The notes under the pieces: generated by a model | What the model saw: the letters and a program-made list of their open reading frames with translations, nothing else | What the model was told of the DNA's origin: nothing | The model's database searches: none | Origin: Styela clava | Lineage: Eukaryota | Direction of reading: 5' to 3' | DNA: 64,000 bases | Assembly: GCF_964204865.1 (NCBI RefSeq) | Contig: NC_135256.1 | Coordinates: forward strand, 9,238,001-9,302,000 | Made by a program: the position numbers and the translations under genes | In this document: positions 1-64,000 of the stretch, piece after piece | Position numbering within the stretch: position 1 is the stretch's first letter | Layout: every line of letters starts with the position of its first letter

Positions 1-633
1 AACAATGAGATGTAGGGAAGGAAATAGAAACCAGAGAATCCAGCGACAGGCAGACCAGCCAGCAGCAGGCCAGTTCAGAAATAAAAGATAAGTGAGTGAA
101 AAGATACACCAGCGAAGCAACGTCATAGCTCTCCAACAGATCAAGAAGATCAGCAATCAGAGCAAAATAAAACGGAGCGATAATAGAGATGATTGAGTGA
201 CAGTGAAAATACAAAATTATAAGCGGAATAAAACAGATCCATTCGTAATGAAATGAATGAACATACAAAATAATAGAATAAATCAGCGGTACTCAAGATA
301 AGTGAGAGAGGAAATACGAATCCCGGTGATTAAAAACTACACTGCAGAAAAATCCTCAAAGTTGGCTGGAGCAATTCTAGAGCCCAGTCAGCGATCAAGG
401 CTGAATAAAAACGAAGCCATAATGAAGATCATAAATCAGCGGCTGTCGAGACAACGAAATTTAAGATGAAAATAGAAAAAAATCTGCGATGCTCATGTTA
501 GTAAAGGGAAATAAAAATGTGCTGAGGTCCAAGTTGAATTTAAAATTGAATGAAATAAAATAGACAAATCATCCAGGCTGGCTGGAGCAGTAAGCGTTTG
601 TTAGTTGAAATAGAAAATCGGTGAGGTTTAGAC

Positions 634-3021
634 CAGTGGTTCTCAACCTTTTTCAGTACGCGGACCGGTAAAATTTCAAAATAATTTTTGCAGACCGTCG
701 GACCTTCAAAATTAACCAAAAATGTCATGAACACAAAATGTAATTAAAGGAATGCAATTAGGACAAAAGTAGGCGGTGCAGGGAAGGACAATCCAATTTA
801 ATGAAAAATTTCCTGCTGTCTTTTATTATATATTAAACGTGTTAAACGCTGTTATGATGAAGTTTCTGCAAGGCGAAGGAGAGCTGTTTGAACTGGATAA
901 TATTTTGCTGTTTGTTTACCTCCATTTTACTATCAAACCTCGCTAAATTATAGGCCTACTGTCAAATTACGGAAGTGCAAACTGAGTATTTTTCAATCAG
1001 GTACCGTGCTATGTAGAGTCGGGACCCAGGGAAATCTCGATCCCGAAATCCCGGGTTTGGACTGTTTTTTTCAATCCCGATTCCGCAATTATTTCCTGAA
1101 AATCTAGGAATTTCAATGATTTGTTATCCACATATAGATATTCTCACAAATTGTAGGTTATATATACCATTTTATTTATTACTTATTTTGAAAAAAAGCC
1201 ATCCACGCTTACAGTTTGAGTCAGTCAGACAAAGTGGAATTATTGTGCGAAATTTTACCACGGAATTAATATTTGACTAGTAGAATTGCCATTATTGCCG
1301 ACAAATTATTCATAATTTGACCTCAAAATAGCATTTAGGATTCACGCAATGACTTTGCAGGGTTTTTATTCATTATTGGAATACGAAAATAAAACAGCCA
1401 CAATAGAAAAGTAAAATCAAGAATGTCAACTATCGTCTTCAAAAATATCCGCATTCCGGCGTCAGAAATGATAATATTTTTAGCTTCAAATTAAGACAGT
1501 TAATTTTAAAACTGTAACAAAAAGATCAAAGCCGACCCATAAAATAAAAATCGGAATAAAATCCCGAATTCAACCCGATATTCGAAAATTCGTTAAAATT
1601 ATTCGATTCGGTGAAAATATACTATTTTGCCCACGCGATCTATAATCACGCCAGCAATCTGGCGAAACGCGTGGCAGTCCAAACACCGATGCAATGAAAC
1701 TGAAATAAACCTTCATAAATTTAGTAAATTGCACTACTTCACGAAAGCGTGGTGGAATTGACGATTATTTCTTATCTCGAACACAAAAACGGTCATCTTT
1801 TTCGGATAGTTTCTGCAGTCTGAAAAGTCGAATAAGCGTTTCGAAATAGTATATGCTATGATCTTTTCCATCAAATTATGCTCGGGCCTTGCATGAAATT
1901 CATAACGTGAAAAGATACGTCCAGCGGTCAAAATTGTTTATAACAACGTTAAACCTATTTGGTATTTTAAACTATAATAATTAATTGTTGTAATGAAATA
2001 CAGTTTGGTTGCTTTTTTCATTTCTCTCGCAAATGCCGACAATAACACCATTGAATGACTTTGGAAATGGGAGAAACATATTGAATTGTGACAAAAATGA
2101 ATTATGTCGTATTGCTTCATAACTGGAACAGTTCGTTGGCAAAGAAGACAAATCGCTGAAGTTTGATTCTTTTCAATACAGAAATACGAGTTTTCGAACC
2201 TTTCTTACATGGCTGAAAACTAAATTACTGCCTATGTGATCCTAACACCGGTACGTATAATTGAGATACTTAAATAATCGAAATGCTATGATAAACACGA
2301 GCTTAAACTGTGATAATAACATAACAATTGGAGGTTTCTAGATTACAAAAAGGTAGAAACGAAATCTGTTTCACAATTCCACTTAAGCTCGGCGGGCCAT
2401 TTTAAATCGTTACGCGGGCCGGATTTGGCCCGCGGTTTGGGAACCCCTGCATTAATGTAAGAAAACAGTTGTAATATAGGGTACTATTAACGATTTGTTC
2501 GCATTCGACTATCGCACTCTTTATGAGTAGAAACTGTTCGTGTTTTGTGATAGGTGTGCCGCGAATATTTAAATTGCTAAATAGTGTCCCGCGATATAAA
2601 AGATGGGAACCCCTGAGAACCACTGCCCTAGATGTTATAATATTTATGTGTCGATATTACATGAAATAAATACGTGATTTTATTGGCATGCAAGCTGTTT
2701 CAATCTTTTACTTAATCCCGAGATTATACGGCTCAGTACCGGGATTTCAAAAACTTGCTCCGAAATCCAAACCCTACTAGGGTTGCTCCTTCGTTATGAC
2801 GTTAGCCGCCGTTATGAGGTCATAGACTTAACGAACACCCAGCCTACGAATCGATAAGAGTTAAAAAAAAATCATAAAATTAATGAACATGCCGTCAATA
2901 CTTCAATACTGTATTTTGCAATTTGCTTATAATATATTTATACTGGAATATATTTGGCGGACCGGCAGCAAGGTTGCCGCGAACCGGCAACGGTTCGCGG
3001 ACCGGCGGTTGAGAACCACTG
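634..3021. mobile_element. Non-autonomous hAT (Charlie/Buster-like) element carrying nested MITEs
   Basis: TIRs CAGTGGTTCTCAACC...GGTTGAGAACCACTG; perfect 8-bp TSD GTTTAGAC at 626-633 and 3022-3029; subterminal GCGGACCGG motifs; nested TAG...CCCTA element (~1013-2775, ATCCCG repeats) and further hAT ends at ~2385-2450 and ~2555-2625. Confidence 0.85.
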
Positions 3022-4530
3022 GTTTAGACCGATTAATCCACAAGCAGTTGGAAATGAAAATGGAGAATAAAGCCAGCGAGGACTATAGAATAAAAAGTAA
3101 GATGGAATGTGAAAGAAAATGAAAAAATCATCGGGGCTGGCTGGAGCAGCAAGGGAACTGTTTCCCGTCAAAGTATCACGCAAATGATCGTGATTTGGCC
3201 GCGAATTGGTAATGAATACCGAACCTTTCTTATTTCAAATTTTGATAACATAGAAAACATCAATTCTTTGTCACTAGGATGTTTGTCAACGTATGCGGTA
3301 TGTTATATTTATTACACTTGTCATATTCCACAGATATTTGAAAATAAAGAACAAAAGGTAAAAAAAACTTGAGTATTTGAGAACCGTCGAGGGAGAACTT
3401 TTGCCAGAATATAATATTTGTGATCAGTGCTCAAAGCAAGCCCAAATATCACAATCGCAACCAATGTATGCTGTTAAAAATGTGCGAATCGAAAAACGTT
3501 GAAACTGACTGGTATACAAAACAGTATCAAGGTATTCGAAACGTCAAAACAAATTAGGCTGAAGTAATAATAACAGCACGATATCACTTTGTTAAAATGA
3601 ACACCAATAAGTTGTCATGCCGAATTTTGAATATTTCTGTCGGGCGAGGAAGAGAAGTGTAAATAAATTATTGATTCAAAGTTTGATTCAAGTTTTTGAT
3701 AAATAACTGGGTGGTAACGATACTTGATGAGAAAACCAGGGCTTACATCATGCGAGCATTATAGACTTGGTATAACGATCACCCTTGTGTCTCCATCACT
3801 AGAAGAGAAGACAAAAGAGCAGTAGTTCTTAACCTTTTTTTCGACACGCCAGAGAAGAGGATGATAAAGGGTACAAAGCAATATCCGATGTTTTTTTTGT
3901 TCATTGTCCACTATTCTTTTTCTTGGAACCGCAATCTTCTGTTCCATAAAGAATGATTCAGCGGCTGGCGTGGTATGGACTGGCAGCAAACTCCAACCTT
4001 CTGTTTTGAGGACTGTTTTATGATCTATAAACCAGTGGCTGGCTTTTCGCCGCGCCTGCTACATAGTAGTATTTTGCCGCCGGGGTGCTGTTCCACTCTC
4101 GAATTCCGCCAGTGTAGCCCAGGTCATTGGTTTCGTAAGTATTAACTTAAAATCCGATAGTCTCTATTATAATAAATTTATTATAAAAATATAATTAAAC
4201 ACTTATGGGTCTCATGTACTTTCTTACCTGAATAACTTCTAGTGGGCGTGGCGTAACAATTTTTGGATATATGATTCCTGACCCCTATCTGATGACGTCA
4301 TCCAAAAATTACGTCACTGCGACGTCACAATAACGAAATACAGCTTGCCAAAGTATAGCGACGGTCACCCGTAATGGCGCCTACGAGTATGTCAACAAAC
4401 TCAATACGTCAGCGACCTCTCTCTTATCGGGGTCGTTGTACAGAGCTCAAAATAAACACAAGAATCACAAGCGACTAAATTGTCGCCGAGGAACGTTCAC
4501 GATATCCCATTCTGACCAATTTCTGTCCAT

Positions 4531-4930
4531 CAATAGCTCATGTATCGTGCTACAATCTAAAATAGAGCGTTATACAATACAACCCTAACCAAGGCTTTAG
4601 ACAAGCAGAAAATACATGTTATTTTACGCGATGGTTGAAGTTGGGTACCACACACATAAAGACTTATTATTTTATGTCCAGCAATAGCTCATGTATTGTG
4701 CTACGATCTATTAATAGGGTGATATACGATACCGCTCTGAGCTAGGCTTTAGACAAACAGAAAGAACATTTAATTCACGCAATGATTGAGGTTAGGTGCC
4801 GCAGACATAAAGACTTGTTATTTAATATCCAGAGACTGATCATGTATTGGGCCACATTTTATTAATAGGACGTGGAACGCTTTCACTCTATGCAAGGCTT
4901 TAGACAAGCAGAAACCGACATATTAATTTG
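4531..4930 (+). repeat. Second (type B) ~151-bp repeat, about 2.6 diverged copies, in the arm of foldback element 1
   Basis: CAATAGCTCATGTAT...GGCTTTAGACAAGCAGAAA...ACATAAAGACTT repeats at 4531, 4682 and 4833; mirrored at ~11990-12390, with partial inner copies at ~7290-7375 and ~10535-10665. Confidence 0.8.
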
Positions 4931-4944
4931 CCTTAGCGCAATGA

Positions 4945-7290
4945 ATGTAGTTTCTTACCTCGATAACTCATACTTATCTTAGCGTAACAATTTTTGCATA
5001 TATCATTCCTGACCCTCACCTGACTTCGTCATCCAAAAATTACGTCAATGCGATGTCACAATAACGAAATCGAGCTTGCCCAATAATAGCGACCATAATG
5101 CAATCGTGATAAATACGTCTGTGTGTCCGCTATGGATGTAGTTTCTTACCTCAATAACTTCTAGTTAACTTAGCGTAACAATTTTTGCATATAATATTTA
5201 TGACCTTCACATGACTTCGTCATCCAAAAATTACGTCACGGCAACGTCACAATAACGAAATAGAGCTTGCTCAATAATAGCGACGTTATTCGTAATGGCA
5301 CCTATGGATGTAGTTTCCTACCTCAATAACTTCTAGTTAACTTGGCGTAACAATTTTTGCATATATCATTCCTGACCCCCACCTGACTTCGTCATTCAAA
5401 AATTACGCCACTGCAACGTCACAATAACGAAATAACGCTTGCCCAATATTAGCGACGATTACTAGCAATGCCACCTATGGATGTAGTTTTTTACCTCAAT
5501 AACTTATACTTATCTTAGCGTAACAATTTTTGCATATATCATTCCTGACCTTGCCCTGACTTCGTCATCTAAAAATTACGTCAATGCGAATTCACAATAA
5601 CGAAATAGAGCTTGCCTAATAATAGCGACCATAATGCAATCGTGTTAAATACGCCTGTCTGTCCGCTATGGGTGTAGTTTCATACCTCAATACCTTCTAT
5701 TAGGCTTAGCGTAACAATTTTTGCATATAATATTCATGACCTTCACCTGACTTCGTCATCCAAAAATTACGTCACTGCAACGTCACAATAACGAAATAGA
5801 GCTTTACTATTAATGCCACCTATGGATGTAGTTTCTTACCTCAATGACTTATACTTATCTTAGCGTAACAATTATTGCATATAATATTCCTGACCCTCAC
5901 CTGACTTCATGTTTCAAAAATTACGTCAATGCGACTTCACAATAATGAAATAGAGCTTGCCTAATAATAGCGACCATAATGCAATCGTGATAAATACGTC
6001 TGTGTGTCCGCTATGGATGTAGTTTCTTACCTCAATAACTTCTAGTTAACTTAGCGTAACAATTTTTGCATATAATATTCATGACCTTCACCTGACTTCG
6101 TCATCCAAAAATTACGTCACTGCAACGTCACAATAACGAAATAGAGCTTGCTCAATAATAGCGACGATTACTATTAATGCCACCTATGGATGTAGTTTCT
6201 TACCTCAATGACTTATACTTATCTTAGCGTAACAATTATTGCATATAATATTCCTGACCCTCACCTGACTTCAGGTTCCAAAAATTACGTCAATGCGACT
6301 TCACAATAATGAAATAGAGCTTGCCTAATAATAGCGACCATAATGCAATCGTGATAAATACGTCTGTGTGTCCGCTATGGATGTAGTTTCTTACCTCAAT
6401 AACTTCTAGTTAACTTAGCGTAACAATTGTTGCATATAATATTCCTGACCCTCACCTGACTTCATGTTCCAAAAATTACGTCAATGCGACTTCACAATAA
6501 TGAAATAGAGCTTGCCTAATAATAGCGACCATAATGCAATCGTGATAAATACGTCTGTGTGTCCGCTATGGATGTAGTTTCTTACCTCAATAACTTCTAG
6601 TTAACTTAGCGTAACAATTTTTGCATATAATATTTATGACCTTCACATGACTTCGTCATCCAAAAATTACGTCACGGCAACGTCACAATAACGAAATAGA
6701 GCTTGCTCAATAATAGCGACGTTATTCGTAATGGCACCTATGGATGTAGTTTCCTACCTCAATAACTTCTAGTTAACTTGGCGTAACAATTTTTGCATAT
6801 ATCATTCCTGACCCCCACCTGACTTCGTCATTCAAAAATTACGCCACTGCAACGTCACAATAACGAAATAACGCTTGCCCAATATTAGCGACGATTACTA
6901 GCAATGCCACCTATGGATGTAGTTTTTTACCTCAATAACTTATACTTATCTTAGCGTAACAATTTTTGCATATATCATTCCTGACCTTGCCCTGACTTCG
7001 TCATCTAAAAATTACGTCAATGCGAATTCACAATAACGAAATAGAGCTTGCCTAATAATAGCGACCATAATGCAATCGTGTTAAATACGCCTGTCTGTCC
7101 GCTATGGGTGTAGTTTCATACCTCAATACCTTCTATTAGGCTTAGCGTAACAATTTTTGTATATATGATTCCTGACCCTCACCTGACTTCGTCATCCAAA
7201 AATTACGTCACTGCATCCTCCCAATCACGAACTAGAGCTTGCCTAATAATAGCGACGATAATAAAGCCGTAATAATGGCGCTATGAGTGT
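4945..7290 (+). repeat. Tandem array, 13 units of 172-173 or 191 bp (one of 154), left arm of foldback element 1
   Basis: Anchor (A/G)TGTAGTTT at 4945, 5136, 5308, 5481, 5672, 5826, 6017, 6190, 6381, 6572, 6744, 6917 and 7108. Confidence 0.95.
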
Positions 7291-7783
7291 ATTTTTTTAC
7301 CACACAACTAAAGCCTTGTTATTTGATGTCCTTCCGTACGTCATGTATTCGTCCTACCTTTATTCATAAGACGTGAAACAATGTTAAGATCCTTCAAATG
7401 TTAATACCACTACAATGTTTCCAGACCTTTTTCATCTTGCGGTTCACTAACAGCGAAATATTAAGAAAAATGTTTTCTGTTCTCATACCGATCTTTGAAC
7501 ACTCGCTCGCTAAAATTGGTTAACAGAAATTTGACATAGTGGAGGAAGTGGTATAGTATTTGATCTCCAAGTAATTCAGGGGAAATGTGAAAAAGGATGA
7601 AAGAAGACCATATTTATAGGCTCTTCAATTTTCTAACTGTTGAAATTTGGAATGGATTCGACTTCAAGCGCAATCGATAATTAAGCATTCGTTCACAATC
7701 CTGAGTTAATTTCCAGGATGCATCTCTCATCTATCTGTCGTTACGTTTGTTACGATATTTGTATTAGTGTTTTTTGTCAAACC

Positions 7784-7862
7784 TGTGCATCATAATGACG
7801 CACAACCTGAACCATAACCTGTTACAATACTATGTTCAGGTTGTGCGCAATCTTGGTGCACA
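7784..7862. repeat. Short hairpin/palindromic interspersed repeat, copy 1
   Basis: TGTGCA..ATGACGCACAACCTGAAC...GTTCAGGTTGTGCGCAATCTTGGTGCACA; related copies at 10207, 19385 and 36652. Confidence 0.75.
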
Positions 7863-10206
7863 AACTACGCAAGCACCAAATTTACTAGGAAATAAAATCG
7901 ATACCTTCTAGGTATTTGTTGAGCCCAGCTTTGGGTCGCGACCCATATACAGTATATGGAAATACTGTCGAAACATACGCGTAAAATAAAGAGTACTATT
8001 TCAAAATACCCGTTTTTTGTTGCAATTAACAGTACAAGCCTGCTAATGTAGTCGCCAGTGGTTCAAGTGGATATACACCCGGTGGAGAACAGTCAATTAT
8101 TTGTTGGCGAGAATTGTTATGCAGCGGGATGATCACGACGACGCAGTGAAAGATAATGATATCACGAGAACAAGAATGAGAAAATTGCTACATTTTATAG
8201 TATATCCCTGGGAAAGAATGTAGTTCATTCTTATGTTCCATGCCAATGCTTTTCAAACTACCAAAGACTCTCAACACTTTTGCTTCTTCTCTTCTATAAA
8301 AATACATTGTTATTATATATTCGCATTTCCATCTGTTTGTTCGTGCTCCCAGATAACCGATCAGCGCCTCCAAGGAGGACGGGGTCCCCTTTCATGAAAC
8401 CCTGTCATAAACTAAAAGAGGCGATCGTGCTTCTCTTGCCTGTTGTCATGCTGTCCCTGGAATTCAGCTACAACAAAAATTTCACGAAAACGGATTTTTA
8501 AATTTTATGATTTCAATAATATTCTCAACAATGAATGATATACGGGTGGTAAAATGCCAAGTTATTCCAACAACATGATCATGTTTTGCAATTTACAACC
8601 AATATTTTGTATGTAACTTTGTTTGACAGAGCCCCAAGAGCTCTAACTACAAATTTCAAAAATGTGAGGCTAAAATAGTCACACTACAACATTGTCAAAT
8701 GTGCTGTATTTACGATAGATAACAGGTTTACCAAAAAGAATTACATGCAAAATGGTAAAATAAAGATCAATTCAGCAATATCTACTTGGTGATATTCATC
8801 TGTTGATGATTTTATGTGTTTGTTTCGGAAGTTTAATAACAGAAGTAATTGTGGTTGTTGGGGATGTTTTAAAAAAGGTTGCATGGAAAAAAGTTTTCAC
8901 AAAATGTCAAGGTTTGATAGTAGTAGAGAAGTAGAAAAAATACTTCCATGTTTTTTTTTATTTGATAACCACGCCACAGAACTTCCCCGATAAGTATACG
9001 CAGCAATTGCGAGAGGCAGAAATGCTAAGATGGGATTTCATCGCATTATAAACCAATATTAGCAATTCTTATATATATTCGCGCATTCCCAGCTGAACAG
9101 CGTGAAAAAGATTGTACCCATCTACACACTTTAAGAACTATGTCAGATGAGCGTCATATTATCGAATATCAGTAAAGGAATAGTGCAAAGGGAAAAGACA
9201 TATAAGGCGAAACTTTCAGTAGTATGCAATCAAATAATCTTATTGTAGAATATATATTTAAAAACATTTCGTCACGCCAACTGCAGTCCGAAACTTTTTG
9301 TCTCTGGCTGAGCTTAGATACCAATTGGCACTCATGTAAACTGGTAAGACTGTAAGAGGCACGCGATGGAGCAGATACTAAGAGTATCCATCCCCCAGCT
9401 GTCATTTGAGTGGGTACTGCTGTTTTTATTGCAGATGTTACGGATCTTTTTGTATTAAAGATTTACTGGCATCACCGATTTAAGGATGTTGGAAACCAAC
9501 CCGCAATATTACAAAACTTACTTCCAACACGCGGTTTGAATGAATGAAAAAGCTGAAACTAGTATTCTTTAGAACAGCATACAAATTCTATGGAATGAAA
9601 TCATACACAAAAGCTCGTCAAAAACCTATAGCTCAATAATCAAATGGAATTTGATGCATGTGCGCAAAAATGTGCTCGTTACCACGTATAACCGAAGCAC
9701 GCAGGAATATGCGTGTGATGTACTAGTATTCAAAACGTTTGACTCAACTATGTTGGCATAACAGGTGCACATCTCGGTTTCGCATACGCATACCTTCTAT
9801 CTCCACAAGGATATATTAATTTTGCCAAAGTCAATGCAGCACTGAAAAGTTGCGGTTCTTCCAAAAGAAAACACGTTACACATCTTTAGATACCAGTGGA
9901 TGGTATTACATGGCCTTGTTCGGAGTGAAAGACGAGGTCAAATATTCCAATCCAATTCAACTAATAAAATATTTCCCAAGTCCCTAAGCTTAAACTAGGA
10001 AAACGAAATGCCAGATGTAGTTTGAAGAGCGCAATAGAAAGTGGATAGATGCTGTCGATGGATCTTGGTTTGTATTAGTGAAATAAACTACCATTTATTC
10101 TACTAAAATTGAATTTCTGACATTGTAAGGAGATTCAATGTTACTATGTATGCAAACCTAAACCATGTAGTTATGAAATAATTGTTTTTAACAAAAAGGC
10201 GCTCTT

Positions 10207-10298
10207 GAAGTATTTGTACCAAGATGGCGCACAACCTGAACACTGTATGGTTACCAGGTTAGGGTTCAGAATGTGCGTCATCTTGGACCGAATACTTT
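10207..10298. repeat. Short hairpin repeat, copy 2
   Basis: AAGTATTTGTACCAAGATGGCGCACAACCTGAAC...GTTCAGAATGTGCGTCATCTTGGACCGAATACTT. Confidence 0.75.
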
Positions 10299-10719
10299 AA
10301 ATCCACCTATAAAAAAAAATTGCTCAAGATTACTCCACACCCACCTGGGTATCATTATATATGTCATATACATTATATCTAAACAATAAAAAAAAACTTT
10401 ATGTTCCAAAACAATGTTAAGGCCCGATTCTGCCGGACTATCTTATCCAAAATGTATAGTTTACAAAAAACAAATTAAAATATAAACCTCACTGATAAAT
10501 GGTGGCAAAATACACCCATATAATGTGCACGTAAATTAATATGTCCGTTTCTGCTTGTCTGAAGCCCTGCTTAGAGTGATATCGCGTAACGTCATATTAA
10601 TATATTGTAGCCCAATACATGATCTATGGCTGGACATAAAATAACAAGTCCCTCCTTATGTGTGTGTGGTAGGGAGGCCGCTGCCCTCGCTGAGTTTGTT
10701 AACGTAGTCGCAGACGCCA

Positions 10720-11975
10720 TTACGGGTGATCAGCTCTATTTTGTTACTGTGACGTCGCATTGGCGTAATTTTTTGATGACGAAGTCAGGTGAAGGTCATG
10801 AATATTATATGCGAAAATTGTTACGCTAAGCCTAATAGAAGGTATTGAGGTATGAAACTACACCCATAGCGAACAGACAGGCGTATTTAACACGATTGCA
10901 TTATGGTCGCTATTATTAGGCAAGCTCTATTTCGTTATTGTGAATTCGCATTGACGTAATTTTTAGATGACGAAGTCAGGGCAAGGTCAGGAATGATATA
11001 TGCAATAATTGTTACGCTAAGATAAGTATAAGTCATTGAGGTAAGAAACTACATCCATAGGTGGCATAAATAGTAATCGTCGCTATTATTGAGCAAGCTC
11101 TATTTCGTTATTGTGACGTTGCAGTGACGTAATTTTTGGATGACGAAGTCAGGTGAAGGTCATGAATATTATATGCAAAAATTGTTACGCTAAGTTAACT
11201 AGAAGTTATTGAGGTAAGAAACTACATCCATAGCGGACACACAGACGTATTTATCACGATTGCATTATGGTCGCTATTATTAGGCAAGCTCTATTTCGTT
11301 ATTGTGAAGTCGCATTGACGTAATTTTTGGAACATGAAGTTAGGTGAGGGTCAGGAATAATATATGCAATAATTGGTACGCTAAGATAAGTATAAGTTAT
11401 TGAGGTAAGAAACTACATCCATAGGTGGCATTAATAGTAATCGTCGCTATTATTGAGCAAGCTCTATTTCGTTATTGTGACGTTGCCGTGACGTAATTTT
11501 TGGATGACGAAGTCAGGTGAAGGTCAGGACTATTATATGCAATAATTGTTACGCTAAGATAAGTATAAGTTATTGAGGTAAGAAACTACATCCATAGCGG
11601 ACACACAGGCGTATTTATCACGATTGCATTATGGTCGCTATTATTAGGCAAGCACTATTTCGTTATTGTGAAGTCGCATTGACGTAATTTTTGGAACATG
11701 AAGTCAGGTGAGGGTCAGGACTATTATATGCAATAATTGTTACGCTAAGATAAGTATAAGTTATTGAGGTAAGAAACTACATCCATAGCGGACACACAGG
11801 CGTATTTATCACGATTGCATTATGGTCGCTATTATTGGGCAAGCTCGATTTCGTTATTGTGACATCGCATTGACGTAATTTTTGGATGACGAAGTCAGGT
11901 GAGGGTCAGGAATGATATATGCAAAAATTGTTACGCTAAGATAAGTATGAGTTATCGAGGTAAGAAACTACATTC
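10720..11975 (-). repeat. Inverted tandem array, 7 units, right arm of foldback element 1
   Basis: Reverse complement of the left-arm unit (GAGGTAAGAAACTACATCC) recurs seven times. Confidence 0.93.
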
Positions 11976-12847
11976 ATTGCGCTAAGGCAAATTAATGTGT
12001 CGGTTTCTGCTTGTCTAAAGCCTTGCATAGAGTGAAAGCGTTCCACGTCCTATTAATAAAATGTGGCCCAATACATGATCAGTCTCTGGATATTAAATAA
12101 CAAGTCTTTATGTCTGCGGCACCTAACCTCAATCATTGCGTGAATTAAATGTTCTTTCTGTTTGTCTAAAGCCTAGCTCAGAGCGGTATCGTATATCACC
12201 CTATTAATAGATCGTAGCACAATACATGAGCTATTGCTGGACATAAAATAATAAGTCTTTATGTGTGTGGTACCCAACTTCAACCATCGCGTAAAATAAC
12301 ATGTATTTTCTGCTTGTCTAAAGCCTTGGTTAGAGTTGTATGGTATAACGCTCTATTTTAGATTGTAGCACGATACATGAGCTATTGATGGATAGAAATT
12401 GGTCAGAATGGGATATCGTGAACGTTCCTCGGCGACAATTTAGTCGCTTGTGATTCTTGTGTTTATTTTGAGCTCTGTACAACGACCCCGATAAGAGAGA
12501 GGTCGCTGACGTATTGAGTTTGTTGACATACTCGTAGGCGCCATCACGGGTGACCGTCGCTATACTTTGGCAAGCTGTATTTCGTTATTGTGACGTCGCA
12601 GTGACGTAATTTTTGGATGACGTCATCAGATAGGGGTCAGGAATCATATATCCAAAAATTGTTACGCCACGCCCACTAGAAGTTATTCAGGTAAGAAAGT
12701 ACATGAGACCCACACTTATTGAGTTTGCCACTTGCTACACTTTAAAGATTATTTCGTCTTTCCAGAATTAGGTTTGCTTTTTTTTGTATATTCATGGGGG
12801 TTACTTGAGTCCCTGAAATGTTTCATGTTGCCACTTGCCACTTTAAA

Positions 12848-12950
12848 GGATAGGATATGATTTACATATTTATCCCGAGGGAGAGGAAAGCCGATAAAAC
12901 GACTTAATCATATGGCGAACCACCGCCTCTCGTTCGGTTACCAGTCCATC
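12848..12950 (-). mobile_element. 3' fragment of the tRNA-derived SINE
   Basis: Matches 27531-27630 (GGATAGGAT..TTTACATATTTATCCC..GGAGAGGAAAGCCGATAA); other 3' fragments at ~37320-37362 and ~52930-53030. Confidence 0.75.
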
Positions 12951-13195
12951 GGGTCTTACGAGGGCACAACAAAATTTGCTATTGCAGTATTGGTTGTATG
13001 CAGTTTACAATTTTCCCAACCATGGCATAAATGTTAGCATAAATAATCCTTACGAGTGGAGGGCAACTCGCCATGGCTGCATGGTGGCTAACTCATAACC
13101 ATCCTCCCTACTGCCTCTCAGTCTCGCATCCTTAATGCGAAATTTCAACAATGTTTTTATACAGGTATTTAGCTCTGTTCTGTAATTAGAAAAAT

Positions 13196-13558
13196 ATGAA
13201 TAAATGTATGACAACAGAAGATGGTTTTTGTTCAAAATGTGGAGCCATTTTACCACTGCCTGTTGATTCTATGCAATCATACATTACTTGCATCTGTAAG
13301 TCAAGAATTCCATGTTCAGAGTTTAATAATATGATTGTAGCTAAAGCTGATATAATACTAAATGAAATTAGAGGCAAATCTACAAAGAAAAAGGCAAGGG
13401 ATGACAAATCTTCTGGTCCTAAGTTAGAAAGACTATGTGGACATTGCGGGCATAATGAAATGACATACAAAACTCAACAAACTCGATCAGCAGATGAAGG
13501 AATGACCATATTTTATTATTGCTTGAAATGTGGATCATTAGAAAAGGAAGATTCGTAG
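13196..13558 (+). CDS. POLR1H: DNA-directed RNA polymerase I subunit RPA12, intronless CDS
   Basis: N-terminal FCSKCGAILP zinc ribbon; C-terminal TFIIS-like ribbon CGHCGH..MTY...QTRSADEGMTIFYYCLKC; 120 aa. Confidence 0.95.
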   Translation: MNKCMTTEDGFCSKCGAILPLPVDSMQSYITCICKSRIPCSEFNNMIVAKADIILNEIRGKSTKKKARDDKSSGPKLERLCGHCGHNEMTYKTQQTRSADEGMTIFYYCLKCGSLEKEDS

Positions 13559-14149
13559 AGATTCAATAATAATGCATATGAAAATGTGTGTCTGGATGCC
13601 ACAGACTGGAAAATTTATGATGAGTGCGGGGAAAGATAAGATGCTGTTGCAGTTATACTGTGTTTATTTTTATCGATGTGTCAAGTTCATGCATCGGGAA
13701 TGAATAATTGGTTGACTATTTTCATTCCCAAATCCCAACATAGATTGGAACCTAAATGAGAGAGTGGTTATATTAAGATGTATTATAGACTTTCCTCTTG
13801 CTGAGTAAAATATTGAAATCATATCCTAATTCTATTAATGTAATAATGAGTTCTGATTCAATTGAGGAGACTGCTACTAATTTTTTTAGTGTACACTGAT
13901 ACATAAGCATAGCTATTCATTTTGCTGTGAATACAGCACTGTGAATCTTGTTTTAAAATACAAGACTTTGACTGGACTCTGTTTTGTTTTCTTGCTATAC
14001 AACTGATGGTAAAAAAATTTCAATCGAATTATAAAAAATAGGAGTGTTTAGGAGAGTTATCATGAACAAAAAATTTTTTCAATTTAATTCAGTTATAGTT
14101 TAATGCTTAAATATTACCTACAATTGAAAAATACTTTGAATACTTCAAT

Positions 14150-18385
<4,236 letters not shown>

Positions 18386-18948
18386 AGAATGCATAGTTTG
18401 TGCTGTTTACTGATGAAATTGAAAGAACTAAATAGAGAAATGTTTTGTGATTGGGAATTGTGTGTCGGTGTTATTAGTGGAAAAGCAGGAGCAATTATCA
18501 TTGAAAAGAACTACTAAATGGTGTTTGGTTTTTGGTCCATGAGAGTTGACGTCGTTATTATAAACTTCCTATTGCTGCAATCTTATTCCTATTCCAGTTC
18601 AATATCAAATATTTTACAGATAATTGTTGTTTCAATTTGTCCTACACATGCTTATGTTTGTCATTTTTACTAGTTATTTTTTGTGTCAAACTCTTCTTCA
18701 ATAGAAGAATATTCTGTTGGAAATTTATTCTTTCAGCCTTTTCAGGTTCATGAACCTGGTCCCATGGTCATGCAATACTAGATACAACAGCTACTACTTC
18801 AGGGTAAATCATATAACTGAATTGTCTTTGTGCATTGTTTACAGTCTAGGAAATAAGTTTTAGTGTATCTGATGTTTTATCTTCAATTAGGCCTAGTTAT
18901 CTAGGTCGTGAGACATTGAGCTATAGTTGATTCACTGGATACAACAAC

Positions 18949-21638
18949 ATGCTTCTGTCAAAGTTATCTTCATCCTTGTCTAGAGCTAAAAGTCTTCCTC
19001 TCATTGTGCGAGGCAAACCCATCATAAGGCGTAAGTATATTCCATGCATGGTATTGGTTTTCAATTTGAAAATGTTTGATGGACAATGTCATATGATGAG
19101 TCACTCTGAAATGAGGAAGAGTTCAATAATTCCATTATATCTGACCATATTGACATTATTCTATAATTTTGGTAAACCTAATATTTCAATAAACCTATAG
19201 TTTTGATTTGAGTATATCATTATTAAACATGGAGATCTGATTTCTTTGCTGGTTCACGTCAACTTCACTTTCTTTTACGCAAATTTGCTCAAGGCAAGGT
19301 AACATACTCACTCAGAAATGTCGGAGATTGATCTCTGAGCGAAATAAATGTACCACTGAAGCGCCAAGAGCTACTGAGACACGCTCCTGAAGTATTGGAG
19401 CACAACCTGAACCATAACCTGGTACACACACTGTGTTCAGGTTGTGCGCCATCTTTGGTGCACATACTTCGGGAACTCCACTTAGACTATAATGGATCCT
19501 AGGGTACACTCATTCAGAAACAGTTGATACTCATCTCTAAATAAAGTTACGGGTGACCACCAAAACACAAAGAGCCATGATACTAAAGAATTATAGTGTA
19601 GAATTGCTAGTTATTAAATAATGCCGCAGGACGTAAAGCAGTTTATATCAAACAGCTACAAGGTTGTGGATTTCACATTACTAAGAGTTTCGGAAAATTA
19701 TCTTTTTTTTTTTGGCTGGTATATGCACGGAAAGTCTGGTGTAGGCTCAAAGCCAGCCAAACTTGACAAAGTAGTCATAGCACTCAATGAATATGCAAAA
19801 TTAAATTGGACTGGAAACGAAAGGGATTCATCTATTCAACAGTAATTTAGATCATTTGACTAATCTAGCGATTTGCATGAGGCCTATTAAATAAAATTAT
19901 GCTTATGCCGATATTATGTTATCATATTTATATTATTTTCAGAACCTGTGCGATATGGAGGTCATAAAAAAATTCTCTATACTTTCGTTTCCAAACAGAA
20001 TTCAAGGGACTTTATTAAGCACATGGTTAGTACCATCATGAATACCAATTTCTTGATATATTGGGTATAGAATTCTAAATATTATCTCTTTGGATTCTAA
20101 CTACTTTTTGTGTATATTATAATGGTATGTTTCACAATTCACATACAATGGAAAATTATATTGAACAATAAATGTGGAACGCCAGTTTTTAAACAAATAA
20201 TTTTGGTTTGATTTGAAGTGTTTTTAAGAGTGGAATCATTGTCATGACAATGGCAGTTCAAATTTCAGGCCATAGGTTGTTATAATTCTGAACTTGAAAT
20301 TCAAACCATTTCAGAAATTCTACACAGCACTTGGCTTAGTTCCATCACTTCTTCTAATGTTTTACACTTCGTATGTGGTTGGCGAAGCAGAACTTTATGA
20401 CTATGACATGGATCAATACGAACCAGAGTTCTATGAATTTTTCGCAGTAAGTACATTGAGTGGGCTTTATCATAACTGGCAGAAACTGAAACTTCTTTCA
20501 AGAGAGAAGATGTGAGGGGGACTGAAGATAACTGGATCTTAGGGTAAAGGTCATGGGGTCAGAGTTTGGCATTTTTATTGATGTTGAAGCAAGAGTAGTA
20601 TTATCAAAATTGATGTCAATATGTGTCAAATTTCTCTCAACCTGTTTCTTGTAGTCGAAGTCATGATTTTTGTCAACTAAAACAACATTAATTACGGTAG
20701 GTTGAATAAGTAATCTCAGCAGACAATGAAAAAAGGCACCAAAGCTCAGATGTCAAAATTTGTTTTTTTCAGAGTTGGCAACTGGAGTCTGGGCCAGGAG
20801 TCATTTTTGATCTTCCATGAATTTAATAATATGTGGCTATACTAAAACTTGATCGCCTTTCGCATCTATTGTCAACTCAACAGAACTGTTGGTGCTAAAA
20901 ATTCAATCAATCTTTCCAAATTTATCTAACAGCATCCAATAACCAGGTTCCTAGCAAGATACTGCATGGAAGATCCAAAATTGTCTTACTACAAGGATAT
21001 TTATGCTATCGAATTGGAAACATCATGGACACGTCTGGGGTAATTATTTTTAATTTGGATCCCATAAAACTAACCAGTAACCTGCAATCGCTCGATGTAG
21101 TATATCTGGTAGATATTCGGACAGTCAAATGCTTAACTAGTTACATTGGCGTTAGTGAAATGCCTAAGAATTTTGGCCAATCAACGATTTTATTGGTACT
21201 GGAATGAAGCTGCCATGAACTTCTCAATTATGCTATTAGTTTCAAAATATATCCTGGAATACGCTCGCACTCAAAAATAAAAAAGACTTTATGAGAGACT
21301 TTTGAAATGCTAGATTTTACTCAATTATAATGGTGGTGCATTACACCTTTTGCGAGATTTAAAGCAGAATTTCTTTGAAAAATTATACCAGCAATATATG
21401 AAGCACCTTGCATAATTTCCCAGCTAGATGAGGCAATATATCTGTTGTATACCAGTTGATGAGCTTTGTCCCTCAACATTTCAGTAAATTATGTGACGCT
21501 GTAGAAGAAATGGAGGGAAATGCCCAATTTCGTCGCTGGCAAATTAGCACTGGTATAATTGACAATGCTAAGACAAGAGAAAAATTAGAGGAATATATTG
21601 AAGAACATGGCATAGAAACTGTTGGAAGAAGAGACTGA
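18949..21638 (+). CDS. NDUFB5: NADH dehydrogenase 1 beta subcomplex subunit 5, 5 exons: 18949-19030, 19943-20025, 20315-20446, 20933-21039, 21485-21638
   Basis: Mitochondrial presequence; PVRYGGHKK; KFYTALGLVP transmembrane segment; GEAEL..YEPEFYEFFAHPITRFLARY parallels vertebrate GQAEL..Y.PEHWEYYKHPISRWIAR; splice phases consistent. Confidence 0.85.
19385..19474. repeat. Short hairpin repeat, copy 3 (NDUFB5 intron 1)
   Basis: TCCTGAAGTAT...GCACAACCTGAAC...GTTCAGGTTGTGCGCCATCTTTGGTGCACATACTTCGGGA. Confidence 0.75.
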
Positions 21639-21760
21639 TTCTATCTAAACTCGCAACATATTTTTGATCCCTTGAATCTCTTGTGTTTTTGTTTATCGAA
21701 AAATATATGAACAATAACTGAATATAGTAGTGTAATAGATATTCACAGTGGGATTTTAAT

Positions 21761-23266
21761 TTACTCTTCGTCAATGTATAACATTGTTCGGTCAGTGAGG
21801 CCGAGATCCTTTAACGTTCTTTTCCAGTTTTTAAGCTTCTCTTTTGGCACTTGCAACATAGAGTATACAACGCATCTTCTAATAGGAGCTTTCATTTTAG
21901 TTTTTGCAAAGTTCATCACATCATTTATAGTGCTTGTTGGGGCGAAGTATCTCTCTACTCTTTTACCATCTGGTAACTTAAGTGCTAATCTCAATCTTTC
22001 CTCTCCTGCTGCGGGTTCCGTCTCTGCCCCATTTTTCCGGTCTCCTTGACCAGTATTTTTAGCTCTTGCAGTGCGTGGAGGGAAAACAGATTTTGTTGTC
22101 ATCAAGGAACTTCTAAACTTCTTGTGTTGGGGGCTGTCTTGGTTGTTAATATTGTTCTGTTTTCCTGTGCCATTGCTAGCTGCTGTGCGTTTCATTTTGG
22201 ATGCAGAGTGACTGCTATTTGTTTCTTGTTTGAAATCTGACACGCTCGAATCACTTTTATTCAAGTTCGCAGTAGCGCTGTCAAGAATCATCTGCTGGGC
22301 AAAGGAAGACAATAAATCCAATTCTACAACACTCTCTGTTGGGCTTATAACTCTGAAATCACTATGGTCTGGCGTCTTTGGAATCATTGGGAGAATACTG
22401 TATTTTGATAGCGATGATACAGGCCTTGAGACTTCAGGAAACTGAGATGGATCCGGGCCTGTTTAAATAAGAATATGGTTTTAAGTGTCAATGTCGATCC
22501 AGGGTCAAAATTGCCAGCTATCCAGTATTTATGGAATTATGATGCCAAGTTTTACAAAAGTTTTCTAATAAACCCATTGTCCAGTTATGAATCGGCTCAT
22601 CGAGAGGCTATGGTTTGTTGTAGCATGAAAGTCGCTTTACCTCTACTTCGTGATAAAAATGAAAATTTTATTCCTATTACATTTCCTGTGAATGAATTTA
22701 TTATAATCAACCTTCAGAGTTTGTATCTTCTTCAGGTTTCTGTGATGACTTGCTTGGTCTTGAGGATGCATTCCTGTAACTGCTGTTGGGGGGCCCACTT
22801 CGTCTCAGTGAATAGCCTCTGCGACCATAGGAGTGGTTTTGTTCGCTGTACAAATTCAATTAGAAATAATTTCAGATATACATTTACAAACTTCCCCGAC
22901 AGGAGCTGAGATTGTTGCCATCATATTCGTGCCATGGTCGTTTACCTCAAAATACATGTGTCATACTTAAAGCTTGGTTTTACTTATTCATGACAATAAC
23001 TTTGAATATCAATAATACAATAGAGGGTATGGCAACAAAATCAACTAATGGCTGATTTTGAATGTTTTGCTCACTTAATTAAACGAACTACTGTAGTACT
23101 TTCGAATTATCCCTGATAACTCTCATATCTATTCAGCACAGGCAATTCTGTAATGTTACCTTGTGGAAGACGATGTTGGTTCCTGAGTCTGATGTTGTCT
23201 TGGACGCGACGGAGGTGTAGGGCGTGCTTTCCCTTTAGCGGATTTTGGTCTGACTGAACGTTGCAT
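21761..23266 (-). CDS. UBXN10: UBX domain-containing protein 10-like, 3 exons: 23266-23160, 22845-22712, 22458-21761
   Basis: N-terminal RPKSAKGKARP motif; SSLSKYSILP motif; C-terminal UBX domain (LRLALKLPDGKRVERYF.PT...TLKDLGL); splice phases consistent. Confidence 0.85.
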
Positions 23267-23400
23267 TGATTTTAAAAGTCTGAAAGTGTGTTGATAGTAG
23301 TAGTGCTAGTATACCTTCGATACTTTAAAATAAATGCCACCGCTAACTCATAGGTGCAAAGTAAAAAATCTCGAAACATCCCTCACACTTGGAAACAAGG

Positions 23401-23450
23401 AATAAACGTAAACAAAGTGATCGCCACTGGCGCGTGACATGACGATGCAG
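23401..23450. promoter_or_regulatory. Candidate promoter motifs upstream of UBXN10 (forkhead GTAAACAAA, imperfect X-box-like GTGACATGACGAT)
   Basis: Motifs lie 140-180 bp upstream of the ATG of a cilia-associated gene; short motifs that could be chance. Confidence 0.25.
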
Positions 23451-24736
23451 ACGTGGTGTTTGGAGATTGCTGGCAAATTCAATTTCAAACTTTCCGAAAC
23501 GTGTCATAACAAATACATTTCCTTTAAGTAATAGTACTCAGATTACGAGAACAATTGGAATATTTCCTATTTCGGGAAATATTTTCATGCTTATTTCACA
23601 AACTGATTTACTTGTTTCAAAATTATCATTTTGATTCAAAAATATTTATCTATCTGTTCTTAAAATTAATGATAGCTAATTTAGATCTAGTTTATCACAG
23701 AATTTTTCACTGTAACTAAGCTTGCATTCTTGAAAGACAAGATGACTCTTGATTTATTTGATTTGAAGCAAATTGTGGAAACAAAACTAAAAACTGACAC
23801 CACCAAAGCGTGCTAATGTTTCTGGGCTGCCGTACATACTGTAATTGTTTAGCTAATATCACGGAAATAAATAATCTGGCCGATTATAACTGGTTGTGAA
23901 AAATGATTTATCTCGTTACAACAGCCCGGCCTTGTTTGTGCTTTCTTTTTTCACTCGCTTTCAACGTATGACATATTTTCTAGTGTTCCAGCATTTAACA
24001 ATCAGACTTTTGCACAAAATAAATTATAAATTTGACTCCTTGCATTGCAGTTCTTTTCAGCAATGCCGACGTTTCCAATAGAAGGTGTGAGTCTTTTGAG
24101 GTTAGTGATTTTTTAAAATTAAAACTGAAATCTTTTTTCAACCCGTCAGAAAACTTGTACTTTGTTTTTGGCATTCTGATGATTCAGCGACAGTACAGTT
24201 GGGTGTTATATTAACGTATGGCCCATACTTCATATCATAGCTATGACAACAATTTCTCTCTATTTGAAATAGTGAAGTGAGTTGCAGATCACAGTGGTAC
24301 ATCGGCTGCCCCCGTTAAAAATAATTTTTGTTTCAAACAAAATAATATTTATGTCTTCCATAGTGCATAACTAGAACATTTTAAGTCTGTCGGCCGCGAC
24401 AACTTGCTGTCGGCCGGATTGACAACTTGCTGAAATCGGGATGTATGGTAAACGTAACTAACCGTTATTTACGAGTACCCGTATTAAATAGTACTGGTAT
24501 TTATTTTCATCAAAAAAGCCCAAATTACGCATTTCAATATACATGGAAAGCGTCCAGATGGGATGCAATATGTAGGATCACATTATTTCCACTTTGTATC
24601 AAATTTAACATCTTGCTTTTACATTATTGAATCTAGACTATTCATGAACAAATTGCATGTTCATGTGTTTTATAGGGTCTAATCGATAACTTCAGTTTGG
24701 GTTCTACACGCAATTTAACCAATTTATGGTGACAAC

Positions 24737-25900
24737 ATGGCAAATGATCTCAATAGTATTTTTTCCAAGTTGCGAAACTTCGATGCTTACCCCAAAACTC
24801 TGGAAGATTTTCGCATCAAGACATTTGCAGGAGCAACTGTAACCATCATTTCTTCTGCTATTATGATATTCCTGTTCTTATCTGAATTGAGATATTATCT
24901 CACAACAGATGTCATGGATGAATTGTTTGTAGATATGTCACGTGGTGATAAAATAAAGATAAATGTGGATGTGACCTTCCATTATCTTCCATGTGCTTAT
25001 GTAGCTTTAGATGCCATGGATGTGTCTGGACAACGACAGATCAACGTTCACACAACCTTATATAAGCAAAGATTGGCAAAAGATGGTACTGTAGTTACTG
25101 AGTCCGAAATTGTAGTTTTGGAAGACATCAGACCTAAATCCAATAAAACAGTACCAGATGTGAATGAGTGTGGTAGTTGTTATGGAGCTGAAACCGTAGA
25201 TCTAAAGTGCTGCAATACATGTGACGATGTTCGTGCAGCATACAATAAAAAAGGATGGGCATTTCCAAAAGGTAACATAGTCAAACAATGTGAAAATGAA
25301 CAATTGAAAGAAACGTTGGAGTTACAATCTGGTGAAGGATGTCGTTTGCATGGATACCTCGAAGTAAATAGAGTTGCTGGGAATTTTCACGTTTCCCCTG
25401 GAAAAAGCTATGAAATGGGTCATATGCATGTACATGATATGGCAGCGTTTGGCTCCGGTGCTAAATACAATCTCACTCACACAATCAACCATTTGTCATT
25501 TGGGGATAATTACCCAGGTCAAATATTTCCACTTGATAATCACTATGTCTATGCAGAAGCAGTGGAAATGGTGTTTCAATATTATCTTAAAATTGTCCCA
25601 ACCACCTACATCAAGCTTTCTGGTGATAAGTTGAAAACCAACCAGTTTTCTGTAACGAAACATCAAAAACAACTGTCTTCCAGTGGAGCAGAAACCAGCC
25701 TACCTGGTCTTTTCGTTTCATATGAGTTGTCTCCAATGATGGTTCGCTACACTGAGAAGAGACGTTCATTCTTCCATTTTCTTACATCAGTTTGTGCTAT
25801 TATTGGTGGAGTGTTCACAGTTGCTGGATTGATTGACTCTTTCATATATCATGGGGGTCGTGCATTGCAAAGAAAAATTGAACTAGGCAAAACGACATGA
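24737..25900 (+). CDS. ERGIC3: ER-Golgi intermediate compartment protein 3, intronless CDS
   Basis: FDAYPKTLEDFRIKT, CGSCYGAE...CCNTCDDVR, EGC...GYLEVNRVAGNFH, YELSPMMV, CAIIGGVFTVAGLIDS, KIELGKTT; 387 aa. Confidence 0.97.
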   Translation: MANDLNSIFSKLRNFDAYPKTLEDFRIKTFAGATVTIISSAIMIFLFLSELRYYLTTDVMDELFVDMSRGDKIKINVDVTFHYLPCAYVALDAMDVSGQRQINVHTTLYKQRLAKDGTVVTESEIVVLEDIRPKSNKTVPDVNECGSCYGAETVDLKCCNTCDDVRAAYNKKGWAFPKGNIVKQCENEQLKETLELQSGEGCRLHGYLEVNRVAGNFHVSPGKSYEMGHMHVHDMAAFGSGAKYNLTHTINHLSFGDNYPGQIFPLDNHYVYAEAVEMVFQYYLKIVPTTYIKLSGDKLKTNQFSVTKHQKQLSSSGAETSLPGLFVSYELSPMMVRYTEKRRSFFHFLTSVCAIIGGVFTVAGLIDSFIYHGGRALQRKIELGKTT

Positions 25901-26950
25901 CAAAAATTTCCTGCTTATTATTAGGTAAAAACTAGAGAATATCACAAATAGAAAATTATTTAAATCATTCATCATAATGTGTATGTGCTATTACGATACG
26001 GTTAATATAAATATCTGCTGTTGGGCACAGTTTAAATTTGTTTGATGAAATTATTTTCTTAGTTGTGAAGGTTGAAATTTTGGTGCTGTGTTGACAATCT
26101 GCTGTATTAAAGATACTATGCAATAAAAATAGTAAATTTTTAGTGCTTTTATAACAAATTGAATGGTGTATTGTTGTAATATTGTTATAAATAAGTGGTT
26201 GAGTTTGGGCAACAGCTGTTCACTTATTTAACTCTTTATTAGCAACTATTATTAGTGCACTGTTTTGGACTTCGTTTACTTTTGTTGCAAGTTGTAACCA
26301 GGTAAGCAAAATGTTCATTGTGGTTAACAAAAAGCTGAAACCCTGTCCTTCTACAATAGTCTTGTTGCACGGATTGCATTACAAAAATCTTTTTAACAGC
26401 ATGTAACATGATATTTTATATGACTAATATTGGTTTTCCTGGTCAATGTTAGATGTGCTTCATCACTAATAAAAAATTTTAGTACAGTCCTGGAGCATTA
26501 TAAACCCGCTGCAATGGTTAGCAGGAACATTTTGCCATCCTGTTTTTTCTTTCTTGTTGGCACAAAGCTCTTTGTTGCAGATTATTTTGTTTAAAGCTAT
26601 ATTACTCCAGAAAGTTCGATATATAATCATCAATATCAAGTGGAATATAATTTGTAATTTATGATTCTGTATTTGATGCAATTCTCTGTCTTAAATGTTC
26701 AAGTTATCCTGCCGTTTTTCATTTGGTATGTTTTATTGGAAATTTTGATTATCACATTTTTGCATCCAATTTCAATAGTAATTTATTAGGGCATTTCATG
26801 TGGGATTGTAAACCGCCACTTGTATATTTGATGATGGTAATAAACAGAGTTCTAAAGATATAATTCTGATGCATGTTTAGGATAAATGTACATTAATCAT
26901 ACCAACAAAATAGTGTAGTGTCTATATGTTACAATACTTTAAGTTTAAAT

Positions 26951-27956
26951 CAGGGGTGTGCAAGTGCAACCTTTATTACAGAAGGGCCAGATACAAGTAA
27001 CTGGGTAAAGCCGTGGGCCTCACTTAGGAAACTCTACTTACGTAAGTCTCTAGATACAGAAAATCCGTAATTTTTATGCGGTATTTATCTGTTCTTCCCT
27101 TTTTTCCAAATGTACCTTTTCTACTCATTATGCAGTAATCTAACTCTAACATGTATTTGTTACGGGTTTTAACTACTAGTAGTATTATAATTTCTACAAA
27201 TATTGCTTACGATGGGACTTCCAGAACGAATTAATTTCGTAGGTAAAGTTTCTACTGTAGTTGCAAGCACAAAAGTGTTATTGATCTTACAGCATTGTAA
27301 GGGGTCTTTGCAGAAATTTCGAGTTAAAAACCAACAATTTCTAAAGAAAACTGCTATTCAAATTTATTGTCACACCGACTTTAAAAACGAATTCGATGAG
27401 AAACACGCGTTTATAACATTGTGTATTTTCCAACAGGATTTTGCTAGATAGTTTTGCTAATGTGACAGTGGCACTCAGGTACTAGTATATGCTTCGCGAC
27501 GCAAAGAGATTGAAATTGCGCGCACGTACTAGGATAGGATAGGATTTACATATTTATCCCGGGGGAGAGGAAAGCCGATAAGACGGCTCATCCATATGGC
27601 GAACCACGGCCTCTCGTCCGGTTACCATTCCAAGTCGGGTATGGGATTAGTTATATTGTTTGTTTTCGGAAGCATGGACTTAGTGGTGGAGGAAGCCGTA
27701 ACCGACCAGCGGTTACGTGAACCACCCGACGACGGCGAGGAGTCCAGCAATCCTCTCGCAGATAACCATCCCTCATGGGATTCGAACCTGCGAACCCACG
27801 CAGAGTAATTAGAGGTGTGGTGGCGAGCGTATTCCTAACGCTTAGCCCGTTGAGCCACACCGCCGCTGGAACCAGATTAACTTAACTAAAAACTCGTTTC
27901 GCGGACACACCATTCAAATTGGCACTTCTCCGCGTACCGCAGTTTGCACAACCCTG
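26951..27956. mobile_element. hAT MITE with a nested SINE
   Basis: TIRs CAGGGGTGTGCAA...TTGCACAACCCTG; perfect 8-bp TSD GTTTAAAT (26943-26950, 27957-27964); right end shared with 62140-62267. Confidence 0.85.
27530..27867 (-). mobile_element. Full-length tRNA-derived SINE (~340 bp)
   Basis: On the minus strand: Pol III A box TGGCTCAACGG, B box GGTTCGAATCC, unique body and (ATCCT)n tail; at least 5 partial copies elsewhere in the window. Confidence 0.88.
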
Positions 27957-29639
27957 GTTTAAATCATTAATTCCGATATGAAAATAACAACATTCGAGTA
28001 GGTTTTTTTTTCATTGGTACTTGCATTGCCGTTGCAAAGTGTGTGATGGAATCCCGCAACGGTGATAATTTCAACATTTTGAAAATGCAGCAAAGGTAGC
28101 GTCCATTAGTCATAAAACTGGGGTATATATTTTCGATACATGGAAAAGTAGAGAATTTTGTTATACAATCGAAATTGCATTCTTGTCAGAGCGCGGAAAA
28201 ATACAACGCGCGGGCAGGTGCCTGAATAAACCGTAATATTACAAGCAGTCAGAGAAATTGGCATTGTTAAACAAAATACAAATATCTTTAATCTTGTATG
28301 CGGCTAATAAAATTATAAGGGAAGTGCTGATATTAGTCTTTTTAAAAATAAAAAGTTCGAATCCATGACCTATTATTCAAATCGGCGCCGTAATATTTAT
28401 TTTGCCATCAACAGAATTACATTCTAACTCCAATTGCTCTTCTTAGGAATAAACACATTGAATCCTATACTTTGAATTGGCATATTATGTTGTCATCTGA
28501 CTTTTTCATCCACTTTATGGGCGAAATGCGAACGACGAAACTTGCTATACAATGTGTATAAAGATCATAGCAGTGTTCATTTTCTCTATATTTGATCAAA
28601 CTATATAATTCCTATTGAACAATTCTGCACTTTTTCGATTTACACGTAGAAATTATAATCTATCGCTTTTAAATTGTAATCGTACAGTCAAATTGTAATC
28701 TGTAGTCTGAATAATACTTATTGCCTTTAGCTGCCATGTTTGGTACAATTCAGCTGGGTCGAAGGCAAGGCCTATCTTTTCCTAGTGCATAGCAAGCGTG
28801 ATGTTATTTGATATTGCTCATGTCATTTGTCGGTATACAACTCCAAAGACAACACCATGGAAATACAATATATATCATCAATTACCGAGTATTGCAAAAT
28901 TGGATTCAATGGTAATATTCATTTCGATAGCGAAATTATCGGAATATATATTCTGGAATGCCCGTCAGCCTATATCTACCACATTTGAGTTATCCTAATG
29001 TTCGATGTGGCTTCACTCTGTTCTGTACATTACGCTCATTTGCAGGTGCCTGCAGATGGATTTACAAAAAACGATGCAATCGCTTTAAAAACAACATATA
29101 TATCATATTATGGTAACTTTGAAAAGCTTTATGCATGGATCGAATGTCAGTCATCGTTTATTTATTATTCCTTCATGCACAATTATGTACATGGTCAATA
29201 ACCATTAATCTGCGGAACATGAACTTGATACTAAGCTTTAATGTAAATCCCAAAGAACATATAGATTACGACAAACGCGAACTGGTTTCCCGTTCAAAAT
29301 TATTCCACTGAACAATTCGATTAATTATTAAAATGATGAACGAGCTCTATAAAATGTTGTTACGGAGCTAGATTTCGATGAGTTGACTGTGTCACTTTCT
29401 GTTCGACTAGAACACATAATTGAATTTGTATTTGAAATAGTATGTGGTAAGATAACTACAGAAATATACCTTTAACAATGTATGAGCCCGGTGGTCCAAT
29501 TAAATTTATCTAACACATTTCAAGTAAACTATGTCATTCGCGGGGGCTAGAGAAGGATAAATTTCAGTGATATTGATATATGAGTTCATTTCAAAAAGAT
29601 TTCTCTTCTGATATCCAAACAGAAATTTTGTAAAGTGCA

Positions 29640-32600
29640 ATGGGATTGTTAGCTGTAGCGCGAGCGATTTTTGTAAGAATTTTATTCCTATTTTACTGCT
29701 TCATTGCAACTTGGCGAGTTGTAGTTGCTTACCAAAATCCGCAGTACTGGCTTTTGCTGGGGCTCCTGTCGGGGTTAATGATCGAAACCCACGTGACCAT
29801 ACGGATAAACAAGGGACAGGAATGGAAATGGTAAGAATTTGTTTTGTAACGGCAATTCCTTTTTTGTAAATGTGTTGAAAATGTTAATGAGCAATTAATA
29901 AAGGAAGAAATCTATTTATTACAATAAAGTAATTTTCGTCTGCATTTTTCGTCTTTTATTAGTATATATCGTATTTCTCTGATAGACCTGCTTTTTCAAG
30001 TAGTGATCTTACGGAGTGCAATTTCATCTATCTAACTGTGGGCAACAAAATAATAATTAAATACCTAGGACTGAATAGACCAGCGTTTCCCAACCTTTTT
30101 TGATCGCGGACTAATTTCTCAGCGGCGAAAACCTTTGCGGACTCAAGGTGCGTTTATTGCAACCGTACTCTGTGTGAAGAAGCAATAAAACCAAACACAA
30201 CGGAATTTGAACGAATTTCAAAATCGGAAATTCGCCGCAATTACGCGTCCGTTAAAAGAGCCTATTTTGGGCCTTTTACTGTCGCCCTATATTTAATCCG
30301 TGACAACGACCAGAATTTAAAATGTCTTTCTATTTTAATTGTGTTCATAGTAACTCGCGGTTGCGTCGACTTACGACAAGATGATAGCACTATACTTCTT
30401 TATTTAGTTTTGATACATATTTTTAGAGATCTTGCAAATTTGTTATCGTCGTTATAAAAATCCTACTATCTGGTATAAATTTTCAGAAAGTACAACTTGA
30501 TTTAGTACTTATTGAAAATATATTTAAAGTATATTAATAAATCAGAAATACATATTCACCGCCTTGATTTGTTATTAACTGGTTGCGTTGACGAAATAAA
30601 AGCAATACTAATCAGAAAATATCATGACAATCCGTGGACACAAAAATGCATGATAAAGTGCCCGTTTATATTCTGTTTTGATTCGTATTTTTGTGAATTC
30701 AACAAATCTGAGCTGTTCGTACAACACTTATGGCGCTCCAGTACTGTACGTACCAATGTGGGGCCTATGGAAAAATGCCCTGGTACATATACTACAGTAT
30801 CACTCGAAATTTTGCGATTTGCAATGTCTAAAGAAGCGTTTTTACTCGGTCGCGTACAATCATAAAACAAAATTTATGATGTTCTCCGTTTTATTTTTAG
30901 TATTTTGTATTACCGCTTTTCAATTTAGAAAATTATTCGAACTCGCGAGAAACACCACGAATGTGATCGTGTTTCCGTCAGAAAGTCGCAAGTGAGTCGT
31001 GAAATCCAATCGTTTTGACCTGTCGCGTCACCTGTTACCAAATTTTCGAATAGTGGATTGCTATTCTAATAGTTGAATATTCGAATATATGCCCCGCCAT
31101 ACTCAGTAACTAGTAATAATTGACTTGATTAATTTTATGTGAATAAACTTGATTTTTATGTTTTATGTGAATTTCAACGTAGATCGTAACTTGGCTGATA
31201 GTTAACTTTCGCAAAAACGTTTGGCGCCTGTAGTGAATTTCTGACTCGTTGCGGACTCATTCACACGCTTCGCGGACTCATTTGAGACAGCGGACTCGGG
31301 TTGGGTAACACTGGAATATACTTACGTCAACGCAATGACTATAGCCACAATCTCGCATTCTTGGAGAGGGCTGGTTGCCTCGTGTCGGTTAAGGAATATA
31401 TATATATATATATAAATATACTTTATGTTAATTTTCTAATTCCATCTAACCTTCCATATGACCCGAATAAGAAGACGGCGATAAACACTTCACGGCGAAG
31501 ACTCGTTTTATTGGAACATATTTACGTTTCCTGACTTTACTATCTGGTTGGCGTATAATAATAATTATTGATGTCGACTTACTGGTGATATTCTGATTAC
31601 CATGCTTCATTTTACATTAAATGATCTTTCGAGTAAGATTTCTTCCAAAAAATGATGTAGAGTAGACCATATTAATTGCGTTCAACAAAACGCGGGGTGA
31701 AAAGATCATAACTGCTTAAAACTACAACCGCGATCTGCCGACATAACGATGTGAGATAAACAAACGGCCGGATGGATGATATTTAGCTTCGATACGTATT
31801 TTTGCGATCTTGCGAATCTCAAGATCTGCTATGAAATCCCAGACAGTACAATTTAATTCAGTACAATGTTTCAGTACTGCCACTACCGTGTATCGGAAAT
31901 ACATATTTATCGCCTCGCAATCCCCGCGGAAACAGTCGCCACATTTACGCTACTTGTTTAGAAGTCGACTTTTTCAACGGATGATTTTTCTTTTGTGCGA
32001 ATTCAATCCATAACCGATACGAGCATATTCAAAATGTCTTGCCTTATTCATTTAATTGCATTCAATTTTAACTGCAGTTGCGTTGACAAATTGAAAGCAT
32101 CGCTAAATTTATTTTAGTATATACAATATATTGATTGAATATTCTTTGGATTAATTATCTTATATAATATATATCATCGCAATCCAAGGGAAGGTCGAGT
32201 ACACTTCTTTGTTTGCTTGTCTTCAGTATTTCGCCACCGATGATTATATACAGAGGCGTAGCCAGAAATTTTCAAGGGGGGGGGGGGGGGGGGCTGAAAT
32301 TTTTTTTTGCCAAGTTAGATCGAACCTGCTAGCGGGTCCGATCGAACGCTGGAATTGGTGTGTTTTTAGTGGTCTTGGGGGTCTAAAAAGCATTTCAAGC
32401 TACTCTGATAATTTTATTTTTTTACATTTCAAAAAGGGGGGGGGGGGTTCGACCTGCAAAACCACCCCCTGGCTACGCCATTGATTATATAATACTAGTT
32501 TTCTCATTGGATTCACAGTTTTGTGCAAGTACAAAAAAGTAATTATCATCGTCCTCGTGGCACAACGCATACTTATGTTGAGGCAAATTTGCGATTTTGG

Positions 32601-35600
32601 GAGAATATATACTGACGTAAAGGTGTTTACGGCTTGAATATTAACTCATCACGCTGACGAAATAAATATCTGAAAACTACCGGCAATTTTGGTAAAATAC
32701 AATCGCATGTGTTACTAGCGATGTGTTACTTTTCCAGACTTCCAACAAATTTACGCAGTCTTGATCGCACAGAATAAACACTTGATTATAATTGATAGTG
32801 GTTAAATTTAATAATTTACACCGATAATTACCACGTTCCCACGAAGTGTGGTACATCATGCGGCCGCGTTTTCGTATCCCCCGTTTACTGTTTAAGTGTA
32901 TAATGCGAGTCTCAATTTATTTAGCATATCAGTACCAGTATTTAGGGATCACATACTTCAAACAGTTCGAGGCAAAAAAAAGTACTCTAGAATAGTAAGT
33001 TATTCTACATTGCCCATCCATGGGTGTAAAACTGTAGGACATTAGGTAAAGTACAGCCATTTCCGGTATGCGACAATTTTATTGCGACTTTTCTGTATTT
33101 AATCAATTCAATTCACCATTATAGTAAATATCGATATATTTTTTAATGACCAATATTCATAGGACATCAGCGATTGAACAACTTCAACTAAAGGTGAGTT
33201 CATAAACGAACCGTTAGAAACTCCACCCATTCTTATCCAACCATTAAATGGATTTTTGCGAATAATCCAGTGTGATTCTTTTCATCAGGTTCTCTCCCGC
33301 TATGTTCTTCTTTCTCGTTGCCGCATTGCCCTGTCTGTGGTTATTGGAACTTCGACTTATGGAACAACGCTACGACAAATTTAACGGTGTCTATCAATCG
33401 TCACATTATTTGCTTTCAAAGCAGAACACACTGTTCGGGGTAACATTTCCACTACTCTGCAACTACTCTCGAGTTACCAAAACTCATGTAAATTTAACGC
33501 ACTAATGGTTTATTTTTAGATTAAATTGCCAACATTACTCGACGAATTTGGGTGGGCTTTGGCATTGGAGCAGTCACTGTTATTCATTCTCATCTGCTGC
33601 CGAGGTATACTGCCACGAGGAAAAATTTCTAGAGATGAGTTATCTCAAATTTTACTGGTGCACATGGGCATAGCAGCTGATATTTTGGACCTATTTTCGA
33701 TTTTCAATGAAGAAGAGGTAAATGTTTAACTACAACTATATGTCAGAGATATTTCAAAAATTTGAACGACTTTTCTTTCAGTTACTTCAACGACCGACTA
33801 TTATATACCCAACGTTATCTTTATGGACGTTGAGCTTACTACAATACAGCCTCGTTATTACCTCAAGTCGATCCCGAAGAAATAGAATGGCTGGGATCAG
33901 TATCAGAAGGGGAGAAAGCAGCAGATCTCGGACCTGTGCAGAACCCCGTGGTGGAAGACGGTAAGACAATTACAAAACCATACGTGTATACATTTTTCGG
34001 AATCAATTGCTTGTTTAGTAGAGAGAAAATAGGACGACTCAGAAGATATGGTAGTTGTAGCCGAGTTGCGTCTAGTCATTGGTTCGGTTTCGTTGAGATG
34101 ATATAATATGGGAGTACGTAATACCCACCAAATATATATGTTACTATTGACCACTTTTTCTGTTATTCAAAAATAATATTATCTTATATCTGCCAGTAAA
34201 ACGATTTTCAGCTTACAAATTCAATATGTTCGATGTTATTATTTCAAATTCCTTCCAAATTTTTATTACATAAAAATGGAAGATTTCTTGTACTGTATAT
34301 TCTTTGGAGGGGTGGTGGGTCTTTTTTTCATCTTGATTATTTATCTTTCGTTGTGTGATGTTTCTCCTTCTCCTCTTCCAAGAGTAAACTTCTTACAACC
34401 AGCAACATTTGACCTCATGGAAATAGTATCAACGTACATATATAATAACAATATTTCTTCTAACGATACTCCGTTGATTGATTAAGCAAGATGAGCTTTA
34501 GATTATAACTATGACACTCCATTAACGACCAAAAAAATACTAGTTTTTAAGGTGGATGAAACTCTCGAAATGTTAAATCTTTAATTCCGAAACTAATGAA
34601 TGCTATACATTTGTGAAGTTTGAAAATTTGTGGCTTCATAACGGGAAATTGCTTGGGCAAATAACTCTTGAACGGGTAAAATGGCAATGGTGGTCTTCAT
34701 TTTTCTTTTGCAGGCGCGTTCGGAAATTGGGGTTTTGGTCTAGCGATTTCTGGTCAAACAAAGACGTTGTCGGGGTGCTGTCATCAACCGCAATGCAGGA
34801 TCTACCTTTTTTTATATTTCGCCTCTTTCTGTTGTCGGGTAAAATTTTGCTTACTTACGAACACTTAAATATTACTTTGCCTCGGTTTATTTTCCCGTGG
34901 TAGTAATTTATTGATTATATTCAATATACTATAGTTTACAATTGAAATAAAATATGATTACGTACGATGGTACGGACCGACCACTCACCTTAGCAGGGTG
35001 GTTACGTGGTGAAACTGAAACAATAAATTAGTAAAATGAGTATTCCCATATCCGACCAGCATTGGAACGTGGTTCATACTCTATCGAGAAATTAATACAA
35101 ACGATCTTATTCTTTCTAATTGTAATATAATATTTTTCCAAATACTTCAACCTATTTATTTTTGCACAAAGTTAACGGAGTGAAATGATTATTTGATTGC
35201 ATAATCATTAAATACCTTGCTATTATTACTATCAGACCTAATATTTGTAATCTGCATCACCAATATTCGTGTCTTAATTTACAGTTATGGGAATCTTGAG
35301 CCACACAATGGCATTCTTTACTTGCAAGAATGCCTTGGTTGTTGTTCTTCAAATCCACCGCCTTCGTATTATATATTCGGAGATTAAATACGATGGTATA
35401 GAAATAGCAAGAGCACACTTGGAAAGAGATGGAATCAGTGTTGTTGAATTAAATCGTGCTGATATTGTGGAACGGCTAAACAGTAGGAAACCAACCCATG
35501 AGATGGTGGCTACTTCAGATTCCCTTGAATTGCCAGGTTTACCTTCAAACGAGCATGAACTGCATTGTGATAATGATACATACTCCACTGACGGAAAACC

Positions 35601-35607
35601 ATCGTGA
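29640..35607 (+). CDS. TMEM26: Transmembrane protein 26-like, 6 exons: 29640-29830, 33289-33439, 33520-33717, 33782-33960, 34714-34838, 35285-35607
   Basis: EWKWFSPAMFFFL..PCLWLLEL, LEQSLL..R.ILPRGKISRDELSQILLVHMGIAADILDL, WTLSLLQY, MQDLPFFIFRL, FFTCKNALVVVLQIHRL; splice phases consistent. Confidence 0.9.
30081..31313. mobile_element. hAT MITE in TMEM26 intron 1
   Basis: TIRs CAGCGTTTCCCAACC...GGTTGGGTAACACTG; TSD GAATAGAC/GAATATAC (7/8); subterminal GCGGACTC repeats. Confidence 0.8.
32251..32483. mobile_element. hAT-type MITE with poly-G tracts
   Basis: CAGAGGCGTAGCCAG...CTGGCTACGCCATTG; perfect 8-bp TSD ATTATATA. Confidence 0.85.
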
Positions 35608-36651
35608 AATATTTCCTGGCGCAGGCAGTGAACTATTATTTGTAGGCCTACAAACTTCTTATTGTGCATAAATCTAAGATTAGACGATATCAAACTGTGG
35701 ACGTTTTCCGTACCATTGTTAGTCATTTTTAAACTCACGGTAACATAAAGTCGCATTTAATAATATCATCAGTGTTTCCTATAATATTTTACTTTATTTT
35801 CTAAGTGCATCCAAATTTATTGGATTTGTAATGTAACTTAACATTGAGATATAAATTTTATAGATCAGAATGAAATTTTATTTCATTATTTTTTGGTAGT
35901 TAAAAACCAACAAGAATATAGTTCGGTTCCCAATGCCCATTACGCTAATTAAAACTTTGTTTTGGTAAGGTGCATAATTATAACTTTTGTTGGAATATTG
36001 TATATATGACCAAAAAGGAATGAATGCTACCCTAGTGATACTCATATATATATATATATATATATATAAAGTAGGCTACCAGGCTACCCCATCTATGTAA
36101 ATTTAAACTTTCCCACCGCTGTGTTGTTTTATTCTTGTCGTTAACATGTGCATTTTCTGTGGGACAAATCTATCGATTCATATATTTGCTTGCGATCGTG
36201 GGCAACCGTATAGCTGGCGTAATAATAATTGGGTCAAGGAATTCCCTGTCGGGGTGGTACTAATTAATCATTCCTAATACATTAAGCCTTATCGCGTGTT
36301 AGCAAGCAACGTGGAATCTCAGATAAAATATTATAATGTTTTCTGAAATTAACCTTGTGGATGTTTTTCCGACCCCCCCGGATGTTTTCTCACATAGTTT
36401 ACCAGTGTGGTGAAAAAGTTCGATGCTTATTTTGAGATTGAATTAGCGAGTTAAAGCATGTAAACGGGTATACATATTCATAAGCACAATTTTGTTTCAA
36501 AATATTTAATTGGGCATTATTTTTTTTCAAAATATATTGTATTGATTAAAAAATGTTGAGTTTTGCAATGTTCAGCTCTAACAACTATAACTAATCGATG
36601 ACCTTCTGTTACTAATATATTTTCGCTACATTCATTTACATTTTCTTGACC

Positions 36652-36756
36652 TCCTGAAGTAGGCTATGCGCACCAAGATGGCGCACATCCTGGACTTAGG
36701 TTGTGTACCAGGTTAGGGTTCAGGTTATGCGACATCTTGGTGCGCATACTTCCGGA
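36652..36756. repeat. Short hairpin repeat, copy 4
   Basis: TCCTGAAGTA..TATGCGCACCAAGATGGCGCA...TGCGACATCTTGGTGCGCATACTTCCGGA. Confidence 0.75.
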
Positions 36757-37925
36757 TTACCCATTTTCTGCTATATCTGCAATTATTGATATCCAACCTA
36801 CCGGTATGTACACTCTTGACAAGTCAGTCATTTTCTTGATCAATGACTATTTATATGATGTGCGCCTGCTTAGGGGCCGATCAGTTTTATGTGAATTTAT
36901 TTCCTTTTCATTCCGGTACCTGCTACACTACACTGCTTTTATGCATAAATATATTTTAAGATAATCTACATCTGTACAAGCTGATAGACTACCGCTACCG
37001 TAACGTTGTCATGTACCAGTAGCACAATGCACAGTGTCAGCTAAACTCTTGAATTGAAGTACTTGAACCTGGTTTTCTTCGTCACTGTGCATAGCTAGTC
37101 GCTACTACTTCACATTGTAACCATGTGGGCGGCTACCGTGTTTCCCCAAAAATAAGACAGGGTCTTATTTCAAATTTCTTTCGAAGGGCTTATTTTGGGG
37201 GGATGTCTTTTAATTTATCAAAAACAAAATTACAAAATACAGAATTGCGAGATTTTCAAATTTCAAATATACAAAATATGAAAATAGATATCCATTTACT
37301 TATAAATAAGACTTATATTAGGATAGGATTTACATATTTATCCCAGGGGAGAGGAAAGCCGGTAATTGTTACGTCGCCTCTATGTTGTTTCTGACTTGAC
37401 TGCGACACATTCTGTGCCCTTGGCCACAAGTTTTGTGACTACCAATGATTTATCCATGGGTAACTTTTAGACTTTCTGAGAATTGTTTTTCTTAGTCCAG
37501 TATTGTTTAATATATTCGAGTGCCTCATAAATTTTTATAGTCTTTTTATGCGGGTTAGTAGATCAGCATTTCTTTATTTGACACTGGAAAAGTAAAAACT
37601 TGCTTATGCGTAAAGGGGTTTGCCCATCGCGGAGGGTTTGCCCATCTGCGTCGGTAAGCGAGTTATCCGTCTGCAACGCCAAACTAAAAGTCCTGGTTGA
37701 GAGCTTTAGTCATGTTTTCCTCAAGATTTTGTTTCTGGAGCTACAAAATGACCGAAAATGCGTTGCTAATGATGCAAATATGTGAATCATTACCGCACAC
37801 CAAATGATGTTGGCAGGTTTGGAAATATACTGACGTGAAACCCATTCTAAATAATCTGTATCCTGCATACAACGTCATTAGTTCTCAAAGTCCAGCTCTC
37901 CCACGAACGTGCGGACATTTTGCTT

Positions 37926-37967
37926 GTTACTTATCGATTTTAATCGGTAAGTATGTTGATAGGTATT

Positions 37968-38010
<43 letters not shown>

Positions 38011-38250
38011 TAGATGTAGGCTAGGCGATATCTCACGAAAACGAGATTGGATCTGCAGCAAATTTTGCATGTGCATTCATCATATCTCGTACCTGAGGCC
38101 TATTGATTTTGGGCGAATTGTGTCGTATAATTAGCGAGTTATCATTTAATTAGTAATGGGACACAAGGTGTCACTATGGAGTAAGAGCGCTGTTTTGAAT
38201 CCCCTAACTTTCGATCGATAAGTCTTCGGTCTCTGACCAACATTCTCGTT
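37926..38250 (+). mobile_element. Helentron-associated (HINE/DINE-1-like) non-autonomous element
   Basis: Subterminal inverted repeats ACTTATCGAT...ATCGATAAGT; (GTCT)n microsatellite near the 5' end; 3' hairpin TCGGTCTCTGACCAA; T-rich flanks; no TSD. Confidence 0.7.
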
Positions 38251-38671
38251 TTCCTTGTTATTCTGTCTCTCCCGTTCGACAAGATGTTCCTTTTGCGTGT
38301 GCGTTATTGTACATTCGTATGAAGATAAATAAATCAAAATCTGCGGTAGTCATTTCATATCCATGCCAAGGTCAACGATGCGTTAGTATTTATGTACGTT
38401 TGCTCTGGTTATATAGCGCATACATCCAGACCGATCCAGACCAACGATTAACATATCAGATTAGACAAATGGACAAGCCCACCATCTGTTCCGCATGATT
38501 TCACATTTGATGAACATGCACTGAACTGGAAATATCTATATCTCTGTGTGAACATGTCAGAGCTCGTGATTTCCGTCGCCAGATTGTGGAATCAGCGTTT
38601 CGTTCTGTGGTGAAGTGTACGGTGGATTCTGTTTGTCATTATTTGATCGCTTCGCGTAGTATTTGTCGACC

Positions 38672-39217
38672 ATGAGGCAGTTGAAGTATCACGAAAAGAA
38701 GTTGTTGAAAAAAGTAGATTTTTTCGCTTGGGAAGCGGATAACAATCTTCATGAAATAAAGATTTTAAGGAAATATAGGATACAAAAACGAGAAGATTAC
38801 ACGTCATATAACAAATTGAGTCGGCATGTGCGATCGATAGCGCGCAAACTAAGAGATCTCGAAACCGATGATCCTTTTAGAGAAAGATGTACTGCAAAAT
38901 TATTAGATAAACTTTATAGAATGGGATTAATTCCTACGAAAGAGTCACTGGCATTGGTGGACAAAATAACGGCGTCTACATTTTGCAGGCGACGTTTACC
39001 TGTCATGCTCGTTAAGTTGCGCATGTCGCAGAATTTGAAAATGGCCACGGAATTGATTGAGCAAGGACATATCAGAATTGGAACAGATGTTGTAACAGAT
39101 CCTGCATATTTCGTCACTAGAACTATGGAAGATTTTATAACATGGAAATCGACGTCTAAAATACGAAAGCACATTATGGAATTTAATGACGAAAGGGATG
39201 ACTATGATTTTGCATAA
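38672..39217 (+). CDS. IMP3: U3 snoRNP protein IMP3, intronless
   Basis: [45 protein letters not shown]...[23 protein letters not shown]; the ATG is at 38672 (the ORF track starts at an upstream TTG). Confidence 0.97.
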
Positions 39218-39871
39218 TATGACTGAAATGTGTTAGAACCTTCAATACTCTCTTGTGTTGGTGCATCAACTCTAACACAGAACGGGGGTGCAAGATTTTC
39301 TGTGATGATTTTTCATTTACAAAGCTTTTTTTGCAGCATTGGAAGCATTTATATTGATTATAACAATAATTTATTTATCAATGTAATGTTTCAATTATTT
39401 GCAAAATTTCTAGATATATTAATGCCATTGTCAAGCATTACTTTTTGGAGACTGAATATTGTTTGCCACAAACATATGTAAAAACATTGTACACAAAAAC
39501 TCAACGATTAAATTATTGTAGAATGCGTTATCAAAATGTAGTTTTTTTGTTTTACACTAAAATAGTAGCTGAAAGTAATATTGCAAAATCATATTTTGAG
39601 TTTTTGTAATAATAGAATAAAATAGGTATTTTGGGATTTGAACGCCATTTTTAACTACAAATATGCTCGAAAGAAGTGCTCTACTCTGTTGTATTACAGA
39701 TCCTTCAGCCGCTATTTTTATTGTGGGGTTCTTCAAATTCAAGTACTGACTCGTGTTAATAATGGTCTGAATCGATATGCGTTAATTGATTTAGAAAATT
39801 ACTTTAAACTTTTGATCAATATTTGTTTAGTGTATTTATCACTATATTCTTCACATATGAAACATTACGAG

Positions 39872-42800
39872 ATGGATGCTTTGTCAAACCTCAAATTGTT
39901 GAAGGTACTTTTTCTGCTTAGTTTTGGATATACTCTTATTGTTGCTGAATGCACGTTAAGTGCCCAAAAAGATTCAATATCCTCACGACACATCTCTAGT
40001 TTGGATCCACTCAAAGACAAAATGTAAGTTATGCCTAAAATAAAGATTTTGCTTTAAAGATTTCATGAAATAAAGACTTTCCAAATACCTCTTAGTCCAA
40101 GGTTGCGAGGTTGAAGGGCCGCAATCGGAGAAAACCCAAAAGTGATCAAAACATTGCGAGTTTACTCACTTTAAATATATGCATGAGAGTTTATTGTCCT
40201 AATCAGTTTTTCATGGAAACAATATGAAACCTTTAGTTATTTTAAAATTGCTTCAATCAATCAAATCGTTTTTATCCGCCTTTTCGGAAAAGCACAATAG
40301 AATGAAAGCAAGAAATATCACGGAATATTTGTATATATTCATGCCTTTGCACCGAATGGACAGGATAGGGCACCTTGAAATGGCTTAAAACTTATGGATG
40401 CGAAACATTTTTATGGAGAACAGCATCGCTCCAAGATTTTTCTGAGAAATATCAGGGTAGTTTTGGTATCTATCCCGTGTTTCGTTTTGTGAAGTCGCTT
40501 AAAATCATATTCTTTCGTGACAGATATTATTTGAAAACACACCAGACACTGTAGTTTAACATTGTTGTGGATACCAAATACGTTTCCTCCCAGTTTACCT
40601 CAGTCACCTTTTTTTCTACACTCATTGTATGATGAATTGTTATATTTGAAAAAATTTAATACTAGCAGGCCTAAGTTCGGACCTCGAACCCAGTGATAAA
40701 AAAAAGTGGATCGCTCTGTCAGCTCTGCGGTTTGTCACTGCTGTCAGATGGCCAACGCTTGAAAATAGTGGAGTGTTTTGACTAAAATAAAGGCACGAAA
40801 TCATCGGCTTGGTCCTGTGTGCACAAGACAATTCATTCCCTATTCACAGATCACAGAATGTCATCCCCATATGGGCATAATCTTGACGTTTATAGATACA
40901 ACAATGAAATTCTGTGATATTAACAAACATCAATCCCGATATCGGGATTAGAAAAATAACTATTCCCAGTTGGAATAGTTTGAAAATAAATCAAAATTGT
41001 TCTGCTGAAGATACAAATATCTGCCAATGGTTTAATAGTGTACGCTAAAATTGTTCTTCGGCCAGAGGGCCGCAGTTTGGACGACTCTGTGTTAGATCAA
41101 TCGCTCTTTTGGCCTTTGCGAAGGAGTATGCTTAATAATTTTCTGATTTTCTCCCATTAGTAATTTCCAAATTCACTTTTTGAAGTGCCTCCATTGTCTA
41201 AGTGAGAATGTCTAAATTATATAGTAGGTGTGGCATAAATACATTGGGGATGTGTACATTTAATAAACGTTCAATCACCTTGGATTTCTCTATATTTTCA
41301 GATTCACCTATAACTTCAAGGATGAAAAGGATCGCGAAGTGTATAAATACACTCTGTCAATTTGTTCTGAAATCAAACCCGGAACAAATATTGCAGTGAC
41401 ACAAGAAGACTTAGTCGACCATAAAACTAAAACCATAGGAAAAATTGACCAAGCTTCAATAAAAAGGGGGAGTAATTGGATAATGCTGACTTTGAAAGGA
41501 GGGGATCCCTACCATACACACTGTGGCCATAGTCCACGACAGGCACATGTCATGATTATGTGTGATAAATATCATTTAGCAGTGAGTTCAACTTGTATGT
41601 TATTTAGGGTGACCATACGTCCTCCTTTTGGAGGATTTGTCCTACTTTTTTGTTTAAAAATTTATGTCCTCCGAGGACGCTCTGAAACATCAAAATGTCT
41701 TCCTTTTTCAAGGGATTAAATATTTAAAATTCTGTTATGATATATATTCTACCGTTTTCGATGTGTTAAGAAAATTTTAAACCAAGTAGAGACTTGTAAT
41801 TATCATTAGACATATGAAAAGCAATAAATTGCGTTGTGATAGCATATCATACGGGGTTACTCTACTAGGAGTCTAGATTAAATGCATACGCTAATTGTTA
41901 TACACACTCGTTTATGACGTAAAAAGTGGATTGTTCTGCAATTATGTTTTACGTCATTTCACCTTATATTTTGCAATAGTAAAATTTTGATTTCGGCAGA
42001 AAATTACATCAGTAACTTCAGTAAATTTGGCGAAACAGACATGATTTAGAAAAAGTCGAACTGATAGCGAAATGGAGTGCATTACTTGCGCTACGCTACT
42101 TTAGCGAATAAAGGCAAGCTCAGCTTGCAGTTGCACGTTGAACATTTGCAGTCGTTTCTTGCTGTGTTTAATGAACAAATAAGGAATAATGATCATTCAG
42201 GGGCTTTCATTATTAAAATCAAAGCTTGTCTTAATGCTGTTGAATTTACGATTGAAGAAAGAAACAAATATTCATACAATCCCGAATCTGAATTGCGTAG
42301 ACTTCAAGCCATTTTTACGATATTGCAAAAAATTACGCGGCAATGTTGACAAAGATTAAAGGAAAAGCCAAATACTCATGATCTAAGGACAAATAAATTG
42401 ATTCTTCTGTAGATGTTTTTTCAATAAAGGCAAAAATGCATTATTTCATTTTCGTCACTTCTATATTTAATCCTAGAGAATTTAGTCACAGGTGAAATAA
42501 GGTTCTACTAATGTTAAGATATCGATGGTTCTACCAAACGATGTGTCCTCCTTTTAGGATTTGGAAATATGGTCACCCTAATGTTATTCATTGATTAGCA
42601 AACTATTTAACCAATACTTGCTGTAATCATCTCTTTATGATTTATAGAGGAACTTTACTGTGCTTTATGAAGAGAATAAAGAGGAAAGTGAAAGTTGTTT
42701 CTATCTGATGGAATTGCAAAGTAGTGTTGCTTGTTCAAATGTTGATCAAGGACTTAGTACAGGATCCATAGTATTGATAGTGTAAGTTATTATATGAGGT

Positions 42801-43381
42801 AAAAATCCACATATGGAATAGATGAAGGGATATATATAACCATCTCTTATGAAGGATTATATACTAGATACATGTAGAAATGAGGCTATGTACATTATAA
42901 TATCATCTCTGTTGCTGCCATTTTCGAACTCTTTGTATTGTGTTTACACTTGCTCGCAGAGAAAATTAAAATGAGTCTTTGCCATTTCAGATTTGCTTGT
43001 GTCATTGCAGTATACTTGGCTGTAGGAATGTTGTACAAGCGTTGCGTACATGGGAAGAAAGGCATGGAACAAGTACCAAACATTGGATTTTGGAAAACAT
43101 GTGGAAGTTTACAAGCCGTAAGTTGCACGCTTTTATAAATTTTGGAATGTGTATTAGGGAGTTTAAGATAAATTTCTATTTATTTGACCTGGGTTATTAA
43201 TTTGTTGGGCATGGCGAAAAAGTATATTCAAATATCTTCAATTCATGTATTTCTGCAGGATGGATGTGACTGGCTTTGTCGTTGCCAAGAATCTGGTTTT
43301 GACTCCAGCAGACCATATCGTGGTATTGCTGATGACCAGCTTGATGATGATGCAGATGATGAAAATTTATTACCCATGTGA
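39872..43381 (+). CDS. M6PR: Cation-dependent mannose-6-phosphate receptor, 5 exons: 39872-40023, 41302-41581, 42648-42781, 42991-43117, 43259-43381
   Basis: Signal peptide; GSNWIML..GGD.Y..HC...RQAHVMIMC; EE...CFYLMELQSSVAC; LSTGSIVLI TM; KGMEQVPN..FW; DGCD..CR; YRGIADDQ; acidic dileucine DDENLLPM; alternative ATG at 39857. Confidence 0.93.
40095..41090. mobile_element. hAT-like MITE in M6PR intron 1; uninterrupted paralog of the element split at 55390/58444-59030
   Basis: Right end GGGCCGCAGTTTGGACGACTCTG; 40441-40955 aligns with 58470-59025. Confidence 0.65.
41605..42580. mobile_element. hAT MITE in M6PR intron 2
   Basis: TIRs TAGGGTGACCATA...TATGGTCACCCTA; perfect 8-bp TSD ATGTTATT; GTCCTCCTTTT subterminal repeats. 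Confidence 0.9.
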
Positions 43382-44013
43382 ATTGTTTGGAAGCTGATGT
43401 ACTACAAACTACCCTCAAACTGTGCTTTACAATGTTCGGTGAAGATACCATGTTATACAATGAATCTGTCAGAAGATGGAAGATTCAAAATTAACATTAA
43501 TAATTTGATTATTCAGCGAGAATTTCCGTACATCTATACTAAGGTCGATCCTAATTAATATTAATTTTTTTACACTTGATGATTTGAGGTACAGTTCCAA
43601 TCAAATTAAGGTTATCACACATGCTCATTACTCGAAAGTGCAATATATATGCAAGCAGTTCCTTTACTGTGTCTTCACTATAAAGATCATTGGATGAAAG
43701 TGACTATTAAAAAAACTAGTTTCTTCAAAACTTTGTTCAAGTTAACAACAGTGGTTATTAATAATAATGGCGTAGGAACGACTTAGCATCGTAGCCTGGG
43801 AAACGCGCTAACTGGCCAATCAAAAAAGGTGGAGTTGATAAATCCCTGAAACCATTATTTAGTAGTAGTAGACCTTCAGTTCTCAAACTGAGATGTTAAA
43901 CATGTGTTAGTTCGAGACATTTATTCCAACATAGAATTGCGCTTTGGTGACAGACTCTAGCATGAACATTTCAGTTATCTTTTTATGACCATTCAAAGAG
44001 TAAACGGATTTGT

Positions 44014-45043
44014 TCATCTGGGTATTTTAAACACCTTCACAGGAAGAGTTTTCTTATTCTTTGGCTCAGGTGGTGTGGCAAAGGTGAATATTTCCTGAGA
44101 AGTTAACGCGCTAGACCATATTCCTTGTCTTTTCCACTGCTGTTCCAAAGTTTCTCTCTCTTCACCTGGTATATCAGGGGGCTCTTGTTCCAAGCCAGCA
44201 GCTTTCCAAATACTGCAAAATAGGTATACTCATATCTATATACAGGCAACTGGCAGCCATATGTGGAATATTCAGAAGATTAAATAATATCAGAAATTGA
44301 AAATATTGTATGCTGATGCCACCAAAATAAAAGAGGAAAAAAAATGTCAAAACCAAGTGCCAAAAGTTATGCATCTCAATATATTGTATCTAATGTAACA
44401 TTGTAACGATTATGTACCTGAATCAAATTTTTTGCTAAAACTAGGCTTTCTCACTTTGCAATTTCATTCTTTACTTTTATTTCTTTCTTCTTTTGCTTAG
44501 CAGTTTCTTTGTGGGCTAGAAGAGTTTCGTTTCTTTTTCGCCACCTCAGATATCTTTGAAAAATGTTACAGAATAAGTTATTTCACCAGTTTAGAACACA
44601 TATGTCAATCAATCAATACATATTCATACAAACACACAAAAAACATGATACCTATGGTGCTTCATTCCTCTTCTTCTCCAATACTTATCTCTCTTATGAG
44701 CTTCAATTTTCGGCCTATTTCCCAAATTTGGATCAAGTAATGGAACTTTTGATTCATTTTCTGGCTCTATAACCTCCGGCATGATTGCAATTGGGATTCC
44801 AAAAATATAATTGTCCAGATTTCTTATAATAGATGGGGTTTTGTACACAAGAGATCCCTTGACAGGATCAATCATATCATTGTTTGGCACTGATTTCAGT
44901 CTGATATTATGAATATTCAGTAGTGCGATGTGAGAACATAATTTTGAAGTTGAGTGTGGTCCATGTAAATCCATTCCAAAATTTCTTGATATAAATTTAT
45001 TCAATGCACCAGCACATGACAAAGCAAACCTGCTAGGCTGCAT
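44014..45043 (-). CDS. AURKAIP1: Aurora kinase A-interacting protein / mitoribosomal mS38-like, 3 exons: 45043-44652, 44553-44455, 44212-44014
   Basis: RRRGMKHHRYLRWRKRN parallels RRRKMNHHKYRKL; IWKAAGLEQEP parallels IWLKAGLKEAP; splice phases consistent. Confidence 0.8.
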
Positions 45044-45590
45044 GATGCTGTACTAAAAGTCTCACAATTCCAAAGATACAGTAGACTACCGTATGTCAGT
45101 CTTGTAACAGCCAAAAACTGAACAATGTAAAAACAGTTAGTGGTCCTTTTCTATAGGTAGTGCCACCTGCAAATTTATTTCCTATTTATTTCCCCCCCCC
45201 CATTAACTCTTGAAACTGGTTTGCAGTTAAAATAAGATATCTAGCTGTTTCCGAGGAGGGTTGCCTACGCAGTACTAACAAACTTACCTGTAGGTAGGGT
45301 AACTAATTTTATTGAATTGATGAATAACAAATCTCTCTCTCATTATTCAATTTTCGGTCTTTTGGCTCTGACACTCGCTACCTGCCACACTTGGTTTAGA
45401 ACCAAAGTTACCCTAGCAGACATCTCTCAGCGGACATCTCTCTCGTTTTCGGAACGGTAAAATAGCGTTGCCAGAAAACGATTTAACATGGCACTCAAAT
45501 GCCGCGTCGGAAAAAAGGAAAGCTAGTCGCAAAGTACTTGCCAGATTTACGGCGAAATTTTGCTACACTCGGAATTACACAAAACATTAC

Positions 45591-48105
45591 ACATGGCCCA
45601 AACAGGAATTTTACATCAAAATTAATAAATATCAGTATTTCAACCCCAAATTCTGTACTTTTCGATTACGTGCCCCACTTTTGAATAAAATATCCTAGAA
45701 GAACATATTGTAAAGTAACCTCGAACCAAGTTTGAGAAAAAGTGTATGTCGGGAACATATATTAATATATTGTTAAACATGGCCCAAACAGGAATTTTAC
45801 ATAAAAATTAATAAATATCAGTATTTCAACCCCAAATTTTGTACTTTTCGATTATGTGCCCCACTTTTGAATAAAATATCGGCATTTTAACCAAAAATTC
45901 TGTACTATTTGATTACGTGCCCCACTTTCAGATAAGATATTTCAAAAAAAATACTGTGAAGTCATCTCGAACCAAGTTCCAGAAAAATTGTATGTCGGGA
46001 ACATATATTATTATCTTGTCAAACATGGCCCAAACAGGAATTTTACATCAAAATTAGTGAATATCGGCATTTTAACCCAAAATTTTGATCTTTTCGATTA
46101 CGTGCCCCACTTTCGAATAAAATATCCCAAAAGAACATATTGTGAAGTAGCCTCGAACCAAGTTTGAAAAAAATTGTATGTCGGGAACATATATTAATAT
46201 CTTGTTAAACATGGCCCAAACAGGAATTTTACATCAAAATTAGTAAATATCGGCATTTTAACCCAAAATTTTGGATTTTTCGATTACGTGCCCCACTTTT
46301 GAATAAAATATCCCAAAAGAACATATTGTGAAGTAACCTCGAACCAAGTTTGAGAAAAATTGTATGTCGGGAACATATAATAATATCCTGTTAAACATGG
46401 CCCAAACAGGAATTTTACATCAAAATTAATAAATATCAGTATTTCAACCCCAAATTTTGTACTTTTCGATTACGTGCCCCACTTTTGAATAAAATATCCT
46501 AGAAGAACATATTGTGAAGTAACCTCGAACCAAGTTTGAGAAAAATTGTATGTCGGGAACATATATTAATATATTGTTAAACATGGCCCAAACAGGAATT
46601 TTACATCAAAATTAGTGAATATCGGCATTTTATCCCAAAATTTTGGACTTTTCGATTACGTGCCCCACTTTTGAATAAAATATCCCAAAAGAACATATTG
46701 TGAAGTAACCTCGAACCAAGTTTGAGAAAAATTGTATTTCGGGAACATATATTAATATATTGTTAAACATGGCCCAAACAGGAATTTTACATCAAAATTA
46801 ATAAATATCAGTATTTCAACCCCAAATTTTGTACTTTTCGATTACGTGCCCCACTTTTGAATAAAATATCCTAGAAGAACATATTGTGAAGTAACCTCGA
46901 ACCAAGTTTGAGAAAAATTGTATGTCGGGAACATATATTAATATATTGTTAAACATGGCCCAAACAGGAATTTTACATCAAAATTAGTGAATATCGGCAT
47001 TTTAACCCAAAATTTTGGACTTTTCGATTACGTGCCCCACTTTTGAATAAAATATCCCAAAAGAACATATTGTGAATTAACCTCGAACCAAGTTTGAGAA
47101 AAATTGTATGTCGGGAACATATATTAATATCTTGTTAAACATGGCCCAAACAGGAATTTTACATCAAAATTAGTGAATATCGGCATTTTAACCCAAAATT
47201 TTGGACTTTTCGATTACGTGCCCAACTTTTGAATAAAATATCACAAAAGAACATATTGTGAAGTAACCTCGAACCAAGTTTGAGAAAAATTGTATGTCGG
47301 GAACATATAATAATATCTTGTTAAACATGGCCCAAACAGGAATTTTACATCAAAATTAATAAATATCAGTATTTCAACCCCAAATTTTGTACTTTTCGAT
47401 TACGTGCCCCCCTTTTGAATAAAATATCCTAGAAGAACATATTGTGAAGTAACCTCGAACCAAGTTTGAGAAAAATTGTATGTCGGAACATATATTAATA
47501 TCTTGTTAAACATGTCCCAAACAGGAATTTTACATCAAAATTAGTGAATATCGGCATTTCAACCCAAAATTTCGGACTTTTCGATTACGTGCCCCACTTT
47601 TGAATAAAATATCCCAAAAGAACATATTGTGAAGTAACCTCGAACCAAGTTTGAGAAGAATTGTATGTCGGGAACATATAATAATATCTTGTCAAACATG
47701 GCACAATCATGAATTTTACATCAAAATTAATAAATATCAGTATTTCAACCCCAAATTCTGGACTTTTCGATTACGTGCCCCACTTTTGAATAAAATATCC
47801 CAAGAGAACATATTGTGAAGTAACCTCGAACCATGTTTGAGAAAAATTGTATGTCGGGAACATATAATAATATCTTGTCAAACATGGCACAATCAAGAAT
47901 TTTACATCAAAATTAATAAATATCAGTATTTCAACCCCAAATTTTGGACTTTTCGATTACGTGCCCCACTTTTGAATAAAATATCCCAAAAAACATATTG
48001 TGAAGTAACCTCGAACCAAGGCTTTGGAAAATTGTATGTCGGGAACGTATAATATTATCTTGTCAAACATGGCCCAAACAAGAATCCGACTTAAAATTAA
48101 TAAAC
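45591..48105 (+). repeat. Tandem array of 186-bp units (13 full plus 1 partial), left arm of element 2
   Basis: Anchor ACATG at 45591, 45777, 46023, 46209, 46395, 46581, 46767, 46953, 47139, 47325, 47510, 47696, 47882 and 48067; two sequence variants interleave. Confidence 0.96.
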
Positions 48106-48467
48106 AACGCTATCACAACCCAGGATACTGTATACATTATAATGGCGTGCCTCAATTTAAGTAAGATAACATAAACGAATTGTGAAATCATCTCGTTCTT
48201 TCATACTAGGGATCTATCTTATATTTAAAAAAAATTTTTAAAATGGTTGGTCTTAGTAGAAAGCCACCACACCACGTCAAGGTGCCAACCATCGTGGCGG
48301 TTTTCATCTCAATATTATAGACTAGACCAAGAGAGAAAAACCTGGCAAAGGGCATGTTAAGCCAAATAGGTAAAACAGACTGATCCTTAGTCTGACTTGA
48401 ACGATGTACCTAAAAAAAATGAGAATGTAAATGATCATATCTAGTTGAATATTGCTTTGCATGTAAT

Positions 48468-51080
48468 TTAGCATCGAATGCACTTTTTGCAATTCCATTC
48501 TATTTCGCTGTTTTCCAGTGCCTCAACTGGCACTGAAATACTACAACATTTCGGATGGTACCATTTTAAACATGAAGTGCATTCGATCATGGTCTGATTT
48601 TCAATGTAAGACAGTTGGCAGTTGCAAAAAATCGGAATTTCCAATCGCCTGGGCGCGGGTATAACACGTTTCTTGTTGATGTTAAATACCGACGAAAAAT
48701 TTTCAGAGACTACACCATCGCATATTTTCTTCCTAAGATTTTTCTCGTCAAATAGGATATGCTCTGGTCGTATTTTGTTACATATAGGGCTATGCAAAAA
48801 CTAATCGAGAATGGGCCACATGATGCACCTAAAGTTTGTTGCTGGACAACGGGGAATTCAATTTGTACTTTATTTGTTTATTCCTTGCCTTGGCCGCATA
48901 AGAAGCGAAATCGCATATTTGTCATTTTCATTGTACTTCATATAGGAGCTATCATAAATCTGTATAGTATTTTGGTCGGCGGTGAATATATTTGATGCTG
49001 TTACCCAGTGATTTTCGTGCACAAATAAAATTTGAACAAATTTTTCAGAAGGAACATACACTTTAGGGCCAGATAGCGTTGTATAAAAAGTCGTGCTTTG
49101 CAACCCGTCTATTTCAGAATACCGAGATGACAAAATTAATTGTGCGGTGTTCATAATATCCGAGGTAAACCAGTCTCTTCTAAAATTAGTTTTGGAATTC
49201 ATTATTTTATGATCGACATCAGATAAATGTACAAATTTTTGGAATGGAATTTTCGGTGAGACGAACCGCAACATCATAGATTGTGTAGTAGACGCTTCGT
49301 CAGCTTTTATTAGAATTGGGCTATCGTTATTAGAAAGTTCTTGAGGGCGAAACATCTTTAGAGGTCTAATGGGGGGCTGAAGATACACTCCTTTACATTT
49401 GTCTTTACCCTGAATTCGGGATCGTTTACTCCATTTCTCAATTTCTTGGTCAATTTGGTCATTGTTTTCAACTTTCCTTTTTTTTGGACAAACAATCAAA
49501 TTATCTTCATATTCCCTAATCAAAGAGTCATGGAGTTCATCATAAACTATAGCAATCTCGTCAAGACGTTTAAATCGTCTGTTGTTTAAACGAGTTCGCT
49601 TTAGTTCCTGCTGACTTTTTTCCATGATTCCCTGAGTGCGATTATCTCGCGATATGTTTTGTTTCTCAGAAGCTGAGACTCTTGCATAAAAAGTCGAATA
49701 TTTCAAATAGCCAATTGAATTACCATATCTTCCCAAATCACCTACCATCAAACTTCCCCAGAGACATATCTTCGGGACATAGAACGTTTTAAATTTGGAC
49801 AATATTTCCGGGCAGTAAAAATTGTTGGAACCCAAAATTTCTGCATTACTTGCTATTTCAATGGCTGACGAAATGTCGCAATTCCTTAATTCCGTAAAAG
49901 GATTTATCTCGCTCAAATCTTCACCTGCTAAAAGTTCATCCGATGTCCCTAGGTCTAATTCACCATCAGAAGGCACAGGAATGTTCTGTTTTTCAATTTG
50001 CTTTTGCAAGTAAGTCCAACTATCATGCATAAGATTAGAATTTTGGCAAATTAATAAAATAGTGAAATGATAAACAATTTTACGGACTGTTTTCAACTCT
50101 CCGCAACAAACGAGTAGTCCAAATATATGCATTAGTTCACGTTTTAATTTTGGTAGTCTACAAGCTAACTGTTTAAAATTCTTCATGGTATGACTCGTGC
50201 ATAAATGAAGAAAGGGGCGTGAAAGCATATCTAAATTTGCGGTACCTTCAATGACAGCGTAACATCGCGAAATGTACGATTCCAAACTTTTCCGCATGTT
50301 AACCTAAATTATTGACTTTATAAGGGCCATGCTTCCATCGCATATAAAAATTTTCGCGGGGAATCTTTTAGTTAGTTTGGAAACATCACAACGGAATTGC
50401 ATGAGAGAGTTCGAAATATTTGGAATATTGTGCCGATTTGTTACAAACGTGGCAACGGCCAGGGGTGATTTGCCTTTTTGTGGATGACGCGTAACAATTT
50501 CATAAACGTAGTATGGACTATGCCCACCGGACGCCAAAATTCCACCAGTAGCGTCAATGTATATAATGTCAATAGAGGAATTTTGAATGAATTTTTTTAC
50601 CGAAGCCTCTGACCAAAACATAATACCCGAAGGAACCCTTGAAATTTGCTGCAAGGTTCCACGAATTACTTGATTTTTGGACCTTTCGTACTGCAACTTC
50701 CTCAGTGAATATAGCGAATCCCATTGGTTGCCGGGGTCGGGGACACGGATAACCCTAGATTCATGACGTGCCTTTTTTAAAACAGCTTGGAATGGGGCAT
50801 CGTCCCTGTTACCAGAATGAAAGACTTCAGACGAGAGAGCACCTATCTTTTTTGAATAAATCTTACGAGGGAGAACATGAACCAATTTTTCCTGAAACTC
50901 TTTCCTACGTTTACCTTTAAGTCTCATTGATTTTAACCCAATATGGCGAATCTTGCCTGTGTATGAAATATGAAACATGCGGGGGTCTTTCCGATAGGAT
51001 ACTACAGAAATTTTACGACTGCAACCTGTAAAGCAACAATGCCCACTACAAGCAAAAAGTGGGGCACGTGATCGAAAAGT
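48468..51080 (-). pseudogene. Disrupted MULE/NOF-like DDE transposase fused to a Ulp1-like (C48) protease and a PHD finger
   Basis: Zn-finger-like GHCCFTGC..YTGKIRH; IYIDATG (D1), ICDGSMAL (D2), CTSH (CxxH), RTQGIMEK (E); protease NHWVT, IYDS, QQTLGASCG; PHD FCNC..IECTSCLKWYHPKC..WNCKKC. In-frame TAG at 50304-50306 and two frameshifts near 48875 and 48785. Confidence 0.88.
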
Positions 51081-51640
51081 TCAAAATTTTGGGTTAAAAT
51101 GCCGATATTCACTAATTTTGATGTAAAATTCCTGTTTGGGCCAAGTTTAACAAGATATTAATATATGTTCCCGACATACAATTTTTCTCAAACTTGGTTT
51201 GAGGTTACTTCACAATATGTTCTTCTAGGATATTTTATTCAAAAGTGGGGCACGTAATCGAAAAGTACAAAATTTGGGGTTGAAATACTGATATTTATTA
51301 ATTTTGATGTAAAATTCCTGTTTGGGCCATGTTTAACAAGATATTATTATATATTCTCGACATACAATTTTTCTGAAACTTGGTTCCAAATGACTTCACA
51401 ATATGTTTTTTTGAGATATCTTATCTAAAAGTGGGGCACCTAATCGAAAAGTACAGAATTTGGGGTTAAAATGCCGACATTTATTAATTTTAATGTGAAA
51501 TTTCTTTTTGGCCATGTTTGACAATGTAATATTACATGTTCCCAACATATAAATTTCATAAAACTTGAATTAGGATGACTTCAATATAAGTTCTTTTTTT
51601 ATATCATCTTCAAAAATCTGCCCGGCCATCGGAAATCACA
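51056..51640 (-). repeat. Inverted 186-bp array (about 3 units), right arm of element 2
   Basis: Reverse complement of the left unit (AAAAGTGGGGCAC) at ~51056, 51241 and 51427, diverging toward the TIR. Confidence 0.9.
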
Positions 51641-54256
51641 GATAAGTTTCGTGTAATTCCGAGTGTAGCAAAATTTCGCCGTAAATCTGGCAAGTACTTT
51701 GCGACTAGCTTTCCTTTTTTCCGATGCGGCATTTAAGTGCCATGTTAAATCGTTTTCTGGCAACGCTATTTTACCGTTCCGAAAACGAGAGAGATGTCCG
51801 CTGAGAGATGTCTGCTAGGGTAACTTTGGTTGGTTTAGAGTGGAAGATACGGTAAAACGGCGCGAGACATATCTCCATACGACCCCTCCAAATAGAAGAC
51901 AAAAAAATCAATTCACCGTGCCAGAGCATCGACTTCCTTGTTTACTTCGTGACATTGGCTAATCAGAAAAATGCAAAAAGTGACGTAACAAGGCTCCCGC
52001 TCCGACCAGAGACAATGTATAACAATTTGTTGTTATGTAAAATCTATGCTCAGACACTTCCTCACTCTGATAGATTTTCAAGCGTGGTCGTAAACATTAC
52101 CTCGTTTTCGCGTTTTTGAACTCTATTCGTTAGTTTTCTGTTGTGTTTTGGAAACCCAAATATAAATCAGATAACTCAATGATCATTCTGTCTTCCTAGG
52201 AGTTTTAATTTAATTGCAGTAATAAAAAATAAGTGTAGAAATAGCTGTATAAGAAGAATTTTTCGGGGGTCAAAGGACGGGGAAAGGTCCATAGTGGTGG
52301 TAGTCTTTTAGGGATAAATTCGTTATTTCAAGTAAAATTTATAAAAAGACTGAAAATTGCTTATTTCGAAATTCTCCAAATTCATAAATTAGATCGATAA
52401 AGAGCCCGTTGTAAAGGTCTTGTATTAGGAGTCAAGTCGTCTGGATCGGTGTCGTGTCGTCATGTCTTCATCGTTTGTGCTCCGTGTGTATCTACAATAT
52501 TAAACTACATCAACAACGTTCAACAACATGTTCCTATATGCTACATGTTCTTAACTGGCTAAAGTCTGAACGTCACATTAACATTGGTTAATCTGCAAGA
52601 CGATATCGTCGAGATATAAGCCGCTCGAACAGTATAGCCAGAGACATGTTTGTGAACGCTCTCTCAGCTACGCTCTGGGTGGAGTCGTCAAACAAACCAC
52701 GACATGACACGCATTGATCCAGCAATGCAGCAATAAGGGATATCTGCCCTGAGTGCGGAACCGGCCCGCATGACGTCCCACATCTATTTATATGTTCCGC
52801 CAAACCAACACACTTATCCACAAGGGACCTGTGGGAGAGTCCGGTCGAAGCCGCCGTGTTCCTGGGTCTTCAAACACAAAACAACGGAACATTATCTCGT
52901 GTTTATGGGTTTGTCATTGTTAATTGACGGGAAGAGAGAAGCCGATAAGATGGTTTAATTATGTGGCGAATCGCGGTCTCTCGTTCGGCTACCAGTCCAT
53001 TTCGGTATGAGATGGTTATCCAGTTATTTGATTCAAATGCACGAACTTGTATTTCTGAAATGCATCAATTCAAGGCGTTTTAGTTTAGCAGCAGTGATCA
53101 AAAAGTAGTCCCGTAAAAAGCCATTTTAAAATTAGTTAAATGGCAGGTGGGCAAATCTTTCGAAATAAAAGAATGAATATGTAAGCAACTCGCAGATAAA
53201 GCATAAAAGTCCTTAACATATATATGGGAAGAATTTTTCGAAGTTTAGGGATCCGGTGACATAAATTCAGGCGGTTTACAAGACACAGGCCAGGTTTTTG
53301 TGTCCAGAACGTTAAACGTTTACTAAAGCTACAAGGACAAGTAAGCGTAGGCTACCCTCTTCGAGGTTGGCTGGCAATTCTGATAGTAAGGGTTCGTCTC
53401 CTCTGTGGCCTATGGAGTTTTTCTTAAATCTCACATTTTTGCATTAGGGGCGGGGGCCTTGTACAAAAGACCCGGATTGTCAACTCTTGGCCTATAGGCT
53501 ATTGGTACTAGGGGTGACCAGCCTACTTTCGACCGCGATAGACTAAAGCTTGCGATCGACTGATCGGTCATAAGGTCATACACGAAAACGAACGAGTACT
53601 GAATATTCAGATAACTGCAATCGTGCAAAAAAAAGTTACATCGCTGCCAATAAACTGGGCTCTGTGAGCACATTCTTAATGAAATCGGCACAAAATTTGT
53701 ATTTTCCATGTTCCATTTGATTTGTTGATTTGATTATGTAATTGTACCATATTTATTCGAATCATACAATTCAGATCCAGCCTAATTTTTAGTCGTAGGT
53801 ATTGAAAATTCCTCAAAAACCTTGCCAAGTGTCCATGTACTATCTATTCTAAACGACGGAAACTAGATGTGCCGCGGCGCACTATAGAGCACTATATGGG
53901 AACCATCGCAATATGCCACAAGCAAAATGAGTGGATTATACATGAGAGAAAGGTAGACAGACTGGTGTAACTTTATGCCTAATCGTCTAAAATTCACTAA
54001 TAGTTCCTTCCTTAACTAATATAATGATTTGAGTTATCACATAAACTGAGCACCGAAGATGTGTATCTGCTGAGCATTTCAATAAGACAACAAAACACTG
54101 CCCAATGAGAAGTAAAAATACGGAGATACGAAAAGTAATAGCCGTTTTGGAATATATTTTTATGTGCTGGGTGGCGCGACAGCAATTTGTATATGAAGTG
54201 GGTTCGGACCAGTATGTTATGTGATATCCACGCTGGATCGAGAAGTTAACTCTATC

Positions 54257-55198
54257 CACTTTTGTCTGAACAAAAACATCTAGATCGACCTCAAAAACAT
54301 CTAAAAATGTAGATTGGAAAACAAAACACCCAAAAAATATATATAAACATGAACTTACTAACAAAAGTACAAATAGTTCATTATATTACATCATAGTAGA
54401 TTTCGAAGATCATTTGAAGTTGATGTTGTTGCTTCATAGGGATTTTTATGTTTCTGCTGTAGATATTTTTTTGAAACCAAAACAGGGTTTCTATATGACG
54501 TGCAACATTGTTTATTTGGAATTGGGTTAAATTTAATGATGACTAGTATTGCATTGAGTGAATCTATCTTCCTGCTGTTTCTTAGTTTTTTTTTTTTCAT
54601 GGGTATTGCACTTTTTCAACATCAGCATTTAAATGACGTAGTAACATTGCTGGCCTACATTGCTGTTGCCGTGTTATTGTTCCACTTTCTGACTTTACAA
54701 GGTTGAAGTTTTGTAGCTGACTTTCTGTCCTGCCGATAATGTTTTTTAGGATAGCTAGGTTTTATGACAGCTGACAGAATGTATGTTGTAGACTCGTATG
54801 TTGCTGACAGAAAAGGAAGAGACGATTTTTAAAACAGTCAAATTTGCAGGTAGTCTCTATTTCAGCTATTTATGTGATATACTGAAGATAAAAAAAACTT
54901 CGTCATGTACTTTATACTTATATTTTTACTATATACGTTATGCTTTCTCCAGTTTTTTAATCTCTTGGATTTCATATCAGGCATATGATTTGAGTTTTAT
55001 TAACCTTACATCTAATTCTTAATACTATTCGTTTAACAATTATACACATCGTTTTGTTTATTTCTCACTGAATAACATTTAAAACGTTGAAAAAAATCTA
55101 GATTTTATTGCTAACATCTAGACTCCAAATATTACATCTAGACCATCTTGAACAAAACATCTAGATCCAGCTATAAAACATCTAAAGTGGCAGCCCTG
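54257..55198. mobile_element. hAT-type MITE with a deleted left tip
   Basis: Right end GTGGCAGCCCTG; 8-bp direct repeat ACTCTATC at 54249-54256 and 55199-55206; multiple ACATCTAGA subterminal motifs at both ends. Confidence 0.7.
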
Positions 55199-55533
55199 AC
55201 TCTATCACGTCATATAATCAGGTTTTCTGGTTCCGACACCTACATACACCGAGCCCTGGAGCAATTTTCATATCTCCACAGTATACTCATTAATTCTACA
55301 CCGGATGGTGTGGATTCTGTAGAATAATGAATAAAATTCGCAACTCGTTTTATATGGATTTATATGCTAGATCGTTCGTTATCGTTCTAATCAGTTTCTC
55401 AAGGAAACTTTATAGAGGACTTGCTCGGGTCACGTGACCTTGTTTACTGGACGGCAATAAAACAAAAACGTCCATTTGGCTCCTGTCAGTTGCAAGTCAG
55501 ATTATACGTTTCCGTTTTGTTTGGCTGTTGAAA

Positions 55534-55745
55534 ATAGTTATTTCGTATTGTTCCGCTGGCTGTACGTATAGTATAGACAACGAAATGTATCTTCAGTTAT
55601 ATTCTACTGTTTTCAGAAGATCCGGAACATCGCGCAATGTGGATATCATCTATTGGCAGTACTGCTTGGTGTCAAGTCCAGAAGCCATCTCACTTGTGTT
55701 TCACTATTTGCGGACAGCCCTTATCAATTTTTTAAATATTCACAA
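55534..55745 (+). pseudogene. THAP domain remnant inside the left TIR (start ATG>ATA)
   Basis: Inverted copy of 58116-58322: IVISYCSAGCT.., EDPEHRAMWI. Confidence 0.65.
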
Positions 55746-55851
55746 GCTTCCTTATTTCAATGGAAAGCGATGACAAACTAGTAAGTGTGTAAAGTAAACT
55801 ATTATAAAGTGTGAAAAGTTGAATAGATAACTAAAGTTTGGATTCTCCATC

Positions 55852-56050
55852 TAAGAATACGCTCGCCACCGCATGTCTGATCCCCCTGGTAGCTTCACAG
55901 GTTCCAATCCCATGCGGGGATAGTTATGTGCGAGGGGATTGCAGCTCTCCTCCCACTGAGGGTGGTTCACACGACCGCTGGTCGATTACGACATCCCCCA
56001 CCATCAAGTCCATGCTTCTAAAACAAATAACTGGCTAACTAATCCCGACA
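55852..56050 (+). mobile_element. SINE fragment within the left arm of the ISL2EU element
   Basis: GAATACGCTCGCCACC...GGTTCCAATCCCATG...AAGTCCATGCTTC matches the 27530-27867 SINE. Confidence 0.75.
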
Positions 56051-56439
56051 TAGAATGGTAATCGTACGATGTTGCACCTTGCAATCTGTCCCCAACCACA
56101 GATAAATTCTATCCTAAAAACTACCTACATTGGTAGGCATAGTTGCATTTTAAATTGAAAGAAATCTTCATTAATGGTCAGAAGGTGTTGTCTGATTGTT
56201 TTATTAGTTAGCAGGTAATTTATTACTGATCTGATACACAAATTTGGCACTGTCAAATGATGATTAGTGTTTAATTTATTTTCAAGAAAAAGGGAAGATA
56301 ACCCATTATCAGCTGCTTATATGTCCCATCGATATTTGAATTTTCGCCATCTCCAGAGAGGAAGAGAATAGTTAGAAAAGGGGGGATTTTGAAGAAAGGC
56401 AAAAGGCAGGACCATTTCAACAAATTCTGTTAACTTGTA

Positions 56440-56965
56440 CGCGTTGCAATATTACTTTGCAGTTGTTAGCATAAACATTTAATGTGTCTTTCGACTAGAC
56501 CTACCACACTTTAAAATAAGCCGCCTACACCCCTTTTCACTAGAACCATAATACTGTAAAATATTTGATAGAAATTACCCCTGAGGCATCATATCTTCCA
56601 TTTGAAAGGGCTGTGGAGGCAGATACATTTTTTACTCTAAATTATGGAATGTTACTTGCAGGTTATCTTATCCTTGCTTATAGATATCTTGAGGTCAGTG
56701 ACTCCAACTGACCCATGCATGCCACACTGAAAATTCTCTTGTGTACCGATAAAATTAGGCTGTTGGAGCCTTCAGACCTTGAAAACAGTCGAATCTGAGC
56801 ACGATGGATTCATGTGAAACACGTAATATGCATTTATAGGCAAAAATATCCCATCCTGAGCAGCACCGATCCACAACCTCCTGCCTATGGAATCAAAACA
56901 TTAGACAAATTGGTGTACTGTGCGCATTCACGAATCTTTGCGAATCAAGTGTGCCTTTTGACTAA
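56440..56965 (+). pseudogene. Decayed ISL2EU / DDE_Tnp_4-type transposase C-terminal half
   Basis: Across frameshifts: HNTVKYLIEITP, IISSI*KGCGGR, LLAGYLILAYR (cf. PGD.ILADRG), WIHVKHVI..RQKYPIL (cf. RIHVERVIG), LDKLV, CAFTNLCESSVPFD*. Confidence 0.8.
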
Positions 56966-57199
56966 AGAAAATTAAGCATTGAAATGGTCAATCTCAATAT
57001 CAACCTAGTATCTGCAGATAAAACCAATTGTTTTTTAAAAATACATTTTTGATGTGCTTTATTTTTCAAATATATTTTACAATTACTGTAAAGTGTGTGA
57101 TACATTTGGTACCATGAATACTATTTGCAAATTAGCTTGGGTTACACCCCTCTCAAATAAAAGTTTAGACTCTTAAGTCATATCTCATAATATTCTTTA

Positions 57200-57603
57200 A
57201 ACAGAATGTTGCGGCTAGCTGGCTACCCATCAGAATTTTCTTTTAGATCACAAAGTCACAATATTACGCCTCGCTAAGTTGCATTAGCAACTGTATCTGG
57301 TTGTAGTATCGGTGTCCAACTTTAGACTGAAACCTTTACTACCAGATCCATCGAAACAATTTTTTTTCTTGATAGGGTCGTCTTGAAATTGCTTTCCTTA
57401 AAGCACAATGGACATTATATCTCCACCAATCCACAGTAATCACAAGTTACTTTGTCATTACGATAAGCATCAATAAATGGATACTGAGGATGTATTATCA
57501 AGTCACGCAAGCTGAGGTCTTGTTGCAACCTATACTTTGCCATCCATCTATTCCATGGTCGCACCCATATCTGTAAGATAATGGATACAGATAGAGTTTT
57601 CAT
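57200..57603 (-). pseudogene. Decayed YqaJ/lambda-exonuclease-like gene
   Basis: LIIHPQYPFIDA..VTCDYCGLVEI*CP (cf. GASPDG..C.CCG..EIKCP) and HRYYNQIQLLM..YCDFVI. Confidence 0.82.
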
Positions 57604-57639
57604 AGAATCTAACGATCAAAGAGTGTGAAATTTATGGGC

Positions 57640-57825
57640 CAGCTATTTGTTTTCAGAAGCATGGACTGGGATTATGGGGAATGGTCGTAACCGATCAGCG
57701 GTCATGTGAACCACCCTCGGTTGGAGTAGAGCTGCAATCCTCTCGCACATAACTATCCCCGCATGGGATTGAAACCTGTGAAACTACCAGGGTGATCAGA
57801 GATCCGGTGGCGAGCGTATTCCTAG
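57640..57825 (-). mobile_element. SINE fragment within the right arm of the ISL2EU element
   Basis: Inverted counterpart of 55852-56050 with the same 5' junction (CCATCTA.GAATACG). Confidence 0.75.
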
Positions 57826-58115
57826 ATGGCGAATTCAATTGAATTCTGGTTATTTTTTCCAGGCCCCATGGTGTTAAATTTTAGTTATCTATTCAACCTT
57901 CCACACTTAGTAATAGATTACCTGCTAATTAAGGAAACAATACCTTATAGCAATTGATTATCAATTCCTTACTGTCTTACACAAGTCAAGTCTGCAACTG
58001 CAAGTAGGCCTAGGCCTACTAATAACAGTAGTTTGTCATCTGCTTTCCATTGAAATGAGGGAGCTTGTGAATATTTAAAGAAATTGATAACGGCACACTA
58101 TCACCAACCACATTA

Positions 58116-58322
58116 TCACTCACCATCAACGAAGTGCTGACCGCAAACAGTGAAACACAAGTGAGATGGCTTCTGGACTTCAAGCAGTTCTGCCAATAGG
58201 CAATAGATCATATCCACATTGCGCGACGTTCCGGATCTTTTGAAATCAGTGGAATAAAACTTAAGATCCATTTCGTTGTCTATACTATACGTACAGCCAA
58301 CGGAACAATACGAAATAACCAT
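58116..58322 (-). pseudogene. THAP zinc-finger domain remnant inside the right TIR
   Basis: MVISYCSVGCT..LKFY / KDPERRAMWI (shifted frame) / VCGQHFVDG. Confidence 0.75.
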
Positions 58323-59826
58323 TTTCAACAGCCAAACAAAACGGAAACGTATAATCCGACTTGCAACTGACAGGAGCCAAATGGACGTTTTTGATTTATT
58401 GCCGTCCAGTAACAAAGTCACGTGACCCGTGTAAGTCCTCTATAAAGCCTTCAGTTATTTTAAAATTGCCTCCCGAGAAATATCGTGGTATTTTGGTATC
58501 TTTTCTCGTGTGTGGTTTTGTAATGTCGCTCAAAATTATATTCTTTCGTGACAGATATTACTTGAAAACACACCAGACACTGAGGTTTAACGTTGTTGTG
58601 CCTAGTTTACATCTCTCACCTTTTTTCTACACTCATTATATGATGAATTGTTATATTTGAAAAAAAATTATTACTTGTAGCGTGAGCAGGCCTAGTGCTA
58701 CCGTCAAATAAACAACCAAGTCCGTCTAAGTTGGGACCTCGGACCCCAAAAAAAAAATTAAAAAAACTGGACCGCGCGGCACTAAGTCAACTCTGCGTTT
58801 CGTCACTGCTGTCACGTGGCCAAAGCTTGAAAATAGACAAAAGGTCTCTTCAAATGAGGAGTTACTTGACGCGAGCTCATTTAATCTGCTTGGTCCTGTC
58901 TGCACAAGACAATTCATTCACCTTTTACCGATCACAGGACGTCATTCGCATATAGGCATCGTCTTGTCTTGACCGTCACCGTGATTTTAACAAACTTTAA
59001 TCCGACATCGGGTTTAGAAAATGGACTATAGAAAAAGGCGAATAGAATACAGCACACACACACATATATATATATAAATAAAAAAGAAAGTAGAAAGAGA
59101 GAATTAGAGTAAAAACATATGAAACGTTTACAGAAAAACTAAATCACCAATTGCTGTCAATGATTTCATTGTAAACAAGGGAACTTGCAGATATAGAAAT
59201 AAACTTACATATATATAAATAATATATACTATTTCTTATATCACTGTCCAAAAATAATCCATTTCCCTCAAATATATATCTGCTGTTTTAATTCCGCCGT
59301 TGCTTATACCTACGGCTTAGTCAAAAATCGGTCTGATAATTTAAGCTTAAATTGTTTACAGCAAACAGATATTTAGAAAATCAACAACAGTTCTTTAAAT
59401 AACAAATAGTCGACTGTAGGTAAGAACTTCATCGACAATCCGGACGACCGCATTACTACCAAGAATAGCTAAAATGCGCTCGAATCTGGATCATATGTTC
59501 ATATTAATGGCATGAAGTAAGTAACAGATATTTATGTATAACATTCACTAAAGCACGAGGTGCTGGATCTAGGTCAGTTGGTGAATATTATATATATATT
59601 TATGTAACGTTCAGCTTTGGCAACTGGGTCGTGGTGATCGTTGTGTTACGAGTACCATTTTCCAGGATATGTGGCAGCATGAAATAAGAGTAAATGTTCT
59701 CACAGATCTTTACAAGTCTTCCCATTGCATTATAATTTCAGTGTACCTACGTTAACATTGGTGGTGAAATGCGATAATCGCACTACTATAAATTCAGTCT
59801 TAATATTTGAATTTGATGTATCGCTC

Positions 59827-61093
59827 TCATTTAATTGGATAAGGAGCATACTGTCCTTGAGTGGCTGCAACATATGAGGGTGGAGCAGCACTTGGAACTG
59901 GCATAAATTGTGTTTCTTGATATGCGCTCGGTGGATACATAGGTTGATTAGTCGGGTAGGGCTGTGGCATTTGCAAAGGCGGTAAACCTTGGTGACCTGA
60001 AAAATTCAAATATGAAATGCGAAACGAAATCTACGCAAGTGATATGCCAGCCGAATGAAAGCATATTTATATGAGGATATTTATGTAATAATAATATGGA
60101 ATTAACGAAGAAGATTCGGCTTAATTTCGTTGCTGTTATTCAGTCTCATTCCGTTACCAAAATTATATAAAACTTCACACTTTTCTCAATTTCTCACTCT
60201 CGAGCAAAACAAATATGATCTTGCTGCGGCAAAACTTTGTGAAGTAGTTCTATTTAAAACCGACACACAAATTGTTGAGATTAGCTCTTTTGCTTAGCTT
60301 CGCATGCATATATTCATAAACAAACGTACCTGGCTGAATGGTAGGTACCGGTTGCGTCACTATGACACGTCCAGAAGATGCTTGACGTTGACCTCGTTTA
60401 CTCCGGTAGCAACAGTACCAGCATACGACAACACATACTAGCATAAAGAATATGTTTCCTACAATAGTACCAATGATTGATCCTGCTCTAAAAACAAATA
60501 TTCATTATTCATAGAAAAATGCTTCATGTTGTTCATCCACACGTAGTTACATATTATATTATTGTGATCTTAAAAGCTGAATTTATTATAAATAACTAAA
60601 AGATTATGTTATAACTTTATGACCCAGCATTCCAATGTTAAAAAATCGTAAAAATGTAAGCAAAATTGCACAAGTTCTGTTTTAAAACTTACCCCCAACG
60701 GTTGTAAGTGTACGAAAAATCATTTCTGTATCGTGTATATGAACAACAATATCCATCACGACAACAGTATGTACTTGAGCTAAATGGATTTCGACTCCTA
60801 CATGATGAATTAGTACAGAAACCTGCGCACGGAAAAATATAGGCTAATTACGCGTTGATATCTGTATCGATATCCAAAAGCCTGTTAATGAAACAGCAGT
60901 CAGATGTAGCCTTCTGCACTTGTCGTGGCGAAGTATTCGCACTGTTATTGAACCACATCTAGTAATACGCCTATTTATTATTTTGTCAAATATATTAAAA
61001 TAGATAAATATAATATTAAATATCACCTGATATTTGTCTGAACATATTCGTCAGCATAACTACAAATAAAATCCAAATCGTACGTTGATTCAT
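59827..61093 (-). CDS. CYYR1/Shisa-like single-pass membrane protein, 4 exons: 61093-61027, 60822-60693, 60487-60330, 59996-59827
   Basis: Signal peptide MNQRTIWILFVVML; 6-Cys ectodomain (FC..C..YCC...YCC); TM with juxtamembrane CWYCC; Pro/Tyr/Gln-rich tail with PPSY motif; splice phases consistent. Confidence 0.75.
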
Positions 61094-62139
61094 TTTTTCG
61101 TCTTTAAATGGGGTAAACGGGGAAGTTGATGCTTTGAATGTGGGGATTAAAATAAACTTTTAAGCGGTATATCTAGTCGAATGAAAAAGGACAAATAGAA
61201 TAGAAATAACATCTAATATATAATTACGATAATAAGCTAATTACGATATAGAATATCATTTTTCCATTGTCTGAATATATATAAATGTACCATATAGTTA
61301 CAGTAAGACGCCTCGTTTTGAGCACAAAAGACTAAAAATAAACATCTGCAATTTTGCTATCATCATCAATCGCCTTAGCGGACACATCTCCGAGTATACC
61401 GTATATATCAAATAATCGGGATAAACATCCAACCACACGAACAGAAGTCGAAGCTTCGGTAGAGCAAATCATTCCCATATAGATAAATTACTACTACATT
61501 TATAACGTAAGGCGGCAGTTTTTATTCTTGTTCTGTTACATAACTACGCATTATCTGCAACATAGTATATATGCAGCGATGTGAATTCATCAGGGAACCG
61601 TCCTGATTCGATGGTCACGTGATTTCGTTTCAGCTATTGATTATGTGTCTCGTGACGCAGTTGGGCGGTGGCATGTGAATTATTGAACATATACATGTAT
61701 GGCAGCGAAATGCATGACCAAGCTGTTCATTAATCTAATTTGCTTTGACGTTTTGATATCCACTATCTCGTATCTGCAAAATGGTCGTACGCGGGATGAA
61801 ATAAAAATTCTTGTTTGCGCGAGAAGTACTTCGGATTGTAAATCAAGGACATAAACAGGAGTCTACAATATTCTCTAAATTACCCGTGGTATCTTTTGTA
61901 TCTCTTAATATTACATTTTTTTCAAACTGCTTTCCAGTAGCCTAATCTTCAATTGTTCGTTCTTACAAATTCAATAGCGTCTGCTCCGCATTTTTCTTTC
62001 AATTGTTCGCTGCTTGGCGAGGGACAGCTTATTTTTGAATCGCGTTGTTCGCTTCGCTGTGAGGACGTTGTAACGTCATAGGCATAGCTTATAAATTGGA
62101 CTCGAATAGGCCTATAAGCTTCGCAACGCAAAGAGAACC

Positions 62140-62267
62140 AGATCAAACTAAATTAAAAATTAATTTAGCTTGCCGCACACCATTCAAAATTGGCACTTCT
62201 CCGCGGGCCGCACAATTTGTCCTCGTGAGCCGCATTTGGCTCGCGGGCCGCACTTTGCACACCCCTG
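62140..62267. mobile_element. Right end of a hAT MITE (same family as 26951-27956)
   Basis: CACACCATTCAAAATTGGCACTTCTCCGCG...TTTGCACACCCCTG shared with 27905-27956. Confidence 0.65.
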
Positions 62268-62910
62268 GTATAGGGCAAAGTGTCTATAAGTGTGTTATAG
62301 TCACTTTGGTATAGGGTTGTATCGGACGTGTCCAGATTATGAACGTGTGGGAATTTTTTCAACTGTTTTAATGGTGCAGGCACGACTGTCGTCAATGGAA
62401 ACCGTCTCAGGGCTGCTGTCAAATCATTGATAATGGTCAAATGCAGTTCTGTGTAGCGCAGACGGGATTTCCTACACATAATGCAGTTTTGGTGTCAAAA
62501 CATTACCAAGAGACAGAACTGCAGTTGCCGTGATATCGTTAACATTGCATAATGAGGTGCATATATATGTATAAATGACAATATAAAAGTTACGGTGTAG
62601 GAAATGATAGTTAAAGTCTGTTGAAATGTTTCGAATTGTATGTTACCTGTATCGGACTCGGTCTGTCTGTCTGTGTAAATTGTTGTCTTCTTTTAAAATA
62701 TTTCTTGGTGTCATAGTTAATGATTGATTTTTGAGTGTGAGAGAGTAATAATTTAAAAAAAGTGAGACCTCAAGACAGAAATTACATGAATACCATTTGA
62801 ACACATTGCAAAGTTTCAGACTTGTTGAAAAATAACGAACCTTCTGTATTGTTTAATTTGGACTGCATGCTTGATATAGTCTCTATTTAAATACTTGAAT
62901 TCAAAGAAAA

Positions 62911-63741
62911 ATGGATACAAACGATATTCCAGATTTGGATGATATGAGTGATCTTGTACAAAATATCAAATTAAACAAACAAAAGACTTATCAACACCCG
63001 ACATCTCAAAAAGGTGATCACACTGAACAGCAAAAAGTAGTAGAAAATGCAGCGAACTGTAAAAAAGTTCCGCCCATAAAGTTGCCCTCGCAATTTGGTG
63101 GTATGAAGAAAGGATTTCTTTTTGGCGGAAATAGGGGTACGAAAGCAACACACAAACCTAATTCTGCAAAATCAAAATTGAAAGATCAAGAAACTGACAT
63201 TATTGTTCCAAAACATCCAAGTGAAACTCAAAAAAATCCACTTGTTCTAGATGATGTTCAGGAAGCTATGAAAGAAAGTGGAATTACAGATAAATCATGG
63301 GTGACTACCGATTTACTAAAACAGGTTGAATCGAATGAAAGACTTTCTAATCAGCTTTCGGACCCAAATATTTCAAAAGCAATATCATGGATGCAAAGAG
63401 ATCCAAAAGGTGCTATGGAGTATTATAAAAATGATGTTGAAGTTCAGAATTTTTTTAAAGAATTTTATGGAATTTTGGGTAATCATTTTACTAATATTGG
63501 TGCAGAGCAAGAAGAGAAAACTAGTAATGTCAATTCAGAAGACGAAGCCGCCATGAGTGATATCCTTGCGAATCCTGAAATCAGGGAAATACTTTCTAAG
63601 CCTGATATACAAAAATTGATAGAACTTGTTCGAAATAATCCAGACGAAGCACAAAAGCATCTTAATGCTGGTAATCCTGCCTTCAGGGCAGATGTAAATA
63701 AATTAGTGTCTGCTGGTATTCTGGGTTTCCAGCCACAGTAA
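62911..63741 (+). CDS. Uncharacterised STI1/DP-repeat co-chaperone-like protein, intronless, 276 aa
   Basis: Two DP/STI1-like helical repeats (LSDPNISKAISWMQRDPKGAMEYYKND.EVQ; ILANPEIREILSKPDIQKLIELVRNNP..KLVSAGIL); N-terminal FGGMKKGFL motif. Confidence 0.75.
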   Translation: MDTNDIPDLDDMSDLVQNIKLNKQKTYQHPTSQKGDHTEQQKVVENAANCKKVPPIKLPSQFGGMKKGFLFGGNRGTKATHKPNSAKSKLKDQETDIIVPKHPSETQKNPLVLDDVQEAMKESGITDKSWVTTDLLKQVESNERLSNQLSDPNISKAISWMQRDPKGAMEYYKNDVEVQNFFKEFYGILGNHFTNIGAEQEEKTSNVNSEDEAAMSDILANPEIREILSKPDIQKLIELVRNNPDEAQKHLNAGNPAFRADVNKLVSAGILGFQPQ

Positions 63742-64000
63742 CATCCTGAAGTGGAGTGTTGTTAATCAATCATACAATATTAAGGCTGTACCAGCCCCTG
63801 GTGGAAGTATTCTATTGGCCAGTGCTAAAGATGAGCTATGAATCCTTGGAGAATAACTGAAGAAAATTATATATGAAAACACCAGACATATCCAGTGTAG
63901 ATATATATTTGTTACAAGAATTTTGGAGTGTTCGAAATTACCATATTTACTATATTATAAACCCCAACAGTGATCCTCAAAATGTCCTTGTCCACTTCCA

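Follow-up and report, generated by a model that had tools for sequence, protein, structure and literature searches.

The window analyzed here, a 64-kb stretch of the Styela clava genome, carries a foldback element with terminal inverted repeats (TIRs), inverted subterminal arrays and a minus-strand coding region (Table 1). The exact target-site duplication (TSD) of 9 bp has a chance of about 7e-6 given the base composition, and its sequence, TGGTTTAGA, occurs three times on the plus strand of the window, two of the occurrences being the flanks of the element. Nested readings of 7, 5 and 3 bp are possible as well, since part of the target mirrors the end of the TIR; the longest exact reading is 9 bp. 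The TIRs pair over 185 bp at 98.4% identity by BLAST, with two mismatches within the first 180 bp. Both the 9-bp TSD and the 182-bp TIRs described in the first-pass annotation, which had been made from the DNA alone, were recovered, the latter as repeats of ~180-185 bp. Within the left TIR, the short motif GACATCTCTC is directly repeated, at 45419 and at 45433.

Table 1. Features of the foldback element in the Styela clava window (positions are those of the window).
Feature	Position	Strand	Basis or remark
Foldback element	45401-51830		6.43 kb; exact TSD, TIRs, inverted arrays
Left TSD, 9 bp, TGGTTTAGA	45392-45400	.	Identical to 51831-51839
Right TSD, 9 bp, TGGTTTAGA	51831-51839	.	Identical to 45392-45400
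Left TIR, ~180-185 bp	45401-45585	+	98.4% to right TIR
Right TIR	51646-51830	-	Paired with left TIR
Left subterminal array, 186-bp unit	45592-48200	+	13 units, decayed 14th, 60-bp duplication
Right subterminal array, inverted	51055-51645	-	91-bp half unit, 2 full units, decayed outer piece
3' spacer, stop codon to left array	48200-48467	-	
C-terminal PHD finger (C4HC3) with stop codon 48470-48468	48468-48632	-	Pfam PF00628, E 8e-7
C48/Ulp1-like (CE clan) cysteine protease	48690-49175	-	Profile A3 matches in both frames
Frameshift 2, 2 extra bases (TA repeat) near 48787	48784-48790	-	Main frame restored; versus P0001
Frameshift 1, 4 extra bases near 48880	48870-48885	-	Main-frame stop at 48872-48870
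Putative DDE transposase catalytic region with helical insertion	49400-50600	-	Conserved columns, alignment A4
Premature TAG within catalytic region	50306-50304	-	
Truncated N-terminal region, back half of WRKY/GCM1-like zinc finger	50600-51056	-	
Internal deletion junction, right array to coding frame	51050-51060	-	Within T run

Subterminal arrays, coding frame and lesions

The left array comprises 13 unit starts between 45592 and 47883, in which two unit variants alternate, together with a decayed 14th unit at 48068 (69%) and an internal 60-bp duplication near 45813-45928. The left array decays gradually, whereas the right array breaks off abruptly in a half unit of 96% identity. The unit counts given by the first-pass annotation for these asymmetric inverted arrays (13+ versus ~3) stand. 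Nevertheless, the asymmetry can be attributed at least in part to a deletion and is to that extent secondary, as the right array ends abruptly and N-terminal coding sequence has been lost next to it.

A nearly continuous frame of ~860 codons had also been noticed, and it indeed runs on the minus strand from 51056 to the stop codon at 48470-48468 (860 codons, six extra bases discounted). Neither AATAAA nor ATTAAA was found 3' of the frame in 48130-48470. Two relatives come from S. clava itself. P0001, a sister protein of 1023 aa, aligns through its residues 164-1023 to one element frame at about 69-73% identity. P0002 shares 217 of 223 residues with the element frame (~97%, about 5-6 differences) and carries 359 more residues N-terminal to where this frame meets the right array. 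These 359 residues have no match within the 64-kb window (best E 2.0); residues ~280-360 of this upstream part are conserved in relatives, and the family-conserved W114, W131, C146 and F150 of P0001 are absent from the window. Judged by these comparisons, the N-terminus is deleted, with a loss of at least 65 conserved residues and up to 359. The remaining part of the zinc finger keeps two Cys and one His but has lost the first conserved Cys, and the WRKY match of the alignment profile A4 is weak (E 0.036). The T run at the junction may have provided microhomology for the deletion. It is very improbable that the truncated start and the array asymmetry are native design, with a first exon in the right arm splicing onto an AG at ~51047: a pyrimidine run followed by TAG does lie just inside the junction, but P0002 crosses this point uninterrupted into residues absent from the window, the conserved W, W, C and F among them, and the right array stops inside a 96%-identical unit.

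The first-pass annotation counted only about three lesions and regarded the family as probably young and reconstructable. The three point lesions (TAG, +4 nt and +2 nt) are real, but a fourth and the largest is the 5' deletion; this copy cannot be rebuilt from the window because its N-terminal coding region is missing. Youth is moderately supported by the TIRs at 98% and by the ~5 residues that differ from P0002 over 222 aa. No ATG or promoter for the coding frame is left in the element, and the Gln and Cys of the protease, enclosed by the two frameshifts, are read in another frame than the His and Asp. As read from its sequence, this copy makes no working protein, since the start codon is missing, the zinc finger is broken, the catalytic domain contains a stop and Gln/Cys are out of frame. 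The element is an internally deleted, non-autonomous copy, which its intact ends would still allow to be mobilised in trans.

Domains of the encoded protein

The transposase motifs proposed earlier (DATG, CDG, CxxH and E) all occur at conserved columns: DATG at 50555, CDG at 50342 (its D at 50339), CxxH at 50201-50190, W at 49760 and E at 49622. Among the non-gap rows of alignment A4, the residues are conserved in 74/76 (first D), 67/69 (second D), 64/70 (C), 66/72 (H), 43/46 (W) and 43/45 (E). Altogether, DDE, CxxH and W are conserved across 83 relatives and retained in the element. The CxxH lies 46 residues past the second Asp, one residue outside the range of 15-45 quoted in PMC5499845. Pfam MULE (PF10551) and Transposase_mut matched none of the window pieces, P0001 or the 30 long relatives, and the transposase-core profile matched no solved transposase in the PDB. 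The DDE call is based on conservation and motif order, which support a predicted DDE transposase of the Rehavkus/NOF (Mutator-related) kind.

Downstream of the core, the His-Asp-Gln-Cys set of an Ulp1-type protease is complete in the DNA (His 49010, Asp 48953, Gln 48838 and Cys 48820), albeit with Gln and Cys out of frame, and the domain also has a Trp at 49172. His, Gln and Cys are invariant in all 50 rows of the protease module and Asp is present in 49. The window pieces alone gave no Pfam C48 or MULE match (0/5 and 0/2 pieces), while C48 (PF02902) was matched in P0001 at 25.5 bits, above the cut-off of 20.7, and in 37/50 module rows at E<=0.001. The structure was modelled from P0001 instead of the element copy, and its tail (pLDDT 91.9) comprises a CE-clan protease and a PHD finger; the C48 and PHD folds anticipated for the C-terminus were found in this sister protein. 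The fold resembles those of SENP/Ulp1 and SENP8/NEDP1 (CE clan, C48), with Z of 14-16, an rmsd of ~3 Å over ~170 residues and the His-Asp-Cys triad plus Gln, but the identity is 14-19%. The structural Z scores of SENP3 (15.6), SENP5 (15.2), the NEDD8 protease (15.1) and Ulp1 (14.8) tie within 1 unit. At the W+3 column, which matches Ulp1 D451 by motif register, the element and P0001 have Ser, with an Asp following one position later, and 40/48 module relatives have Asp. The register is anchored on what we take to be the Trp position in Ulp1. D451 of Ulp1 forms a salt bridge to SUMO (PMC3216068), and the corresponding acidic residue is, by this register, apparently replaced by Ser in the element family. 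The earlier label of deSUMOylase consequently agrees with the SENP/Ulp1 fold but is unproven as to SUMO specificity, given the tie with the NEDD8 protease and the Ser at the D451 column.

The C-terminal PHD finger is detectable in the element itself, with a PF00628 match above the curated cut-off. Its C4HC3 ligands are complete and its cage columns, F/Y/M/W, align with Y/Y/M/W of PHF2; aromatic residues or Met occupy all four cage columns, as in 11/50 module rows. The best PDB relatives by the module profile are PHF2, PHF8, SHL, EBS and BPTF, of which the PHD fingers read H3K4me3. The PHD finger assigned by the first-pass annotation is thus confirmed with the cage kept, and its residues support a putative reader of the H3K4me3 type. 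H3K4me3 reading is stated in the titles of several PDB entries among the structural matches.

Placement among foldback transposons and fusion across relatives

Rehavkus transposons are characterized by a 9-bp TSD, TIRs of 26-400 bp, tandem repeats in subterminal position and a single ORF with a PHD finger, and were placed as an outgroup or a subgroup of MULEs (PMC6446971). The element shares with them the 9-bp TSD, a TIR length within 26-400 bp, one PHD-bearing ORF, inverted subterminal arrays and the order of the DDE motifs. This order (DATG-type Asp, D-x-S, C/D-x-x-H, L-W and S/T-x4-E-x5-K) is recognizable by eye in six Rehavkus rows from Repbase (Rehavkus-1_DY, -1_HR, -1_TC, -3_TC, -2_NVi and 1_AP; PMC13359780 supplement) and also in our profile matches. 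There are two differences from the account in PMC6446971: the hosts given there are arthropods and annelids only, whereas the element is of an ascidian and has relatives in teleosts, and its main text contains neither 'protease' nor 'peptidase', whereas the element family has a C48 protease. Muta1, an active foldback MULE of Aedes aegypti, is similar in its foldback TIR with subterminal repeats, DDE with (C/D)xxH and W, and the TSD class of 8-10 bp, but differs in its 504-aa enzyme and in the 12-bp repeats inside a 145-bp TIR; unlike the element family, it has no protease or PHD tail as far as its description in PMC5499845 goes.

For the medaka relative P0013, the top Atlas cluster is named for the NOF-FB 120.7-kDa protein (score 0.89), which we treat as a lead only; in this cluster of 56 members, C48 is present on 45% and PHD on 34%. 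Drosophila FB-NOF has foldback arms around a Mutator-related ORF, and a Rehavkus entry of Ciona exists in Repbase. The element is set beside NOF by description, through the foldback arms and the name of the Atlas cluster, and differs in arrays built from a 186-bp unit. Altogether, the TSD, TIRs, arrays, PHD-bearing ORF and motif order agree with the Mutator/NOF-like foldback identity suggested at the outset. We consider it likely that the element is a copy of a Rehavkus/NOF-type foldback DNA transposon, for whose tail we propose promoter docking by the PHD finger and a protease for ubiquitin-like tags.

The transposase, C48 protease and PHD finger form one polypeptide in P0001 and P0021, in the former as one uninterrupted ORF. 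The single-protein fusion claimed before is therefore borne out, as protease and PHD finger are not encoded by separate genes in these two cases, and the family protein is shown to combine, within one ORF, a zinc finger, a DDE transposase, a C48 protease and a PHD finger. The fish relatives P0006-P0008 have the same domain order with another C48 subtype. Such a fusion is not new, and the element is a further member of a described group: Ulp1 and PHD tails on Mutator and Ginger1 transposases are in print, with Ulp1-bearing Mutators from hydra, lancelet and plants (PMC2836005, Fig. 1e legend, Table 1 and Discussion), and PHD fingers on Rehavkus have been published (PMC6446971). The likeness lies in a C-terminal Ulp1 domain followed by PHD on a DDE transposase; Ginger1 differs in its Gypsy-like integrase and 4-bp TSD (PMC2836005).

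The tail varies among the 30 long relatives. Twelve carry a USP deubiquitinase domain (11 above the cut-off), six of them together with C48, and 11 have no Pfam protease or PHD tail, so that the element may be able to do without the tail or may lose it frequently. The domains that we observed on one transposase clade are USP, C48 of two subtypes, tandems of USP+C48, a macrodomain and PHD fingers, and other transposon superfamilies appear to carry the Styela-type C48+PHD cassette too.

Proposed roles of the protein tail

An intact transposase would bind the TIRs with the assistance of the subterminal repeats, as in related enzymes, and would excise the element by a DDE hairpin route and insert it with a 9-bp stagger, for which the foldback MULE Muta1 serves as the model (PMC5499845). 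The PHD finger may dock the transpososome on H3K4me3 nucleosomes and bias insertion towards promoters, a step that we favor by a narrow measure. The insertion is on the upstream side of a spliced host gene, 113 bp ahead of a strong splice donor and 358 bp ahead of the ATG, at a point where CpG o/e climbs from 0.1-0.6 to at least 1.0. However, this is one insertion only, and an unrelated foldback without a detectable PHD finger sits likewise ~480 bp upstream of a gene. The tethered protease would remove a ubiquitin-like tag, be it on the transposase, on chromatin close by or on repair proteins, and may thereby counter silencing, shield the transposase from turnover or steer break repair. Activity of the intact protease on ubiquitin-like tags is likely in our estimate, roughly half of which goes to SUMO and the remainder to ubiquitin or NEDD8. 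In our view, a local protection of the transpososome is no less probable than anti-silencing.

Two alternatives concern the protease. Its target is possibly ubiquitin or NEDD8, or the transposase polyprotein in cis, with the effect of stabilising the enzyme or managing the repair of double-strand breaks where the element is excised or inserted; silencing would then be irrelevant. CE-clan folds matched at Z 8-15 include NEDD8 proteases, deubiquitinases and viral processing proteases, USP tails occur within the transposase clade, and OTU and Ulp1 tails alternate on Ginger1, for which a repair role was proposed (PMC2836005); on the other hand, SENP1/Ulp1 entries are the best protease matches of the sequence profile (E 1e-9 to 1e-8). 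Somewhat more doubtful is the reading of the first-pass annotation, namely a specific deSUMOylase that undoes SUMO-dependent heterochromatin silencing while the PHD finger targets insertion. SENP/Ulp1 fill the best 10 Foldseek rows obtained with the P0001 tail model and 4 of the best 5 VIA rows, the PHD cage residues are intact, and in Drosophila the silencing of transposons guided by piRNA requires SUMO (10.1101/533091, 10.1101/2021.07.27.453956, PMC10363806). Besides the Z score of the NEDD8 protease (15.1 vs 14.8-15.6) and the Ser at the D451 column, this reading is opposed by the best phmmer match of the relative P0027, which is a NEDD8 protease (E 0.058, weak), and by the USP domains in 12/30 long relatives, 6 with C48 too, which point to general removal of ubiquitin-like tags rather than SUMO silencing in particular.

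It is unlikely that the tail is passenger cargo, namely a mobile C48+PHD cassette recombining among transposons and adding little to transposition. The module was found without the transposase core in 49/162 proteins examined, two of them behind a Ginger/Gypsy-like W-x-G-P-Y motif and one behind a SWIM finger, and 11/30 long relatives have no Pfam tail; the module-only proteins are largely partial gene models, however, and may not stand alone. Moreover, the catalytic set is invariant across modules that are only ~30% identical, which needs purifying selection.

Returning to our proposal of a promoter-docking reader and a protease for ubiquitin-like tags, a dead copy of a described architecture carries little weight alone, and its value is that of a pointer. 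A literature search, with most subscription papers and Repbase Reports outside its scope, brought up no report in which a C48 domain fused to an animal transposase had been assayed biochemically. P0001, with its apparently intact ORF, is a ready substrate for the question raised in 2010 (PMC2836005): what are the substrates of transposon-borne Ulp1, OTU and USP proteases, and is insertion preference governed by the PHD fingers of transposases? Relative to PMC6446971, the host range of Rehavkus-type elements is extended to ascidians and teleosts. The live lead is that tails of the USP, C48, macro and PHD kinds have repeatedly been exchanged within the transposase clade. We tentatively suggest, as a rather doubtful extension, that the Rehavkus/NOF clade is a hot spot where 'eraser + reader' tails can be exchanged, serving a promoter-steered, mark-stripping counter-defence of transposons in animals. 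If true, animal DNA transposons would carry their own enzymes for stripping ubiquitin-like marks at the transpososome, with an H3K4me3 reader steering them to promoters.

Ends, arrays, and lesions of the element

The main foldback transposon (45401-51830 in the window; probably of Rehavkus/NOF type, Mutator-related) was flanked on both sides by an exact 9-bp target site duplication (TSD), for which the probability of a chance match is ~7e-6 by composition. The + strand of the window contains this 9-mer three times, including both element flanks; nested TSD readings of 7, 5, and 3 bp are also possible, with 9 bp being the longest. The terminal inverted repeats (TIRs) differed at 2 of 180 bp. 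The left array comprised 13 copies of a 186-bp unit plus a decayed 14th, and the inverted right array two complete copies and one half copy, with a decayed piece on its outer side. On the minus strand, a single frame extends from 51056 to the stop codon (48470-48468), comprising 860 codons once 6 extra bases are discounted. The comparison confirmed that the first-pass annotation had described the DNA of the element (TSD, TIRs, inverted arrays, and a near-continuous frame) accurately. No second copy or related ORF was found elsewhere in the 64-kb window, over which Rfam gave 0 matches. In the left array (45592-47883), we observed two unit variants that differ at unit positions ~32-48 and partly alternate in order, which hints at a higher-order repeat of 372 bp; both variants were also present in the right array.

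By tblastn, residues 164-1023 of P0001, an intact sister protein of S. clava, were covered in the frame of the window. Three point lesions were recognized against P0001: a TAG codon (50306-50304) and two insertions, one of 4 bases near 48880 and one of 2 bases near 48787. The two frameshifts cancel one another, and the protease Gln and Cys sit between them in another frame. The initial estimate of about three lesions thus holds for the point lesions but overlooked a large 5' deletion, which emerged from the comparison with P0002, an S. clava protein near-identical to the window frame. P0002 has 359 further residues ahead of the site at which the window frame runs into the right array. None of this part was matched in the window (best E 2.0), and its final ~80 residues match P0001 and 31 other proteins. 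Furthermore, the right array breaks off within a 96%-identical unit, whereas the left array decays instead. Thus, the promoter and the gene start were lost in an internal deletion, together with the inner portion of the right array, and the array asymmetry is, at least partly, a scar of this event. The lost region carries the family-conserved W114, W131, C146 (56/58 rows), and F150, numbered as in P0001. A zinc finger with C171, C176, and H202 probably had C146 as its first ligand; this region showed a weak WRKY match (E 0.036). The full-length protein is predicted to be about 1,020-1,220 aa. P0002 may represent another copy or another haplotype of the same locus, and the gene model may have extended its far N-terminus. 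Rescue of the 5' end by splicing was rejected, as the P0002 residues beyond the junction are without a match in the window. Altogether, this copy of the element is non-coding with intact ends.

Transposase core and relatives

Pfam detected no transposase family in pieces of the window, in P0001, or in 30 long relatives. An 83-row alignment displayed strongly conserved positions among non-gap rows, namely D332 (74/76), D404 (67/69), C450 (64/70), H453 (66/72), W597 (43/46), and E643 (43/45; P0001 numbering), all of which are retained in the window. These residues correspond to the MULE/hAT signature given in PMC5499845, and six Rehavkus rows in the supplement of PMC13359780, compared by eye, share the motif order of the core. 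The core profile retrieved from PDB only a low-complexity huntingtin artefact and weak WRKY matches. In the Atlas, the nearest cluster of the medaka relative is named after the NOF-FB protein (score 0.89; a lead only) and is possibly the cluster to which this relative itself belongs; C48 occurs on 45% and PHD on 34% of its 56 members.

The search with the window frame read through its stop yielded 20 matches among 6,699 candidates. P0001 (1023 aa; 73% identity) and P0002 (582 aa; 97% over 223 residues) were the best, and the rest included proteins of Phallusia, teleosts, and the leech Helobdella. The two best matches point to S. clava, or a species very close to it, as the host of the element. 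A word-index search with the P0001 tail returned the self-match only (1 of 379 candidates), and that among shorter proteins found 5 matches of 35-44% identity but no further S. clava copy. When P0001 was scanned with HMMER against 1.84 billion representatives, 3,270 matches reached E<=0.001, and the analysis covered the best 150 of these. In the 43-row tree, from which we excluded three near-duplicates as well as rows whose core could not be parsed, and which contained no named Rehavkus/NOF reference, the window paired with P0001 (100/100) within a 14-row clade including fish and leech proteins (96/94). A joint alignment of core and tail fragments (A2) was dropped, as the tail rows were misaligned at 9-17% identity.

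Protease, PHD finger, and insertion site

Neither Pfam C48 on the window pieces nor phmmer of the His/Asp protease half of the window against PDB (0 matches) detected the protease. As the window's protease copy is split, we modelled the intact P0001 tail (261 aa) together with 49 relatives of the module (C48 protease plus PHD). The model (pLDDT 91.9, pTM 0.89) retrieved SENP/Ulp1 proteins in the top 10 Foldseek rows. VIA ranked SENP3 (Z 15.6, rmsd 3.0, 172 aligned), SENP5 (15.2), a NEDD8 protease (15.1, rmsd 2.7, 171 aligned), Ulp1 (14.8), and SENP1 (14.3), followed by bacterial deubiquitinases and viral proteases (Z 8-13). His, Gln, and Cys of the catalytic set were present in 50/50 module rows and Asp in 49/50, and the enzyme of this family is therefore very likely active. 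The first-pass annotation read the tail as a deSUMOylase with a chromatin reader; the SENP/Ulp1 fold and the PHD finger were borne out, but not the SUMO specificity, as the predicted fold cannot separate SUMO from NEDD8. Moreover, at the third position beyond the conserved Trp, a column that the motif register would equate with Ulp1 D451, required for SUMO binding (PMC3216068), the residue is Ser here and Asp in 40/48 rows. Because an Asp comes one position later, we regard this Ser as a caution on SUMO specificity rather than a disproof.

The PHD finger of the window matched PF00628 above the cut-off. The best PDB matches of the module profile were the fingers of PHF2, PHF8, SHL, EBS, and BPTF, known as H3K4me3 readers. 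In the window, the columns aligned with the PHF2 cage are occupied by F, Y, M, and W; all four cage residues occur in 11/50 module rows and three in 35/50.

A spliced gene on the minus strand starts close to the element, which precedes a strong donor of this gene (45287) by 113 bp and its ATG (45043) by 358 bp; the insertion may thus fall within the promoter or 5' UTR. CpG o/e climbs there from 0.1-0.6 to at least 1.0. Such a position fits promoter targeting, albeit as a single case in a gene-dense genome. On the other hand, the second, unrelated foldback, with no detectable PHD, also lies ~480 bp ahead of a gene, and MULEs in general are reported to insert in or near genes (PMC6446971).

The second foldback bears no similarity to the main element. 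Its outer arms are identical at 352/354 bases. It also has inverted arrays of 151-bp and 191/173-bp units (~13 on one side vs 7 on the other), and its decayed 3.5-kb interior had no significant Pfam match in six frames. As very young ends flank an old interior, the second foldback appears to be non-autonomous and moved in trans. A similar short stretch (GCCGATAA...TATGGCGAA...CTCTCGTTCGG.TACCAGTCCA), which could be part of a SINE or a small dispersed repeat, was seen by eye at 52900-52990 and 12880-12960.

Features of the window other than the main element
Feature	Position	Strand	Remarks
Second foldback	4207-12711		8.5 kb; 8-bp TSD ACACTTAT; ends start GGG
TFIIS-ribbon protein ORF	13190-13558	+	Pfam; housekeeping; uninterrupted, looks intronless; presumably RPA12-like
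UBX-domain protein ORF	21761-22462	-	Pfam; housekeeping; long, uninterrupted
ERGIC3-like ORF	24719-25900	+	Pfam; housekeeping; uninterrupted, looks intronless; name presumed
S4-domain protein ORF	38660-39217	+	Pfam; housekeeping; uninterrupted, looks intronless; presumably IMP3-like
Mannose-6-phosphate receptor-like gene	~41267-43340	+	PF02157; multi-exon, later exons by eye; ends ~2 kb left of main element
Neighbouring spliced host gene	~44017-45290	-	Putative 5' exon ends 45288; coding exons ~45043-44652, ~44553-44455, from ~44212; Pfam blank; presumably like the mitochondrial ribosomal protein mS38/AURKAIP1
STI1/DP-domain protein ORF	62899-63741	+	Pfam; housekeeping; long, uninterrupted

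Possible exchange of tails and proposed working

Among the 30 long relatives from the best 150 HMMER matches, USP/UCH was found in 12 (11 above the cut-off), C48 in 8, both in 6, PHD in 7 (3 above the cut-off), and no tail domain in 11. These are predicted proteins, and single fusions may be artefacts, yet the pattern recurs. Six of them (P0032, P0043, P0047, P0065, P0087, and P0099) are USP + C48 tandems of 1,600-2,100 aa, and the cichlid P0006/P0007 carry a macrodomain between the transposase and protease (Pfam run on P0006). Out of 162 proteins, the core was matched by 113, the Styela-type module by 60, and both by 11, although 5 of the 11 matched the module solely via an N-terminal PHD. 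Upstream of the module, two proteins bear a W-x-G-P-Y motif (Ginger/Gypsy-like) and one a SWIM finger. In the 25-row protease tree, the C48 domains on this transposase clade were not monophyletic (p-AU 0.0135); in this tree 7/32 chosen rows were unparsable, long branches meet, two of the four rows labelled 'Ginger' are only weakly assigned, and the module-only rows were selected for likeness to P0001. The result suggests, but does not prove, an exchange of cassettes. Likewise, P0027 combines a Styela-type protease module with a fish-type core, suggesting module exchange within the clade, while P0005-P0008 possess another C48 subtype.

By analogy with Muta1, the subterminal repeats would strengthen transposase binding, and excision would proceed via hairpins on the flanking DNA. 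The PHD finger could then dock the complex on H3K4me3 chromatin, where the tethered protease would locally strip a ubiquitin-like tag. Tag removal might protect the transposase, steer repair, as proposed in PMC2836005, or blunt SUMO-dependent silencing; piRNA silencing in Drosophila involves SUMO (10.1101/533091, 10.1101/2021.07.27.453956, PMC10363806). We only tentatively entertain the idea that such transposons bring along a counter-defence of their own, an eraser and a reader on tails that can be swapped.

According to PMC6446971, Rehavkus elements have a TSD of 9 bp, TIRs of 26-400 bp, and a single ORF, together with a PHD finger and a minisatellite, the hosts given being arthropods and annelids. 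They have also been characterized as foldbacks bearing subterminal arrays (10.1101/2024.12.02.626372), and MULE has been taken as Mutator plus Rehavkus (10.1101/2021.09.26.461848). Ulp1 and PHD domains of Ginger1 and Mutator transposases are aligned in PMC2836005, and PHD fingers are common transposon accessories (PMC8557442). Thus, the protein combining transposase, C48 protease, and PHD is already known, and what the Styela element adds is modest: an ascidian host and the breadth of tail swapping in this family.

Follow-up and report, generated by a model that had tools for sequence, protein, structure and literature searches.

A Rehavkus-like foldback element of Styela clava in which a tandem-repeat arm meets the middle of a transposase gene, very probably at an internal-deletion scar

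In the genome of Styela clava, a transposase reading frame runs without a stop into the tandem repeat of the element that carries it. Was the repeat amplified from the N-terminal coding sequence of the transposase, as an earlier note on this DNA had proposed, or was the gene start lost when the gene was joined to the array, which the note gave as its alternative? We analysed the whole stretch of 64,000 nucleotides (the window). The junction is very probably an ordinary internal-deletion scar in a dead, non-autonomous copy of a Rehavkus-like (MULE-related) foldback element.

The element, a Rehavkus-like DNA transposon with arrays in both arms, occupies positions 45401–51830 (6,430 bp). Perfectly matching 9-bp target-site duplications (TGGTTTAGA) were found on the plus strand at 45392–45400 and 51831–51839. 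The left terminal inverted repeat (TIR), which is 185 bp long and begins with ACCAAAGTTACCC (45401–45585, plus strand), pairs with the right TIR (51646–51830, minus strand) with 3 mismatches in 185 positions. The transposase gene lies on the minus strand between the two arms, with its 3′ end at 48468. Neither a second copy of the element nor a lost 5′ piece of it was found within the 64-kb window, the sequence of which contains no N. The empty target site, rebuilt from 45385–45400 and 51840–51843, is loosely palindromic (CCACACT...AGAGTGG).

The tandem unit is 186 bp long and present in both arms. The left array (45586–48066, plus strand) has 13 units of two interleaved types, A and B, and is followed by a degenerate inner boundary unit (48067–48250, plus strand) that is identical to the unit in 123 of 197 columns, a score matched by none of 300 shuffles. 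The right array (51055–51645, minus strand) consists of a degenerate outer unit, one outer-type unit, one A unit and an innermost B unit that is cut after 92 of its 186 bases; it has no degenerate inner edge. At their inner ends the two arrays thus differ: the left one grades into a degenerate unit, and the right one breaks off within a unit that shows no degradation. The left arm bears a separate rearrangement of its own: it has no outer degenerate unit, its TIR being joined to an interior-type unit via a short duplicated motif, and it contains a chimeric unit. The motif is ATTACAC, present in duplicate where the TIR meets this A-type unit (45574–45592), and it has the look of a templated insertion; the chimera, left unit 2 (45777–46022), measures 246 bp, and its second half is nearest to the outer unit of the right arm. 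The A and B types (45591–48066 and 51055–51332) differ at about seven linked sites, and their irregular alternation suggests a 372-bp higher-order repeat. The degenerate outer unit continues into the innermost 40 bp or so of the TIR (110 of 171 columns; 0/300 shuffles). DNA comparison of the unit with the whole TIR stayed at shuffle level (229 of 300 shuffles matched the score), as did comparisons of the unit with the retained coding sequence, of the unit with the other foldback element in the window, and of the right flank with the TIR. For the arrays, the best reading is that they are subterminal repeats without coding function, which grade into the inner TIR.

The coding sequence kept in this copy (48468–51056, minus strand) is 5′-truncated and disabled. 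It is colinear with residues 165–1023 of P0004, an S. clava protein of 1023 aa with an Ulp1 domain, to which it is identical at 596 of 866 positions (tblastn), and it ends in a TAA stop at 48470–48468. P0005, an S. clava protein of 582 aa, is 97% identical to the window product (217 of 222 residues of the coding sequence, ungapped). The second half of a WRKY-like zinc domain is retained at 50943–51056 (minus strand), where Cys, Cys and His correspond to C171, C176 and H202 of P0004. The catalytic core motifs (49620–50555, minus strand) are D (YIDATG, 50555), D (ICDGS, 50339), CxxH (50201–50190) and E (49622); judging from motif order, the D, D and E residues would form the DDE triad. The CxxH reads CTSH here, and the D/ATG is conserved in homologs. 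A Ulp1/C48-like protease region lies at 48780–49200 (minus strand); P0004 bears PF02902, and the window's own segment had no Pfam match. The region is interrupted by two small insertions of about +4 nt near 48870 and about +2 nt near 48784, sized against P0004. A C-terminal PHD finger was detected at 48480–48623 on the minus strand (Pfam PF00628, E 8.1e-07, 29.4 bits versus a cut-off of 24), while a Pfam search of the two long ORFs gave nothing. A premature TAG at 50304–50306 (minus strand), Gln in P0004, precedes the CxxH and the catalytic E. No intact transposase ORF is left, given the 5′ truncation, the TAG at 50306 and two frameshifts. With half of its DNA-binding domain gone, the TAG placed ahead of CxxH and E, and both frameshifts, this non-autonomous deletion derivative cannot make an active transposase; transposase supplied in trans might still mobilize its intact ends.

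Array and gene meet at a run of five T (51054–51058, minus strand) that is common to the array (CCACTTTT) and the gene (TTT GCT). As the earlier note had described, the minus frame has no stop between 51080 and the TAG at 50306–50304 and reads TFRSRAPL and then FACSGHCCFTGCSRK; the open frame across the junction is 258 uninterrupted codons. TFRSRAPL is tandem-repeat sequence, as array DNA reaches 51055, and a single TGA (stop at 51083), which is TGT or TGG in other units, separates it from the repeat upstream. The note had also pointed to the frame that stays open upstream of the ATG at 50978. It is open for 34 codons, but 26 of them are ordinary transposase coding sequence. This leaves eight open repeat codons before the junction, fewer than the 33 that another frame of the right arm offers; in the gene frame, the TGA at 51083 is followed, as the next stop, by a TAA 21 codons further upstream. 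An in-frame join of eight codons can be put down to chance because any join puts some array frame in register, and the openness of the repeat at the junction is not beyond chance.

Two further observations on open frames held only in part. The 186-bp unit does equal 62 codons in length, but its consensus has 2 stops in 62 codons and is not an open, coding-like frame; across the array, the frame is broken because units L10, L13 and R01 have 1-bp deletions and measure 185 bp. The left TIR and first unit are open as stated (ORF 45468–45698, with a TTG start), but this ORF exists because the left TIR is joined directly to an interior unit, a rearrangement confined to the left arm, and 2 stops interrupt the mirror position of the right arm. 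The ATG at 50976–50978 (minus strand) is not the gene start that it had been taken for: it is an internal Met of the zinc domain and aligns with an internal Met of P0004 and P0005. An intronic repeat, with the TTTACAG near 51026 as acceptor, is contradicted as well, since TTTACAG codes within C-F-T-G-C, both Cys of which are invariant in 53 of 53 homologs. There was no AG acceptor before the junction, and no upstream exon in the element or the window. A 6-bp inverted repeat, CCCACT/AGTGGG, straddles the junction (51040–51066) with one half in the array and the other in the gene, probably by chance.

Intact relatives show what is missing. A word-based search of 5688 near-length candidates matched three, P0004, P0005 and P0006, whose local alignments begin at the junction and do not contain the repeat peptide. 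In BLAST and tblastn comparisons, all three alignments to the window begin at 51059–51056, with 164, 360 and 165 residues, respectively, upstream of the junction Phe. The N-termini of the three proteins, compared with the whole window, found nothing better than E 0.64. In ungapped comparison with P0005, identity steps from 1/30 before the junction to 30/30 after it, which supports the alternative that the gene start was lost by joining to the array. The sequences of P0004 and P0005 come from predicted gene models; the approximately 70 conserved residues beside the break are safe, but the far N-terminal parts are less certain. Array DNA abuts the middle of the zinc-finger domain, and at least the first 164 codons lie neither in the element nor elsewhere in the window.

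Searching the full library brought up 897 relatives, and 150 of them were listed. From 151 homologs, 53 were kept, each of which extended 70 or more residues upstream of the break and satisfied an alignment filter; the other 98 were dropped as fragments or weaker matches. Upstream of the break the 53 homologs share W, W, N-P-Y-C, F and H, with the Cys in 51 of 53, and downstream C, C and H are each present in 53 of 53. This copy has kept the Cys-Cys-His and lost the first Cys with about 70 conserved residues. An AlphaFold model of P0019, built on a 56-sequence alignment, had a mean pLDDT of 83.7, with residues ~79–195 forming one confident domain (pLDDT 84–98 per 10-residue block over residues 81–200), and the break falls inside it, at the start of the strand 149–155. 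The alignment of 53 homologs together with this model indicates that roughly half of a conserved domain is gone from this copy, and with it one putative zinc ligand. WRKY domains were the top structural match, although a modest one (Foldseek E 9.2e-3; VIA Z 5.5), and a PDB sequence search gave weak WRKY matches (E 0.14). As the scores are modest and unrelated folds lie within 1 Z unit (VIA), we use the name tentatively for a putative C-C-C-H zinc-binding, WRKY-like domain.

For this W-W-NPYC-F-H-C-C-H domain (P0004 ~100–205), no fitting model was found among the Pfam matches of the homologs; as a by-product, the 53-sequence alignment and the structure model define a C-C-C-H WRKY-like domain without a matching Pfam model. 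The C-terminal modules vary among 56 homologs, with UCH (PF00443) in 6, Ulp1/C48 in 4 and PHD in 7, which suggests that ubiquitin/SUMO protease modules are swapped within the transposase family. Some homologs among the matches listed reach 2,100 aa.

We favour a single internal deletion, in this copy or already in its parent, that would have taken away the gene start together with the 5′ UTR, the promoter and the inner right array. The probable mechanism is either aborted gap repair or end joining at a T microhomology of 2–4 nt. An overlap of at least 2 nt follows from the five-T run, to which the array gives four T and the Phe codon three; an ATT as the lost Ile codon would bring the overlap to 4 nt. 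Internal deletions that join the TIR region to the middle of the gene are the normal route to non-autonomous DNA transposons. Microhomology-bounded internal deletions are described in Ozma MITEs (PMC3814204), and deletion derivatives and unequal arms in Galileo (PMC3573991).

A coding origin of the repeat could be kept in the following form: the 186-bp satellite would derive from the N-terminal zinc-domain coding sequence of this or an older transposase, now near-unrecognizable, and residual homology would have guided an in-register deletion. We regard this as very unlikely. The unit length, a multiple of three, agrees with it, and as far as PMC9659126 describes them, TE-derived satellites come mostly from non-coding parts, with a few from retroelement ORFs. 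However, the N-termini of the relatives proved to be unrelated to the repeat, and aligning the translated repeat with transposase N-termini, the check proposed with the idea, revealed no similarity by profile or Smith–Waterman. The upstream-only profile was built from the 53 homologs, whose members scored 15.5–103.3 bits in leave-one-out runs; with the three closest homologs omitted, those three still scored 53–64 bits. The repeat peptide scored about 0 bits (−1.8 to +1.5 bits for unit dimers in six frames) and, with TGA read as W or stops as X, at most 2.7 bits in all frames, whereas the best of six frames of shuffled sequence reached 3.6 bits at the 95th percentile and 8.1 bits at most. In Smith–Waterman comparisons of the repeat peptide with the three nearest N-termini, 179–966 of 1000 shuffles matched the score. 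Two of 151 homologs shared 6-mers with the repeat, one each and in other frames, and 97 of 300 shuffles gave two or more. Nothing in the repeat corresponds to the invariant Cys or to either Trp. A MAFFT pairing of KNIL*SNL with KKIWSNL was rejected as forced, as it was gone in local alignment and in the profile tests, even with TGA as W.

The composition of the repeat also matched non-coding expectation. The unit consensus, taken from 11 ungapped units (L02, L10, L13, L14, R01, R03 and the outer degenerate unit omitted), has 2, 3, 4, 2, 2 and 3 stops in its six frames. Among 5000 dinucleotide shuffles, 26% of single frames had two stops or fewer, and 87% of shuffles had such a frame among their six. 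In the gene frame, 7 of 36 distinct variants were synonymous against 8.8 expected, so that there is no synonymous bias; in stop density and synonymous fraction the repeat equals non-coding shuffles. AT-rich satellites of about 190 bp often show a nearly open frame, and caution is needed when such frames are interpreted. No protein with the repeat peptide was found among 77 shorter candidates or, as weak evidence, among 19 longer ones. Many of the 150 listed phmmer matches reach 2–28 residues into the repeat peptide, and among these 150 of the 897 matches no best stretch begins before query residue 64, the query having 91 repeat residues.

One weak signal in favour of a coding origin came from a profile spanning the break, on which the real junction scored 61.2 bits and the retained part alone 56.4, a gain of about 5 bits. 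This gain was met by 20 of 500 shuffles, by 11 of 500 with the three closest homologs left out, by 71 of 1500 with the TT overlap fixed, and by 178 of 1500 with TGA as W (p 0.02–0.12 overall). A break phase equivalent to the observed one was the best of 186 array breakpoints (62.0 versus 60.9 for the next), and the homologs show a related pattern at the junction, with 4 of 53 ending in APL and 25 of 53 having Pro at −2. However, the excess comes from the three residues APL only and was noticed post hoc, as the spanning test itself was; with APL masked the score dropped to 55.2 bits, and a true N-terminus gives 130–133. The closest relatives read ANRI and SERV at this place, not RAPL. The likeness of APL to distant homologs is treated as coincidence, and we give little credence to H...R.APL, in register with the family pattern, as a surviving trace of coding origin. 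If it were one, the cis-acting arms of the element would consist of reused transposase coding sequence, which would be an origin new for foldback repeats. A literature search of partial coverage returned no account of this element or of a foldback repeat derived from a transposase ORF.

It is equally improbable that the array and the coding sequence were mis-joined within one element during assembly. Tandem inverted arrays are difficult to assemble, and the right arm is far shorter than the left. The window, however, is free of N and the target-site duplications match; furthermore, the right arm has outer units of its own, not copies of the left ones, and the sequence is clean on either side of the join. 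The idea that the junction made a functional derivative, in which an array promoter drives a 224-aa protein (ATG 50978 to TAG 50306) that regulates the family, is less likely still: the frame is uninterrupted and the annotation of P0005 also ends near the same region (residue 582), but of the four zinc ligands the product keeps only the His, so that it could probably not bind the TIR like KP of the P element, the comparison for a short regulatory protein that does, and none of the length classes searched yielded a database protein containing repeat-derived sequence.

Elsewhere in the window, a second, unrelated foldback element was identified at 4207–12711. Its ends (GGGTCTC...GAGACCC) resemble the terminal motif of Muta1, GGGTCTACCC, as given in PMC5499845, and it is flanked by an 8-bp target-site duplication, ACACTTAT, at 4199–4206 and 12712–12719. 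Its arms are 97% identical over 1092 nt and contain arrays of 151-bp and 173/191-bp units, the latter forming a 364-bp higher-order repeat. In its terminal 160 bp the element repeats its own array unit in divergent form (128 of 157; 0/300 shuffles), which provides a case within the window of repeats related to terminal DNA. The transposase of the element at 45401–51830 had no match inside it. An uninterrupted, apparently intronless ORF of 387 aa of the ERGIC/Erv46 family was found at 24737–25900 (plus strand), together with pieces of host genes at 21761–22462 (minus strand), 38660–39217 (plus strand) and 62899–63741 (plus strand), which encode UBX, ribosomal S4/Imp3-like and STI1/DP domains, respectively.

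Among known systems, Galileo of the P superfamily has, as described in PMC3573991, an unequal number of repeats per arm, defective copies with partial transposases and rearranged arms, as does the element studied here. It differs in having a P-type transposase with a THAP domain and a 7-bp target-site duplication, whereas the S. clava element is MULE-like, with a WRKY-like domain and a 9-bp duplication. Tetris of Drosophila virilis also has arms composed of a terminal domain and tandem units of about 200 bp, and PMC4079207 describes its units as derived from the terminal domain, not from a gene; here the outer unit blends into the inner TIR. In contrast to Tetris, for which no transposase is known, a transposase is present here, and the whole TIR has no match to the unit. 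Muta1 of Aedes aegypti is a MULE foldback element that likewise has subterminal tandem repeats, and it has a natural non-autonomous derivative and unequal arms; these repeats are described as enhancing binding and excision (PMC5499845). The repeats of Muta1 are 12 bp long within a 145-bp TIR, unlike the 186-bp units in kilobase arms found here. By analogy with Muta1 and Galileo, the arrays of the S. clava element may carry extra transposase-binding sites.

Among foldback elements, NOF of Drosophila (FB-NOF) is linked to Rehavkus. The MULE-related Rehavkus elements have a 9-bp target-site duplication, a TIR of 26–412 bp and one ORF with a PHD finger according to PMC6446971 (Dupeyron et al. 2019), and tandem repeats or minisatellites by the TIR are described there and in bioRxiv 10.1101/2024.12.02.626372, which includes Rehavkus-1_TC and -3_TC of Tribolium. 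The S. clava element shares the 9-bp duplication, a TIR (185 bp), the single ORF, the PHD finger, tandem repeats in long inverted ends and a variable number of repeat copies. It has D, D, CTSH and E, and the spacing from the second D to CxxH is 46 residues against a MULE range of 15–45 (PMC5499845); the Pfam MULE domain PF10551 was found in none of the window proteins and in 1 of 56 homologs (E 0.0014). The Ulp1-like domain found here is unmentioned in those parts of PMC6446971 and bioRxiv 10.1101/2024.12.02.626372 that were available as accounts of Rehavkus. Unlike a complete Rehavkus, this copy is 5′-truncated and disabled, and its likeness to Rehavkus is one of description. The hosts listed in PMC6446971 are arthropods and annelids, and the element appears to represent a Rehavkus-like family outside them, in an ascidian.

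What the first reader, a model, noticed from the sequence alone, without database searches (positions are those of the whole stretch)
55414..58441. ISL2EU-type transposon whose terminal inverted repeats encode a THAP domain for both convergent genes
Seen: ~630-800-bp inverted arms each hold an inward-reading THAP-like sequence (MVISYCSVGCT / KDPERRAMWI / VCGQHF). Between them lie a plus-strand DDE transposase remnant and a minus-strand YqaJ exonuclease remnant. Established: ISL2EU elements pair a THAP-DDE transposase with a YqaJ exonuclease. Inference: the promoter, start codon and DNA-binding THAP exon are duplicated as part of the TIR, so one module could head both the transposase and the nuclease. 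That would give co-regulated proteins with the same DNA specificity. The ORF track hides this because everything is frameshifted.
Basis: partly seen in the sequence, partly recalled or inferred. Interest (0 to 1): 0.78.

Follow-up and report, generated by a model that had tools for sequence, protein, structure and literature searches.

The report
Dead long-armed ISL2EU transposon copy
This is one decayed copy of a very abundant, non-coding sea-squirt DNA transposon whose two 0.8-kb inverted ends both carry a broken THAP exon, most likely because one end was copied onto the other, not because the element was built to share THAP between two genes.

Summary
Window 55411-58444 is an insertion with inverted arms of about 625 and 807 bp. 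Each arm carries an inward-reading THAP relic. A YqaJ relic lies on the minus strand. The DDE relic is only weakly supported.

The arms are not a one-off. At least 150 copies in this genome (apparently Styela clava) share the structure, and none has an open frame over 188 aa.

The functional reading is only partly supported. For it: contigs from three RNA-like runs join the right-arm THAP exon donor to the YqaJ relic through an exact GT..AG intron.

Against it:
- Both arms share one THAP frameshift and one SINE fragment.
- The arm boundary lies inside that SINE. The SINE continues on the left side only, so the right arm is a truncated copy of the left end.
- The acceptor lies inside the YqaJ domain and is out of frame.
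- None of 99 YqaJ homologues examined carries THAP.
- One intact ISL2EU family here, examined in detail, has a THAP exon at the transposase end only, outside its roughly 306-bp TIRs.

Best reading: a non-autonomous "two-left-ends" ISL2EU derivative that later amplified. Two first-reader notes describe the same family on other DNA of this genome.

The parts
55411..55413 (.). Left flank T-A-T. It holds the candidate 2-bp target duplication (TA or AT).
   Evidence: 18 of 19 copies have TAT before AGAGG; a paralogous, nearly empty site.
55414..58441 (.). Element core AGAGGACTTGC...GCAAGTCCTCT. A decayed, non-autonomous ISL2EU-type copy.
55411..56035 (+). Left inverted arm (L type). It is shortened by internal deletions relative to sister copies.
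   Evidence: 17 L-type against 3 R-type diagnostic positions.
55534..55716 (+). Left THAP exon relic. The start codon is ATA here, the frameshift is shared with all copies, and the 3' end with its splice donor was removed by a roughly 40-bp deletion.
   Evidence: Pfam finds no hit in this copy but does in the L arms of sister copies.
55852..56069 (+). Fragment of a tRNA-derived SINE, with the 5' head missing. It runs about 34 nt past the end of the arm homology.
   Evidence: score 18 against a shuffle mean of 6.8; 0 of 2000 shuffles reach it.
56070..56798 (.). Interior stretch with no recognisable coding relic.
   Evidence: no matches.
56799..56972 (+). Possible C-terminal tail of a DDE_Tnp_4 transposase domain (weak).
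   Evidence: E 0.058, 13.5 bits, profile positions 118-153 of 158. Searches are negative.
57222..57631 (-). YqaJ exonuclease domain relic, frameshifted.
57571..58123 (-). Intron inferred by homology to the GT..AG joint seen on sister copy L005. The donor GATG|GTGAGT and the acceptor ttatcttacag|AT are both intact in the window.
57638..58444 (-). Right inverted arm (R type).
   Evidence: 36 R-type against 1 L-type diagnostic positions.
57638..57824 (-). The same SINE fragment in the right arm, cut off at the arm boundary.
   Evidence: the sequence beyond the boundary scores 6 against a shuffle mean of 6.4.
58124..58322 (-). Right THAP exon relic (ATG at 58322-58320). It carries the shared frameshift plus the R-arm-specific 7-bp duplication, and ends at the splice donor.
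58442..58444 (.). Right flank A-T-A.
   Evidence: 16 of 19 copies.

Best explanation
Window 55411-58444 is one decayed copy of a high-copy, non-autonomous ISL2EU-type cut-and-paste transposon family in what appears to be Styela clava.

Proposed history (inferred):
1. The founder was an internally deleted element.
2. Its transposase-side end consisted of the terminus, a promoter/5' leader, the first (THAP) exon with its splice donor, and an intron already holding a SINE. This end was duplicated in inverted orientation onto the other end ("two left ends").
3. The breakpoint fell inside the SINE and just upstream of the YqaJ domain.
4. This long-armed founder persisted while its arms diverged by about 5%. 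It then amplified to at least 150 copies, presumably mobilised in trans by a transposase that recognises the terminal roughly 340 bp.

Shown here:
- the family-wide arm structure;
- the THAP and YqaJ homology;
- the frameshift and SINE shared by both arms;
- the polarity of the SINE truncation;
- the absence of long open frames in the copies examined and in the 150 YqaJ-relic matches scored;
- a GT..AG joint in RNA-like contigs from the right-arm THAP exon into the YqaJ relic.

Inferred:
- the duplication mechanism;
- trans-mobilisation;
- that the THAP-to-YqaJ splice is an accidental by-product (a transposase exon-1 donor finding a cryptic acceptor) that encodes no fusion protein.
For: Family and copy number:
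- 331 DNA matches, and 24 of 30 fetched loci have both termini within the locus.
- 150 of 150 scored YqaJ-relic matches, from 348 candidates. The longest open frame is 188 aa.

Arms:
- Majority L against majority R arm is 95.1% identical over 780 columns, with 38 diagnostic substitutions.
- In most of the 19 copies each arm carries its own side's states, for example 38/0 and 0/38; a few deleted or poorly aligned arms give mixed or low counts. The duplication therefore predates the burst, and no conversion has occurred since.
- The first 340 columns differ at 5 of 323 positions, against 33 of 457 further in (Fisher p 1.6e-4).

THAP:
- Pfam hits above cut-off in the L arms of three sister copies, and many arm hits in the genome scan.
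- The same frame break sits between CSVGC... and ...KDPERRAMW in both arms of all 19 copies inspected. R arms add a 7-bp duplication.

SINE:
- Arm positions 621-807 match repeats at unrelated loci.
- An independent copy at window 27630-27870 has a tRNA-like head.
- Beyond the arm boundary, the L side continues the SINE (0 of 2000 shuffles reach its score). The R side does not (80% of shuffles reach its score).

RNA:
- Runs X1, X5 and X6 come from three studies and are RNA-like by guess. Each has one contig with the joint L005 3258/3946, with ends CT..AC on the plus strand. This equals GATG|GTGAGT ... ttatcttacag|AT on the minus strand.
- The joint is absent from the DNA-like run X10.
- The acceptor lies inside the YqaJ homology. 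Read by hand, the spliced reading gives a stop after 7 codons.

Comparators:
- No THAP in 0 of 24 or 0 of 75 YqaJ homologues.
- Intact family A (L047) has a THAP-HTH-DDE ORF of 531 aa, a YqaJ ORF, and TIRs of about 306 bp that do not contain the THAP exon.
Against: - No intact member of this family was found, so the progenitor's architecture is unknown.
- Genome searches score only the best candidates (40 to 150 per call), so an autonomous copy could have been missed.
- The RNA status of X1, X5 and X6 is a guess by the tool. The joint contigs have only 29 letters on the shorter side, under the tool's 31-letter bridging rule.
- The DDE relic that defines which end is the "transposase end" is weak (E 0.058).
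- The higher L/R identity of the first 340 bp could reflect an old gene conversion rather than cis-acting constraint. In that case the shared frameshift could have spread between arms that were once functional.
- In most copies about 190 nt of possible YqaJ N-terminal sequence lies between the SINE and the acceptor. The truncation of YqaJ by the arm is therefore not proven.
Confidence: 0.7

Rival explanations
1. In the autonomous progenitor the long TIRs were a functional module. Each carried a promoter, a start codon and a THAP exon. One was spliced to the transposase and the other to the YqaJ nuclease, giving both proteins the same DNA specificity. The copies seen are decayed descendants.
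For: - Long arms with a THAP exon and an intact GTGAGT donor are present on both sides in the 19 copies aligned, and both termini lie within 24 of the 30 fetched loci.
- RNA-like contigs join the right-arm THAP exon to the YqaJ relic.
- The terminal 340 bp are better conserved between arms than the rest.
- Passages of PMC4482050 call the YqaJ ORF product a DNA-binding protein.
Against: - Both arms share the frameshift and the same SINE fragment, and the SINE is truncated on the right only.
- The acceptor lies inside the YqaJ domain and is out of frame.
- 0 of 99 YqaJ homologues examined carry THAP; some carry PHD, SAP or SWIM instead.
- Intact family A of the same genome keeps THAP at one end only, outside its TIRs, and the Pfam scans found no THAP on the YqaJ side of family A or B copies.
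- Published ISL2EU TIRs are 6-259 bp.
Confidence: 0.1
2. Concerted evolution. The progenitor had ordinary short TIRs. Gene conversion or hairpin-templated repair then progressively extended the arm homology inward. This copied the THAP exon, the frameshift and the SINE from one side to the other in steps, rather than in a single duplication.
For: Identity between arms falls with distance from the tip: 98.5%, then 92%, then 93.8%. This could reflect conversion tracts of different ages.
Against: - The 38 diagnostic L/R differences are stable in most of the 19 copies, so no conversion has occurred since the burst.
- The outcome, a right arm that is a secondary copy of the left, is the same as in the best explanation.
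- The sharp boundary inside the SINE fits one breakpoint.
Confidence: 0.1
3. Two right ends. The THAP exon natively belonged to the YqaJ gene, and it was the YqaJ-side end that was copied onto the transposase side.
For: - The only spliced joint recovered links THAP to YqaJ.
- The DDE relic is weak.
Against: - The SINE continues on the left, non-YqaJ side and is cut on the YqaJ side.
- The L arm has the less damaged THAP, with one frameshift against two.
- THAP is fused to HTH-DDE in intact family A and in the literature passages.
- No THAP was found in 99 YqaJ homologues.
Confidence: 0.05
4. Assembly artefact, or a private inverted duplication of this one locus.
For: None found.
Against: - The same structure occurs at dozens of loci on many contigs.
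- It is also present in contigs of independent public runs.
Confidence: 0.01

Closest known systems
ISL2EU group of the PHIS (PIF/Harbinger-ISL2EU-Spy) DNA transposon superfamily. Source: passages read in PMC4482050, PMC4122938 and PMC9179366.
   Same: - THAP domain at the transposase end.
- A YqaJ exonuclease gene as the second gene.
- In intact family A of this genome (L047) the two ORFs are convergent, the same relative orientation as the YqaJ relic and the weak DDE tail here.
- AT-rich palindromic target with a central AT.
- Animal host.
   Different: - TIRs of about 0.8 kb, against the published range of 6-259 bp.
- Termini start AGAGG rather than the usual GG.
- Flanks are T-AT-A rather than A-AT-T.
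- No intact ORF in any of the copies examined, or among the 150 YqaJ-relic matches scored.
- The THAP exon and a SINE lie inside both arms.
Intact ISL2EU family A of the same genome (L047 = C6:21738000-21747999; also C9 and C4 copies).
   Same: - Same superfamily domains (THAP, HTH_Tnp_4, DDE_Tnp_4, YqaJ) and the same convergent layout.
- TIR begins AGA.., flanked by AT.
- Weak tblastx similarity of the THAP regions (E 0.009).
   Different: - Coding-competent: ORFs of 531 aa and 273 aa.
- TIRs of about 306 bp at 96% identity.
- The THAP exon lies about 600 bp inside the TIR, at one end only.
Long-TIR or foldback-like non-autonomous derivatives in other cut-and-paste superfamilies (recalled, no call). 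PMC4482050 reports PIF/Harbinger TIRs of up to 1042 bp.
   Same: Non-coding derivatives whose ends are long inverted copies of one end, amplified in trans.
   Different: Here the duplicated end carries a coding exon with a working splice donor, and this produces a chimeric spliced RNA with the relic of the second gene.

Membership tests
ISL2EU (PHIS superfamily) | N-terminal THAP DNA-binding domain on the transposase | tested here: met
   Pfam THAP is above cut-off in the L arms of three sister copies (E 5e-6 to 3e-5) and in many arms genome-wide. It is not detectable in the window's own, more decayed pieces.
ISL2EU (PHIS superfamily) | DDE_Tnp_4-type (IS5/Harbinger-like) transposase catalytic domain | tested here: inconclusive
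   Only a C-terminal tail match at 56799-56972, E 0.058, below cut-off. Nothing by tblastn or BLASTP against real DDE ORFs of the genome.
ISL2EU (PHIS superfamily) | Second gene encoding a YqaJ exonuclease domain | tested here: met
   hhalign probability 97.1%, E 6e-11 against 150 YqaJ homologues. tblastn and BLASTP give E about 1e-6 against a Pfam-verified YqaJ ORF. Relic only.
ISL2EU (PHIS superfamily) | 2-bp target site duplication, typically AT | tested here: inconclusive
   Flanks are TAT...ATA in 18 and 16 of 19 copies, which fits TA or AT. The one paralogous site found has 13-15 extra nt on the right, so the duplication is not resolved.
ISL2EU (PHIS superfamily) | TIRs of 6-259 bp, usually starting GG (descriptive range in PMC4482050) | tested here: not met
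   Arms are about 807 and 625 bp here, and about 815 bp in typical copies. They start (T)AGAGG.
Autonomous transposon | Intact transposase ORF | tested here: not met
   No open frame over 163 aa in the 19 full copies. The maximum is 188 aa among the 150 scored YqaJ-relic loci.
   The joint exists in RNA-like contigs. However, the acceptor lies inside the domain, and reading one search gives a stop after 7 codons. 0 of 99 homologues carry THAP.

The most novel reading that the evidence does not exclude
The lost autonomous progenitor really did carry a THAP exon inside each long TIR, spliced to the transposase on one side and to the YqaJ nuclease on the other. The SINE and the frameshift spread between the arms later by conversion. 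On this reading, the THAP-to-YqaJ splice still visible in RNA-like contigs is a fossil of that design.
Probability: 0.08. Interest if true: 0.7.

Novelty: new variant of a known kind. Interest (0 to 1): 0.3.

Why it matters
- It documents an ISL2EU family whose TIRs are about three times longer than the range given in the passages I read.
- It shows how such arms can arise. One end was duplicated, and the event is datable and given a direction by a SINE caught inside the arm.
- A transposase first exon placed in front of another gene relic is still transcribed and spliced. This is a small natural example of exon shuffling by transposon rearrangement.
- With at least 150 copies of about 3.3 kb, each bearing two inward-facing leader exons and 0.8-kb hairpin-forming arms, the family is also relevant to repeat annotation and gene-model errors in this ascidian genome.
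- It does not change how ISL2EU transposition is understood.

Tried and rejected
- **Pfam on 10 window pieces and 10 sister-copy pieces.** No THAP or YqaJ hit. THAP appeared only when the exact frame-B piece of L arms was given.
- **Search for an intact member of the family.** Searching the genome with the YqaJ relic gave no long open frame. The terminal 25-mer was searched with up to 6 mismatches in 17 non-family loci, with no match.
- **DDE relic.** tblastn with three real DDE ORFs and BLASTP were both negative.
- **THAP in YqaJ homologues.**
  - 24 hits among 165 candidates.
  - 8076 hits at E up to 0.001, with the best 150 listed.
  - One search scanned 75 of those 150 and found no THAP. 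The 75 dropped rows were those whose YqaJ match starts before about residue 98 and which have no long C-terminal tail. They have little room for a full THAP, though a short one cannot be excluded.
- **ORF upstream of the YqaJ ORF in L047.** By eye it looks like SAP and SWIM motifs (recalled), but it gave no Pfam hit.
- **Rfam on the element.** Only a chance-level mir-1992 match, E 0.87.
- **Empty site.** One paralogous site was found, but it was not clean enough to fix the TSD.
- **Literature.**
  - Searches for ISL2EU/YqaJ (165 papers, 25 listed), ISL2EU+Styela (0 papers) and THAP+YqaJ (13 papers, listing only).
  - None of these described THAP exons inside ISL2EU TIRs or a THAP-YqaJ fusion.
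  - Supplementary tables of PMC4482050 list TIR lengths per family. They were not opened and may hold longer cases.
- **Not followed up.**
  - The loose ends at the left-arm donor (L005 1236, run X5), because the printed consensus had only 0.63 agreement.


Full report
**What is in the window.**
- The stretch 55411-58444 is bounded by TATAGAGGACTTGC... and ...GTAAGTCCTCTATA.
- The repeat finder finds a chain of collinear inverted pairs: 217 nt at 94%, 155 nt at 90%, 49 nt at 94% and others.
- Aligning the left side with the reverse complement of the right side gives one continuous homology. It runs from the tips to 56035 and 57638. It is interrupted only by deletions in the left arm.
- The arms are about 625 bp (left) and 807 bp (right).

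**It is a family, not a one-off.**
- A DNA search of the window's own genome gave 331 matches from 3309 first-look candidates, of which only 40 were scored.
- Of the 30 loci fetched, 24 show both termini in inverted orientation within the locus.
- I took 19 with clear ends. Typical copies are 3.32-3.38 kb, and the window copy (3034 bp) is a deleted one.
- All start (T)ATAGAGGACTTGCACGGGTCACGTG. The three bases outside AGAGG...CCTCT are TAT in 18 of 19 copies and ATA in 16 of 19.
- A search with a sister copy's YqaJ relic gave 150 matches among the 150 scored of 348 candidates. None had an open frame above 188 aa. No copy among the 19 has an open frame above 163 aa.
- The window's left flank has one paralogue elsewhere (C16) that lacks the element and continues into the window's right flank. 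This shows that the unit is an insertion. However, 13-15 extra bases on the right leave TA against AT unresolved.

**Organism.** A YqaJ ORF from another element of this genome is 100% identical to a protein that NCBI names as Styela clava. That protein lies on a contig whose length equals that of contig C14.

**Domains.**
- *THAP.* The window's own pieces give no Pfam hit. The same piece of the L arm in three sister copies hits THAP above the curated cut-off: 25.2, 27.7 and 26.3 bits against 23.9, with E from 3e-5 to 5e-6. The genome-wide THAP scan lists many arms of the family at 25-28 bits.
- *THAP frames, read directly.* MVISYCSVGC... (C-x3-C) lies in one frame. ...IPLISKDPERRAMW...CGQHFVDG lies in the next frame. 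The exon ends at G|GTGAGT. The frame break between the two parts is present in both arms of all 19 copies. R arms carry an additional 7-bp duplication that breaks the frame again.
- *YqaJ.* A Pfam-verified YqaJ ORF of the same genome (L045) matches the interior of the family on the minus strand at E about 1e-6. A natural 163-aa open frame of copy L016 aligns to a profile of 150 YqaJ homologues with probability 97.1% and E 6e-11 over 90 columns.
- *DDE.* Only a sub-threshold match of 56799-56972 to the last 40 positions of DDE_Tnp_4, E 0.058. tblastn and BLASTP controls with real DDE ORFs found nothing. That the hit falls on the expected family, strand and position gives it some weight, but I count it as inconclusive.

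**History of the arms.**
- I aligned the 38 arms of the 19 copies.
- The majority L and R arms are 95.1% identical over 780 columns, with 38 diagnostic substitutions.
- In most copies the L arm carries L states and the R arm carries R states, for example 38/0 and 0/38. The window's arms score 17/3 and 1/36, and a few other deleted or poorly aligned arms also give mixed or low counts (L002 R, L015 R, L019 L, L020 R).
- Copies are 96.5% (L) and 97.8% (R) identical to their own majority.
- The inverted duplication is therefore older than the amplification, and the arms have not been converting since.
- The first 340 columns (terminus, leader, THAP exon) differ at 5 of 323 positions, against 33 of 457 further in (p 1.6e-4). 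This fits cis-acting constraint on the ends, or an older conversion tract.

**The SINE gives the polarity.**
- Arm positions 621-807 are 76-82% identical to sequences in unrelated places: window 27659-27837, L041, three sites in L047, and L043.
- The independent copy in the window has a tRNA-like head with A- and B-box-like motifs. The naming of the boxes is recalled.
- In a six-way alignment, the independent copies and the L side of the element continue together past the point where the arm homology ends. The R side does not.
- Local alignment of the 70 nt beyond the boundary with the SINE's 3' part:
  - L side: score 18, shuffle mean 6.8 (SD 1.3), reached by 0 of 2000 shuffles.
  - R side: score 6, shuffle mean 6.4, reached by 80% of shuffles.
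- The arm boundary therefore lies inside a SINE that is complete on the left and cut on the right. The right arm is a truncated inverted copy of a left end that already contained the SINE.
- Together with the shared frameshift, this argues that the second THAP exon was placed in front of YqaJ by a rearrangement of a defective element. The phrase "two left ends" is the wording of an earlier first-reader note, s1-810867. It matches what I had proposed before seeing that note.

**RNA.**
- The run search returned nine runs that the tool guesses to be RNA, and several larger DNA-like ones.
- I laid X1, X5 and X6 (three studies) and X10 on the typical copy L005:850-4330. I chose this copy because the window's left arm has lost its donor.
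- Each of the three RNA-like runs has one contig with a joint between 3258 and 3946. It skips 687 nt, and the skipped part has ends CT..AC. X10 has no such contig among the 23,201 laid.
- On the minus strand this is exactly ...TTCGTTGATG|GTGAGT... joined to ...ttatcttacag|ATATGGGTGCGACC.... That is, the right-arm THAP exon donor is joined to an acceptor in the YqaJ relic.
- Both signals are intact in the window, which gives an inferred intron at 57571-58123.
- Caveats: the RNA label is a guess; the shorter side of the joint is 29 letters, under the tool's 31-letter rule; contigs give neither strand nor level.
- The acceptor lies two residues before the conserved G...E..A...Y block of the YqaJ profile, and homology continues upstream of it. 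It therefore sits inside what was continuous coding sequence.
- Reading by hand, the THAP frame runs into a stop after 7 codons, and it is one base out of phase with the YqaJ frame.
- Contigs of X5 also end at the left-arm donor position (1236) and continue with unlike letters. I did not follow this up.

**Comparators.** Pfam scans of the genome show other ISL2EU families that are still intact.
- *Family A (L047).* It has a 531-aa ORF with THAP (residues 6-95), HTH_Tnp_4 and DDE_Tnp_4. It has a convergent 273-aa YqaJ ORF and TIRs of 306 bp at 96%. The THAP coding part lies about 600 bp inside the TIR, at one end only. The flanks read A-AT...AT-T.
- *Family B (L044, L046).* THAP lies on the transposase side only at E up to 0.01. 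That scan scored 150 of 271 candidates.
- *Public YqaJ homologues.* None of the 24 found with the family B protein carries THAP. None of the 75 homologues with a long extension outside the YqaJ match, taken from the best 150 of 8076 hits to the L045 ORF, carries THAP either. Eight or nine of those carry PHD, two SAP and two SWIM.
- *Literature.* The passages I read describe ISL2EU as a THAP/HTH-DDE transposase plus a YqaJ protein, with a 2-bp AT duplication in an A|AT|T target, and TIRs of 6-259 bp usually starting GG (PMC4482050; PMC4122938; PMC9179366).

**Verdict.**
- The element is a dead, deleted copy of a very successful non-autonomous ISL2EU-type family with unusually long arms.
- The weight of evidence says this is the accidental result of an end duplication in a defective founder, not a shared DNA-binding module.
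- What remains open is the architecture of the unseen autonomous progenitor.

Noticed in passing
L047 (G000:C6:21738000-21747999) 1007-9380; also L043 (C9) and C4:24983295-24987674: An apparently intact ISL2EU element (family A). It has a 531-aa THAP-HTH-DDE ORF and a convergent 273-aa YqaJ ORF. Its TIRs are 306 bp at 96%, with flanks A-AT/AT-T. A 193-aa ORF upstream of YqaJ looks by eye like SAP and SWIM motifs but has no Pfam hit. The element is possibly still active.
   Followed up: partly
L044 (C5:2621000-2630999), L046 (C14), C8:18047179-18052728, C1:21961777-21965374: A second intact-looking ISL2EU family (B). Its THAP is split by an intron (Pfam positions 1-47 only). Its YqaJ ORF of 469-516 aa is annotated by NCBI as an uncharacterised Styela clava protein. 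L044 has nested inverted repeats at 734-809/8316-8392 and 3613-3745/8359-8495.
   Followed up: partly
L045 (C2:6901000-6910999) 4473-8637: A YqaJ ORF (minus strand) and an HTH-DDE ORF (plus strand) lie back to back. A THAP ORF lies 2.9 kb upstream on the plus strand, with a zf-BED ORF in between. The YqaJ gene may sit inside the transposase's first intron. This YqaJ is the closest intact relative in the genome of the family's relic.
   Followed up: partly
window 27630-27870 (minus strand): An independent copy of the tRNA-derived SINE whose fragment lies in both arms. The same repeat is seen in L041, L043 and L047. There were 2797 first-look candidates for the arm fragment in the genome.
   Followed up: partly
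L005:850-4330, run X10: DNA-like contigs show 'opposite strands' joints between the two arms (978/4197, 1157/3977, 1652/3553) and large internal skips. This suggests that foldback-type and further deleted derivatives of the family exist.
   Followed up: no
run X13: A run labelled as a different organism holds about half of the sampled words of the typical copy. The family, or a close relative, may occur in another species or sample.
   Followed up: no
window 56128-56316 (minus strand); L005:1701-1979: An open frame of 63-93 aa is retained in many copies, in the interior next to the left arm. It has no Pfam match. It is probably open only because the copies are young.
   Followed up: partly
window 45401-51830: Earlier first-reader notes report a foldback Mutator-like element a few kb upstream. 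I did not examine it.
   Followed up: no
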